A DNA stretch of 35,199 bases from NCBI GenBank assembly GCA_024278215.1, contig JAJRTR010000067.1, positions 1-35,199 of the forward strand, in the 5' to 3' direction. The stretch comes from a bacterium (GTDB taxonomy: Bacteria; UBP15; UBA6099; JAJRTR01). This document shows, in pieces, positions 1 to 35,199 of the stretch. The stretch's first letter is position 1. Every line of letters begins with the position of its first letter. The notes beneath the pieces were generated by a model, which saw only the letters and a list, made by a program, of their open reading frames with translations, was not told the DNA's origin and did no database searches. The position numbers were made by a program, and so were the translations under genes.

Positions 1-4
1 GAAA

Positions 5-141
5 TTGTTCAGAGCAAGGCGGAGGTGTAAAATCCTCGCAGGCGTACTTGTAGAGTACGTCGAGGACGATTTCGCGCCAACAACGCAGCTATGGACAATA
101 GCAGCCGACCGCAGCAGAATCATAATTTTGCAATTGGCTCT
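5..141. repeat. MITE/REP-like palindromic repeat, probably cut by the window edge
   Basis: Internal hairpin TCCTCG..CGTAC-loop-GTACG..CGAGGA (32-66) and terminal TTTTGCAATTGGCTCTA. Resembles intergenic repeats I recall from anaerobic bacteria; not database-checked. Confidence 0.5.
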
Positions 142-188
142 ATTGCAGACAATTTTATTTCATCATAATAGTGATAGTTTCCGGCATA

Positions 189-1049
189 TCATTTTATCAT
201 ACTGGAACTATACTTAAAGGATTTATCTCCGTCGTTCATTGTGCGGGTTTGTCCTGTCCAATATTCTCTCTGTTTTGCAAAGGGCATGATTATAAGATTG
301 ATGATACTATTGTCCTTCAAATCTGAATAACCTTTAATACCTATATCAATTTCGTCTTGAGGAACATTAAGTTTTAATGTTCTGTTCAGGCGGTCCCATA
401 CACTGAAGATCACAGAATAGTTCGAGTTGGCTTCGGCTTTCTGCACAGAATGGTGTATTCCATGCATTCGAGGTGTCACAAATAAAAAATTTATTGTTTT
501 CTCAAAAAGCACCGGCAGTTTCGTATTTGAATGATGAAAGGCAGTCGCCATGGAAAAGAACAACTCGTAAGCCATATAAATATACGGAGAAACTCCGATA
601 GCGGCAACCTGGATTATTCGAAAAACAGATGAATACAGAATTTCAACAAAGTGAAATCTGAATGATGTTGTCACATCCATATCAGGGTCTAAATGATGTA
701 TATTGTGGAACCGCCATAAAAGAGGCACCTTATGGTTCAGCCTGTGCCAGTAATAGAAACTCAGGTCAAGCAGCATAAAGCCAAGCGGCACTTTTATATA
801 CACAGGAATGTCAATAATATTCAACAGCCCTATCGAATTGCGTTCACAGAACACGAGTGTCGATAGAGCAACAGGACGAACTATCAGCGCACCTGTGATA
901 CCTGCAATTGATGTCAGGGCAACATTTGAAAAATATCTGATGTATGCCGGAGCCTTTTGCGTTCTAAGCGGTTTGAGATGTTCCAATGCAAAAAGCAGGA
1001 TAACCCATGCAGTCATAGCAAGTGGAAACAATGTATCGGAAGAAAACAT
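189..1049 (-). CDS. Sterol desaturase / fatty acid hydroxylase family membrane di-iron protein
   Basis: His boxes YWHRLNH, FHNIHHLD, AFHHSN, MHGIHHS; NYSVIFSVWDRL motif; hydrophobic segments. ATG at 1049 preferred over the TTG at 1151. Confidence 0.9.
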   Translation of the reverse strand: MFSSDTLFPLAMTAWVILLFALEHLKPLRTQKAPAYIRYFSNVALTSIAGITGALIVRPVALSTLVFCERNSIGLLNIIDIPVYIKVPLGFMLLDLSFYYWHRLNHKVPLLWRFHNIHHLDPDMDVTTSFRFHFVEILYSSVFRIIQVAAIGVSPYIYMAYELFFSMATAFHHSNTKLPVLFEKTINFLFVTPRMHGIHHSVQKAEANSNYSVIFSVWDRLNRTLKLNVPQDEIDIGIKGYSDLKDNSIINLIIMPFAKQREYWTGQTRTMNDGDKSFKYSSSMIK

Positions 1050-1225
1050 TTTTTGTATTCGAGCTTCCCAACCGCAGTATGAGTTACTGAAGCGGCATCG
1101 AGCAATTCCTCCAGACTGAGACATTGCTGCGGTTGTAAATATACATAACAACCGTGATACAGTAGTGTCTCCGCCGGTTTAACTTCGTCAAGGCGTGAGT
1201 ACCATTCTTTGTGCTCGATCGGCCA

Positions 1226-1543
1226 TCACACGACAACTGCCTTTTCTATGACAGGCTGTTTTACACGCCAGTTTCGATAAGGATGAATATTGATTTCCTT
1301 GCTGATGCTTTTTATCTTGCCGGTCAGAAAGTCATTGGATTCACGTATCCATGCTTTGCACTGCTCGGCGTTATCACGGTAATTTCCAAATGCACAATCA
1401 ATATAACATGAGCAGCACTCGATACATTTCGAGACCATATCAAGTGCATCAGCACGTAATTCGACCATGCTGTCATACGTAAAAGTGTCTGGATTTTCTG
1501 TTATCTCATTCAATGTCCTATCTCTCCAGTACCGTTTCCACAT
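1226..1543 (-). CDS. Small hypothetical Cys-containing protein
   Basis: 105-aa ORF with CIECCSCYIDC; no family recognised; start uncertain. Confidence 0.3.
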   Translation of the reverse strand: MWKRYWRDRTLNEITENPDTFTYDSMVELRADALDMVSKCIECCSCYIDCAFGNYRDNAEQCKAWIRESNDFLTGKIKSISKEINIHPYRNWRVKQPVIEKAVVV

Positions 1544-1804
1544 TGCATTTCGGACACATCATTCCGAAATGTTCTCCGTCAGCTCTGCCGCCGCAACTCG
1601 GACAAATAATTGTCTTGGGTGCTATGTTTCCCTTATTTCCACAGCTGCATCTGCTGTAAATTACCTGAAAAAACAAGAGCCTTCGCTGCTCTCAGAATTA
1701 CATTCACAACATATCGCGTTGTAGTCACAAACAAACCAGCCACTGCATTTGTCAAACAGGGTTATATCTTGAATTGTTCCTCTATTTGGAAACTTGCAAC
1801 TTAA
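1518..1804 (-). pseudogene. Frameshifted, 5'-truncated Cys-rich (zinc-ribbon-like) gene remnant
   Basis: Frame ...ICCECNSESSEGSCFF continues in another frame across the A6 run (1668-1673) as QVIYSRCSCG...CPSCGG...CPKCNVETVLER*. No start codon before the IS end at ~1805. Confidence 0.35.
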
Positions 1805-1996
1805 GGACCCCTGACCTGGAGGAAAAGAGTTTGCCACCAGTTCGTAGACGAGGCGAAGGTTTGTGTTGGGATAACGGGTCTGTGATTCGTTGAGAGTTTC
1901 GATCAGGGTGAGCAGTGCGTTGTCTGAGGAGTGATTTGTGAGATGATGGAGGCGAATGGTAAGGGTGTTGTTTGTGTGGTCGGGGAGCAGGTCCGC
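1805..1996 (-). mobile_element. 3' remnant of an insertion sequence (transposase C-terminus plus right end)
   Basis: ADLLPDHTNNTLTIRLHHLTNHSSDNAL...LNESQTRYPNTNLRLVYEL resembles the C-terminus of a large uncharacterised transposase family; followed by TIR-like GGACCCCTGACCTGG. Confidence 0.6.
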
Positions 1997-2600
1997 TCTC
2001 TTTTGCAATATCCTCGATCACCGACCATAAGATCACCTTGCTCAACGAAGTACCTTTCGAAACTTTCGCCTATCTCTGGCGTTGTGATTATGAAAGAATC
2101 GCATATAAAGTTAACAAGTTTAAAACAATAATGTATTCTCCAATCAGTACCAGCACTTCCTGTTTCACTGATAGAAGTTCCATCAACAAATCTGATTCGA
2201 TATTTCTTGACAAGATGGTCTGGCAATGGCGTCCCTTGCAGACCTTTCTGTAATTCCATAGCTATGCAGCATAACCATCTTTCAGAAACTTGCAAACGGT
2301 GAAGTAATGCAACGTCATTGATATCGCAGAGACCTACTTCTTTTGCGTATGCGGCAGTTGTACGCAGGCTCTTCCCGTCAGCTAAATGGATTAGTAGTAA
2401 TCTGAGTAGTGTTTCGGCTGAATCAATTTTTCTTCTTCGTGCCAAAGCCCCGAGGTCATAGGCTTTCTGCTCCCAGCCTTTCGGAAGAAACCTTACAAGG
2501 ATTCTCCAATGTTCTTTATCTGGTGTTGTGCTCATGAATCCTGTTATATATATATTTGCTTCTATATTAAGCTTCTTATTTGAGCTCTTATGGTACGGTG
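1997..2600 (-). mobile_element. 5' part of an IS4-family element, transposase truncated (CDS from 2535)
   Basis: GALARRRKIDSAETLLRLLL, RFVDGTSI (first catalytic D), GDRGY (second D), then the sequence breaks off with no YREK/E motif. Left end reads CACCGTACCATAAG from 2600. Confidence 0.8.
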
Positions 2601-2732
2601 CCCCCGCCCTACACTTTTATAGTTTTTACGCTACCCCTCTCTTACATCTTTTCTTTGTCGACATGGCACTGCATTATATATAACGCACAAGTGTGGTATC
2701 TGTAATGGCAATAACTTATCAGTGGGAATATA

Positions 2733-4637
2733 ATGAAGGATAATATGAAACCTGGTTCGAGCAAAACTACTAAATACACATTTTTATTTGTTCTTTTGTT
2801 TATTCTCTATTTCGCAAGCCGTTTTCTGCTGCTTGCCGGCATGGTACCACCGATAGGGCTTGAGGAATGCCATACGGGAGCCGCGGCACACGAAATTCTT
2901 AAACACGGATTTCAGTTTCCCATAGAACAATACACACCGGAGTATTATGAAACCACAATAATTATTGTATCGATGATTACAGTTATCCCTGAATATATTT
3001 TTGGTCTTATACCATTTTCTGTCGAGATAGTGCCATTCCTGTTTTCATTCGCGTCACTACTTGTCTGCTGCGTGCTGCTTGTGAAAAGCGGTTTCAGGCG
3101 TGGACTCGGTTTTCTGGCTACATTCTTTTTTTTCGGCTCCGGCGTTTTCGTCTACCTGACAATGGACAGCGTCGGCAGCCATATAATCGCCCTGTTGTTC
3201 TGCATGATTATCTTTTATTGCTTCTACAGCTTCTGCATATCCACACGTCGAGTATATTTCTATCTGTTCTGGTTGTTTTCCGGTGTCGGGGCCTTTGTTC
3301 ACATCTCAACACTAATGTTTTTCGGACTGGGAATACTCGTCTACATCATTCACTTTGCAGCCGATAAGAAATTTGCCGAAAGACTACACCTGAGTGGGAA
3401 GCAGGTTCTCACGGGGCTGTTGCTGTTTGTCGTCGGCTATGCCCCGAATATATATTTTCTGATTAAAACAGACTTTCGCAATGTCCTTTTCATATCGAAT
3501 ATTTTCAACAGGAGAGTCCTTGAGCATTCAGAAAAAGATATTTTTTACAAATCGTCCATTGATGCCTTTCTTTTCCAGTTCGACGGCAGGGTATGGCCGC
3601 CGGTCATGTTTGCAGTGTTGTTTATTCTCTGCGGATTTTACGTTCTGAAACTGCGCAGGCGACCAGATCGTTTCAATTCATATTTCCTGCTCGTCACTTT
3701 GTTCATATCGGTTATTCCTTTTCTCATAGCTATTGTGCTGCTGTCGGGACTCGAATTCACGTCTTATTACATCTATCTGATGCCGATGCTGTTTCTTATG
3801 GGGGGCGCAGTTTCATCTCTGATTATCGAGTCGCTTGCAAGCAACAACATGAAACTCGATATTGTATTGCAGTGTTGTATCGCAGCTGGTTTTTCCCTGA
3901 TGCTTCTGAAACCTTTCTATCATCGACTCAACTTTTCGCTCGACAATTCGCGACGGATTTACATCGCTGATAAAGAATCGGCATATTGCTACTGGCGGTT
4001 CGGGAAGGCGTTCGCGAATTACACAGAATATGATCCCGACCCGGCGATAAACGCGCGCAGAATTATCGAGAAATGCGATCGTTTCGACACGGTGGAAAAA
4101 CAGAATGAATGCTATTTCGGATGGGGAACAAGCTTTTCGCAAACAAACCTGCTGGATGATCGTGCGGTAAAGGTGCTTGGTGAACGGCGGGCAAGATTGC
4201 TGGCGATGAGCATGGGGGCATGGGAACAGGACCTGAGCTTCTGCGTGTCGGGCAATATACCATCACCGTATATTGATGATTGTATCGTGGGGATGATAGA
4301 AAAAAGAATATTGAATGCACGATCATTACCACCTATGGTCTATCAGAATATTCTCTTTCCGTGCACGCACGGAAGTCTACCGCGATACAGCGGTTTGCTG
4401 CAGAAATTGAGAAACGATTACAATAATGGAAGTATTGAAGATGCGGCTGCGAGATATGAAGTCAATTCCAATGATATCCGGGCGATAACGGCAGGATATT
4501 GCGCCGCAATGGATTCGAATGATGGTTACTGTGCAGAGATAAATAAAAACAACGATTATTCCGCATATTGCAGGATGGTCTACGATGTGTTGACGTATGC
4601 GAGGGAATGGGAGACAGGGGAGTCTCCGTTACAATAG
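2733..4637 (+). CDS. Polytopic membrane protein, GT-C fold (ArnT/PMT-like) glycosyltransferase candidate, with Cys-rich C-terminal soluble domain
   Basis: Roughly a dozen hydrophobic helices, acidic dyad (GLEECHTG) after TM1; paralog of 8720..10594. Confidence 0.65.
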   Translation: MKDNMKPGSSKTTKYTFLFVLLFILYFASRFLLLAGMVPPIGLEECHTGAAAHEILKHGFQFPIEQYTPEYYETTIIIVSMITVIPEYIFGLIPFSVEIVPFLFSFASLLVCCVLLVKSGFRRGLGFLATFFFFGSGVFVYLTMDSVGSHIIALLFCMIIFYCFYSFCISTRRVYFYLFWLFSGVGAFVHISTLMFFGLGILVYIIHFAADKKFAERLHLSGKQVLTGLLLFVVGYAPNIYFLIKTDFRNVLFISNIFNRRVLEHSEKDIFYKSSIDAFLFQFDGRVWPPVMFAVLFILCGFYVLKLRRRPDRFNSYFLLVTLFISVIPFLIAIVLLSGLEFTSYYIYLMPMLFLMGGAVSSLIIESLASNNMKLDIVLQCCIAAGFSLMLLKPFYHRLNFSLDNSRRIYIADKESAYCYWRFGKAFANYTEYDPDPAINARRIIEKCDRFDTVEKQNECYFGWGTSFSQTNLLDDRAVKVLGERRARLLAMSMGAWEQDLSFCVSGNIPSPYIDDCIVGMIEKRILNARSLPPMVYQNILFPCTHGSLPRYSGLLQKLRNDYNNGSIEDAAARYEVNSNDIRAITAGYCAAMDSNDGYCAEINKNNDYSAYCRMVYDVLTYAREWETGESPLQ

Positions 4638-4704
4638 ACGAACCGGAACAAAAACTATCACGCTACTTCACCATTGCGGGCTGAATAATCTCCTCGGAGC
4701 AGAA

Positions 4705-6948
4705 TCAATTCTCTGCCGAAGAAATGGTAATAGAAGAAAATGCCGCGACGCCGAAATCACGGAACCCGATGATTAGATGGCCGTCTCCCGGCGTTCTTTC
4801 AATCAAATATTCCGGGGCAAGTGCATTACCGTCAGAATTGACGGGATAGTATGTTTTTTGTGACTGAATGTCCTTGAGGGCGAATAGTGATGATGGGGCT
4901 GCTGATTTAAGATCGAATCTGACCTTAATTAAATCGACCCCACGCTGGATAAAAACAAGTAGTTGTGTCTGCTCTGTGATGTTTCGGAAATCGCTGTAAA
5001 GAAGTGTGTCGGGCGAAACACCGCGAACAAAATAAAAATCATTCACTCCGGCTGTGATTGTGTAACTGTCAATACTGCTTGTAATGATCGGCTGATGTTC
5101 TATTGCGTAAAGTTCGATGTCCACGCCGGAAAAACCGCTTGTTTTTTCAATCAGTCTGAATTTTGAAAGCGCGCTCTTTAATTCGTTTTCATACCTGCCT
5201 GAGAAGTCGGGAAAAACACCCAGAAAGCGATCATCATTATCCAGGAACCATGTTCTTTGAATGAAGTTATTCTGTAAAAGCGTGTGAAAAGAATCGATGT
5301 TCATCGGTGCAATATCGGTCATCACCTGCACTGTGTTGTCGGCGCCTGGCTTATTGAGTTCGCACCAGCGGGCGAACGAAAGAAATATTTCATCCTGCAG
5401 GGTTTCGCCTGTTTGAAATACCGGCCTGATAGAATATCTTTCATTCATTTCGGAAAAGAAATAATTCCGGTATTCATTCATAAAGAAAATATTGCCGGTT
5501 ATTACGCCGTCGTAGTATTCGGCTCGATCATAAACATATCTTAACGCTGAGAACATGTCCGGCGATTGCATGGATTTCAGAACACCGGGGAGATTGAAAA
5601 TAAAAAGGATAAGAATCAGCAGGCATGGCATGGAAGCAGAGATATTGTTATTCCTTGAAAACAATTTGCCGAAACGCTCTGCCGCAAAGAATACGACATA
5701 CAGAAAAAAGAAAGACATCATCGCAAGATGCCTGTATGACATTGGATAGCCGTTGAAATCGACATGGTTGAGCGCGTCTGTCGCGATGAGCACACCACCT
5801 GACGCAATTCCAAGAAGTGAAAAAAGCAGTCCGTTTTTGCCATGCCTGACCAGGGCGATTGCACCTGCAACGAATAGCGAACCGGTGATAATTGCCGGAA
5901 GTGGATTAAGTGTCAGGAACGATGAATAGATGTTAAGAATAAACGTTGTGCAGAGTGGTATGAAATCCAGATTGCCGGCGGCTGTCTGGAAATAAACATT
6001 CAGCCTTTCCGTTGCGGGCGCGGATATTGACACAAGCGCGCGTTTGAAGACAAAAATGTGTCCCGTGTTGAAAAGTATCGATCCCAGCGCCGCCGTCACG
6101 ACTGCGACGAAATACCCTGCGTTACGCTGCTTTGCGGCATGCGTCTTCATGAACGATGTAAAGAAAGCAATAAGAAAAATGAAGATTCCGGCAAACGTAA
6201 GCACGTGCATGAAAGGGAGAATAAAAGCGGTGGCAAGCATTCCGAAAACAGCTGATTTCCGACCGGTTTCAATGAAAACGATATAGAAATAAGCAAGATA
6301 AATGAAAAGGAAGGCGATTATAGCGTATGGCGATATTCGAAAAAAAGTATAAACGATAATCGGGGAAAGATAAAAAGAAAGTGTCGCGAAAATTGCGGAT
6401 TCGCGGCTGAGATTTCTCGCAAGAAGTTTGTATGCTGGTACTATGGCGGCTGCAAGCGCGAGGAAGTTGACAATCAGATACGCTTCGCGGGCGCCTCCCA
6501 AAAAGGACCTTATGCACCAGCTTATCAGGAGGTATCCGGGCGCGTGTATGTTCGAGAGGTATTGCTTCTTAATAAGGAATTCCCTGAAGCCTGAAAAGCT
6601 TCCCTCGTAAAAATATGAGAAATCCATGTAGGCGAATGCGACATGGTTTCTTAAAAGAAAAAGAAAAGTGAGAAAAACAATTGGTAAGACAATTACTATC
6701 CAGGGCAGGCGTGCCGCTTTTTCAGTGTGTGGTCTAACGGCTTCGATGCTCGCGGTTCCCGGTCGGTATACTACTGCAAACACGAGAGAAACCGCCAGGA
6801 GCAGAAAGCATATCACGAAACAGGCAAACCTGAAATTATAGAAAGATTCTCCTGCCGGCGAATTGATAAACCGGTCGTAAAGATATCCCTGATCGTCAAG
6901 ATGGTATATCACTTTTTCATACATATCGTTCTTTGCGCAACCCGCCAA
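4705..6948 (-). CDS. Polytopic membrane protein, GT-C-like glycosyltransferase candidate
   Basis: 747 aa, many TM helices, HAPGY and SPxxxY...RxxPYA motifs typical of the PMT/ArnT-like clan, soluble C-terminal domain. Alternative ATG at 6924. Confidence 0.6.
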   Translation of the reverse strand: MAGCAKNDMYEKVIYHLDDQGYLYDRFINSPAGESFYNFRFACFVICFLLLAVSLVFAVVYRPGTASIEAVRPHTEKAARLPWIVIVLPIVFLTFLFLLRNHVAFAYMDFSYFYEGSFSGFREFLIKKQYLSNIHAPGYLLISWCIRSFLGGAREAYLIVNFLALAAAIVPAYKLLARNLSRESAIFATLSFYLSPIIVYTFFRISPYAIIAFLFIYLAYFYIVFIETGRKSAVFGMLATAFILPFMHVLTFAGIFIFLIAFFTSFMKTHAAKQRNAGYFVAVVTAALGSILFNTGHIFVFKRALVSISAPATERLNVYFQTAAGNLDFIPLCTTFILNIYSSFLTLNPLPAIITGSLFVAGAIALVRHGKNGLLFSLLGIASGGVLIATDALNHVDFNGYPMSYRHLAMMSFFFLYVVFFAAERFGKLFSRNNNISASMPCLLILILFIFNLPGVLKSMQSPDMFSALRYVYDRAEYYDGVITGNIFFMNEYRNYFFSEMNERYSIRPVFQTGETLQDEIFLSFARWCELNKPGADNTVQVMTDIAPMNIDSFHTLLQNNFIQRTWFLDNDDRFLGVFPDFSGRYENELKSALSKFRLIEKTSGFSGVDIELYAIEHQPIITSSIDSYTITAGVNDFYFVRGVSPDTLLYSDFRNITEQTQLLVFIQRGVDLIKVRFDLKSAAPSSLFALKDIQSQKTYYPVNSDGNALAPEYLIERTPGDGHLIIGFRDFGVAAFSSITISSAEN

Positions 6949-7069
6949 ATACGTTTGAAGTTTTTCAATTGGTCAATATTGAGTTATTATATAAAACATA
7001 TACGACGATTACGAATTGATCAATCGTTGTGGTGCGAAGCGACTTGTTTTCAATCAGAAGGTGGTATAA

Positions 7070-8587
7070 GTGTTCTACAGAAGAGACTTCCATTTATTCA
7101 TTTACACATTGATATTTGTTATCGGGCTGTCCGTGCCGTCTCAATGCGCCGTGATCACTGGTGTGGTGAGATATGGGTTGCCTGCGTCCGGAAAAGACAA
7201 TGTAAAGGGGATCAACGCGCTTGCTGTCGTAAAGGGCACCGACATCGGTGTTTACGACATACAAGGCAATCTTCTGGATGAAACACAGACAGGAAAAGAC
7301 GGCAGCTACACTCTCGACATTCCGGACGCCTACAGTTTCGAAGACAACCTGGTTGTGACTCTGAAGTCGGATGCGTACAGGTTAAGGGCGCTCGTGACAG
7401 GAGAAATAGTTGATGTGAATCCGGTTACGGAATCACTAGCGAGACTTATCCTAGATGTGCATGTTCTGAAAAACGATTTCTCCATTAAGGAAGTAAAAAC
7501 GATCGAAAAAGTGTTGTACGAGGCGGCCTCAAAGAAAACATTTTCAAGTGCGGATTCGGTGGCGGACCCCGTGGATATTCTACTGAACGATGAAGCATAC
7601 AGGCTGGCCCTGGGCGATCTTACGATGACATATTCAACAGAAGGCGACACTGTAGAAGACGTTGAGAATTTAAAAACTTTCATGCGCGACCTCATTGGAA
7701 CTTTTAAGGATAACAAACCGGCGGAAGTGCGGAATTATATATCAGACGATGTGAAGGTTTATATCGCCGGGCGGGTTTACACCTACGAAACTCTGCCGGC
7801 GTTCATTAAAAAACTGAATGAAGATTTCGAGATCACAGGTTTCAACATCAAGTGCGACAGGGTGGAGATCAGCAGCGACACGGCGTGGATTGAAACTACC
7901 GAAGGTATTACAATGCTCGACCGCGACGGCGATTACGATATGGATGAAACGTGGATAATGGGTAACAGGTTGAAGAGAATCAACGGAGAATGGAAGCTTG
8001 CCGAGAGAAAGCGAAAAGACTGTACCGTCGAAAATGCGCCGTACATGGAAAACGACACAACACCCGGCTGGGTGGGCATTCGACCATGTATCCTGCAAAG
8101 GCCCAAGCCGGGGATAACGGATGGCTCGCAGTGGGACCCGATCAAGTCGATCTACTTCGCAAAAAGTGGCCGGTATCTTTTCTGGAGAATGGAAATATCC
8201 GGAGATAATAAAGATGCACATGAATTGTTTTCAGACAAAAACGATGGACAAGAACTGTCGAGTGGCATATATGTTATAAGCTTCTCCGGAGACCTGAACG
8301 ATGAGCAGGGCAACAGAATAGACAGCTTCGTCAATCTTAATGATGTGCCTGTCGCAATGTATAAAATAATGCTGAAGGACCCGGACGGCTACATAGACGA
8401 CCTGTTATACACGAGTTATGTGGTCAATGTTGGAGACAGTTACGTGGAAGGCGCGGTGCCGCTCGATGAACTGTCGAAAATCGGTAAAACAATACAGGCC
8501 AAAGGTTTCGTGATAGCGAAGGAACAGTTGCAGGACAGTAATATGCAATCCAATATGAATTCTGTTGTTTTGCACATGGGGGAATAG
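7070..8587 (+). CDS. Secreted protein: N-terminal beta-sandwich plus NTF2-like (SnoaL/DUF4440-like) domain
   Basis: Signal peptide, TQTGKDGSYTL motif, NTF2-like VEISSDTAW...LKRINGEWKL; paralog of 10789..12267. Confidence 0.65.
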   Translation: MFYRRDFHLFIYTLIFVIGLSVPSQCAVITGVVRYGLPASGKDNVKGINALAVVKGTDIGVYDIQGNLLDETQTGKDGSYTLDIPDAYSFEDNLVVTLKSDAYRLRALVTGEIVDVNPVTESLARLILDVHVLKNDFSIKEVKTIEKVLYEAASKKTFSSADSVADPVDILLNDEAYRLALGDLTMTYSTEGDTVEDVENLKTFMRDLIGTFKDNKPAEVRNYISDDVKVYIAGRVYTYETLPAFIKKLNEDFEITGFNIKCDRVEISSDTAWIETTEGITMLDRDGDYDMDETWIMGNRLKRINGEWKLAERKRKDCTVENAPYMENDTTPGWVGIRPCILQRPKPGITDGSQWDPIKSIYFAKSGRYLFWRMEISGDNKDAHELFSDKNDGQELSSGIYVISFSGDLNDEQGNRIDSFVNLNDVPVAMYKIMLKDPDGYIDDLLYTSYVVNVGDSYVEGAVPLDELSKIGKTIQAKGFVIAKEQLQDSNMQSNMNSVVLHMGE

Positions 8588-8719
8588 AATGGACGCGCCG
8601 ACGACCGGGATGAGAATCCGCTTGCAGTCTGTTTTTGTCTCCAGCCGGACCATGCAACGATTTCCCATGAAGAAAACGAAATAGTATTCTTCTCACGCCG
8701 ACGACCGGGCGTACAGGCA

Positions 8720-10594
8720 ATGGATACGCATAGACTGACCACAGGTTCGACTCTACTTGTCCTGCTTCTGTTATGTCTCCTGTACGCCGCTTGCAGGTTT
8801 ATTCTGCTTGCGGGGATGCCGCCGCCTATAGGCATGGAAGAATGCCACACGGGAGCAGTCGCGAAGGAGATCATACAAAACGGATTCCAGTTTCCGATCG
8901 AACAATATACTCCTGAATACTATGAAAACTCGATAATCTTCGCGTCGATACTGTCCGTAATTCCGGTCAGGCTTTTCGGGCTCAGACCTATCTCGCTCGA
9001 AATGATTCCCTTTTTATTCTCATTCCTTACGCTGGTATTGTGCTGCCGCTTGTTGCTGCGCGCGAAGGCTGGCCGAGGCGTATTTTTCTTCATTGTCTTT
9101 TTCTTTTTCGGCTCGGGTTTTTTTGTCTACCAGACACTCGACAGTGTCGGGAACCACATAATCGGTCTGTTCTTTTCTCTGATTATCCTTACCTGTTTCT
9201 ATGAATATAAACTTACCGGAAGGCAGCGCTATCTATATTATTTCATGTTTGCATCGGGATTCGGCGCTTCTGTCCATCTCGGATGTGTTTTCTTCACCGT
9301 TTTTTGTTTGCTGATGAATATTACATTGAAAAATCAGGTGGCAATCCACCGGGAACGAAAAGGTATCAGACACCATGTAGTGTGTGTGTTTTATCTTGTT
9401 GCCGGCCTTTCCCCTCTAATATATTTCATGGCTGCTACTCACCTGATGAATGTAAAATATCTTCAGGGTGTGTTTGAGTCAAGGCTGGCGAAAAGTGGGT
9501 CTTTTGTAAGGTTCTTTCATAGTGTATGGAAACAGACAGTATTTCAGTTTGACGGGAGAATATGGCTTGTTGCTTTTTTTGCAGTTATTATGGTATTAGC
9601 TGTTGCGCAACTGAGAAGAAATGCAGGCAAAGACGGTAATGCAAACGAAAAACGATTGCTTCTTTATATTCTTTGCTTTTTGGCTATCCCGCTATATACT
9701 GCAATAATCGTATTTTCATCAGGAAACCTGACATTATATTTCACATACCTTATGCCGTTGCTTTTCATGATCGGTGCCATACAATTTAATGATCTGCTGG
9801 ACTTGCTCAACGATAAAAAAGCCGCTGCCGTAACTAATACCGTTATATGTATTATTCTGGTCGCGGTACTGCTGTTTCCATTAAGAACTCTGTTGAATAT
9901 TTCAATTGCGAAATCCGCGAATGTATTACTGTACGATAAAGAGTCGTCATACTGTTACTGGAGATTCGGAAAAGCTTTTTCGAACTACACGAAAGAAGGC
10001 CCTTCAGCCCGTGAATACGCAAAGGCAATAATCTCGCAATGCGGAAGGCTCAGAGATGAGGATAAGATAAATGAATGTGTCTGGGGCTGGGCGATACCCG
10101 ATGACAGAGTGTTGTCGGATGCTGACTTCTGGGAAGAGCTCGGGCCGAAATATTCTGCTCTGCTGGCTCAGGGATGGGGCGGCTGGCGCGACGATCAGAT
10201 TTATTGTTTTTCCGGCAAGATACCCACCCGCCTTGTCGACGACTGCGTGTCTGGTTATATCGAAAGGAATGTCATTCTGCTTCACTCGATTTCGGGAATG
10301 GGTGATGAACCGGTTTTGTTTCCGTGTCTGAAAGATGATGCCGTATCATATATCGGCTTCAGAAAGAAATACAGGACGGAAATCAGGAGAGGGAGCATCG
10401 AATCGGAAGCCGCGAAGTGTGCCCCCGATGCGACAGGTATATGTGCTGTTATGATAGGATACTGCGGAGCGAGGGAGAATCAACCCGGCGCATGTGATTT
10501 ACTGGGATCTCCTTCTCGGGCACATAAGATGTGCCGCGAAGTTTATGAACTGCTGGATGTCGTTCACAGGATCGTTGAAAACCGTCCCCAATAG
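8720..10594 (+). CDS. GT-C-like membrane protein, paralog of 2733..4637
   Basis: Shared PPIGxEECHTGA, GFQFPIEQYTPEYYE, DSVGxHII, FQFDGRxW and DKESxYCYWRFGKAFxNYT. Confidence 0.65.
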   Translation: MDTHRLTTGSTLLVLLLLCLLYAACRFILLAGMPPPIGMEECHTGAVAKEIIQNGFQFPIEQYTPEYYENSIIFASILSVIPVRLFGLRPISLEMIPFLFSFLTLVLCCRLLLRAKAGRGVFFFIVFFFFGSGFFVYQTLDSVGNHIIGLFFSLIILTCFYEYKLTGRQRYLYYFMFASGFGASVHLGCVFFTVFCLLMNITLKNQVAIHRERKGIRHHVVCVFYLVAGLSPLIYFMAATHLMNVKYLQGVFESRLAKSGSFVRFFHSVWKQTVFQFDGRIWLVAFFAVIMVLAVAQLRRNAGKDGNANEKRLLLYILCFLAIPLYTAIIVFSSGNLTLYFTYLMPLLFMIGAIQFNDLLDLLNDKKAAAVTNTVICIILVAVLLFPLRTLLNISIAKSANVLLYDKESSYCYWRFGKAFSNYTKEGPSAREYAKAIISQCGRLRDEDKINECVWGWAIPDDRVLSDADFWEELGPKYSALLAQGWGGWRDDQIYCFSGKIPTRLVDDCVSGYIERNVILLHSISGMGDEPVLFPCLKDDAVSYIGFRKKYRTEIRRGSIESEAAKCAPDATGICAVMIGYCGARENQPGACDLLGSPSRAHKMCREVYELLDVVHRIVENRPQ

Positions 10595-10788
10595 TTGTTT
10601 GCAACATAAATCAACTGCATACGTGGTGCAAAGCTGCTATTCTACATTGCATTGAGTTCAGCTTGTGCTTTATAATGATAATGTAATCATTAATCCGATA
10701 TTTATGTGTATTGGATTTATTTGCTCGACAATCATATTGATGATAAAGGGCGTTTGCAGCAAAACCCTGAAGTGTAGAAGGTGAAGTT

Positions 10789-12267
10789 GTGAAAAAGCTG
10801 ATACTGATAATCCTGTGCGTTATCGGGATGGGAACAGCGGCATACAGCAAGGAGATAGCAGGAGTAGTCAGGTGGGGCGCGCCCGAGCCGGGAGAAACTG
10901 AGGGGATCGGCTCGCTCAGCGCCGTTGCCGGTATAGATGTGTCTGTGACCACGACCGATGGAACCGCCCTTGCGACAGCGGTAACCGATGAAAACGGAGA
11001 ATATGTTTTGCAATTCGATTCGGGAGAATCCGCAGCATATACGGATTTTATTCTTGAAGCGGCGACGACCGGCGCCAGGCTTCGCGCAGTTGCCGACGGC
11101 CCGCATGTCGATATCGATCCTGTTTCGGAAGTGATTGTGGAACAGGTTATCAAATCCGGTAGCCCGACAAATAGTTTTACCGCCGATGAAATACGGTTGA
11201 TAAATAAAGAGCTTGCCACCCTCGCGGCGAACGTTGATTTTCAGGGCGTAGAAACACCTTCCGCCGCGGTAGCGTTGTTGCTGAACGACAAGAATTTTAG
11301 CCTCTCTCTTGGTGATCTCATCAACACATACAGTACTGAAGGAGATACAGTCGTCGAAGTTAATGATCTGAAGTCTATGATCACAAAATTCATCGCCGCA
11401 TTCACCAATAACGATCCTTCCGGTGTTGCTGATTACATAACCAACGATGTGCAGATCATTGTTGGCGACAAAGTATATGACTATAACGGTATTCAGAAGT
11501 TTATCGAAGAAATAAACCGAAAATTCGAGATGAATAAATTTGATGTTGAATGTGCTCGTGTCAGGGTGGACGGTGACAGCGCCGAAGTGGAGACTTCGGA
11601 GAAACTTTTATTGACGTCACGCGCCGGCGGCGAAGTTACAAGCGATTCATGGAATATGATAAATACGGTCAGGAGGATTGGCGGCAAGTGGCGTCTTGTA
11701 GACAGAAAAAGGAAGAAATGTGTTGTAGCAAAGCGGAGTATTACGCCGGACGGCGATATATCCGACTGGGTGGGTATCAGACCGTGTCTGATACAAAAGC
11801 CTGTTGTGAAAGGTGGTTCCGGAGTCTGGGGACGTATTGAATCGCTGTATTTCGCAAGAGATGAAATGTATCTGTACTGGAGAATGGACCTTCCGCGGAC
11901 GGCTGCCGCGTCAAACGGCGAAAAGACGTCACGTGGATTGTATTCGTTAACCCTGAAGAACGACACCGGTGATGAAGGTTGCGACCATTTTATAAACATG
12001 ATAGTTTACGAGGGCGTTCAGGGCGCTTCTCTGGGAGAGTCCTGCATCCGAGGGGCGGATAATACCAAAAAGGAAGCCACGTATACATACGAGAAATACG
12101 GTGTCGGAAAACTCACGGTGGAAGGGCGCGTTCCTCTGGATGACATCGGGTATCTGCCCAACGGAGTTATAGCTTTTGGAGCTTACAAGGGAAAAACACA
12201 TACCGGAGAGAAAGAAAAGCCAACGGTGTACACAGACGATACACAGATATTCTTTACCCCCGAATAG
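10789..12267 (+). CDS. Secreted NTF2-like domain protein, paralog of 7070..8587
   Basis: Signal peptide MKKLILIILC..AYS; shared LGDLxxTYSTEGDTV, WVGIRPC, SxYFA...YLxWRM and VEGxVPLD; GAAGGTG RBS-like site. Confidence 0.7.
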   Translation: MKKLILIILCVIGMGTAAYSKEIAGVVRWGAPEPGETEGIGSLSAVAGIDVSVTTTDGTALATAVTDENGEYVLQFDSGESAAYTDFILEAATTGARLRAVADGPHVDIDPVSEVIVEQVIKSGSPTNSFTADEIRLINKELATLAANVDFQGVETPSAAVALLLNDKNFSLSLGDLINTYSTEGDTVVEVNDLKSMITKFIAAFTNNDPSGVADYITNDVQIIVGDKVYDYNGIQKFIEEINRKFEMNKFDVECARVRVDGDSAEVETSEKLLLTSRAGGEVTSDSWNMINTVRRIGGKWRLVDRKRKKCVVAKRSITPDGDISDWVGIRPCLIQKPVVKGGSGVWGRIESLYFARDEMYLYWRMDLPRTAAASNGEKTSRGLYSLTLKNDTGDEGCDHFINMIVYEGVQGASLGESCIRGADNTKKEATYTYEKYGVGKLTVEGRVPLDDIGYLPNGVIAFGAYKGKTHTGEKEKPTVYTDDTQIFFTPE

Positions 12268-12273
12268 CAACTG

Positions 12274-13629
12274 ATGACAGTTCCGGAAGAAAAAGAATCG
12301 CGAATATACCTTGTCAATCCCCCATCAAAACGGCTTGTTCTGCGTGATTACTATTGCTGTACATTCTCGAAAACAGGCTATCTCTGGCAACCGGTTGATC
12401 TGCTTGTGCAGAGTGGTATTCTTTCCGAACAATACAGTGTCGGGATTATTGACGCGGTAGCGGAAAAGACCGGTGTGGCAACGGTGATAAGGACAATCCG
12501 CGACGCGAAACCTGAAGCGGTATATTCGCTCATCGGATCGAAAACGATTGAAACCGACCTGCAATTTCTGAAAACACTTAAGAGCAATACCGGCGCAACA
12601 ATTATTGTGTCCGGCGATGTCGTGCTCCATAAACCAGCAGTGTTTATTGAAAAACATGACTGTATTGATGCTGTGCTTCTTGATTTTACAACCAGAGATA
12701 TTGTCTACTATTTGCATTCCGTGTTCGACGAGATATCAGGTATGGTTTTTCGGACGGAAGATGGAATAATTTCAAAGATAAAATCATCTCGGCATGAATT
12801 CAAATATCCGTTTCCCTTGCATTCAGCTTTTCCTTCAGAAAAGTATAGTTTCCCGTTTGCGCAGCACGGTTATTCTGCGGTGCTCGCTTCGTTCGGCTGT
12901 CCCTTTTCCTGCGCGTTCTGCAATAGTGGTGTAAAGTCAATCGGGTTCAGTTTCCGAGACTTCGATAATCTGACCGATGAAATATCAGGATTGTACGAAA
13001 AAGGAGTCAGGCATATATTTTTCAAGGATATGACTTTCGGAACGAGTCGTTCCCGCCGCGAGAAGTTGTGCAGTTTTCTCAGCGCGGAAACACGGGGCCT
13101 GACATGGAACACTTATGCGAGAGTCGACCTGCTCGATGAAGAGACAATTAAGATGTATTCGGAGGCGGGCTGCCGGCTACTGCAAATGGGGATAGAGACA
13201 GCGGATGCGGACATGGCCGCGGGAGTCGGAAAGAAATTCGATATGGATCACGTCAGAAAAACATTCGCGTCGCTGAAAAGGAATAACATAGCGATCGGAG
13301 CGCACTATATCGTGGGGCTGCCGGGCGAAGTCGTGGCTGGGGCGATGAAAACACTAAGGCTGGCGCGGCGTCTCGATTCCGATTACGCATCATTTAATCT
13401 ATACTCGCCAAGACCGGGATCATCGCTCTATGATGTGGAGAAGACCCGGAAACGAAAACGGTTTGTATGGAAACAGGTATTCAGATTGATTTACATTATG
13501 TTTTATTTGCGGCCCGGATATATATTCGCTTCTCTGCGAAAAGGAAAGGCCGGGGGGGACGAAAGGAACATAAATATCCGCTCGATGATGAATATAATAA
13601 GTTATATTTTGTATCTGCCTGATGAATGA
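12274..13629 (+). CDS. B12-binding domain radical SAM protein
   Basis: N-terminal LVNPP...IIDAVAE Rossmann-like domain; SFGCPFSCAFC; GIET; IVGLPGE. Confidence 0.85.
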   Translation: MTVPEEKESRIYLVNPPSKRLVLRDYYCCTFSKTGYLWQPVDLLVQSGILSEQYSVGIIDAVAEKTGVATVIRTIRDAKPEAVYSLIGSKTIETDLQFLKTLKSNTGATIIVSGDVVLHKPAVFIEKHDCIDAVLLDFTTRDIVYYLHSVFDEISGMVFRTEDGIISKIKSSRHEFKYPFPLHSAFPSEKYSFPFAQHGYSAVLASFGCPFSCAFCNSGVKSIGFSFRDFDNLTDEISGLYEKGVRHIFFKDMTFGTSRSRREKLCSFLSAETRGLTWNTYARVDLLDEETIKMYSEAGCRLLQMGIETADADMAAGVGKKFDMDHVRKTFASLKRNNIAIGAHYIVGLPGEVVAGAMKTLRLARRLDSDYASFNLYSPRPGSSLYDVEKTRKRKRFVWKQVFRLIYIMFYLRPGYIFASLRKGKAGGDERNINIRSMMNIISYILYLPDE

Positions 13630-13691
13630 TATTGTGTGGTGCGTGATAGGTTTTTATTGATACATGCGACATTGCTTACGGTGGAAAGCCA

Positions 13692-14945
13692 TCAGATATT
13701 CGCAAGTATATCATTGGTAAACCTGATTTGTGGTTCCACAGATTTGAAACCTTCAAGTACCTTGGCGGCCTCAGTATATAGAGACCTGACTGCTGATCCC
13801 GTATAGCGGTCGAGATTGCCCGCGCTGGGATAGGGAAGAGACAGGACGATTCCTTCGAAGTCTCTGTTTCCGCTGTATTTGTCGACAATTGACTGGATTG
13901 TGTCGCCGAGCGTGCCGATGCTTTCCGGGGTGAGTTTGATATTGACTCTTGATTTGTTTTCATCTTCGAGCAGGTTTTCGAGTCCCTGCAATGTTTGCGA
14001 CAGGCTGTTATCAGTACGTGTATGTGCATCGTGTATTTTCGGGTCCGAGGAAAAAAGTGACACTTCAAATATCAGACTGTCACTTTTGAGTTCGTTATGC
14101 CTTTTTCTGAATGAGGGATTACAGAATATCCGACCATTGGTGTTCACCTGCACGCGAATATCGGGTCTTATCGCCATCACCATTTTCATGACCTTGAGAT
14201 AGCTCTTGTGAAGAGTAGGTTCGCCGCCCTTGATGACCAGTGTTTTCAGTGCTTTTTGTCTTACCTTGCAATATATATATTTTGATAAAGGCATGAAATT
14301 GTGTTTTGAAACTCTTTCATCGAAGTCATAACCTTTCAGATCTGCCGGGATGTGGCATCCGACGCAGTTGTTGTTGCAGTTGCCGTTGATGAATAGATAT
14401 TCGGTAACGAACTTGACTTCCTTGTTGTAGTTTTCTCTTATTTCGGGCTTTTGTGCTTCCTGCCGCACTATTGCCGACAATATGTTGAGAGACCTGAAGT
14501 CAAGTGTGTGGAAGTTGTATTTGAAATAGTTCCTGATGTAATGATAGAGGTGAAAACGCATGTTGAGAAAAGTATCGTAACCGTCGGGGATGTAGGCCAT
14601 AAAAAAGGAAAGGTCTATCCAGTTGTCAATATTCGACGGGCTGTTATCGAGGAGTTCCCAGATCAATTTTATGCCTTTGTCAAACTCCTTTTCCACATAA
14701 TGACAATAGGCTTTGATCGCGACGTAAATGTCGGACCTGAAGTCGGACTTGTAAGACTCGATGAAATCTTTCAAGCGGCGATACTCTTCCGGTTCTCTAT
14801 ACGAGAGCAGTGATATGTGTGTGAAAAAGCTCATATCGTTAACGATATTGAACGAATAGTCGTTCAGATTGCGGTGGTAGGGCATGTCGAAGTTTTTGTT
14901 CAGAACTTCGTTCAGGATGTCGTCATAAGAGTTAATCATCGGCAA
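13692..14945 (-). CDS. Radical SAM protein (HxsC-like core) with N-terminal TPR-like helical domain
   Basis: NGNCNNNCVGC, KGGEPTLH, NTNGRIF, IHDAHT; N-terminal EFDKGIKLIWELLDNSPSNIDNWIDL; overlaps the stop of the upstream gene. Confidence 0.8.
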   Translation of the reverse strand: MPMINSYDDILNEVLNKNFDMPYHRNLNDYSFNIVNDMSFFTHISLLSYREPEEYRRLKDFIESYKSDFRSDIYVAIKAYCHYVEKEFDKGIKLIWELLDNSPSNIDNWIDLSFFMAYIPDGYDTFLNMRFHLYHYIRNYFKYNFHTLDFRSLNILSAIVRQEAQKPEIRENYNKEVKFVTEYLFINGNCNNNCVGCHIPADLKGYDFDERVSKHNFMPLSKYIYCKVRQKALKTLVIKGGEPTLHKSYLKVMKMVMAIRPDIRVQVNTNGRIFCNPSFRKRHNELKSDSLIFEVSLFSSDPKIHDAHTRTDNSLSQTLQGLENLLEDENKSRVNIKLTPESIGTLGDTIQSIVDKYSGNRDFEGIVLSLPYPSAGNLDRYTGSAVRSLYTEAAKVLEGFKSVEPQIRFTNDILANI

Positions 14946-15909
14946 AGGATATAAAAAACCATGGCTCCGTTTCAGTTTTTAGAATCATTTTTATCATTCG
15001 GTCGCCGGCATGCACGAAAATTCTGTCGTCGAGTATTTCAAGAGTATCGCCCTGCCTGAAGATGTCTTCGAGTATGCCGGGATAGAGATATTTGTCGACA
15101 AAACCACCGTTGTTGTATTTAAGTATGTTGCCCTCGGGCCTGCCGTCGAATGCGTAAATATCTCTTTCTCTGAAAACAAGGAAATTGAGTTTCAAGTGCC
15201 TGTCGATGATCTCGACATAAGTGGGATCATATTGTTGAATGAACGCTCTGAGTTTTGCGGAAAGTTCGGCGGTCGCCGTGCAATCGAAACTGCATGGGAT
15301 GTGGTATAAGTAGCAAAATGAATCTTTGACAAGCGAGTTGCAAAGGTAATTCGGTTTGGTTTTAGTATTTTCGAAAGGTTTCATCAGCGTGTTGCGATAT
15401 GCGTTGTGGTTGTTGAATTTCGCGAAGAAGTCGATGCAGCATTTCGGGTATCCGAGGTGTTCGCCGAACCAGTAATAGTCGATAATCGGTTTTGTGACTA
15501 TCCTGTTATTGACGCAGACAGGATACCAGCCGGTTCGTTTTATACGGTCGAGCGTTTCTCCGGATTTAGAAACGTAGAGATGAACCCGTCCGTAATAGCC
15601 TGCATCTACCGGTGCGCCCTGTGCGATAGTTGTAGTGAGCATTTCGCTGCCGATGGCGGACCTGACATCGTATGACCAGCCTTCGTCGTAAAAAACCGAT
15701 TCCGTTTCGACAACGAGAGAATACTTCTCGCAGGCGCTGATGAATTCGTCCAGCTTGTCCACATATATCCAGTCGTCGAGCGCGGGTTTAAGGTCCGCAA
15801 GCAGCGCATAGTAGAGGAATATCTGTCCGTGGCTGCCTCTTGCCCGGTAAATCTCGTTGAGATAGGTCGGGGAATAATCACCAAAATAAATGTCGCTGTC
15901 ATTAGGCAT
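14932..15909 (-). CDS. DUF483-like protein
   Basis: FGEHLGYPKCCIDFF and HIPCSFDC motifs. Confidence 0.65.
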   Translation of the reverse strand: MPNDSDIYFGDYSPTYLNEIYRARGSHGQIFLYYALLADLKPALDDWIYVDKLDEFISACEKYSLVVETESVFYDEGWSYDVRSAIGSEMLTTTIAQGAPVDAGYYGRVHLYVSKSGETLDRIKRTGWYPVCVNNRIVTKPIIDYYWFGEHLGYPKCCIDFFAKFNNHNAYRNTLMKPFENTKTKPNYLCNSLVKDSFCYLYHIPCSFDCTATAELSAKLRAFIQQYDPTYVEIIDRHLKLNFLVFRERDIYAFDGRPEGNILKYNNGGFVDKYLYPGILEDIFRQGDTLEILDDRIFVHAGDRMIKMILKTETEPWFFISFADD

Positions 15910-15975
15910 AAGTATATATTGTCCCGGTCGGATTATCGTTGAAACCTGTGATTTTCACAATACGCATGTCCGACT

Positions 15976-16884
15976 CTATTTTTTTGTCACGGGTTCAAAT
16001 TCGCTCCATCCGTAAGTCCTCGGATATTGCAGCCATGGCCCCTCGCAGATGTTGTAGTATAAACATTTCTTGCATTTTGGGGCTTTTTCCTTTTCAAAAT
16101 TTTTTCTGATGTATTCGAAATCGTTAACGACATTGGTAACGTCGTTAAGCTTGACGTGCGGGATATAGTTTTCCGACACATGCTTTTCATATCCCTGCAT
16201 GAAGCAGAACGGTACGGCTTCCACAAAGACCTGCACACCTGCTTTTCTTCCTATGTCGATGCCCTTTTTTATATAAGGTACGCAAAGCGATTTTTTCGGG
16301 AGCACGGAAAGTATGTTTTTGTCTGCGCTGCCGAGCACATGCACGAAAGCGTACTGAAACACATCGACTCCAAGCCGCACGAGAAGAGTGGCGAGGTCGG
16401 GGAATGTCCTGAAATTTGTTTTTGTAACGACAGTGTTTATCGAAACCGACTGTTTTCTCTTTGTGAGGTTGTATATTCCTTTTACTGTCTGTCTGTAGCT
16501 GTTGGCGCCGGTCAGGTAATTGTGGCAATATTCGTTAGCGGAGAGCAGTGCCGCGGTAACGGTTTGTATGCGGCCTTTACCAGCGGCGAGGAATTCGTCG
16601 CAGAACTTGCTGTAAGCGAATCGCCGGGCATTGGTCTGGATAAGTATGTTGTATCCGAGTCCGGCAGCATATTCGAGAATTTCCATGCAGTCGTTTCTGA
16701 CAGTGAATTCACCACCGGTCAGCACGACTTCCTGGTAGTCGTCTTTTTCCGCATAGAGGACATCCTTTATCTGCTGCGTTGTGCGGTCGGGAATAAAAAA
16801 TCTTTTGTCGCCGATAACACAATGTTTGCAGTAGTTGTTGCATCTATAACCAACTTTCAGGTCAAGTCTGTTCGGCATTGCCAT
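15976..16884 (-). CDS. Radical SAM protein with C-terminal auxiliary-cluster motif (HxsC-like)
   Basis: VGYRCNNYCKHC, LTGGEFT, IQTNAR, VPFCF, CKKCLYYNICEG; GGAG RBS. Confidence 0.88.
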   Translation of the reverse strand: MAMPNRLDLKVGYRCNNYCKHCVIGDKRFFIPDRTTQQIKDVLYAEKDDYQEVVLTGGEFTVRNDCMEILEYAAGLGYNILIQTNARRFAYSKFCDEFLAAGKGRIQTVTAALLSANEYCHNYLTGANSYRQTVKGIYNLTKRKQSVSINTVVTKTNFRTFPDLATLLVRLGVDVFQYAFVHVLGSADKNILSVLPKKSLCVPYIKKGIDIGRKAGVQVFVEAVPFCFMQGYEKHVSENYIPHVKLNDVTNVVNDFEYIRKNFEKEKAPKCKKCLYYNICEGPWLQYPRTYGWSEFEPVTKK

Positions 16885-16927
16885 AAAATCACATCTCCGA
16901 CATTCCTATAAGGGCGGCGTTTCTATG

Positions 16928-17893
16928 TTACGATGCGCCTGCTAAGATTTTTTCTGAAACTTCTTCTTTCGTTGTGTAAAACACAGGATACAATTCTCTG
17001 GATGTGTAGTGTTCGTCCATGGAATACAAACCTGCACATATTTCGTTCAGGTAGCACACTTTGCAGCAATCGGTTTTCCCGTAAAACCTGTCACCGTCTC
17101 TTTTGTCTACTTCACCTTTTTCGTCCAGGAAAAGTATCCTGCATTTGTCGTTTTTAACGATCCTTCTGGTCTCGGTCGATAAGTGCTCGAAACCGCTCAT
17201 GTAACACAGGGGAACGCGTTCGACGCGGCAGGACATTCCCCATTCTTCGATCAAATTTACCGATCTGTCGAGTTGTATGTCGAAATCATTCAGCATGGGG
17301 ATTGTATCGGTGTTCTGCGAGGCGCGGTTCATCAGCGGGTCGAGGTTATTGAAGGTTATATGTTTTACAAAAGAGAATTTCTTTTTTATGTGGCCGACGA
17401 TACGGCTCAGGTGGTCGGAATTGTACTTGTTGATCGTTATCGCTATATCGAGCTTGATGCCGCCGATTTTTTTTATATTGCGCGCGGCCTGCTCGAAATT
17501 CTTGAGCGAATCCTGATTGCCGGTGAGAAAGCTCTGGACACCGGCATCGTCGGAGTAGACGGACATTGTTACAAGTTTCAGGCCGGAATCCTTAAGTTTT
17601 TTCAGATAGGCCATGTCTGCCAGTTTCTGGCCGTTTGTGATAATGCGACAGCCGAATTTCCTTGAAGCGCAATATTCGATATATTCCGGCAGATCATCGG
17701 ACAGGGTCGGTTCGCCGCCTGTGAGCAGAACGCCGAGGTAATCGCCGTCGGCAATTGTCGAGTCGATAAACTTTTTGCCCTGGGACAATGTTATGGAATT
17801 CTGATTCTCCGGATTTGAACAGAATCTGCATTGCTGGTTACATAAACGTGTGATCTGAAGATATGAAAAACTTGCCATAATATTATTTTTCAA
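16928..17893 (-). CDS. Radical SAM protein with C-terminal auxiliary-cluster motif (HxsC-like)
   Basis: ITRLCNQQCRFC, LTGGEPTL, ITNG, VPLCY, CKVCYLNEICAG. Alternative ATG at 17878. Confidence 0.88.
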   Translation of the reverse strand: MKNNIMASFSYLQITRLCNQQCRFCSNPENQNSITLSQGKKFIDSTIADGDYLGVLLTGGEPTLSDDLPEYIEYCASRKFGCRIITNGQKLADMAYLKKLKDSGLKLVTMSVYSDDAGVQSFLTGNQDSLKNFEQAARNIKKIGGIKLDIAITINKYNSDHLSRIVGHIKKKFSFVKHITFNNLDPLMNRASQNTDTIPMLNDFDIQLDRSVNLIEEWGMSCRVERVPLCYMSGFEHLSTETRRIVKNDKCRILFLDEKGEVDKRDGDRFYGKTDCCKVCYLNEICAGLYSMDEHYTSRELYPVFYTTKEEVSEKILAGAS

Positions 17894-18014
17894 CCTGATA
17901 TATCTGATCTTATCGGGTTGAACCCGTTGTTATTTTTGAAACAGTAAATTATAGTTGCATTCTCCCTGTTTTCCATCGATGGAAATGATATTGCCGAACC
18001 AGGTGGAAAAGATG

Positions 18015-18839
18015 TTACCACGATGAATGCGAGCCGTGCGAACCGTGGCTGTTCGCGCTGCTGTGCGAGTTGGCGGCAGCAATGCTGGCGTGAGTATTCG
18101 CAGAGCCGGTGTTGGCGTGTGTGCTAAGGTTCGTGTGCCTGTTTATTGCGTTAGTGCTGGCGTGTGTCGCATAGTTCCTGTGATTATTTATAGCATTGGC
18201 ATTGCCGTGAGTATTGACATTGGTGCTGGCATGGGTGGCGCTTACATTGTTGTGAACACTTGTGCCCGCCGTGTTGACGTGATTGCCGGTAGTCGCGCTT
18301 CCGTGTGCTGTCCATGCGGAGTGTTTGCCTTGCGAGGCGCTGTTGTGCATATTGCCTTTTGTGACCCCGCCGCTCGAGTGTACGGCGGCCGCATTGATCG
18401 CCGGTTTGCTGGAGTGCTTATTTATAGCAGATGTGGCGATATTTTTATTGTAGCTGTTATGGGCGTTTACGGCTGCGGTGCTTGTGTGCGCGCCTGAGCT
18501 TGAGTGCACACTGTTTGCGACCTGGCTGGCGTGCGTGTTTGCGTTGGAATGCTGGGCAATAGCGGCGACACTCGTGTGCCCCGACTGGGCGGCCCTGTTT
18601 GTGTGGGCATTATAACTGACGTGCATACTTTCGTGTGCCGACCTTGCGACCTGCGGGTCGATAAGAATTCCCAGCGCGACGAAAACCATGGCACCGGTCA
18701 CAACATTTTTCGATGTGATCTTCGCCTCTTCTTTTGTGAAATAGCACAGTGCATCTTCAACTATTCCCGGCAGTTTCCTTTTTGGGGACTGTAATCCCGC
18801 CGTGCCGGTCTGCGCTGTTCCTTTCATTCTCTTTTTCAT
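18015..18839 (-). CDS. His-Xaa-Ser/Asn repeat precursor protein 3 (HxsA-like)
   Basis: 27 His, 26 of them H-x-S/N; ends SHGSHGSHSSW; conserved leader. ATG 18839 has an AAGGTGG SD (ORF track starts at GTG 18848). Confidence 0.88.
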   Translation of the reverse strand: MKKRMKGTAQTGTAGLQSPKRKLPGIVEDALCYFTKEEAKITSKNVVTGAMVFVALGILIDPQVARSAHESMHVSYNAHTNRAAQSGHTSVAAIAQHSNANTHASQVANSVHSSSGAHTSTAAVNAHNSYNKNIATSAINKHSSKPAINAAAVHSSGGVTKGNMHNSASQGKHSAWTAHGSATTGNHVNTAGTSVHNNVSATHASTNVNTHGNANAINNHRNYATHASTNAINRHTNLSTHANTGSANTHASIAAANSHSSANSHGSHGSHSSW

Positions 18840-18865
18840 CTCGCCCACCTTTTAATAAATTTACC

Positions 18866-18998
18866 TGCCGGGACTGTCCTGACCCGGCAAAGCCGGAATC
18901 CAACAGGCCGCATTTTCGTGCCCAAACAAATGCGGTTTGAGCACGGCACACAGAGTTTCATCGTTTCCAAGGTCTACCTCGGAAACGCCTGTAACTGG
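18866..18998 (-). promoter_or_regulatory. Structured intergenic leader, candidate cis-regulatory RNA
   Basis: Hairpins at 18962-18987, 18917-18945 and 18866-18889, two of them with competing alternative pairings. Confidence 0.35.
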
Positions 18999-19094
18999 CA
19001 GCTCCAGCTTTCACCGATCTCTTTTCAGCATTTCTTTACCATCCTGCGTAGAATTTCAGTCGTAAGATACTATACGTCAATTATTATCAATATG

Positions 19095-19928
19095 TTACCA
19101 TGAAGCGTGAGAAGCATGTGAGAAATGCTTGTTAGAACTTACATGATTGTTGATCGCTGTGATATTCGAGTGTGTGTTAACGGCGGCTCTGTTCCCATGT
19201 GAATTGGAGTTGGCATGGGAGTTTATGGCGCCGGTATTGGAATGTCTGTTCACACTGGCATGGTCTGCGGCGGCGACGGTGCTCGCATGGGCGGAAGATG
19301 AAGCGTGATCGGATACGGCGGGGATACTGGTATGTGTGTTTGTACCCGCGGCATTCACATGTGATGTGAGGCTCGAATTGTCGTGAGCAGTCCACGCGGT
19401 GTGTTTGCCCTGCGAGGCGCTGTTGTGCATGTTGCCTTTTGTCAGGCTGTTGTTCGAGTGAACAGCCGCGGCGCTTGTGTGTCCCGAACTGGAGTGTACG
19501 GACCTTACCGGATAGCTTGTAGCGTTGTTGAGGCTTGAATGGTTGTTCAGGGCGGCGGAACTGGTGTGGTCGCTGGCACTGACGTGAGAGTTGATCGCGT
19601 TCGAACTGCGGTGGCTGGTGTCACTAAGATGTTTGTTCACGGCTATCACGCTCGAATGAGTGCTTCTTGCTGCCTGGCTTCCGTGGCTGACGATGTTGGA
19701 ATGGATGTTTGTATGCCAGCCTGCGGCCGGGTCGCTCGCCAGTCCGATGTCCACCACCGCAAGCGTTCCTGTAAGGATGCTCTTCGAGCTGATTTTGGCT
19801 TCTTCATTCTTGAAGTAACCAAGCACATCTTCTTTGATGGAGGGAAGCAATTTACCAGCGCCGGGCTTGAGTTTGCTGTCAGGCGAAATGTTGCCATCCC
19901 TGCCTGTCTTTTTCCTTTTATCCGCCAT
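19095..19928 (-). CDS. His-Xaa-Ser/Asn repeat precursor protein 2 (HxsA-like)
   Basis: 28 His, 27 of them H-x-S/N; ends HFSHASHASW; GGAGG RBS. Confidence 0.9.
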   Translation of the reverse strand: MADKRKKTGRDGNISPDSKLKPGAGKLLPSIKEDVLGYFKNEEAKISSKSILTGTLAVVDIGLASDPAAGWHTNIHSNIVSHGSQAARSTHSSVIAVNKHLSDTSHRSSNAINSHVSASDHTSSAALNNHSSLNNATSYPVRSVHSSSGHTSAAAVHSNNSLTKGNMHNSASQGKHTAWTAHDNSSLTSHVNAAGTNTHTSIPAVSDHASSSAHASTVAAADHASVNRHSNTGAINSHANSNSHGNRAAVNTHSNITAINNHVSSNKHFSHASHASW

Positions 19929-20071
19929 TTCTATCGCCTCCGGACATCAACTTGTGTTTTGCGTTCTTTAATGGAGCCAATTGGCTCAATGATCCGTTCA
20001 ATTCAGGTTACACATCTTGCTTTGTTGCTTTTAAATCTTTGTTGTTTTAAAATCACTGTATTCCCTTATCA

Positions 20072-20893
20072 TTACCATGAAGCGTGCGAGCTGTGTGAAG
20101 AATGCGCATTGGAATTCGAATGAGCGTTCACAGCAGTGATGCTCGAGTGGGCACTGACACCGGTTCCGCTTGTATGACTGTTAAGGCTGTAGTGGTTATT
20201 GATCGCATTCCTGCTGGCATGTCTGCTCGAATTCGAGTGTGCCGCCGCGGCTGAAGCGTTCGAGTGTGTGCTGTAGTTTGTGTGTGCATTTGTAGGCGAC
20301 ATGCTTGTGTGCCTGCTGGATGCGGCCCTGCTGGCATGTGTTGTGGGGGCTGTGTTGCTGTGGTCCGTCCAGGCGGAGTGCGTGCCCTGTGAGGCGCTGT
20401 TGTGCATGTTGCCTTTTGTGAGTGCGCTGTTGGAGTGTGTGTCGACAACGGTGTTTGTGGCTGCCGTACTTGCATGGCTGTTGGAGTTCATGTTCGAATG
20501 ATTGTTGATGCTGTTATGTACATTCACACTGCCTTTGCTGGAATGATCGCTGACAACATTGCTGTGTCTGGACGATGCTGCCATGCTGCCGTGCGAACTT
20601 ATGTTTGTGTGCCTGTTGACGGCGGAAACATTGGAGTGCGAACTGGACCCCGCCTGGTTGATATGCTGAACAACACTGGAATGAGCGCTGGTGTGAATAG
20701 ACGACGCGGGGTCGGAGAGCAGACCGATGGCGGCAATCGCCAGTGTGCCGGTGAGAATGTTTTTGGGCGATATCTTTGCTTCTTCATTGGTGAAATATTC
20801 GAGCACGTCATCCTTCACCGAGGGCAGTATCGTTTTGACACCCTGTTTGACTGAAGCGCTACCGTATACTTCGTTGCGTTTTTTTTCGCTCAT
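20072..20893 (-). CDS. His-Xaa-Ser/Asn repeat precursor protein 1 (HxsA-like)
   Basis: 28 His, 27 of them H-x-S/N; ends HSSHSSHASW; AAGGTG RBS; directly downstream of hxsB. Confidence 0.9.
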   Translation of the reverse strand: MSEKKRNEVYGSASVKQGVKTILPSVKDDVLEYFTNEEAKISPKNILTGTLAIAAIGLLSDPASSIHTSAHSSVVQHINQAGSSSHSNVSAVNRHTNISSHGSMAASSRHSNVVSDHSSKGSVNVHNSINNHSNMNSNSHASTAATNTVVDTHSNSALTKGNMHNSASQGTHSAWTDHSNTAPTTHASRAASSRHTSMSPTNAHTNYSTHSNASAAAAHSNSSRHASRNAINNHYSLNSHTSGTGVSAHSSITAVNAHSNSNAHSSHSSHASW

Positions 20894-20990
20894 GACACAC
20901 CTTTTTTTACTTTTCCCTTTGCTGCATCAAAGGTCTTTTAAGTTAACAACATAACGGTCGTGTTGTCTTGCCGACATCAGTTATCCGTGC

Positions 20991-22535
20991 TTAATTGCTT
21001 TTCTCGCATTCGCATTCTTTTTCTTCCGGAACATTGTCTCGTTCACTCCCGTTATCCGGGATCACTGCATTGTCGTCCTGCACTCTTTTGCCGACATAGT
21101 CTTCGATCCACTTAAGGAATACGGCACTGTTTTCCGGGATGAGGAGTCGCTCGAACAGGATATCCATAATACCTTCGTTTATTTTGTGCCTTCTTGTAGT
21201 GAAAACATTTGGGGACAACTCACCGCTCTCGTGATAATTCTGCACGGGACATATACCGCAATAAGGTTTATAGACGCACATCGAGCAACCGGGTGTCGAT
21301 TCTATAGTCGAAGCAAGGCATACGGCTTTAGTCGCCTTGTGCATGATCAGGTCGGTGTATGTGGACTCGCCGCAAGTGCCTATCTTGAATGTATCGTCGC
21401 CAAGGTGCCCGAGCATTCGGGCTTCGTCACATGTATACACGTCTCCGTTGTAGTTGTATGCAAGCTGTCCGAGTGCCGCGCCGCACGGAGACTTTAAATC
21501 CACATAACCAGGTTCGTGGCCTGCGATAGCCTTGCTGAGTATGTATATCGCAAATGTCTCCGTGAAGTATGTGCCGCCGTGGTTGATCTCCAGCACATAA
21601 TCAATTATCTCTGCATAAAATTCGAGAAATTCATCTGTGGTTATTCCTATTTTCTCCCAGTTTTTCTGAGCTACGCCCAGCGTGGTGGGGGGCCGCACGA
21701 ATATGGAATTCGACCCAAGCGAACGATATTCGTCTACAATCTCCCTTGCATAAGGCAGTGAATGTTTTGTAACGGTTCCTATCAGCGCCGGGAGTCTCTC
21801 GAGTCCTTCGTTCACATAGCGGTCAAACACTTTTCTGTAGTTTTTAACTACAAGCGCATGATTATCGCCGCGGTTTTTGTTGTGTACGTAGTCCGGTCCG
21901 TCGAGCGACATGCACATCACAACTTCGTTCTCGACAAGGAAATCAAGTTTCTCGTCATCTATCAGGGTGTGGTTTGATACTATGTTGAAACTTATCGACC
22001 TGTTTTTTACTTTATTAACTTCTTTCGCGTATTTGATTATGTGTTTGACAACTTCCCAGTTGAGCAGCGGTTCGCCGCCCTGGAACTCTATGCTGAGAAC
22101 TTCCGAAGGCGCCTGGAAGATCGTGTCCACCACCTTCTCGGCGGTTTCTATCGACATGTCTGTGCCGTGTGTGCTGCCCGGCACAGAATTCGCCTGGCAG
22201 TAAAGACATTTCAGATTGCATCTCAGCGTGGCGATTATGATATGCAGATTGGTAATGTGGGCGGGGTCCCTGAATCGTTTCAGCGCCTTATCCACCACAC
22301 CCGCTCTTGTTTCCTTCGTGAAGATCATATTGTGTTTCTGGAAATCTTCCATCAGCCGGCGATTACCGTAGGGGAGCCCGTTTTCGACAAGGTCTTTGAA
22401 ATCCGGCTCTTCGAGAAATAAGTAATTGCCGTATTCATTAACTATCAGAACATAGCCGCCTATTTTCCTGAAGCTGAAAGGCACCATTTTCTCAAAGTGC
22501 TTTTGTTTAACTTTTTTAATTGCGATGCCGTTCAT
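20991..22535 (-). CDS. hxsB: His-Xaa-Ser system radical SAM/SPASM maturase HxsB
   Basis: LHIIIATLRCNLKCLYCQA, IEFQGGEPLLN, SLDGP, YVDLKSPCGAALGQLAYNYNGDVYTCDEARML, PGCSMCVYKPYCGICPV. Confidence 0.9.
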   Translation of the reverse strand: MNGIAIKKVKQKHFEKMVPFSFRKIGGYVLIVNEYGNYLFLEEPDFKDLVENGLPYGNRRLMEDFQKHNMIFTKETRAGVVDKALKRFRDPAHITNLHIIIATLRCNLKCLYCQANSVPGSTHGTDMSIETAEKVVDTIFQAPSEVLSIEFQGGEPLLNWEVVKHIIKYAKEVNKVKNRSISFNIVSNHTLIDDEKLDFLVENEVVMCMSLDGPDYVHNKNRGDNHALVVKNYRKVFDRYVNEGLERLPALIGTVTKHSLPYAREIVDEYRSLGSNSIFVRPPTTLGVAQKNWEKIGITTDEFLEFYAEIIDYVLEINHGGTYFTETFAIYILSKAIAGHEPGYVDLKSPCGAALGQLAYNYNGDVYTCDEARMLGHLGDDTFKIGTCGESTYTDLIMHKATKAVCLASTIESTPGCSMCVYKPYCGICPVQNYHESGELSPNVFTTRRHKINEGIMDILFERLLIPENSAVFLKWIEDYVGKRVQDDNAVIPDNGSERDNVPEEKECECEKSN

Positions 22536-22738
22536 TACTTTCCGCCCATCTTGTATATCACGTAATTGCAGAATTCATCTATGAAATTTTCATGATCGGA
22601 ATAATCAATATTTTCGACGCTTACGTCAATTTTTCGCCCGGTGTCCGAAATAGTGAAATCAGCGAAACCGCCGTAATCTTTTACTGCTTCTTTTACAGCG
22701 CTCAATTTGTAAATCCTTTTGTCAAAATCAACTTTCAA
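22535..22738 (-). CDS. Short HxsD-like protein
   Basis: FDKRIYKLSAVKEAVKDY...FIDEFCNYV matches the HxsD pattern; overlaps both neighbours (TAATG coupling to hxsB). Confidence 0.75.
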   Translation of the reverse strand: MKVDFDKRIYKLSAVKEAVKDYGGFADFTISDTGRKIDVSVENIDYSDHENFIDEFCNYVIYKMGGK

Positions 22739-23300
22739 CGACTTCTCCGTTCAATGTCGGTATCACCAGCCCCTTTTTCGCCTGATCCTCGATTTGTTGC
22801 CGGGGGTCAAGTATATTGTCGGGCTGTCCGTATTTTTCTTCCCAGGGCGTCGCGATGCCGAGCGGATCGTCTTCGTAGTCGAACGATTCTTCCTCTTCCT
22901 CGATATCGGCAAGAAGTTTTTCCATTTTGTCGTTGAGTTTGAATACCTCCGCCCTGCTCTCCGTGTCCAGTTCCGTCTGCAAGTTGTCCGAAGCTAGGGA
23001 TATGCGTTCCGGGTTGAACACGATGTGAAATATCTGGTCCCTGACTCTTGATGTGCCTTTTAATATCTTCAATTTCACCGAGTAGTCCAACGCTTCATCC
23101 CGGAACTCACTTTCCAGATTGTCTATGGTTTCTCCGTCTTTTGGTTTAAGCTGCACAATAATTTTTCTGGCGTCGCTTTCGTCGTAATCAACACGCACAT
23201 AGCATTTCGCCAGGAATTTGTGGCATGCGCCCAATATGGCTTCCGCTGGAAACAACTTCGTGCTGAAGTGCATTTCCACACCGTTACCGCCGTTCTTCAT
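22728..23300 (-). CDS. hxsD: His-Xaa-Ser system protein HxsD with acidic C-terminal extension
   Basis: FSTKLFPAEAILGACHKF...EFRDEALDYSVKLKILKGTSRVRDQI; tail EEEEESFDYEDDPLGIATPWEEKYG; GGGAGG RBS. Confidence 0.75.
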   Translation of the reverse strand: MKNGGNGVEMHFSTKLFPAEAILGACHKFLAKCYVRVDYDESDARKIIVQLKPKDGETIDNLESEFRDEALDYSVKLKILKGTSRVRDQIFHIVFNPERISLASDNLQTELDTESRAEVFKLNDKMEKLLADIEEEEESFDYEDDPLGIATPWEEKYGQPDNILDPRQQIEDQAKKGLVIPTLNGEVVES

Positions 23301-23589
23301 TTTTTGCCGGCCCTCCCAGGATTCCTCAACACTTTATCAAAGCCTGTTGAAGCGATCATTCTGAAAAATAAATATTTCCATCTCCGAGCGATGTGATTAT
23401 ATATATAAATGGTTATATAACTCTTCGATCTATTATAGTACAGAACATGAAAATTCACAATCTTTCACTGAAGCTTATCGGTTATTCATGCTTTCCATGT
23501 GAAAACAAGCCGCATATTTATTCGAAATCACATTATTGTTATAGTATATCATGTATTGCAGAATATCAGATAGCGGGAAAAGTTCTGAA
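23301..23589. promoter_or_regulatory. AT-rich divergent promoter region between the hxs operon and a B12-rSAM
   Basis: Non-coding, AT-rich, with short palindromes TTATATATATAA and GTTATATAAC; exact promoters not resolved. Confidence 0.45.
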
Positions 23590-24888
23590 ATGAAGAAAAC
23601 TCATATCGTCTGCCTGCTTGGGCTGTCGAAACTTGACATTTATCATAAGGATACCTATTGCTACGGACTCGATAGAATCGCGGCGCATTCGCTCAAAAAA
23701 GGCCTGAATGCAAGAATACACAAATTAAACAGATATGTGGCAGGAGACATAACAGATGATTTGAAGCAGGTGGTTGAAATATATCCCGACGTACTGGCCT
23801 TATCGGCGTATTTGTGGAATGTGGAAAGAGTCGATTACCTTATATCCAGGACCAGGGAACTGCTCACGGAAACGCTGGTGGTGGTCGGCGGTCCGAGCGC
23901 GGGAAGGTACAGGCAGTTTGCTCCGGAATCGAAAAGCCCCCACTACGTAATTATCGGCGAGGGCGAAAAAGTATTCTTCGATCTTGTTGATTCATACCTG
24001 AACGGCAGGAAAAGATGTTATATCGCGCCGATATTAGAAAAAGAGGAGCTTGTATCATGCCGGGAACCTGTGATTATTGAAGATGCGCCGCCTGTCGCGA
24101 ATCTGGACGAACTGGGGTCGCCGTATACGATGAACCTTGGAATGCCGCCCGGTGACCGCCTGTATATCGAGACAAGCAGGGGATGTCCCCACAGGTGCTC
24201 TTTCTGCATTATGGGAATGTGCCGGGCGCCCCTTAGATTTTTCAGTATGGATTTTCTCAGGGAAGAATTACTCTGGGCAAAAAGCAACGGGAAAACCGAT
24301 GTCGATATTTGCGATGCGGCAATCAATTATAATTCGGAACATGCGGCGGGCTTTTTCAGAACGGCGGAAAGTATTGATCCTGAAGGTCAACTGAGTTTCA
24401 CTTTCGCAGTTCATGCGGATTATATAACGCCGGATCAGATCAGTGAGATGTCGCGTGTGAATGTTTTGCAGGCATCGGTAGGACTGAATTCATTAACACC
24501 CGGGACATTCAAGACAGTTGGGCGCAGAGTGGACAGAGTAAAGTTTGCAAGAAAAATCGATATGCTGAATACGGTCACAAGGCCCTCTGTTTCAGTTATA
24601 ATGGGGCTTCCGGGCGATACTGTGGAAGGATTTCGTGAGACGCTGGAATTCTGTGCGGAGTTGGATGCCGATATAAATATTTTTGAGCTCAAGGTTTTTC
24701 ACGATACCGGCTACTACAGGGATATCGAGAGATATAAGATTGTGTTTGATGAGGGCAACAGCATGAATGTTGTGTCGACGTTCAGCTACACGGAATCCGA
24801 TCTTGAAGAGATGCGGGCGGCGGCGGCGGAGTACGCCAGGAGGTTCGACAGGTTCAGTGCAGGCGATGTCGAACAAGTATGGAAATGA
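23590..24888 (+). CDS. B12-binding domain radical SAM protein
   Basis: PDVLALSAYLWN, VVVGGP, IIGEGE, ETSRGCPHRCSFC, IMGLPGDT. ATG 23590 preferred to 23551. Confidence 0.88.
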   Translation: MKKTHIVCLLGLSKLDIYHKDTYCYGLDRIAAHSLKKGLNARIHKLNRYVAGDITDDLKQVVEIYPDVLALSAYLWNVERVDYLISRTRELLTETLVVVGGPSAGRYRQFAPESKSPHYVIIGEGEKVFFDLVDSYLNGRKRCYIAPILEKEELVSCREPVIIEDAPPVANLDELGSPYTMNLGMPPGDRLYIETSRGCPHRCSFCIMGMCRAPLRFFSMDFLREELLWAKSNGKTDVDICDAAINYNSEHAAGFFRTAESIDPEGQLSFTFAVHADYITPDQISEMSRVNVLQASVGLNSLTPGTFKTVGRRVDRVKFARKIDMLNTVTRPSVSVIMGLPGDTVEGFRETLEFCAELDADINIFELKVFHDTGYYRDIERYKIVFDEGNSMNVVSTFSYTESDLEEMRAAAAEYARRFDRFSAGDVEQVWK

Positions 24889-24909
24889 TTGTATGTCAAA
24901 CGGCGCTAT

Positions 24910-25063
24910 CCCGCATATTTCACCAGATATGGGCTGGAATCGTGAGAATGGATGTTATCTGCAAGGTACGCATTTTTCAGATTCGCACCTGACCAGATAT
25001 GGGCTGGAATCGTGAGAATGGATGTTATCGCGATTCCTCAGGATTTCTTTGTGAGAAATCCGG
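24910..25063 (+). repeat. Dispersed repeat copy 1, containing a perfect 38-bp direct duplication
   Basis: ACCAGATATGGGCTGGAATCGTGAGAATGGATGTTATC at 24922-24959 and 24992-25029; hairpin GGATTTCT-TTGTG-AGAAATCC; homologous to 29421-29485. Confidence 0.8.
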
Positions 25064-25117
25064 GCCATTACTTAGATGCGCATGTAAAATTCAGGTTTTC
25101 GCCCGCCCGCCGATCTG

Positions 25118-25840
25118 CTATGACGGCATGGAAAAAGTCAGTGTCGTTTCGAAATACTTCGGGTCTTCCTCATCGAGTATCACTGCTATATATTCCCTTA
25201 TCCGCCTTTTCATTTCCGCATAAGTAGCGGTTTTCTTTTTGGCGAGTTCCGCCGCGAATTCTATGCTTTTGGGAACAAGTTCGTCCATCGAATAAGTTTC
25301 GTCTACGAAATTTATCTTCATCGCTTCGGTAGCGTTCATCCGCTTGCCGGTATAATATAATTCCCGGAAACCCGCATTTGTCATCACCGCCTGGCATGTT
25401 GCTATCATTCCCGGCAGGAGCGGTATGTTAATGTCCATTTCAGGCATACATATCCAGCCGCGGTCCTCTCGCATAAATCGAAAATCCATATATGATGCCA
25501 TAAAAAGCCCGGCGGCGAAGGTGTGTCCGTTCAGCGCGGCCACCGTAGGTTTCGGATACAGGCACCATCTCTTGAACATGTCGTTGATTTTCTTAAGATA
25601 GCCCAGAATCACATCTTTGTTGTTGAAATTCGCCATCATCCATTCAAGATCAAGTCCGTTGGAAAAGAATTTAGGATCACCGCCCGTCACCACGATCGCG
25701 CCCAGGCTGTCGTCCGCTTCGATCTCATCGAGTTGCCCCATCATTTCATCGATAACTTCCGGGTTGAACCTGTTTTCCTTCTTATAATTCATTGTCATCA
25801 GGGCGACTTTGCCGTGCTTTTCTATCGTTATGTATCCCAT
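25118..25840 (-). CDS. Enoyl-CoA hydratase/isomerase (crotonase) family protein, enoyl-CoA delta-isomerase-like
   Basis: KFFSNGLDL, PKPTVAALNGHTFAAG, DFRFMREDRGWICMPE, TGKRMNATEA. Confidence 0.9.
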   Translation of the reverse strand: MGYITIEKHGKVALMTMNYKKENRFNPEVIDEMMGQLDEIEADDSLGAIVVTGGDPKFFSNGLDLEWMMANFNNKDVILGYLKKINDMFKRWCLYPKPTVAALNGHTFAAGLFMASYMDFRFMREDRGWICMPEMDINIPLLPGMIATCQAVMTNAGFRELYYTGKRMNATEAMKINFVDETYSMDELVPKSIEFAAELAKKKTATYAEMKRRIREYIAVILDEEDPKYFETTLTFSMPS

Positions 25841-26096
25841 GTTCCGCGTTCCCTTCGTGTGTGTGCCGCCGACCCGGCGGCACGATATCCTTATCTGCGT
25901 TTGTTAATATCTCGTTGAATATTATCCATACACAAGTTTGTTGTCAATTCGTTGATTCCGGCTTGAAAAGTTCCGGGATGTTTTTATCATCGCTATAAAT
26001 TGCTAATGGCCGCAATATCAATTTCATGTGTCACTCTTAATCCGGCTCAGCGTCTCCTTGACTTATCGACAGGCGCAAACGCACCCACGCTGTTTG

Positions 26097-27584
26097 TCAT
26101 GCGTCGAGCCCGAAGAATTTTTTGAGGTAGTGTTTGTAGCGCGCGGCGTACTGGAGCATCATGATCTCGGCGTCGGGCGACTTGCGCATCAGGAGCCGCG
26201 CGGCGGTGTATGCTATGCCGGGGATGACGGATGTCGGGAAACGTCGATACCAGCGCCGCCGGATGATTTTGTCTATCCAGCGCTTCGGCAGTATCATGAT
26301 AAGCACGAACAGCAGGTAGAACTGTCGCTGGAGCAGCGGCGACGCGCTGTCGATGGTGATCGAGCCGAGGTCGTCGCCCGAGTTGATACGGGCTACATCC
26401 TCAGCGGTCAGCACGCCGTGGTCCATTGCGATTTGAATTATTTCGGTGCTCGGAAAGTATCGCAGCCAGAACACTTTCAATATGTCGGGCCGGACTTCGT
26501 TGTAGAACTCGGCCATCTCGAGCAGGTCGTCCTCGTTTTCTGTCGGAAAGTTGGTAATGTTTTCGGCGGCGACGAATATATTCCTGCTTTTGAGAATCTC
26601 AATCGAGCGCCTTATCCTGTCGGTCGTTTCACGGCGGTTGTAAATGTTGCGGCGTTTTTCCTGGTTGATCGTCTGCACGCCGATGTCCACCTTGCCACAG
26701 CCCGACTCCGCCAGAAGGTCGGCGTATTCCTCGGTGACTATGTTGGGATTCGTGCAGGCGATATAGGGCAGTCCGACCCGCCGGTTGTATTTTTCGACGA
26801 ATTCTTCCAGCCATTTTTTGTTGAATCCGAATACTTCGTCATAGAAATTGATGTGCGGCTCGCCGTACTTCTTTTTAGCAGCCGCGAGTTCTTCGATGAC
26901 GTTGTCCACGCTTCGCAGCCGGACATAGCCTTTGAGCCCGTAGATTCTTTTCAAGAGGTTATTATTGCAGAAAGTGCATTTGTAGGGACAGCCGCGCGAT
27001 GCCATGATGGTGTAGATGTCGGTGGGTTTCATGGGCGTCTTTTCGTAAAGCGTTTTGTCGGGGAAGGGGAGTGTGTCCAGGTCCGCGATCAGCGGTCTGA
27101 TGGGGTTTAATCGAGCGTTGCCGTTTTCGAGCGTGCCGAGATTTTCTATCGCCGGGTCTATTCCGCCGGTGCTCATGACCGAGTCGATGATGTCCGCGAA
27201 AGCGCCTTCGCCCTCGCCGCGCACGACTGCGTCCACACAGTCGAGTTCGAGAATGTTTTCGGGTACGGAAGTGATGTGAATGTTGCCCGCAATTATCGGG
27301 GCGTCCGTGTGCGGGCGGATCATGGCGGCTAACTCGCGGAACCACGGCACATCGCTTGTCACTACCGAGAAAGCGAGCAGGTCGGGTTTTTCGGCGAGGA
27401 CTTCCCTGACGACTTTTTTTCTCATGTTGAAGAGCCGCGCGAGCGGGCCGACGGTCACAAACGAATCGTCGAACAATCTCGGGTCGAACACCATCGATAC
27501 TTCGCAGCCCTTTGCTTTCGCCACAGCCGAAAGGTACTCGATTGCGAGGCTGCTGAACGCCGGGTATACAAATACTATTTTCAT
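26097..27584 (-). CDS. B12-binding domain radical SAM protein
   Basis: MKIVFVYP start, PDLLAFS, VVRGEGE, DLDTLPFPD, ASRGCPYKCTFC, RSVDNVIEE. Confidence 0.9.
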   Translation of the reverse strand: MKIVFVYPAFSSLAIEYLSAVAKAKGCEVSMVFDPRLFDDSFVTVGPLARLFNMRKKVVREVLAEKPDLLAFSVVTSDVPWFRELAAMIRPHTDAPIIAGNIHITSVPENILELDCVDAVVRGEGEGAFADIIDSVMSTGGIDPAIENLGTLENGNARLNPIRPLIADLDTLPFPDKTLYEKTPMKPTDIYTIMASRGCPYKCTFCNNNLLKRIYGLKGYVRLRSVDNVIEELAAAKKKYGEPHINFYDEVFGFNKKWLEEFVEKYNRRVGLPYIACTNPNIVTEEYADLLAESGCGKVDIGVQTINQEKRRNIYNRRETTDRIRRSIEILKSRNIFVAAENITNFPTENEDDLLEMAEFYNEVRPDILKVFWLRYFPSTEIIQIAMDHGVLTAEDVARINSGDDLGSITIDSASPLLQRQFYLLFVLIMILPKRWIDKIIRRRWYRRFPTSVIPGIAYTAARLLMRKSPDAEIMMLQYAARYKHYLKKFFGLDA

Positions 27585-27729
27585 AGGTCTGTTTTTATCC
27601 GAATTCCTGCATTTGTGTTTCGACAAGCCTGTAAAGCGGTTTGCCGTTGCCGCACTGCCAACCACAGTGGTGAAATATGCTGATAATATATCGAATCCAT
27701 ATCATATTACAGGTCGAGTCTTTGTCGTT

Positions 27730-29043
27730 TCAATCCGGTTTCGCCGGCTCGCCTTCCGGCAGCCAGCAGAAAGGCCGGTATTTTGTATTATATATGCAGG
27801 GCGGTATGAAACCGCGCTCGGCCATATAAACTTTATTGCAACGGTTCGCATCTACGAGGTCTATGGTGTCGTGTTGCCGGAAGTCCTCGACCGTCACCAG
27901 CTTGATACTGCCTGTGAGCGTGATCGCGTCCCAGTGTCGCAGAGCGCCCACGAGCAGGGCGAGTTCCGCGAATCCGCGCGGGTTGAGCAGAGCGCCAGAG
28001 GGCGTGAAGTACCTGTTCACCGGGAACGGGCCGCCGGGGCGGTTGTGCAGCAGCATCATGTGGAAACAGCTTTTCTGCTTGAAATCCTGGTGTCCCGTGA
28101 GTTTAAAAAGCCGGTTGCCGATAGCGCGTGTGTGCATGAAATCTTTCATCGTGACGCGCCCGCCCGTGCCCGATTCGATAGCGCGCAGGACATCGGGTGC
28201 GGTCGTGTCGAACTCCTCGCCGAAGTCGTCGCGCCCGACGCACGACAGAACCGTGCAGCCGAGGTGCATGATGTTGTCGCTCGCCATCATCAGGTCTATC
28301 ATCCGGCCAAGTTCACCGTCGTTGAGTCCCCTGACTACCATGCAGGCGAGACAGATTTTTATTCCCGATTCGGTAAGTACGGCGAGTGCTTTCTCCTTTA
28401 TCGCAACCAGGTCGCGGCCCCGTGTTTTTTTATAGATGGTGTCGGAAAAGCCGTCGAACTGCAGCAGCACCCATCCGAGCCCGGCATCATGAAGTGTGTC
28501 GACAAAGGCGCGGTCTGTCAGCTTTATCCCGTTGGACGCCATCTTGACGACAAAACCCATGCCGGTAACAGCGCGGATGAGGTCGGGCAGGTCTTTGCGC
28601 ACAGTCGGTTCGCCGCCGCACAGGAGAATCGTGGGAAGGGGCTCCGGCCAGTTTTCGAGACGCGCGCATATTTCGCCGATCGCGGGATCGCGTTTTTTTC
28701 TCGTGTGCGTGTTCGTGAAGCAGGCTGTGCAATTGAGATTGCAGCGCTCGGTGACATCCACCATAATTGTTTTCACGTGGCCGACGTGGCGGCGGCAGTC
28801 GAGGCAGCGCGTGATGTCGCAATCCGTGAAGTCATGGTCTGTTCGAGTTGTGCCTGCGACGCAGCGGTGGTAAAAACCGGCGTCACGGGCGAGCAGAAGG
28901 TCGAACTCTCCGTGGCGGGTGCATCGCTTGCGGATATAAACACTGCCGCCGCGCTCCACGAGTTCGGCGTCGAGCACCGCGTCGCATTCCGGACACAGGC
29001 TGCGGGTATTGCCGAGATGTTTTTCGCCGTTTATCGAACTCAG
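27730..29043 (-). CDS. Radical SAM protein with Tes/MJ0619-like architecture; probable CTG start
   Basis: TRSLCPEC...KRCTRHG N-terminal metal site, CxxxxCxxCxxH, DVTERCNLNCTACFTN, GGEPT, LQFDG, C-terminal RC...IPPCIYN. Frame is open upstream of the ORF-track start at 28977. Confidence 0.8.
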   Translation of the reverse strand: MSSINGEKHLGNTRSLCPECDAVLDAELVERGGSVYIRKRCTRHGEFDLLLARDAGFYHRCVAGTTRTDHDFTDCDITRCLDCRRHVGHVKTIMVDVTERCNLNCTACFTNTHTRKKRDPAIGEICARLENWPEPLPTILLCGGEPTVRKDLPDLIRAVTGMGFVVKMASNGIKLTDRAFVDTLHDAGLGWVLLQFDGFSDTIYKKTRGRDLVAIKEKALAVLTESGIKICLACMVVRGLNDGELGRMIDLMMASDNIMHLGCTVLSCVGRDDFGEEFDTTAPDVLRAIESGTGGRVTMKDFMHTRAIGNRLFKLTGHQDFKQKSCFHMMLLHNRPGGPFPVNRYFTPSGALLNPRGFAELALLVGALRHWDAITLTGSIKLVTVEDFRQHDTIDLVDANRCNKVYMAERGFIPPCIYNTKYRPFCWLPEGEPAKPD

Positions 29044-29069
29044 GACAAAACCACCATGAAAGCAGAATT

Positions 29070-29096
29070 ACCCGCATTGGTGAAATAAGCGGGATA
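29070..29096 (-). repeat. Dispersed repeat copy 2 (short form)
   Basis: Minus strand TATCCCGCTTATTTCACCAATGCGGGT versus TATCCCGCATATTTCACCA at 24907. Confidence 0.6.
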
Positions 29097-29418
29097 TATT
29101 ATGTATTCAATAACATTATAATATATCTTCCGTGGCGGCGGCGCGTTTTATACAATATACGTGATATTGTTTTCGGACGTCGTGCGGGGTCGAAGGGCAT
29201 ACTGAAGAAGAGAATCGAAGTGATCCGGCGGGACATTATATGTAGATGCTGTTTATGAATTCCGCGTCTGGTGCTAATATGATTAGATGTAACACTTTAG
29301 CAGCCATCTGAAGTAAAGTCGTGGAATTCCGGGGGCATGACTGTATTTTGTCCTTTAATTCCGGATCGTGCACCAGGGAATTCTTCACCTTGCTAAAGTG
29401 TTACGATTAGAGAGAAAC

Positions 29419-29488
29419 AGCCCGCATATTTCACCAATACGGGCTGGAATCGTGATGCCACCGGATTTCTTTGTGAGAAATCCGGCAT
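29419..29488 (+). repeat. Dispersed repeat copy 3 (two hairpins)
   Basis: CCCGCATATTTCACCAATACGGGCTGGAATCGTGA..CCGGATTTCTTTGTGAGAAATCCGG matches 24910-25063. Confidence 0.8.
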
Positions 29489-29506
29489 AGAGACCAATGG
29501 AGAGAA

Positions 29507-32134
29507 TTGATGAGATTCAAAGCAATGTCACAAATGGTTGTTGTCGCAGTGGCGGCGGTGATGTTAACTTCCGCTGTGAGCACAGCACGGCAATACGGAC
29601 CGAAGATGCCGTACAACATTCATGTTTTCAAGGAATACGGAGAAGAAATGGTCGGCACACCATACATACAGGGCGGCGGCGGGAAAGACGGTATTGATAA
29701 TACAGGTTTGATCACAAACGTATTCCGCCATGTGGGTGTCGTGCTGCCGCGTGATGTGATAGAGCTGTACCATTCGCAAAAGCTTGCCGATTCGTCCGAA
29801 GTGCCGCTGACATTCGGTGATCTGGTTTTTTTCGATCTCGATTATGACGACACTGTCGATTATGCAGGGATATACTGGGGCGACGGCAATATGCTGAGCG
29901 CCGATCCCACGGAAGGAAAGGCGGACATGCGCGACATATCCACAGATTTCTGGATCAACAGGCTCGAGGGCGTTCGCCGTGTTGTGGAGTCGGCACGCAT
30001 TTCCGTCGATCTTCAGTACCCTTTCGACCTCGAAGCGCTGCGCGATACGGCAAACAGTTTCCTGGATGTCCCTTACCGGTGGAATGCGAAAGAACTGGAC
30101 CTCATGGACAGTTCCGGCCTGACGTATAACATCTACAGACAGGTGGGCGTGACTATTCCGCAGACTGTCAACGGTCAATACGAGACTTCACGATTCGAGA
30201 ACGTGTCAGCGGATGACATGCGGCTTGGCGACCTTATTTTCTTTTATTCCAACAGGGCGCCCGACAAGGTCGCTCATGTCGGGATGTACTGGGACAGCGG
30301 CCTGATGATACATACGGACAGCGGCCCCGGACAGGTCGTTTTCGAGGACATTGCCACGGGCGGTCGGGCCGAACGTATAGCGGCTGTCAGGAGACTTGCC
30401 GGGCTGTCGGAACCTTTCGCCTTCGCGCCTGAATCCTCGCCTGAATCCAGACGTGAACCCGAAACCCCTGAAGATACATACATGGATCTTGTCGAGCAGA
30501 GTGTCGCCACCGCGGCAAATGGGGAGCAGCAGGAATCCCCGGAATATTTAGAGCCGCCGGCACCGCCGGTTTTGGAAACGGCTCCGGAAAAATCGCAGTC
30601 CGCAGCAGCTCCACAGAGCGATAACGCCGACACTGCGAAGACCGTTTCCGTCGAAGAAAACGCGGCGGCTGATAAAGTTGAAAAAGAAGTGGATGAAAGC
30701 GCCGGCAAGACGCATAAAAAACGAAAAAAGAAATTCGGTCCGCACTCTCGCAGGGCGAAACTTGTAACTTCGCGGCACGATAAGCAAAAAACACCGAACC
30801 CGCAGGAAGCCGCTCCCGCGCCGGAACCGGAAAATGTCGAAGTGGTGATCAGCGGGGAACGCCGATTCGAGGTAAACGACAATCCGCCGACTGTGGATGT
30901 ACCGATAACCGCGCAGACACAATTCCTGGTGAAAGAACCGGAGCCTGTGGAAGTAACGATAACGGCTGAAAAACAGTTCGAGGTAAAAGAACCGGAAATG
31001 GTCGAGGTGTCCATCACTGCGGAAAAAGAGTTCGAGGTGAAAGAGCCGGAAACAGAAGAAGTTGTTATTGCAGCGAAAGAAAGTTTTTCGGTGCGTGACG
31101 AACCGAACCCGGCGCCTGAGCTTGAGCCGGAAGCGGCGACGGTCCCGCAAAGTGCTGAAAATGAGATCCTCATCAAACTCGCAAAGATCGAATCAGCATC
31201 GCAGGCAGATGCGGAATCCGGTCCGGCACAGCAGCAGGATGAACAATTGGAGCCGAAGGAAAACTTCGCCAACAGCGTTGTGAACATCGACACAGACATG
31301 ACACAGAGCCACGCACCTGAAGTGCCCGGCGAAAAAGCAGCGCCCGATGAACCACAGGACTATCTCAGCGCAGATGTGCCTTCAACGACTGTCACAGAGA
31401 TCGAGATAGTAAAAAGAACAGAAGAGCCGCCGACGGAACCCGTAAAGGAAGAGCCTCCGAAACCGATTGTGGAGAAAGAACAGGAAGCGCGCGCGGCAAA
31501 AAACGAAGAAGCGGAAATAGTTGACGTTGAATCTGAAAAGAAAGAGGACGCCGGGCCGACTGCTCGACCGGACGCGGCCACACTGCCCGCGACGAAAAAC
31601 AACACTGCTGCACAGGCCGAACAGCCGGAGAGCGACAGCGGCTGGGTTTCGCGAATAGCAGGGAAAGCGGAGGCATCTCCGGAACTGAGCGAGATCATTG
31701 CACATTCGCCGGATAAAAAATCGGAACCAGTAACGACGGGGAAACAGTTGTTTGATCCGGCACAACTCAGGGAAGCGGCGCAGAGGATGGTCGGAGTTCC
31801 ATATAAATGGGGCGCAAAATCCACGAGCGCGACAGACAGTTCGGGCGTCGTCTTCAATATCTACAGGCTTGTCGGAATCAGAATTCCCGGATCGAGCCTG
31901 AACCAGTACAAATCAGACAAGTTCGGGATAGTGTCGAAGAAAGATATTCAATTGGGCGACATATTGTTTTTCGATATGACCGGCGCGGGCAGGCCGAACC
32001 ATGTCGCGATGTATCTGGGCAGCGGAAAGATGATTTTCGCCAGTGAATCCGCCGGAAAAGTTGTGATTCGCGATTTCGACACACCCTTCTGGCGCAAGCA
32101 TTTTATGGAAGCCAAAAGGTTGATACAAAAGTGA
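29507..32134 (+). CDS. Secreted protein with three NlpC/P60 (C40) domains and a long acidic linker
   Basis: Signal peptide; three GxPY/VPY...DxxG...GDLxFF...G[IM]YxG-type units; Glu/Pro/Ala-rich middle. Confidence 0.88.
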   Translation: MMRFKAMSQMVVVAVAAVMLTSAVSTARQYGPKMPYNIHVFKEYGEEMVGTPYIQGGGGKDGIDNTGLITNVFRHVGVVLPRDVIELYHSQKLADSSEVPLTFGDLVFFDLDYDDTVDYAGIYWGDGNMLSADPTEGKADMRDISTDFWINRLEGVRRVVESARISVDLQYPFDLEALRDTANSFLDVPYRWNAKELDLMDSSGLTYNIYRQVGVTIPQTVNGQYETSRFENVSADDMRLGDLIFFYSNRAPDKVAHVGMYWDSGLMIHTDSGPGQVVFEDIATGGRAERIAAVRRLAGLSEPFAFAPESSPESRREPETPEDTYMDLVEQSVATAANGEQQESPEYLEPPAPPVLETAPEKSQSAAAPQSDNADTAKTVSVEENAAADKVEKEVDESAGKTHKKRKKKFGPHSRRAKLVTSRHDKQKTPNPQEAAPAPEPENVEVVISGERRFEVNDNPPTVDVPITAQTQFLVKEPEPVEVTITAEKQFEVKEPEMVEVSITAEKEFEVKEPETEEVVIAAKESFSVRDEPNPAPELEPEAATVPQSAENEILIKLAKIESASQADAESGPAQQQDEQLEPKENFANSVVNIDTDMTQSHAPEVPGEKAAPDEPQDYLSADVPSTTVTEIEIVKRTEEPPTEPVKEEPPKPIVEKEQEARAAKNEEAEIVDVESEKKEDAGPTARPDAATLPATKNNTAAQAEQPESDSGWVSRIAGKAEASPELSEIIAHSPDKKSEPVTTGKQLFDPAQLREAAQRMVGVPYKWGAKSTSATDSSGVVFNIYRLVGIRIPGSSLNQYKSDKFGIVSKKDIQLGDILFFDMTGAGRPNHVAMYLGSGKMIFASESAGKVVIRDFDTPFWRKHFMEAKRLIQK
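30824..31096 (+). repeat. Five tandem ~18-aa coding repeats (EPExVEVxITAEKxFEVK)
   Basis: Visible in the translation and as ~54-bp DNA periodicity. Confidence 0.8.
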
Positions 32135-32149
32135 TTCGGCGAGATATAC

Positions 32150-32635
32150 ATGGACGCGCTTTTTGAGACAAAAACAACATCGGAACACGAAACCGAACAA
32201 CTGGGAGCGGCAATCGGCGAGATAATAGAACGAGGAACGATTGTCTGCCTGAGCGGTGAGTTGGGCGCGGGAAAAACAGTTATGGTTCGCGGCATAGCGC
32301 GGGGGCTCGGTGTCCGGGGCGCTGTGACAAGCCCCACATTCCAGCTTGTGCGCGAACACCAGGGCCGGGAACGGCTCTTCCATTTCGATTTCTACCGGCT
32401 CACGACTGCGGCCGAAGCTATCGACCTGGACATCGGGGAATGCCTTGCGACAGGTGTTGTCGCTGTCGAGTGGAGCGACAGGTTTCCCGAACTCCACTTT
32501 GCCGATTGCCTGAACCTGCACCTCGAGTGGGCTGGTGAAAATGAAAGGGATATTCGCATCACCGGCTTCAGCGGATCAGGCGAAAAACTGCATGAAGGGT
32601 TACTGAGGCTGTTAAAATTGAATGTGAAGGACTGA
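32150..32635 (+). CDS. tsaE: tRNA threonylcarbamoyladenosine biosynthesis ATPase TsaE
   Basis: LSGELGAGKT, VTSPTF, HFDFYRL, VEW. Confidence 0.95.
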   Translation: MDALFETKTTSEHETEQLGAAIGEIIERGTIVCLSGELGAGKTVMVRGIARGLGVRGAVTSPTFQLVREHQGRERLFHFDFYRLTTAAEAIDLDIGECLATGVVAVEWSDRFPELHFADCLNLHLEWAGENERDIRITGFSGSGEKLHEGLLRLLKLNVKD

Positions 32636-32739
32636 TCCTTTTGTGTTTGCGCCAGTTGTGTTGTAGCGTTGATGTCTGTGAAATAATCTGGGCCGATGAC
32701 CAATAAAAAAGCTGCAACTGTTCTCGGATGGCATTGGAA

Positions 32740-32816
32740 ATAATGCGTTAAACACCTGGAGATTCTTCGCTTCGCTCAGAATGACAACCCATGGATTTTG
32801 AGTTTAACAGCACTAT
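32740..32816. repeat. REP/MITE-like remnant between convergent genes
   Basis: GATTCTTCGCTTCGCTCAGAATGACA core flanked by imperfect inverted ends ATAATGCGTTAAAC / GTTTAACAGCACTAT. Confidence 0.6.
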
Positions 32817-32914
32817 CAGAAAATCCTGGAATGCAAAAACGTCAGTTTTTGCAAAATGCGACTTCTTCACAGTTTACTGCTGTTATCCCGCAAACAGTTA
32901 CCGGTTACCCAATT

Positions 32915-33571
32915 TTATTCAGAGCTTTTTTTCCTGCCGATGAAAAACAACCAGAGGCCCATAATGCCGAAAATATATCCCAGCCCTCCGATGAGCTTGA
33001 CTATCGACGGTCCCGCGTTTCGGCGCTGCTCGAGCAGCATATCTTTTTTTATCTTTATTTTTTCTTTCTCGATCCTGTCCTTTATCGTTTTGTTCATTAT
33101 CTCTTCCGTAATGCAATCATTGCTTATTGCAACCGGTTCCCCGGCGCTTACCGGTTGCGTCGAACGGTTGTTTATTCCCTGCGTGCCGGATGCCGCCGAA
33201 TCGGGTTCCGCACTGTCCGCAACCGGTTCACCCTCTGATGCCGGCAATTCACTTTTTTTGACGATGTACTCGGAGCGGTGCCCCTCACCTGCGTAAACGA
33301 CTATCTTCAGATCGTCCCTCGCGGGAATCGCGAATGAGAAAATACCTTCATTATCTGTTTTCCCCTCGAGCAGTTTTTTGCCGGACGAATCGAAAACCTC
33401 GACCTTCGAATTCATCGCCGGTTTGCCGCCGGAGAAAAAACTTTCCGTCATCACCGTATTGCCTTCCGCGTATGCGAAAATGTTTACCCTGTGCGCGTGC
33501 GCCGACGTCACGGACAGCACAAGCAGCGATACAGACAGAGCAATGATGAAGCGTGTGCGTGAAAAGATCAT
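32915..33571 (-). CDS. NikL/CbiL-like accessory component of a Ni/Co ECF transporter
   Basis: Signal peptide, then AHRVNIFAYAEG...FSGGKP...LLEGKTDNEGIFSF, GEGH; C-terminal TM IGGLGYIFGIMGL; ATG lies immediately after the cbiM stop. Confidence 0.75.
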   Translation of the reverse strand: MIFSRTRFIIALSVSLLVLSVTSAHAHRVNIFAYAEGNTVMTESFFSGGKPAMNSKVEVFDSSGKKLLEGKTDNEGIFSFAIPARDDLKIVVYAGEGHRSEYIVKKSELPASEGEPVADSAEPDSAASGTQGINNRSTQPVSAGEPVAISNDCITEEIMNKTIKDRIEKEKIKIKKDMLLEQRRNAGPSIVKLIGGLGYIFGIMGLWLFFIGRKKSSE

Positions 33572-33572
33572 A

Positions 33573-34196
33573 TCAACCGTCCTGTTCGGCCCGCGGAGGC
33601 AGACCAAGTATTTCCGGCTTTACTTTTTTTATGAAGCTGATTGCGCCGACCGCTATCAGCCCTTCGACAATCATAATAGGCAAATGGGCCACGACGATAA
33701 GTCGCGCTGTCTGGACAAACGATTCCTCGGTGAAGACTAGTTCAGCCGCCACCAGCAACCCGCTGAGCATCACAGGCAACGCGCCGCACAGAAACGCGCC
33801 CGTCACCGAGACCGCATTGTTTCCGCTGAAAATCATCCTGCTGAACAAGAACCGGCACATCACCGCCGGAAATGCCATGTTGAACGTGTTCACTCCCAGC
33901 ACGGTGATACCGCCGAACTGGAATAAAACAGCCTGCATGAACAGCGCGACAAGCATTGACGGAAAAGCCGCCCAACCGAGCAGAAGCCCGTTTAATCCGT
34001 TGAGAATAAGGTGCGCGCTCGACGGGCCGATAGGCACATGAATGAAAGAAGCGACAAAAAACGCCGACGACAGCAACGCCACTTTCGGTATGTCTTCCTG
34101 CTTCGTTTTCTTGAGTCCTATCGCTACGCCCACTACGGCCAGCGCCGCGCCGCCGATCAGTATCGGTGGCGAAAGGACTCCTTCCGAGATGTGCAT
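33573..34196 (-). CDS. cbiM: CbiM/NikM substrate-binding S component of a Ni/Co ECF transporter
   Basis: MHISEG N-terminus, FFVASFIHVPIGPSSAHLILNGL, LFQFGGITVLGVN. Confidence 0.92.
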   Translation of the reverse strand: MHISEGVLSPPILIGGAALAVVGVAIGLKKTKQEDIPKVALLSSAFFVASFIHVPIGPSSAHLILNGLNGLLLGWAAFPSMLVALFMQAVLFQFGGITVLGVNTFNMAFPAVMCRFLFSRMIFSGNNAVSVTGAFLCGALPVMLSGLLVAAELVFTEESFVQTARLIVVAHLPIMIVEGLIAVGAISFIKKVKPEILGLPPRAEQDG

Positions 34197-34242
34197 ATCA
34201 AACCCTATTCTAAATCGTATTTAACAATGTGCCGCCAGCGCG

Positions 34243-34269
34243 GTAACACTAATTACATATTCGTATCAC
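34243..34269. promoter_or_regulatory. Candidate NikR operator
   Basis: GTAACAC-N13(AT-rich)-GTATCAC, an imperfect widely spaced inverted repeat 46 bp upstream of cbiM/nikM. Confidence 0.5.
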
Positions 34270-34481
34270 TCTGAATTATATGAAGTTGAGGCCGGTTTGT
34301 AAAGTTTTTATTCGGAGGAAGCTCGGGAACGATAAATAGTAAGGTTCCCGTTGTTCAACGTTTTTGTTTTTCCGAACCCCGAACCCCGGACCCGACTTCC
34401 TTGTTGGAAATCAGGGATAGTATCTTGAAAAGTGGTTGAGAAAAACCCGCTCCCGATGCTCTCCTGACGGTACAATTGCAT

Positions 34482-34511
34482 TTGACATCCACAGCAGCCA
34501 AACTGTACACT
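34482..34511 (+). promoter_or_regulatory. Sigma70-type promoter candidate
   Basis: TTGACA-18 bp-TACACT, 90 bp upstream of 34602. Confidence 0.45.
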
Positions 34512-34601
34512 GCGAATAAAGATTATCCCTCACCCGCAATGAGAGTTTTTGTGTAGTGAGAAAACGCAGGTAAACCGTGAAAGAAAAGAGCTGAACTGCT
34601 T

Positions 34602-35180
34602 ATGCAGAAAAGCACGGATCAGGACAGAAAAGATATGCTCGTCGCAATACCGGCCGCGGCACTATTCATTGTCATTGGCATAGTGCTGGTCTACGCTGGT
34701 TTTTATTTCTACAACGACATCCAGTCTGTCAGGAAAAACGGCATAAAAACCGAAGGGGTTATCGTCAGGTATGAGCGGCGCGGAAATAGAACCATATCTG
34801 AACGTGAAAATGGAATGTTTGTAGTTCCTATCGTTCAGTTTCAAACAGCAACAGGCCAGGTGGTTGTAGTAGAGGGCAAGGTGGACAACACATCGGTTTT
34901 ACAAAATCTCTGTGAGACTGGAGAGCAGGTTGAAATTATTTACGACCCGCAAAATCCTGAACATGCCGTAATCAACACCTTCGCGGAACTATGGTTCGTG
35001 CCTCTGCTTGCGTGGTTTATCGGTGTTGCATTTATTATTGTTCCTCCTTTTACAATCTGGAAATATTACAGAGAGAAAAGAACTGGACAGTACCAAGTTT
35101 ACCATCAAGCTGCAAGGCGAAAGTCAGGTAATCTACCAGGGTCGGCGTTTTCGAGGATGAATAACGCAAGGTCGGCCTGA
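34602..35180 (+). CDS. DUF3592-like membrane protein
   Basis: TM, then TEGVIV...PIVQFQTATG...GEQVEIIYDPQNPEHAVIN, then TM. Confidence 0.75.
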   Translation: MQKSTDQDRKDMLVAIPAAALFIVIGIVLVYAGFYFYNDIQSVRKNGIKTEGVIVRYERRGNRTISERENGMFVVPIVQFQTATGQVVVVEGKVDNTSVLQNLCETGEQVEIIYDPQNPEHAVINTFAELWFVPLLAWFIGVAFIIVPPFTIWKYYREKRTGQYQVYHQAARRKSGNLPGSAFSRMNNARSA

Positions 35181-35199
35181 TTATCCCCGGCAAAGAGAA

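Follow-up and report, generated by a model that had tools for sequence, protein, structure and literature searches.

[quoted passage not shown] According to this report, its effector HxsA is a periplasmic protein with five HxS repeats, basic in composition, and a peptidoglycan-binding domain, and HxsB, HxsC and HxsD are needed for its N-terminal processing, for a modification within one of its HxS repeats and for its periplasmic localisation. A change of +8 Da is described on one SHRSS motif of HxsA, the modification type being given as +C/-4H; the study could not reconstitute the reaction. It places 99.7% of HXS systems in Pseudomonadota, and finds four genes in >99.8% of them. Histidine is also the first residue of certain three-residue cyclophanes (triceptides), in which the radical-SAM (rSAM) enzymes HaaB, HtkB and YhhB link its C2 to the C-beta of the +2 residue (PMC11499958); an initial annotation of the locus studied here had invoked rSAM cyclophanes as a precedent, correctly.

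A third term of comparison is provided by loci of the HxsA4/HxsD_rel/HxsC4 type (NF038313, NF038315, NF038332), which are also found in CPR, Omnitrophota and Elusimicrobia MAGs. In these, a single substrate of ~75-190 aa carries its (HxS)n units in one uninterrupted run, which reaches 43 units in L048. We analysed a window of 35,199 nucleotides, meaning the whole stretch of DNA under study, from an uncultivated bacterium, unlike the mostly Pseudomonadota hosts of HXS. It holds ten genes as against the four-gene D-B-C-A operon, and this cluster is probably a rare, enlarged, lineage-specific version of the HxsA4/HxsD_rel-type His-Xaa-Ser system. With such loci it shares the order HxsD, HxsD_rel, HxsB, several HxsC-like rSAM enzymes, and putative substrates with a leader, a hydrophobic segment and a C-terminal HxSHxS...W/Y. 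It differs in having three paralogues of 273-277 aa, whose sites are dispersed and whose middle holds a conserved motif.

The ten genes of the cluster

Each cluster protein was scored with NCBIfam and Pfam profiles against curated cut-offs. All ten ORFs were found, co-oriented on the minus strand between 13692 and 23300, in the order D, D_rel, B, A, A, A, C-like, C-like, DUF483-like, C-like. With HxsB and HxsD_rel above their cut-offs, the initial reading of a His-Xaa-Ser-type radical-SAM cluster is supported. Scans for promoters (15 versus 14.6 expected) and terminators (12 versus 12.7 expected) stayed at chance level.

The first gene (22728..23300) encodes an HxsD-like protein (190 aa) that is extended C-terminally by an acidic stretch. 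Residues 13-96 align with positions 2-85 of the 90 in TIGR03976, nearly the whole profile, at 36.8 bits (cut-off 50), and orthologues 51-53% identical occupy the same position in related loci L018, L019 and L020. Its end overlaps by 11 nt the start of the gene for HxsD_rel (22535..22738), a small protein of 67 aa with a C-terminal DEFCNYV motif that passes NF038315 (66.5 bits, cut-off 41). Of the two HxsD proteins initially announced, the second is thus sustained and the first falls below its cut-off. In 53 related loci, tblastn returned 31 HxsD_rel homologues adjoining HxsB, and residues E55, F56 and N58 are invariant in a 24-row alignment. Base 22535 is common to the HxsD_rel gene and the start of HxsB (20991..22535), a radical-SAM/SPASM-type maturase of 514 aa covering TIGR03978 from position 2 to 466 of 466 (470.8 bits, cut-off 370), with CNLKCLYC at residue 106 and CSMCVYKPYCGIC at residue 417. 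Then come the genes for giant HxsA-like proteins 1 (20072..20893, 273 aa), 2 (19095..19928, 277 aa) and 3 (18015..18848, 277 aa), with 27, 27 and 26 Hx[S/N] sites respectively.

Three further rSAM enzymes have HxsC or HxsC4 as their best or near-best match, yet remain far below the cut-offs. The HxsC-like enzyme of 321 aa (16928..17893) scores 88.4 bits with TIGR03977 (cut-off 267.9), carries CNQQCRFC at residue 18 and a C-terminal CKVCYLNEIC, and is 60% identical to the relatives' copies. The HxsC4-like enzyme of 302 aa (15976..16884; 99.9 bits with NF038332, cut-off 500, and 89.7 with TIGR03977) has CNNYCKHC at residue 15 and a C-terminal CKKCLYYNIC, with 77% identity to the copies in L018-L020. 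The last one, of 417 aa (13692..14945), aligns with TIGR03977 over residues 169-358 (83.5 bits); it has CNNNCVGC at residue 190 and no Cys beyond residue 275, hence no C-terminal Cys cluster, and its orthologues in L018 and L020 are 39% identical. Counting HxsB, four rSAM proteins had been proposed, and both Pfam Radical_SAM and CxxxCxxC are present in 4/4. The rSAM half of the initial label "TPR-rSAM" given to the 417-aa enzyme is thus sustained and the TPR half unconfirmed: its N-terminal extension of ~175 aa gave 0 Pfam families at E<=1 (residues 1-175), and its resemblance to some TPR-bearing clusters of the protein atlas (0.83-0.84) is below the 0.9 level. In the suggested search with the Hxs family profiles, the HxsB and HxsD_rel models were passed and the HxsC, HxsD and HxsA models were not.

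The remaining gene (14932..15909) overlaps that of the 417-aa enzyme by 14 nt and encodes a Cys/His-rich, DUF483-like protein of 325 aa. The DUF483 name came from the initial annotation; the PF04467 match, over residues 146-220, is just under the gathering score (24.2 versus 25 bits), and 19 of 30 protein-atlas matches fall in DUF483-bearing clusters (top score 0.93). Residues C157, C158, C190, H203, C206 and C210 are invariant among 13 sequences. With an AF2 model of this protein (pLDDT 77, pTM 0.79), Foldseek against the PDB returned nothing at E<=0.001. In the wide VIA-align search, the best match, 2guk_B (Z 7.6, rmsd 3.5, 110 aligned), and NleE (4r29_A, Z 5.1) scored at a level often reached by chance, and the protein was given no function on this basis. 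The gene is found in 2/53 related loci, plus one weak match.

The window and E. coli HXS have in common an HxsB equivalog, a small protein of the HxsD family, an HxsC-like second rSAM enzyme and an HxS repeat protein with an N-terminal export/processing region; the substrate, putative in the window, is in both a protein and not a short peptide. Unlike canonical HXS, the window has three HxsC-like enzymes, none at the HxsC cut-off, and in addition the HxsD_rel and DUF483-like proteins. It has three putative substrates with ~27 sites each, where E. coli HXS has one with five; its sites are spaced by 9 and 6 residues, and Asn is accepted.

Sites and conservation in the giant proteins

Nearly all histidines of the giant proteins have Ser or Asn at +2 (27/28, 27/28 and 26/27 in proteins 1, 2 and 3; 80/83 in total), as the initial count of 80 sites had it. 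In 2000 shuffles per core, Hx[S/N] motifs numbered 8.7-11.0 on average and 16-19 at most, versus 26-27 observed. The cores measure ~206 aa and ~21 kDa each, in agreement with the ~20-kDa polypeptide, rather than small peptide, that had been proposed as the product. Together they consist of ~52 short units, 29 of nine residues and 23 of six, each beginning with Hx[S/N]; apart from His, the +2 Ser or Asn and a few A/V/N positions, unit sequences vary widely.

Among the 15 closest sequences, conservation is 97% for the 28 His columns versus 38% for the 180 other core columns. Both Ser and Asn occur at +2 in 22 of 26 conserved His columns, and at the final two sites the +2 residue is always Ser. 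The sites are kept across proteins that are only 42-48% identical, and there is no tandem repeat at the DNA level, so that the pattern does not come from recent slippage; a low-complexity or slippage artefact was ruled out on these grounds. This conservation indicates that selection acts on the Hx[S/N] sites. The fifth ORF flagged by a genome-wide scan lies on contig C45 (212 aa, 8/11 His); by eye it is Pro/Ser/Arg-rich and looks off-frame.

The giant proteins share with the short HxsA3/A4 proteins a leader, conserved here as LPxxxxDxxxYFxxEEAK, a hydrophobic signal-like segment after it, and the C-terminal ending HxSHxSHxSW. Hydropathy suggests that they are exported, the signal-like segment being preceded by an unusually long N-terminal region of ~45 residues. 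Complex prediction between HxsD_rel, on its 24-row alignment, and leader residues 18-66 gave no answer (score 0.00). A non-repeat middle motif, TKGxxHN..GKHxAW, is conserved as well, and lengths are tightly kept (268-281 aa). AF2, run with 21 sequences, gave a pLDDT of 39 and helices only in the leader (26-37) and in the hydrophobic segment (43-59); a disordered core is predicted for the unmodified chain.

None of the three passes a curated HxsA model of NCBIfam. HxsA3 (NF038309, cut-off 65) matches protein 1 weakly, in its N-terminal part (17.5 bits), and protein 3 with 20.9 bits, protein 2 has no NCBIfam or Pfam match at E<=0.01, and HxsA4 (NF038313, cut-off 55) matches no giant protein at E<=0.01. 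With 0 Pfam families in the three, they have no peptidoglycan-binding domain, and basic residues do not abound in their repeats (8-9 K+R per core), unlike E. coli HxsA in both respects.

Relatives and host

Both the succession of the ten genes and the set of three paralogues are found again in a sister family of the same taxonomic order: the gene order is the same in L018 and L020, and in L019 up to the contig limit. In these loci and in the window, HxsB lies on one side of the triple and the HxsC-like genes on the other. Full-length giant copies were found in 5 of 61 genomes searched, numbering 3, 3, 6, 3 and 3. In a tree of the giant genes, those in position 3 form a clade (support 100/99); the genes of position 1 group together, as do those of position 2, both with weak support. 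Two triples (L071, L072) are without Hxs enzymes within the flanks analysed. Full-length copies thus occur only in threes, and the two enzyme-less triples argue that the three chains work as a set.

The same genome has an ordinary short Hxs locus on contig C205, with HxsD, HxsD_rel, HxsB (499.5 bits), three HxsC-like rSAM enzymes and one short HxsA4 of 101 aa (NF038313, 69.6 bits, cut-off 55). Two of these rSAM enzymes, L009:5880-6848 and L009:4901-5872, are 48% and 44% identical to the 321-aa and 302-aa enzymes of the window, respectively; here too the HxsC4 model (NF038332, cut-off 500) is failed, with 161.5 and 149 bits. In the loci compared, short HxsA3/A4 proteins are always beside HxsB. 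Of the 13 genomes from the order, ten have an HxsB above cut-off and several have two copies; the three genomes without it are 67-83% complete. Genome G009, 67% complete, has the triple and no HxsB above cut-off. Hxs-type systems are thus near-universal and multi-copy in one lineage, well beyond Pseudomonadota. A BamA-like gene in the genome (208 bits) suggests that the cell has an outer membrane. DUF483 and Agl23-like matches had raised the thought of an archaeon, but the BamA-like gene speaks for a bacterium; neither an SSU rRNA nor an MCR gene turned up in the genome, which is uninformative on this point.

Maturation, chemistry and role

We think it rather likely that the giant proteins are substrates matured by the Hxs machinery, exported, and acting jointly. 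Their leader would be recognised by a machinery made of HxsB, the three HxsC-like enzymes, HxsD and HxsD_rel as adaptors, and perhaps the DUF483-like protein. In the cytoplasm, the rSAM enzymes would work many times over along one chain, at its 26-27 His-x-Ser/Asn sites; the result could be a link from His to C-beta, such as histidine triceptides have, or a +C/-4H change as in E. coli HxsA. The modified chains would then be exported, losing their N-terminal part, and the three products would act together in the cell envelope. Several observations count against this proposal: the HxsC-like trio and the 190-aa HxsD-like protein are below equivalog cut-offs, no curated HxsA model is passed, a peptidoglycan-binding domain is absent, basic residues are few, and the region before the signal-like segment is unusually long. 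So do the G009 triple without HxsB above cut-off, in an incomplete genome, the distance of HxsB from curated cyclophane synthases, and the sole measured Hxs change, which is +8 Da at one site and not many cross-links.

As in histidine triceptides (PMC11499958), the three-residue motif would start with His, its third residue being the one that reacts. Chemistry of rSAM enzymes at the C-beta of residue 3 would explain the interchange of Ser and Asn at +2, and because of this interchange the reaction most likely uses the C-beta hydrogen of the +2 residue together with the imidazole, and is unlikely to use the Ser hydroxyl. With models of cyclophane synthases, HxsB scores 55.1 bits for YhhB (cut-off 445), 52.2 for GrrM/OscB (310) and 58.9 for AmcB (425), and so belongs to no curated cyclophane-synthase family. 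A triceptide link amounts to -2 Da per motif, versus the one mass change reported for Hxs products, +8 Da. The heavily cross-linked product initially proposed therefore remains an inference. Known triceptide precursors are, moreover, short peptides with few motifs, whereas the cores here have ~206 aa and 26-27 sites. Several intramolecular cross-links placed in one protein by an rSAM/SPASM enzyme have a precedent in the gamma subunit of quinohemoprotein amine dehydrogenase, which is matured by QhpD and works outside the cytoplasm; these are Cys-based thioether links in a small enzyme subunit, with no His-x-Ser motif. HxsB scores 90.2 bits with the QhpD enzyme family, below its cut-off of 453.

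That the same machinery serves against phages, the matured His-rich chains hindering phage DNA entry in the periplasm, is a real if secondary possibility. Experiments exist for one Hxs system only, which is a defence system and exports an rSAM-matured effector with HxS repeats (PMC13128918); and with its 27-28 histidines a chain could become positively charged in a pH-dependent way. PADLOC was run on eight cluster proteins and two flanking B12-rSAMs. The divergently transcribed B12-rSAM at 23551-24888 matched the candidate family PDC-M51A (107 bits), and a 38% identical copy is near the cluster in L020; pVip matches of the four cluster rSAM enzymes reflected the generic radical-SAM core and were rejected as defence evidence. 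However, no recognised defence gene was found in the window, where the neighbours of the cluster are surface or envelope proteins, the giant proteins lack the peptidoglycan-binding domain, and the spread of HxsB in the order looks more like that of a trait of the whole lineage than that of a defence gene with patchy occurrence.

It is improbable that the giant proteins serve as multi-core precursors from which, once modified, numerous small macrocyclic peptides with His are cut. The many short units, the predicted disorder, and the invariant Cys and His of the DUF483-like protein, which could be a peptidase, would fit such a true small-molecule RiPP. But no cleavage motif is conserved between the widely varying units, the middle motif and the exact length point to a whole-chain product, NCBIfam and Pfam show no protease or transporter family in the cluster, and no peptidase is among the fold matches of the DUF483-like model. 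The initial notion of a RiPP-like natural product is no better supported than that of a matured envelope protein. Very improbable, finally, is that the three are unmodified metal-binding or low-complexity envelope proteins, incidental beside Hxs enzymes: His-rich proteins need no modification to bind Ni, Co or Zn, a CbiM cobalt-uptake gene is present at 33573-34196 and two triples are enzyme-less, but metal binding needs no Ser/Asn exactly at +2 of nearly every His, the N-terminus is of the HxsA type, and four loci have the triple between HxsB and the HxsC-like genes.

If the giant proteins are matured by the Hxs machinery, a bolder and rather unlikely extension is that ~26 His-to-Ser/Asn side-chain links per chain make a rigid, ladder-like scaffold of a disordered 21-kDa polypeptide, and that the three chains form, outside the cytoplasm, a hetero-oligomeric envelope material, possibly metal-coordinating or phage-blocking. 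The modification of each chain by rSAM enzymes would then far exceed that in the cited precedents, and the material would be a new bacterial surface component; with whole proteins stapled at dozens of sites, radical-SAM peptide chemistry would reach protein-scale materials. The initial statement that no product of such a cluster is characterised no longer applies to canonical HXS (PMC13128918), but the giant architecture itself is so far undescribed. With ~27 selected sites per chain, such a substrate would amplify a mass or NMR signal many-fold, and its chains should bind nickel resin through their own histidines. The giant proteins also indicate which residues the enzymes would need, with His invariant, Ser and Asn interchangeable at +2, and Ser at the last two sites. 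What the enzymes modify may thus be entire proteins and not a small peptide, and the near-universal, multi-copy presence of Hxs systems in one lineage calls into question defence as their sole role.

Gene families of the Hxs cluster

Reading of the open reading frames confirmed the ten co-oriented, tightly packed Hxs genes (13692-23300, minus strand) described in the initial annotation. Overlaps occur at three junctions, of 11 nt between HxsD-like and HxsD_rel, 1 nt between HxsD_rel and HxsB, and 14 nt between the DUF483-like gene and that of the 417-aa radical-SAM enzyme. Family names were checked with the Hxs models of NCBIfam. HxsB (20991-22535) scored 470.8 bits for a cut-off of 370 and HxsD_rel (22535-22738) 66.5 bits for a cut-off of 41, whereas the 190-aa HxsD-like protein (22728-23300) stayed below threshold (36.8 bits, cut-off 50). 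For the three radical-SAM enzymes other than HxsB, HxsC or HxsC4 was the top or near-top match (83.5-99.9 bits), well under the respective cut-offs of 267.9 and 500.

All four enzymes have a Radical_SAM domain (Pfam) and a CxxxCxxC motif. HxsB carries the C-terminal cysteine cluster CxxCx5CxxC, and CxxCx5C is found in both the 321-aa (16928-17893) and the 302-aa enzyme (15976-16884); the 417-aa enzyme (13692-14945) is devoid of C-terminal cysteines and bears an N-terminal extension, possibly a TPR-like domain. The 325-aa protein (14932-15909) matches DUF483 at 24.2 bits, slightly below the Pfam cut-off of 25. Its predicted model is confident (pLDDT 77), and a fold search with this model gave no informative match.

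The three giant HxsA-like proteins (protein 1, 20072-20893; protein 2, 19095-19928; protein 3, 18015-18848) are 273, 277 and 277 aa long. Each begins with a variable basic stretch, followed by a conserved leader, a 17-residue hydrophobic segment (mean hydropathy 1.3-2.1) and a core of ~206 aa (~21 kDa). The 80 Hx[S/N] sites counted earlier on these proteins were found again: Ser or Asn stands at position +2 of 27/28, 27/28 and 26/27 His residues in proteins 1, 2 and 3 (80/83 in total), and the three exceptions are one equivalent site per protein, GKH[S/T]AW. The pattern exceeds chance; shuffled cores (2000 per core) had on average 8.7-11.0 Hx[S/N] sites, with maxima of 16-19. His residues are spaced mainly by 9 and 6 positions, frequently in alternation, and across the three proteins 29 units of nine residues (consensus H-x-[S/N]-x-A-A-[V/I]-[N/S]-x) and 23 of six residues (consensus H-x-[S/N]-x-[N/S]-x) were delimited. 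Tandem Repeats Finder detected no DNA repeat corresponding to the Hx[S/N] pattern, which is therefore maintained at the protein level.

Conservation was measured on the 15 closest sequences, whose identity to protein 1 is 40-48%. It reached 97% in the 28 His columns versus 38% in the 180 other columns of the core. Among the 26 His columns retained in at least 12 of the 15 sequences, 22 have Ser in some sequences and Asn in others at +2; this residue is invariably Ser at the last two sites, and invariably Ala at one other. From a 21-sequence alignment, AlphaFold2 predicted helices at residues 26-37 and 43-59 in the N-terminal part and a disordered core without structure (mean pLDDT 39).

A rare family, kept in threes

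The giant proteins make up a rare family, within a cluster that is itself rare, uncharacterised and conserved. Of 1707 candidates from a word-index search among 5.8 billion proteins, 2 clusters remained at E≤0.001. When 1.84 billion representatives were searched with a HMMER profile, 30 matched at E≤0.001, of which 10 reached E≤1e-10 and 5 reached E≤1e-30. Some remoter proteins of 210-262 aa share the leader and the middle motif, and have an HGSHGSHGQW ending. As for the literature, a full-text search returned a single study of the Hxs system (PMC13128918, also out as a preprint) and no paper on giant or multiple HxsA proteins; the supplements of PMC13128918, possibly holding rare architectures, lay outside the search.

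The 61 genomes surveyed comprise that of the window, a further 12 genomes of the order and 48 taken from the rest of the domain. Of these, five have full-length giant copies, invariably in threes: three in the window's own genome (G000) and in G003, G009 and G012, six in G007. In another four genomes of the order, the only matches are short HxsA-like ones. At three related loci (L018, L019 and L020) the triple is accompanied by enzymes, in the order SnoaL-like secreted protein, HxsD, HxsD_rel, HxsB, giants 1-3, 321-type, 302-type, DUF483-like, 417-type and a fifth radical-SAM enzyme, as seen in L019 only up to the 302-type gene, after which its contig ends. Identity to the window proteins is 61-63% for HxsB, 60% for the 321-type, 77% for the 302-type, 65-66% for the DUF483-like and 39% for the 417-type protein.

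The giant genes themselves follow one another as in the window. When 18 giant proteins and 3 outgroups were placed in a maximum-likelihood tree, all position-3 genes came out as one clade (support 100/99); positions 1 and 2 make up one group each, which the window copies join with weak support (58/64 and 68/83). Two triples stand alone, the flanks retrieved with them containing no Hxs enzyme: L071 (G007 contig C6, 7788-10340) and L072 (G009 contig C13, 10926-13522). Their neighbours encode MurJ and surface-type proteins, with Chlorovirus glycoprotein repeats, DUF11 and the N-terminal domain of copper amine oxidase.

Placement of the cluster and its surroundings

The genome of the window holds a second Hxs locus, of ordinary size (contig C205, 2190-7893), composed of HxsD, HxsD_rel (57.8 bits), HxsB (499.5 bits), HxsA4 and three HxsC-like radical-SAM enzymes. 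Its HxsA4, of 101 aa, scores 69.6 bits for a cut-off of 55 and ends in (HGS)n-W. A 704-aa repeat protein is encoded upstream of this locus, and large membrane proteins downstream.

For comparison, 53 loci were retrieved via HxsB, among which only L018, L019 and L020 have a giant triple. The other 50 come from CPR groups, Omnitrophota, Elusimicrobia and a few MAGs labelled archaeal, and by ORF scan most encode a single short substrate (~75-190 aa) in which HxS units follow one another without interruption, up to 43 of them in L048; in five HxsB loci no short HxS-repeat ORF passed the filter of the scan. HxsD_rel homologues are present in 31 of the 53 loci, and the DUF483-like gene in L018 and L020 only, plus a weak match in L033. 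On this basis, we regard the window cluster as an enlarged form of the HxsA4/HxsD_rel-type variant rather than of the canonical four-gene system.

In MAGs labelled Saccharibacteria, the short HxsA-type proteins of L048 (12076-12639), L045 (11445-11900) and L069 (11553-12014) have 31-43 contiguous HxS units, with Ser at +2 of every His. HxsB relatives, 32-39% identical, were seen at L053, L056, L062 and L068, in MAGs labelled Methanosarcinales, archaeon or Woesearchaeota, and are adjoined by a short HxS-repeat ORF in L053 and L056. PMC13128918 reports that 99.7% of the systems found via HxsA are in Pseudomonadota, and that more than 99.8% are four-gene.

Divergent from the cluster, a B12-binding radical-SAM gene (23551-24888, plus strand) encodes a product matching PDC-M51A, a candidate defence family of PADLOC (107.1 bits, over positions 56-411 of the 420 in the profile). 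In L020, a copy with 38% identity is located close to the cluster. Eight radical-SAM genes are present in the 35-kb window: the four of the cluster, this one, and three others at 12274-13629 (plus strand, resembling B12-binding families in NCBIfam only), 26097-27665 (minus strand, B12-binding domain in Pfam) and 27730-28977 (minus strand, HMPTM-type zinc ribbon). Long ORFs opposite radical-SAM genes (26028-27110 and 27280-29088) have no family match and are probably spurious. The genes at 10789-12267 and 7070-8587 (plus strand) encode two paralogues of ~500 aa that look secreted and contain a DUF4440/SnoaL-like domain. Since a homologue (26-28% identical) lies directly upstream of HxsD in L018, L019 and L020, this protein may be part of the Hxs system. 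Further out are an 875-aa protein with three NlpC/P60 stretches (29507-32134, plus strand; 203 bits), a CbiM cobalt-uptake gene (33573-34196, minus strand) and a fatty-acid hydroxylase gene (189-1151, minus strand).

Proposed modification and role

The HXS system of E. coli acts against phages by preventing the entry of DNA (PMC13128918). According to the same source, N-terminal cleavage and periplasmic accumulation require HxsB, HxsC and HxsD, HxsC binds HxsD, a +8 Da change (+C/-4H type) was located at one SHRSS motif, and in vitro reconstitution was unsuccessful. The radical-SAM enzymes HaaB, HtkB and YhhB are described as joining His-C2 to the C-beta of the third residue in HAA, HTK and HNR motifs (PMC11499958).

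We propose that giant proteins 1-3 are leader-guided substrates, and that the radical-SAM enzymes would act on many or all of their Hx[S/N] sites. The interchange of Ser and Asn at +2 argues for a reaction at the C-beta of that residue rather than at a hydroxyl. By analogy with E. coli, the hydrophobic segment may direct export with loss of the N-terminus, and the three mature products might then work jointly. The observation made in the initial annotation is confirmed; its interpretation, that the product could be a very heavily cross-linked polypeptide, is supported in part.

As to function, HxsB exceeds its cut-off in 10 of the 13 genomes of the order, often in two copies, and the neighbours of the cluster encode envelope proteins; recognised defence genes were not found among them. 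On these grounds, we consider a constitutive envelope function no less probable than phage defence. The giant proteins are a promising substrate for solving Hxs chemistry.

Follow-up and report, generated by a model that had tools for sequence, protein, structure and literature searches.

Three adjacent genes in a stretch of bacterial DNA encode long proteins along which His recurs at near-fixed intervals, in cores of almost identical length. The question raised by this locus is what holds length and spacing in place, and what kind of product such chains become. The initial annotation proposed that both are under selection and imply a defined fold presenting a ladder of His residues, rather than a multicore precursor that is cut into pieces. 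Here, the window denotes the whole stretch analysed, 35,199 nt of contig JAJRTR010000067.1 (GCA_024278215.1).

The operon and its precursor genes

The three precursor genes are enclosed by an Hxs radical-SAM operon of ten genes, all on the minus strand, in the order D-D'-B-A-A-A-C'-C'' followed by two extra genes (Table 1). Profile scores and orthologue positions establish, at the level of sequence, the Hxs family identity of the enzymes and the conservation of both the ten-gene operon and the precursor trio X-Y-Z; the operon is kept in L004 and L006, and only in part in L005. HxsB, whose orthologues are 61-63% identical, also matches Pfam Radical_SAM with 66.7 bits and has a CX3CX2C motif and C-terminal Cys motifs in its translation. 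The 67-aa HxsD-related protein is 51-54% identical to its orthologues in L004-L006, and the 190-aa HxsD-like protein, which scores 36.8 bits against TIGR03976 HxsD over residues 13-96 (under the cut-off of 50), has orthologues there that are 51-53% identical and equivalent in operon position. Both HxsC-like enzymes are, by their scores, relatives of HxsC and not equivalogs: the 321-aa enzyme (Radical_SAM 63.8 bits) has orthologues of 60% identity, and the 302-aa enzyme, which also matches TIGR03977 with 89.7 bits (under the cut-off of 267.9), is the most conserved gene of the operon, with orthologues 77% identical. Among the NCBIfam His-Xaa-Ser models, HxsB and HxsD_rel are thus reached, whereas HxsC, HxsC4, HxsD and HxsA3 are matched only below their cut-offs. 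Of the two extra genes, the DUF483-like protein matches Atlas clusters by feature at 0.93, DUF483 being present in 34-41% of their members, and its orthologues in L004 and L006 are 65-66% identical; the 417-aa radical SAM protein is 39-40% identical to its orthologues in the same two, and both genes occupy equivalent positions. In profile searches, none of the ten conserved genes was recognised as a protease or as an ABC transporter for export, and scans for promoters (14 found, 14.1 expected) and terminators (12 found, 12.4 expected) stayed at chance level. The initial annotation had described the locus without recognition of the known His-Xaa-Ser radical-SAM system, the defining paper for which is reportedly that of Haft and Basu in 2011.

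Table 1. Genes of the Hxs operon in the window, listed in operon order.
Feature	Length (aa)	Coordinates	Strand	Remarks
HxsD-like protein	190	22728..23300	-	N-terminal HxsD-type domain and acidic C-terminal half
HxsD-related small protein	67	22535..22738	-	NF038315 HxsD_rel 66.5 bits, above cut-off 41
HxsB radical SAM/SPASM maturase	514	20991..22535	-	TIGR03978 470.8 bits, above cut-off 370
Precursor C, type X	273	20072..20893	-	leader 20696-20893, core 20075-20695, central motif ~20360-20419
Precursor B, type Y	277	19095..19928	-	leader 19716-19928, core 19098-19715, central motif 19383-19442
Precursor A, type Z	277	18015..18848	-	leader 18636-18848, core 18018-18635, central motif 18303-18362
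HxsC-like radical SAM enzyme	321	16928..17893	-	TIGR03977 88.4 bits, far under cut-off 267.9
Second HxsC-like radical SAM enzyme	302	15976..16884	-	NF038332 HxsC4 99.9 bits (cut-off 500)
DUF483-like protein	325	14932..15909	-	PF04467 24.2 bits, just under cut-off 25
Further radical SAM protein	417	13692..14945	-	Radical_SAM 36.2 bits; last conserved gene of the operon

Translation gives 27, 28 and 28 His in precursors A, B and C, and it reproduces exactly the spacings, core lengths and +2 residues counted in the initial annotation. The His-to-His spacings are 4,6,9,9,6,9,6,9,15,12,11,8,6,8,9,7,8,9,6,9,6,9,9,6,3,3 in A, 4,6,9,9,6,9,6,9,15,5,7,11,8,6,8,9,9,6,9,6,9,6,9,9,6,3,3 in B and 4,6,9,9,6,9,7,9,6,8,13,11,8,6,8,9,9,6,9,6,9,6,9,9,6,3,3 in C. 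From first His to terminal Trp the cores span 206, 206 and 207 aa, and Ser or Asn stands at +2 of 26/27, 27/28 and 27/28 His (80/83 in total), the three exceptions sharing one alignment column, the Ala of a central H-[ST]-A-W. Overall, the precursors are 41-43% identical to one another. Among the precursors of L004-L006, the third is the orthologue of A (49-54% identity) and the second that of B (44-48%); C finds its best match in the first (41-44%), with equal gene order. Core composition is one of A, S, N, T, G and H with one hydrophobic residue per unit, and Lys and Arg are scarce (4-9 of ~206 residues). None of the three precursors, in which H-x-[SN] occurs 80 times, reaches an HxsA model; scores against the HxsA3 model NF038309 were 20.9 and 17.5 bits (cut-off 65), the former a weak match to the leader of precursor A. 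No Pfam domain, peptidoglycan-binding domains included, was found in them.

Each core is preceded by a leader of ~65-70 residues that has a basic N-terminus, a conserved motif and then a hydrophobic segment of ~15 residues. The family-wide motif, L-P-x-I-x-x-D-x-x-x-Y-F-x-x-E-E-A-K-I-S, is common to other HxsB-linked precursors. In 19/19 leaders the hydrophobic window has a KD value of 1.5-2.7, and the n-region is net-positive. The genome is that of a diderm and contains an Omp85 gene (145 bits). These features suggest that the leader would direct export over the inner membrane and then be removed.

Length and register among relatives

We compared 25 relatives, comprising six trios from five genomes in two genera and seven metagenome proteins of unknown relatedness; P0008-P0011, which are fragments or apparently frame-shifted, were excluded from all alignments. 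The core measures 205-207 aa in 24 of the 25 sequences, the exception being the type-Y protein of L072, with a 209-aa core that lacks the terminal Trp. His register is kept in P0001-P0007 and in every trio. In an alignment of 19 sequences with 28 His columns, 22 columns never vary, and in the other 6 the sites are lost or shifted by 2-3 residues; identity is 0.95 at His, 0.59 at +2 and 0.38 elsewhere. Orthologue pairs of types Y and Z align with 0 gaps over 206 residues, and X-type copies contain compensating +1/-1 indels that bring the length back to 205-207 aa. The phase between the two arms varies among copies of 205, 206 and 207 aa. Long precursors occur as trios at 6/6 loci in the five genomes, always in the order X-Y-Z, and the paralogues predate the species split and are still in register at 43-45% identity.

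The reading frame of the precursors is under purifying selection. Synonymous sites are saturated in 14/25 orthologue pairs, and dN/dS is 0.11-0.21 in the 11/25 pairs with finite dS (0.16-0.21 for precursor B where estimable). Indels are barred in this clade specifically, which keeps 27-31 sites in unchanging positions. The proposal that length and register are constrained thus holds within the clade, where 24/25 cores measure 205-207 aa at saturated synonymous sites.

Free indels between His motifs, which the initial annotation had named as evidence that would speak against it, are found among homologues outside the clade. A sister clade has the same leader, centre and tail, and its cores are 147-192 aa long; 15 pairs at a mean identity of 0.37 (P0014 omitted) show 10.0 gap openings per pair, against 1.85 in 135 pairs at a mean identity of 0.43 in the long-precursor clade. 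When the surroundings of sister-clade genes were sought in metagenomes with P0012 and P0013 as queries, patterns matched and no relative was confirmed. Short (S-H-G/A)n precursors adjoin HxsB relatives in CPR bacteria, Omnitrophota, Elusimicrobia, archaea and this phylum, and a short-type Hxs set is present elsewhere in the source genome. These systems resemble the long ones in leader motif, hydrophobic segment, enzyme set and a terminal aromatic residue or Cys after the final (HxS)n run. They differ in a His spacing of strictly 3, in a length of 73-257 aa and in having usually a single precursor gene, and their HxsB is only 32-43% identical to that of the window. Contiguous HxS runs vary from 3 to 43 among the 31 short precursors which, together with the ~10 gap openings in the sister clade, means that the constraint is real but clade-specific.

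Repeat architecture and predicted structure

The core consists of diverged direct 15-residue repeats, composed of a 9-unit, H-x-[NS]-x-[AG]-A-Phi-N-x, and a 6-unit, H-x-[NS]-Phi-N-x. Units of the N-arm and C-arm have an equal N-to-C consensus and are therefore direct copies. At the centre stands an invariant motif, H-N-S-x-x-Q-G-x-H...A-W, and the core ends in an (HxS)3-W tail; this tail is ancestral and the 15-residue repeats are old. The only repeat that Tandem Repeats Finder detected in the cores lies in the tail at 18028-18047, a 9-nt unit in 2.2 copies; the cores otherwise lack a DNA-level tandem repeat, and recent slippage is therefore rejected. Every spacing within the arms is divisible by 3, a pattern for which an origin from an (HxS)n array accounts. 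We rejected a collagen-like or polyproline-II triplet as the source of this spacing, since Gly does not occupy every third position and the inter-arm phase differs in 205- and 207-aa copies.

The reversed recurrence of the N-arm spacing series in the C-arm, on which the initial annotation had remarked, is present, but symmetry beyond 6/9 periodicity and a palindromic motif is not. About a core index sum of 200, we counted 10, 10 and 7 mirror pairs of His in A, B and C; the axis lies halfway from one invariant His of the central H-N-S-x-x-Q-G-x-H to the other. When the spacings of precursor B were shuffled, 10 mirror pairs arose in 0/5000 trials (mean 5.8, maximum 9). However, two arms of strict 6/9 alternation yield 11 mirror pairs, and as many direct pairs, at every phase, and the mirror therefore adds almost no information; the motif [NS]-x-H-x-[NS] is itself locally palindromic.

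The defined fold that had been read from length and register did not emerge from structure prediction. AlphaFold2 returned a pLDDT of 32.7 for full-length proteins (8 sequences) and 31.9 for cores (25 sequences), with no stable secondary structure in either run and none whatever in the core model; only the central motif reached a pLDDT of 50.

Nature of the product

The closest system with experimental data is the E. coli HXS antiphage system HxsA/B/C/D, which protects against phage by blocking DNA entry (Li et al., Nat Commun 2026, PMC13128918). There, HxsA undergoes N-terminal processing, modification within an HxS repeat and export as a protein effector, and is cut only at the N-terminus (PMC13128918). 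A shift of +8 Da on HxsA, mapped to SHRSS, is the only measured Hxs modification, and in vitro reconstitution of the enzymes was not achieved in this sole experimental study; 99.7% of HXS systems are placed in Pseudomonadota, and 99.6% have the order D-B-C-A with a single HxsA (PMC13128918). The window system has in common with E. coli HXS an HxsB-family SPASM enzyme, an HxsC-type enzyme, an HxsD-type small protein and an H-x-S substrate behind a hydrophobic segment. It departs from it in gene order (D-D'-B-A-A-A-C'-C'' plus two genes) and in its substrates: three paralogues, each of which has 27-28 sites spaced 6/9, take the place of one gene. E. coli HxsA has five basic-rich HxS repeats and a peptidoglycan-binding domain, whereas the window precursors have neither, and since they also contain few Lys or Arg (8-9 of ~206 core residues), the E. 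coli DNA-binding model transfers poorly. The window system occurs in a small phylum (13 genomes in the collection used) outside Pseudomonadota. In PADLOC-DB 2.0.0, which dates from 2023 and predates the 2026 HXS paper, the only matches were generic ones to viperin-like radical SAM proteins.

A second comparison is with triceptide synthases, which form rings from His C2 to the C-beta of X3 on H-x-x motifs (PMC11499958). The HaaB, YhhB and HtkB systems likewise combine a repeated H-x-X3, a small or polar X3 and a SPASM enzyme, but their precursors are short, with 1-3 motifs, unlike the 27-28 sites of the window (PMC11499958). The H-x-S/N motif is compatible with such a ring, which would be a plausible outcome by analogy, although a triceptide ring corresponds to -2 Da and the measured Hxs change to +8 Da. 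HxsB stayed far below the cut-offs (310-445) of cyclophane synthase models, scoring 58.9 bits on AmcB, 55.1 on YhhB and 52.2 on GrrM/OscB (range 49-59), and scored higher on the thioether-forming maturases PapB (132 bits) and SCIFF (123 bits).

We assign a probability of about 0.7 to the reading that the products of the three genes are HxsA-type substrates in a divergent Hxs radical-SAM system, which would be modified and exported as whole chains and whose register would be needed by the product or its processing. HxsB, the two HxsC-like enzymes and the HxsD-type partners would bind the leader in the cytoplasm and, by analogy with related systems, may modify every H-x-S/N through a radical reaction in which His and the +2 residue are linked or altered; three-residue triceptide rings from His C2 to C-beta and the +8 Da change of E. 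coli HxsA are candidate models. The full-length, multiply modified chain would then act in the envelope, and the fixed 6/9 register would be required by the mature product or its ordered processing. Hxs chemistry itself does not require this register, since related enzymes act on freely varying contiguous (S-H-G)n arrays, also in the source genome. A multiply modified protein exported as a whole chain, and not a multicore precursor, is most likely, with its chemistry and function drawn from these analogies, and the initial annotation's preference for an uncut chain is indirectly supported.

For multicore precursors, variation in copy number would be expected. A RiPP precursor of this kind, in which each H-x-S/N unit or 15-mer would be modified and the chain cut into short peptides, is improbable here: precursor length is fixed, units diverge position by position along orthologous columns, no recurrent cleavage motif lies beside them, and a single conserved centre and tail are present, even though the modification motif is repeated behind a RiPP-like leader and HxsB falls in the SPASM peptide-maturase group. 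Multi-motif triceptide precursors do exist (PMC11499958), but E. coli HxsA is cleaved at the N-terminus alone (PMC13128918), and no protease or exporter was recognised in the operon, whose DUF483-like and 417-aa radical SAM proteins are functionally unassigned. A neutral history would have the register inherited from a recent ancestor in an indel-poor lineage, without selection of its own. The neighbouring folded enzymes also show few indels (0-2 per 62-505 columns against L004), and indels may be rare in this lineage generally; the sample, moreover, covers only the five genomes in two genera. We consider this history very improbable nonetheless, given that Y and Z types are indel-free at saturated synonymous sites, that old paralogues stay in register, that X-type indels compensate each other, that the sister clade accumulates ~10 gap openings per pair at similar identity, and that low-complexity repeats normally change unit number fast, as the short type does.

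Constant core length also fits a defined fold, in which an antiparallel hairpin at the central motif, a 15-residue solenoid or an in-register heterotrimer would bring His residues face to face for cross-linking or metal binding. The 10-11 exact mirror pairs with their axis in the central motif, the 15-residue period and the invariable trio of old paralogues in fixed order point the same way. Against this stand the low pLDDT values, which describe the unmodified chain (folding upon modification being a separate matter), where ordinary solenoids are usually well predicted; mirror pairs expected from 6/9 alternation alone; direct, not inverted, repeat units; a composition resembling that of a disordered chain; and inconsistent inter-arm phase. 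A fold of this type seems to us rather unlikely. A more specific proposal, that the modified chain folds back at the central motif, or the trio aligns in register, to form an envelope rod of ~100 residues with 10-11 facing pairs of modified imidazoles at 6/9 steps, binding metal ions or nucleic acid and keeping length and register under selection since rungs must match, is unlikely.

Whole, modified, exported chains remain our preferred reading, and they make the window operon a variant of the known Hxs system, new in its giant triplicated substrates with near-fixed site number and spacing. If every site is modified, few ribosomal products described would, to our knowledge, be as heavily cross-linked, and a stapled protein would be a closer comparison than a peptide. 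The coexistence of a length-locked 206-residue array and freely varying short arrays suggests two product uses in one enzyme family. Hxs chemistry is unsolved, and ~28 sites per chain, or 83 per operon, would provide a much larger signal in MS or NMR; the short-type system of this genome, which has enzymes of its own, likewise offers material for this chemistry.

The precursor operon and its relatives

The three precursors belong to an operon ordered HxsD-like, HxsD-related, HxsB, X, Y, Z, HxsC-like, HxsC4-like, DUF483-like and radical SAM, where X, Y and Z are the paralogue types assigned to C, B and A from best matches and gene order. Haft and Basu reportedly gave the in silico definition of the His-Xaa-Ser (Hxs) system in 2011; the locus is a divergent system of this already known family. 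The precursors matched the HxsA3 substrate model weakly and in the leader part only (20.9 and 17.5 bits, cut-off 65), and no Pfam domain was found in them. The C-terminal half of the 190-aa HxsD-like protein is strongly acidic, with a Glu run and Asp-rich stretches, and one may speculate that it acts as a chaperone-like partner of His-rich substrates.

Coordinates of the features discussed (window positions unless a contig is named)
Feature	Position	Strand	Remark
Precursor A	18015-18848	-	277-aa ORF
Precursor B	19095-19928	-	277-aa ORF
Precursor C	20072-20893	-	273-aa ORF
HxsB, radical SAM/SPASM maturase	20991-22535		just upstream of precursors; NCBIfam 470.8 bits, cut-off 370
HxsD-related protein, 67 aa			near HxsB; NCBIfam 66.5 bits, cut-off 41
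HxsD-like protein, 190 aa	22728-23300	-	HxsD-like N-terminal domain, 36.8 bits, under cut-off of 50
Two radical SAM enzymes			downstream of precursors; best named matches HxsC, HxsC4; 88-100 bits, far under cut-off
DUF483-like protein			operon, alongside Hxs genes
Further radical SAM protein			operon, alongside Hxs genes
Radical SAM genes of window	12274-13629, 13692-14945, 15976-16884, 16928-17893, 20991-22535, 23551-24888, 26097-27665, 27730-28977
ORFs opposite precursors	18027-18497, 19539-20123, 20402-20854	+	150-194 aa
SnoaL/DUF4440-like pair	7070-8587, 10789-12267	+	paralogues, ~500 aa
NlpC/P60 protein	29507-32134	+	875 aa
TsaE	32150-32635
CbiM	33573-34196
Trio L071	G009:C6, 7788-10340		no Hxs enzyme in fetched flanks
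Trio L072	G010:C13, 7926-10522		no Hxs enzyme in fetched flanks
Second Hxs system, L076	G000:C205, 2503-6848		HxsD-related, HxsB, 121-aa ORF, two HxsC-like enzymes

Searching 5.8 billion proteins by word index returned five relatives of the precursors; a profile of eight sequences, run exhaustively with HMMER against 1.84 billion representatives, returned 35 at E<=1e-3 and nine at E<=1e-10. Among 53 loci from an HxsB scan of species-representative genomes, long precursors occurred only at the three closest (L004-L006; HxsB 61-63% identical), three apiece directly behind HxsB; the whole operon is kept in L004 and L006, and in L005 up to the contig end. At 45 of the remaining 50 loci (HxsB 32-43% identical), hosted by candidate-phyla-radiation bacteria, Omnitrophota, Elusimicrobia and archaea, at least one His-rich ORF passed the filter. 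Wherever such an ORF stands behind HxsB it is a short precursor, with the leader motif of the long type, a contiguous (S-H-G/A)n array with one His every three residues, and W, Y or C at the end.

Across 13 surveyed genomes of the window's phylum, the long type was patchy: it occurs in the genus of the window and in a single genus from a second family (4/4 genomes), at 3, 3, 3, 3 and 6 copies per genome and as trios at 6/6 loci. The short type was found in three other genomes: the one further genome from the window's own family, and members of two genera in that second family. Such a distribution suggests operon transfer within the phylum or repeated loss. The fetched flanks of two trios contained no Hxs enzyme: the second trio of G009, a genome with two trios yet a single HxsB above cut-off, and the trio of G010 (67% complete). 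The window's genome also carries a complete short-type system on another contig, with its own HxsB (499 bits; 40% identical to the window's) and an ORF bearing a nine-fold S-H-G array that ends in W; a separate enzyme set thus belongs to each substrate type.

Length and register of the cores

The initial annotation had listed the His spacings of A, B and C, cores (first His to terminal Trp) of 206, 206 and 207 residues, and Ser or Asn two residues after 80 of 83 His. Our recount from the translation, with 27, 28 and 28 His, reproduced every figure, and the three exceptions at +2 share a single alignment column, the Ala of a central H-[ST]-A-W. The three proteins are paralogues (41-43% identity) whose His align in columns.

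That length and register are under selection, as had been proposed, is supported within the window's clade (the 6/9 clade). The canonical spacing (4,6,9,9,6,9,6,9,6,9,12,11,8,6,8,9,9,6,9,6,9,6,9,9,6,3,3) recurs with few changes in the database relatives P0001-P0007 and in every trio. The core measured 205-207 aa in 19/19 full-length sequences and in 24/25 once two further trios were added, the exception being the Y copy of L072 (209-aa core, terminal S-W missing). In the 19 sequences, 22 of 28 His columns were invariant, mean pairwise identity was 0.95 at His columns, 0.59 at +2 columns (S/N interchange) and 0.38 elsewhere, and 81 of 171 pairs aligned without gaps. Compared with orthologues, the window's Y and Z types showed 0 gaps across 206 residues and its X type two single-residue gaps of opposite sign. 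The register is not absolute, with His shifted by 2-3 residues or lost at six columns.

The constraint is real but is one of this clade, not of Hxs substrates generally, because the sister clade is gap-rich and short-type runs vary. The long precursors of the sister clade (P0012, P0013, P0015, P0018, P0020, P0022) have the leader, central motif and SHGSHGQW-type tail in common with the 6/9 clade and cores of 147-192 aa; among six complete sequences a pair averaged 10.0 gap openings, 39 gapped residues and 0.37 identity, against 1.85, 2.3 and 0.43 in the 6/9 clade. Their sites read x-P-H-x-[SN] at irregular 6/7/10 spacing, with a related central motif and the tail S-H-G-S-H-G-Q-W. Among 31 short precursors, HxS runs ranged from 3 to 43.

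The precursor reading frame is under purifying selection: of 25 equal-length orthologue pairs, 11 had a finite dS and gave dN/dS of 0.11-0.21, while synonymous sites were saturated in the other 14. Since conservation and these ratios favour the minus-strand frames, the ORFs opposite the precursors are most likely artefacts of composition. As a control, the folded enzymes encoded next to the precursors showed 0-2 gaps per 62-505 columns against L004, so the precursors match folded proteins in their scarcity of indels but do not surpass them. A register passed on by neutral inheritance would sit comfortably with this control; set beside the synonymous saturation and the sister clade, we consider it highly improbable.

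A fixed length might also point to a defined hairpin, solenoid or heterotrimer, as the initial annotation had argued. AlphaFold2 lent no support to such a fold for the unmodified chain, giving pLDDT 32.7 and pTM 0.15 for full-length B (8 sequences) and 31.9 and 0.14 for the core (25 sequences), where only the central motif reached pLDDT 50 and no secondary structure was predicted. These models fit an extended enzyme substrate and are silent on the modified product; we regard a defined fold as unlikely. The many repeated sites would also suit a multicore precursor cut into pieces, a reading that we find very unlikely beside cores of near-constant length.

Cutting the cores at each His gave a 9-unit, H-x-[NS]-x-[AG]-A-Phi-N-x, and a 6-unit, H-x-[NS]-Phi-N-x, the former looking like the latter plus three extra residues. 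Consensus and orientation are identical in both arms, so the units form direct 15-residue repeats. No DNA-level repeat was found, so the core repeats are old. The reversal of the N-arm series in the C-arm is itself real: it sets 10-11 His pairs about an axis midway between the two invariant His of the central motif, a count never matched by random reordering of the spacings (0/5000). As an independent feature it counts for little, since pure 6/9 alternation in two arms, whatever the phase, yields 11 mirror pairs and as many direct ones; what has to be explained is therefore the 15-residue alternation with fixed length. With His columns removed, self-comparison of the family profile gave a direct peak at offset 108 (0.79, ~3.2 sd) and a mirror peak of like strength at index sum 200 (0.80, ~3.5 sd), and each His sits in a local palindrome, [NS]-x-H-x-[NS]. 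Within the arms every spacing is divisible by three, as expected had an (HxS)n array lost His but undergone no indels. In two inspected short precursors (P0026, L007) the array follows a motif resembling the central one, which suggests an N-arm added upstream of an ancestral centre-array-tail.

Leaders, probable export and the predicted product

In each of the 19 leaders, a net-positive N-region of 36-88 residues contains a conserved L-P-x-I...Y-F-x-x-E-E-A-K-I-S motif. Next come a 15-residue stretch whose Kyte-Doolittle hydropathy is 1.5-2.7 and, as a rule, D-P or P-E immediately ahead of the first His. The window's genome encodes Omp85 (145 bits); the organism is therefore a diderm. The one experimental study of Hxs (PMC13128918) describes HXS as an antiphage system in E. 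coli, whose HxsA combines a peptidoglycan-binding domain with five basic HxS repeats; this protein is cut N-terminally, has its periplasm as site of action and shows a +8 Da change that maps to SHRSS. Our literature search found no Hxs characterisation beyond that study and nothing on long, spaced forms. Taken with the leaders and Omp85, the E. coli data make export with leader removal the most likely fate of the precursors. The window's cores, in contrast to E. coli HxsA, are Lys/Arg-poor and lack the peptidoglycan-binding domain, and the E. coli mechanism is thus not directly transferable.

We favour, with a probability of about 0.7, a divergent Hxs system in which all H-x-S/N sites of the three substrates are modified, the chain is exported whole and the register is needed. 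The leader would guide the Hxs enzymes to the three substrates, the enzymes would modify each H-x-S/N site, and each substrate would be exported as an intact, multiply modified chain of ~206 residues, the register being a requirement of the product or of ordered processing. By analogy, the bond may be a triceptide-like His-to-C-beta ring or the +8 Da change, and putative functions are a phage barrier, metal binding or nucleic-acid binding. Length-locked, triplicated, 28-site substrates are unusual within the known family and offer a strong handle on the unsolved Hxs chemistry.

Other genes of the window

At least eight radical SAM genes lie within 35 kb, and the products of two bear B12-binding domains. 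One of these B12 enzymes (23551-24888) has its counterpart, at 38% identity, in L006, a few kb upstream of the operon. A 534-aa relative of the SnoaL/DUF4440-like pair (24-28% identity) lies directly upstream of the HxsD-like gene in L004-L006. The protein with three NlpC/P60 stretches (203 bits) and the nearby TsaE and CbiM appear to be ordinary housekeeping neighbours.
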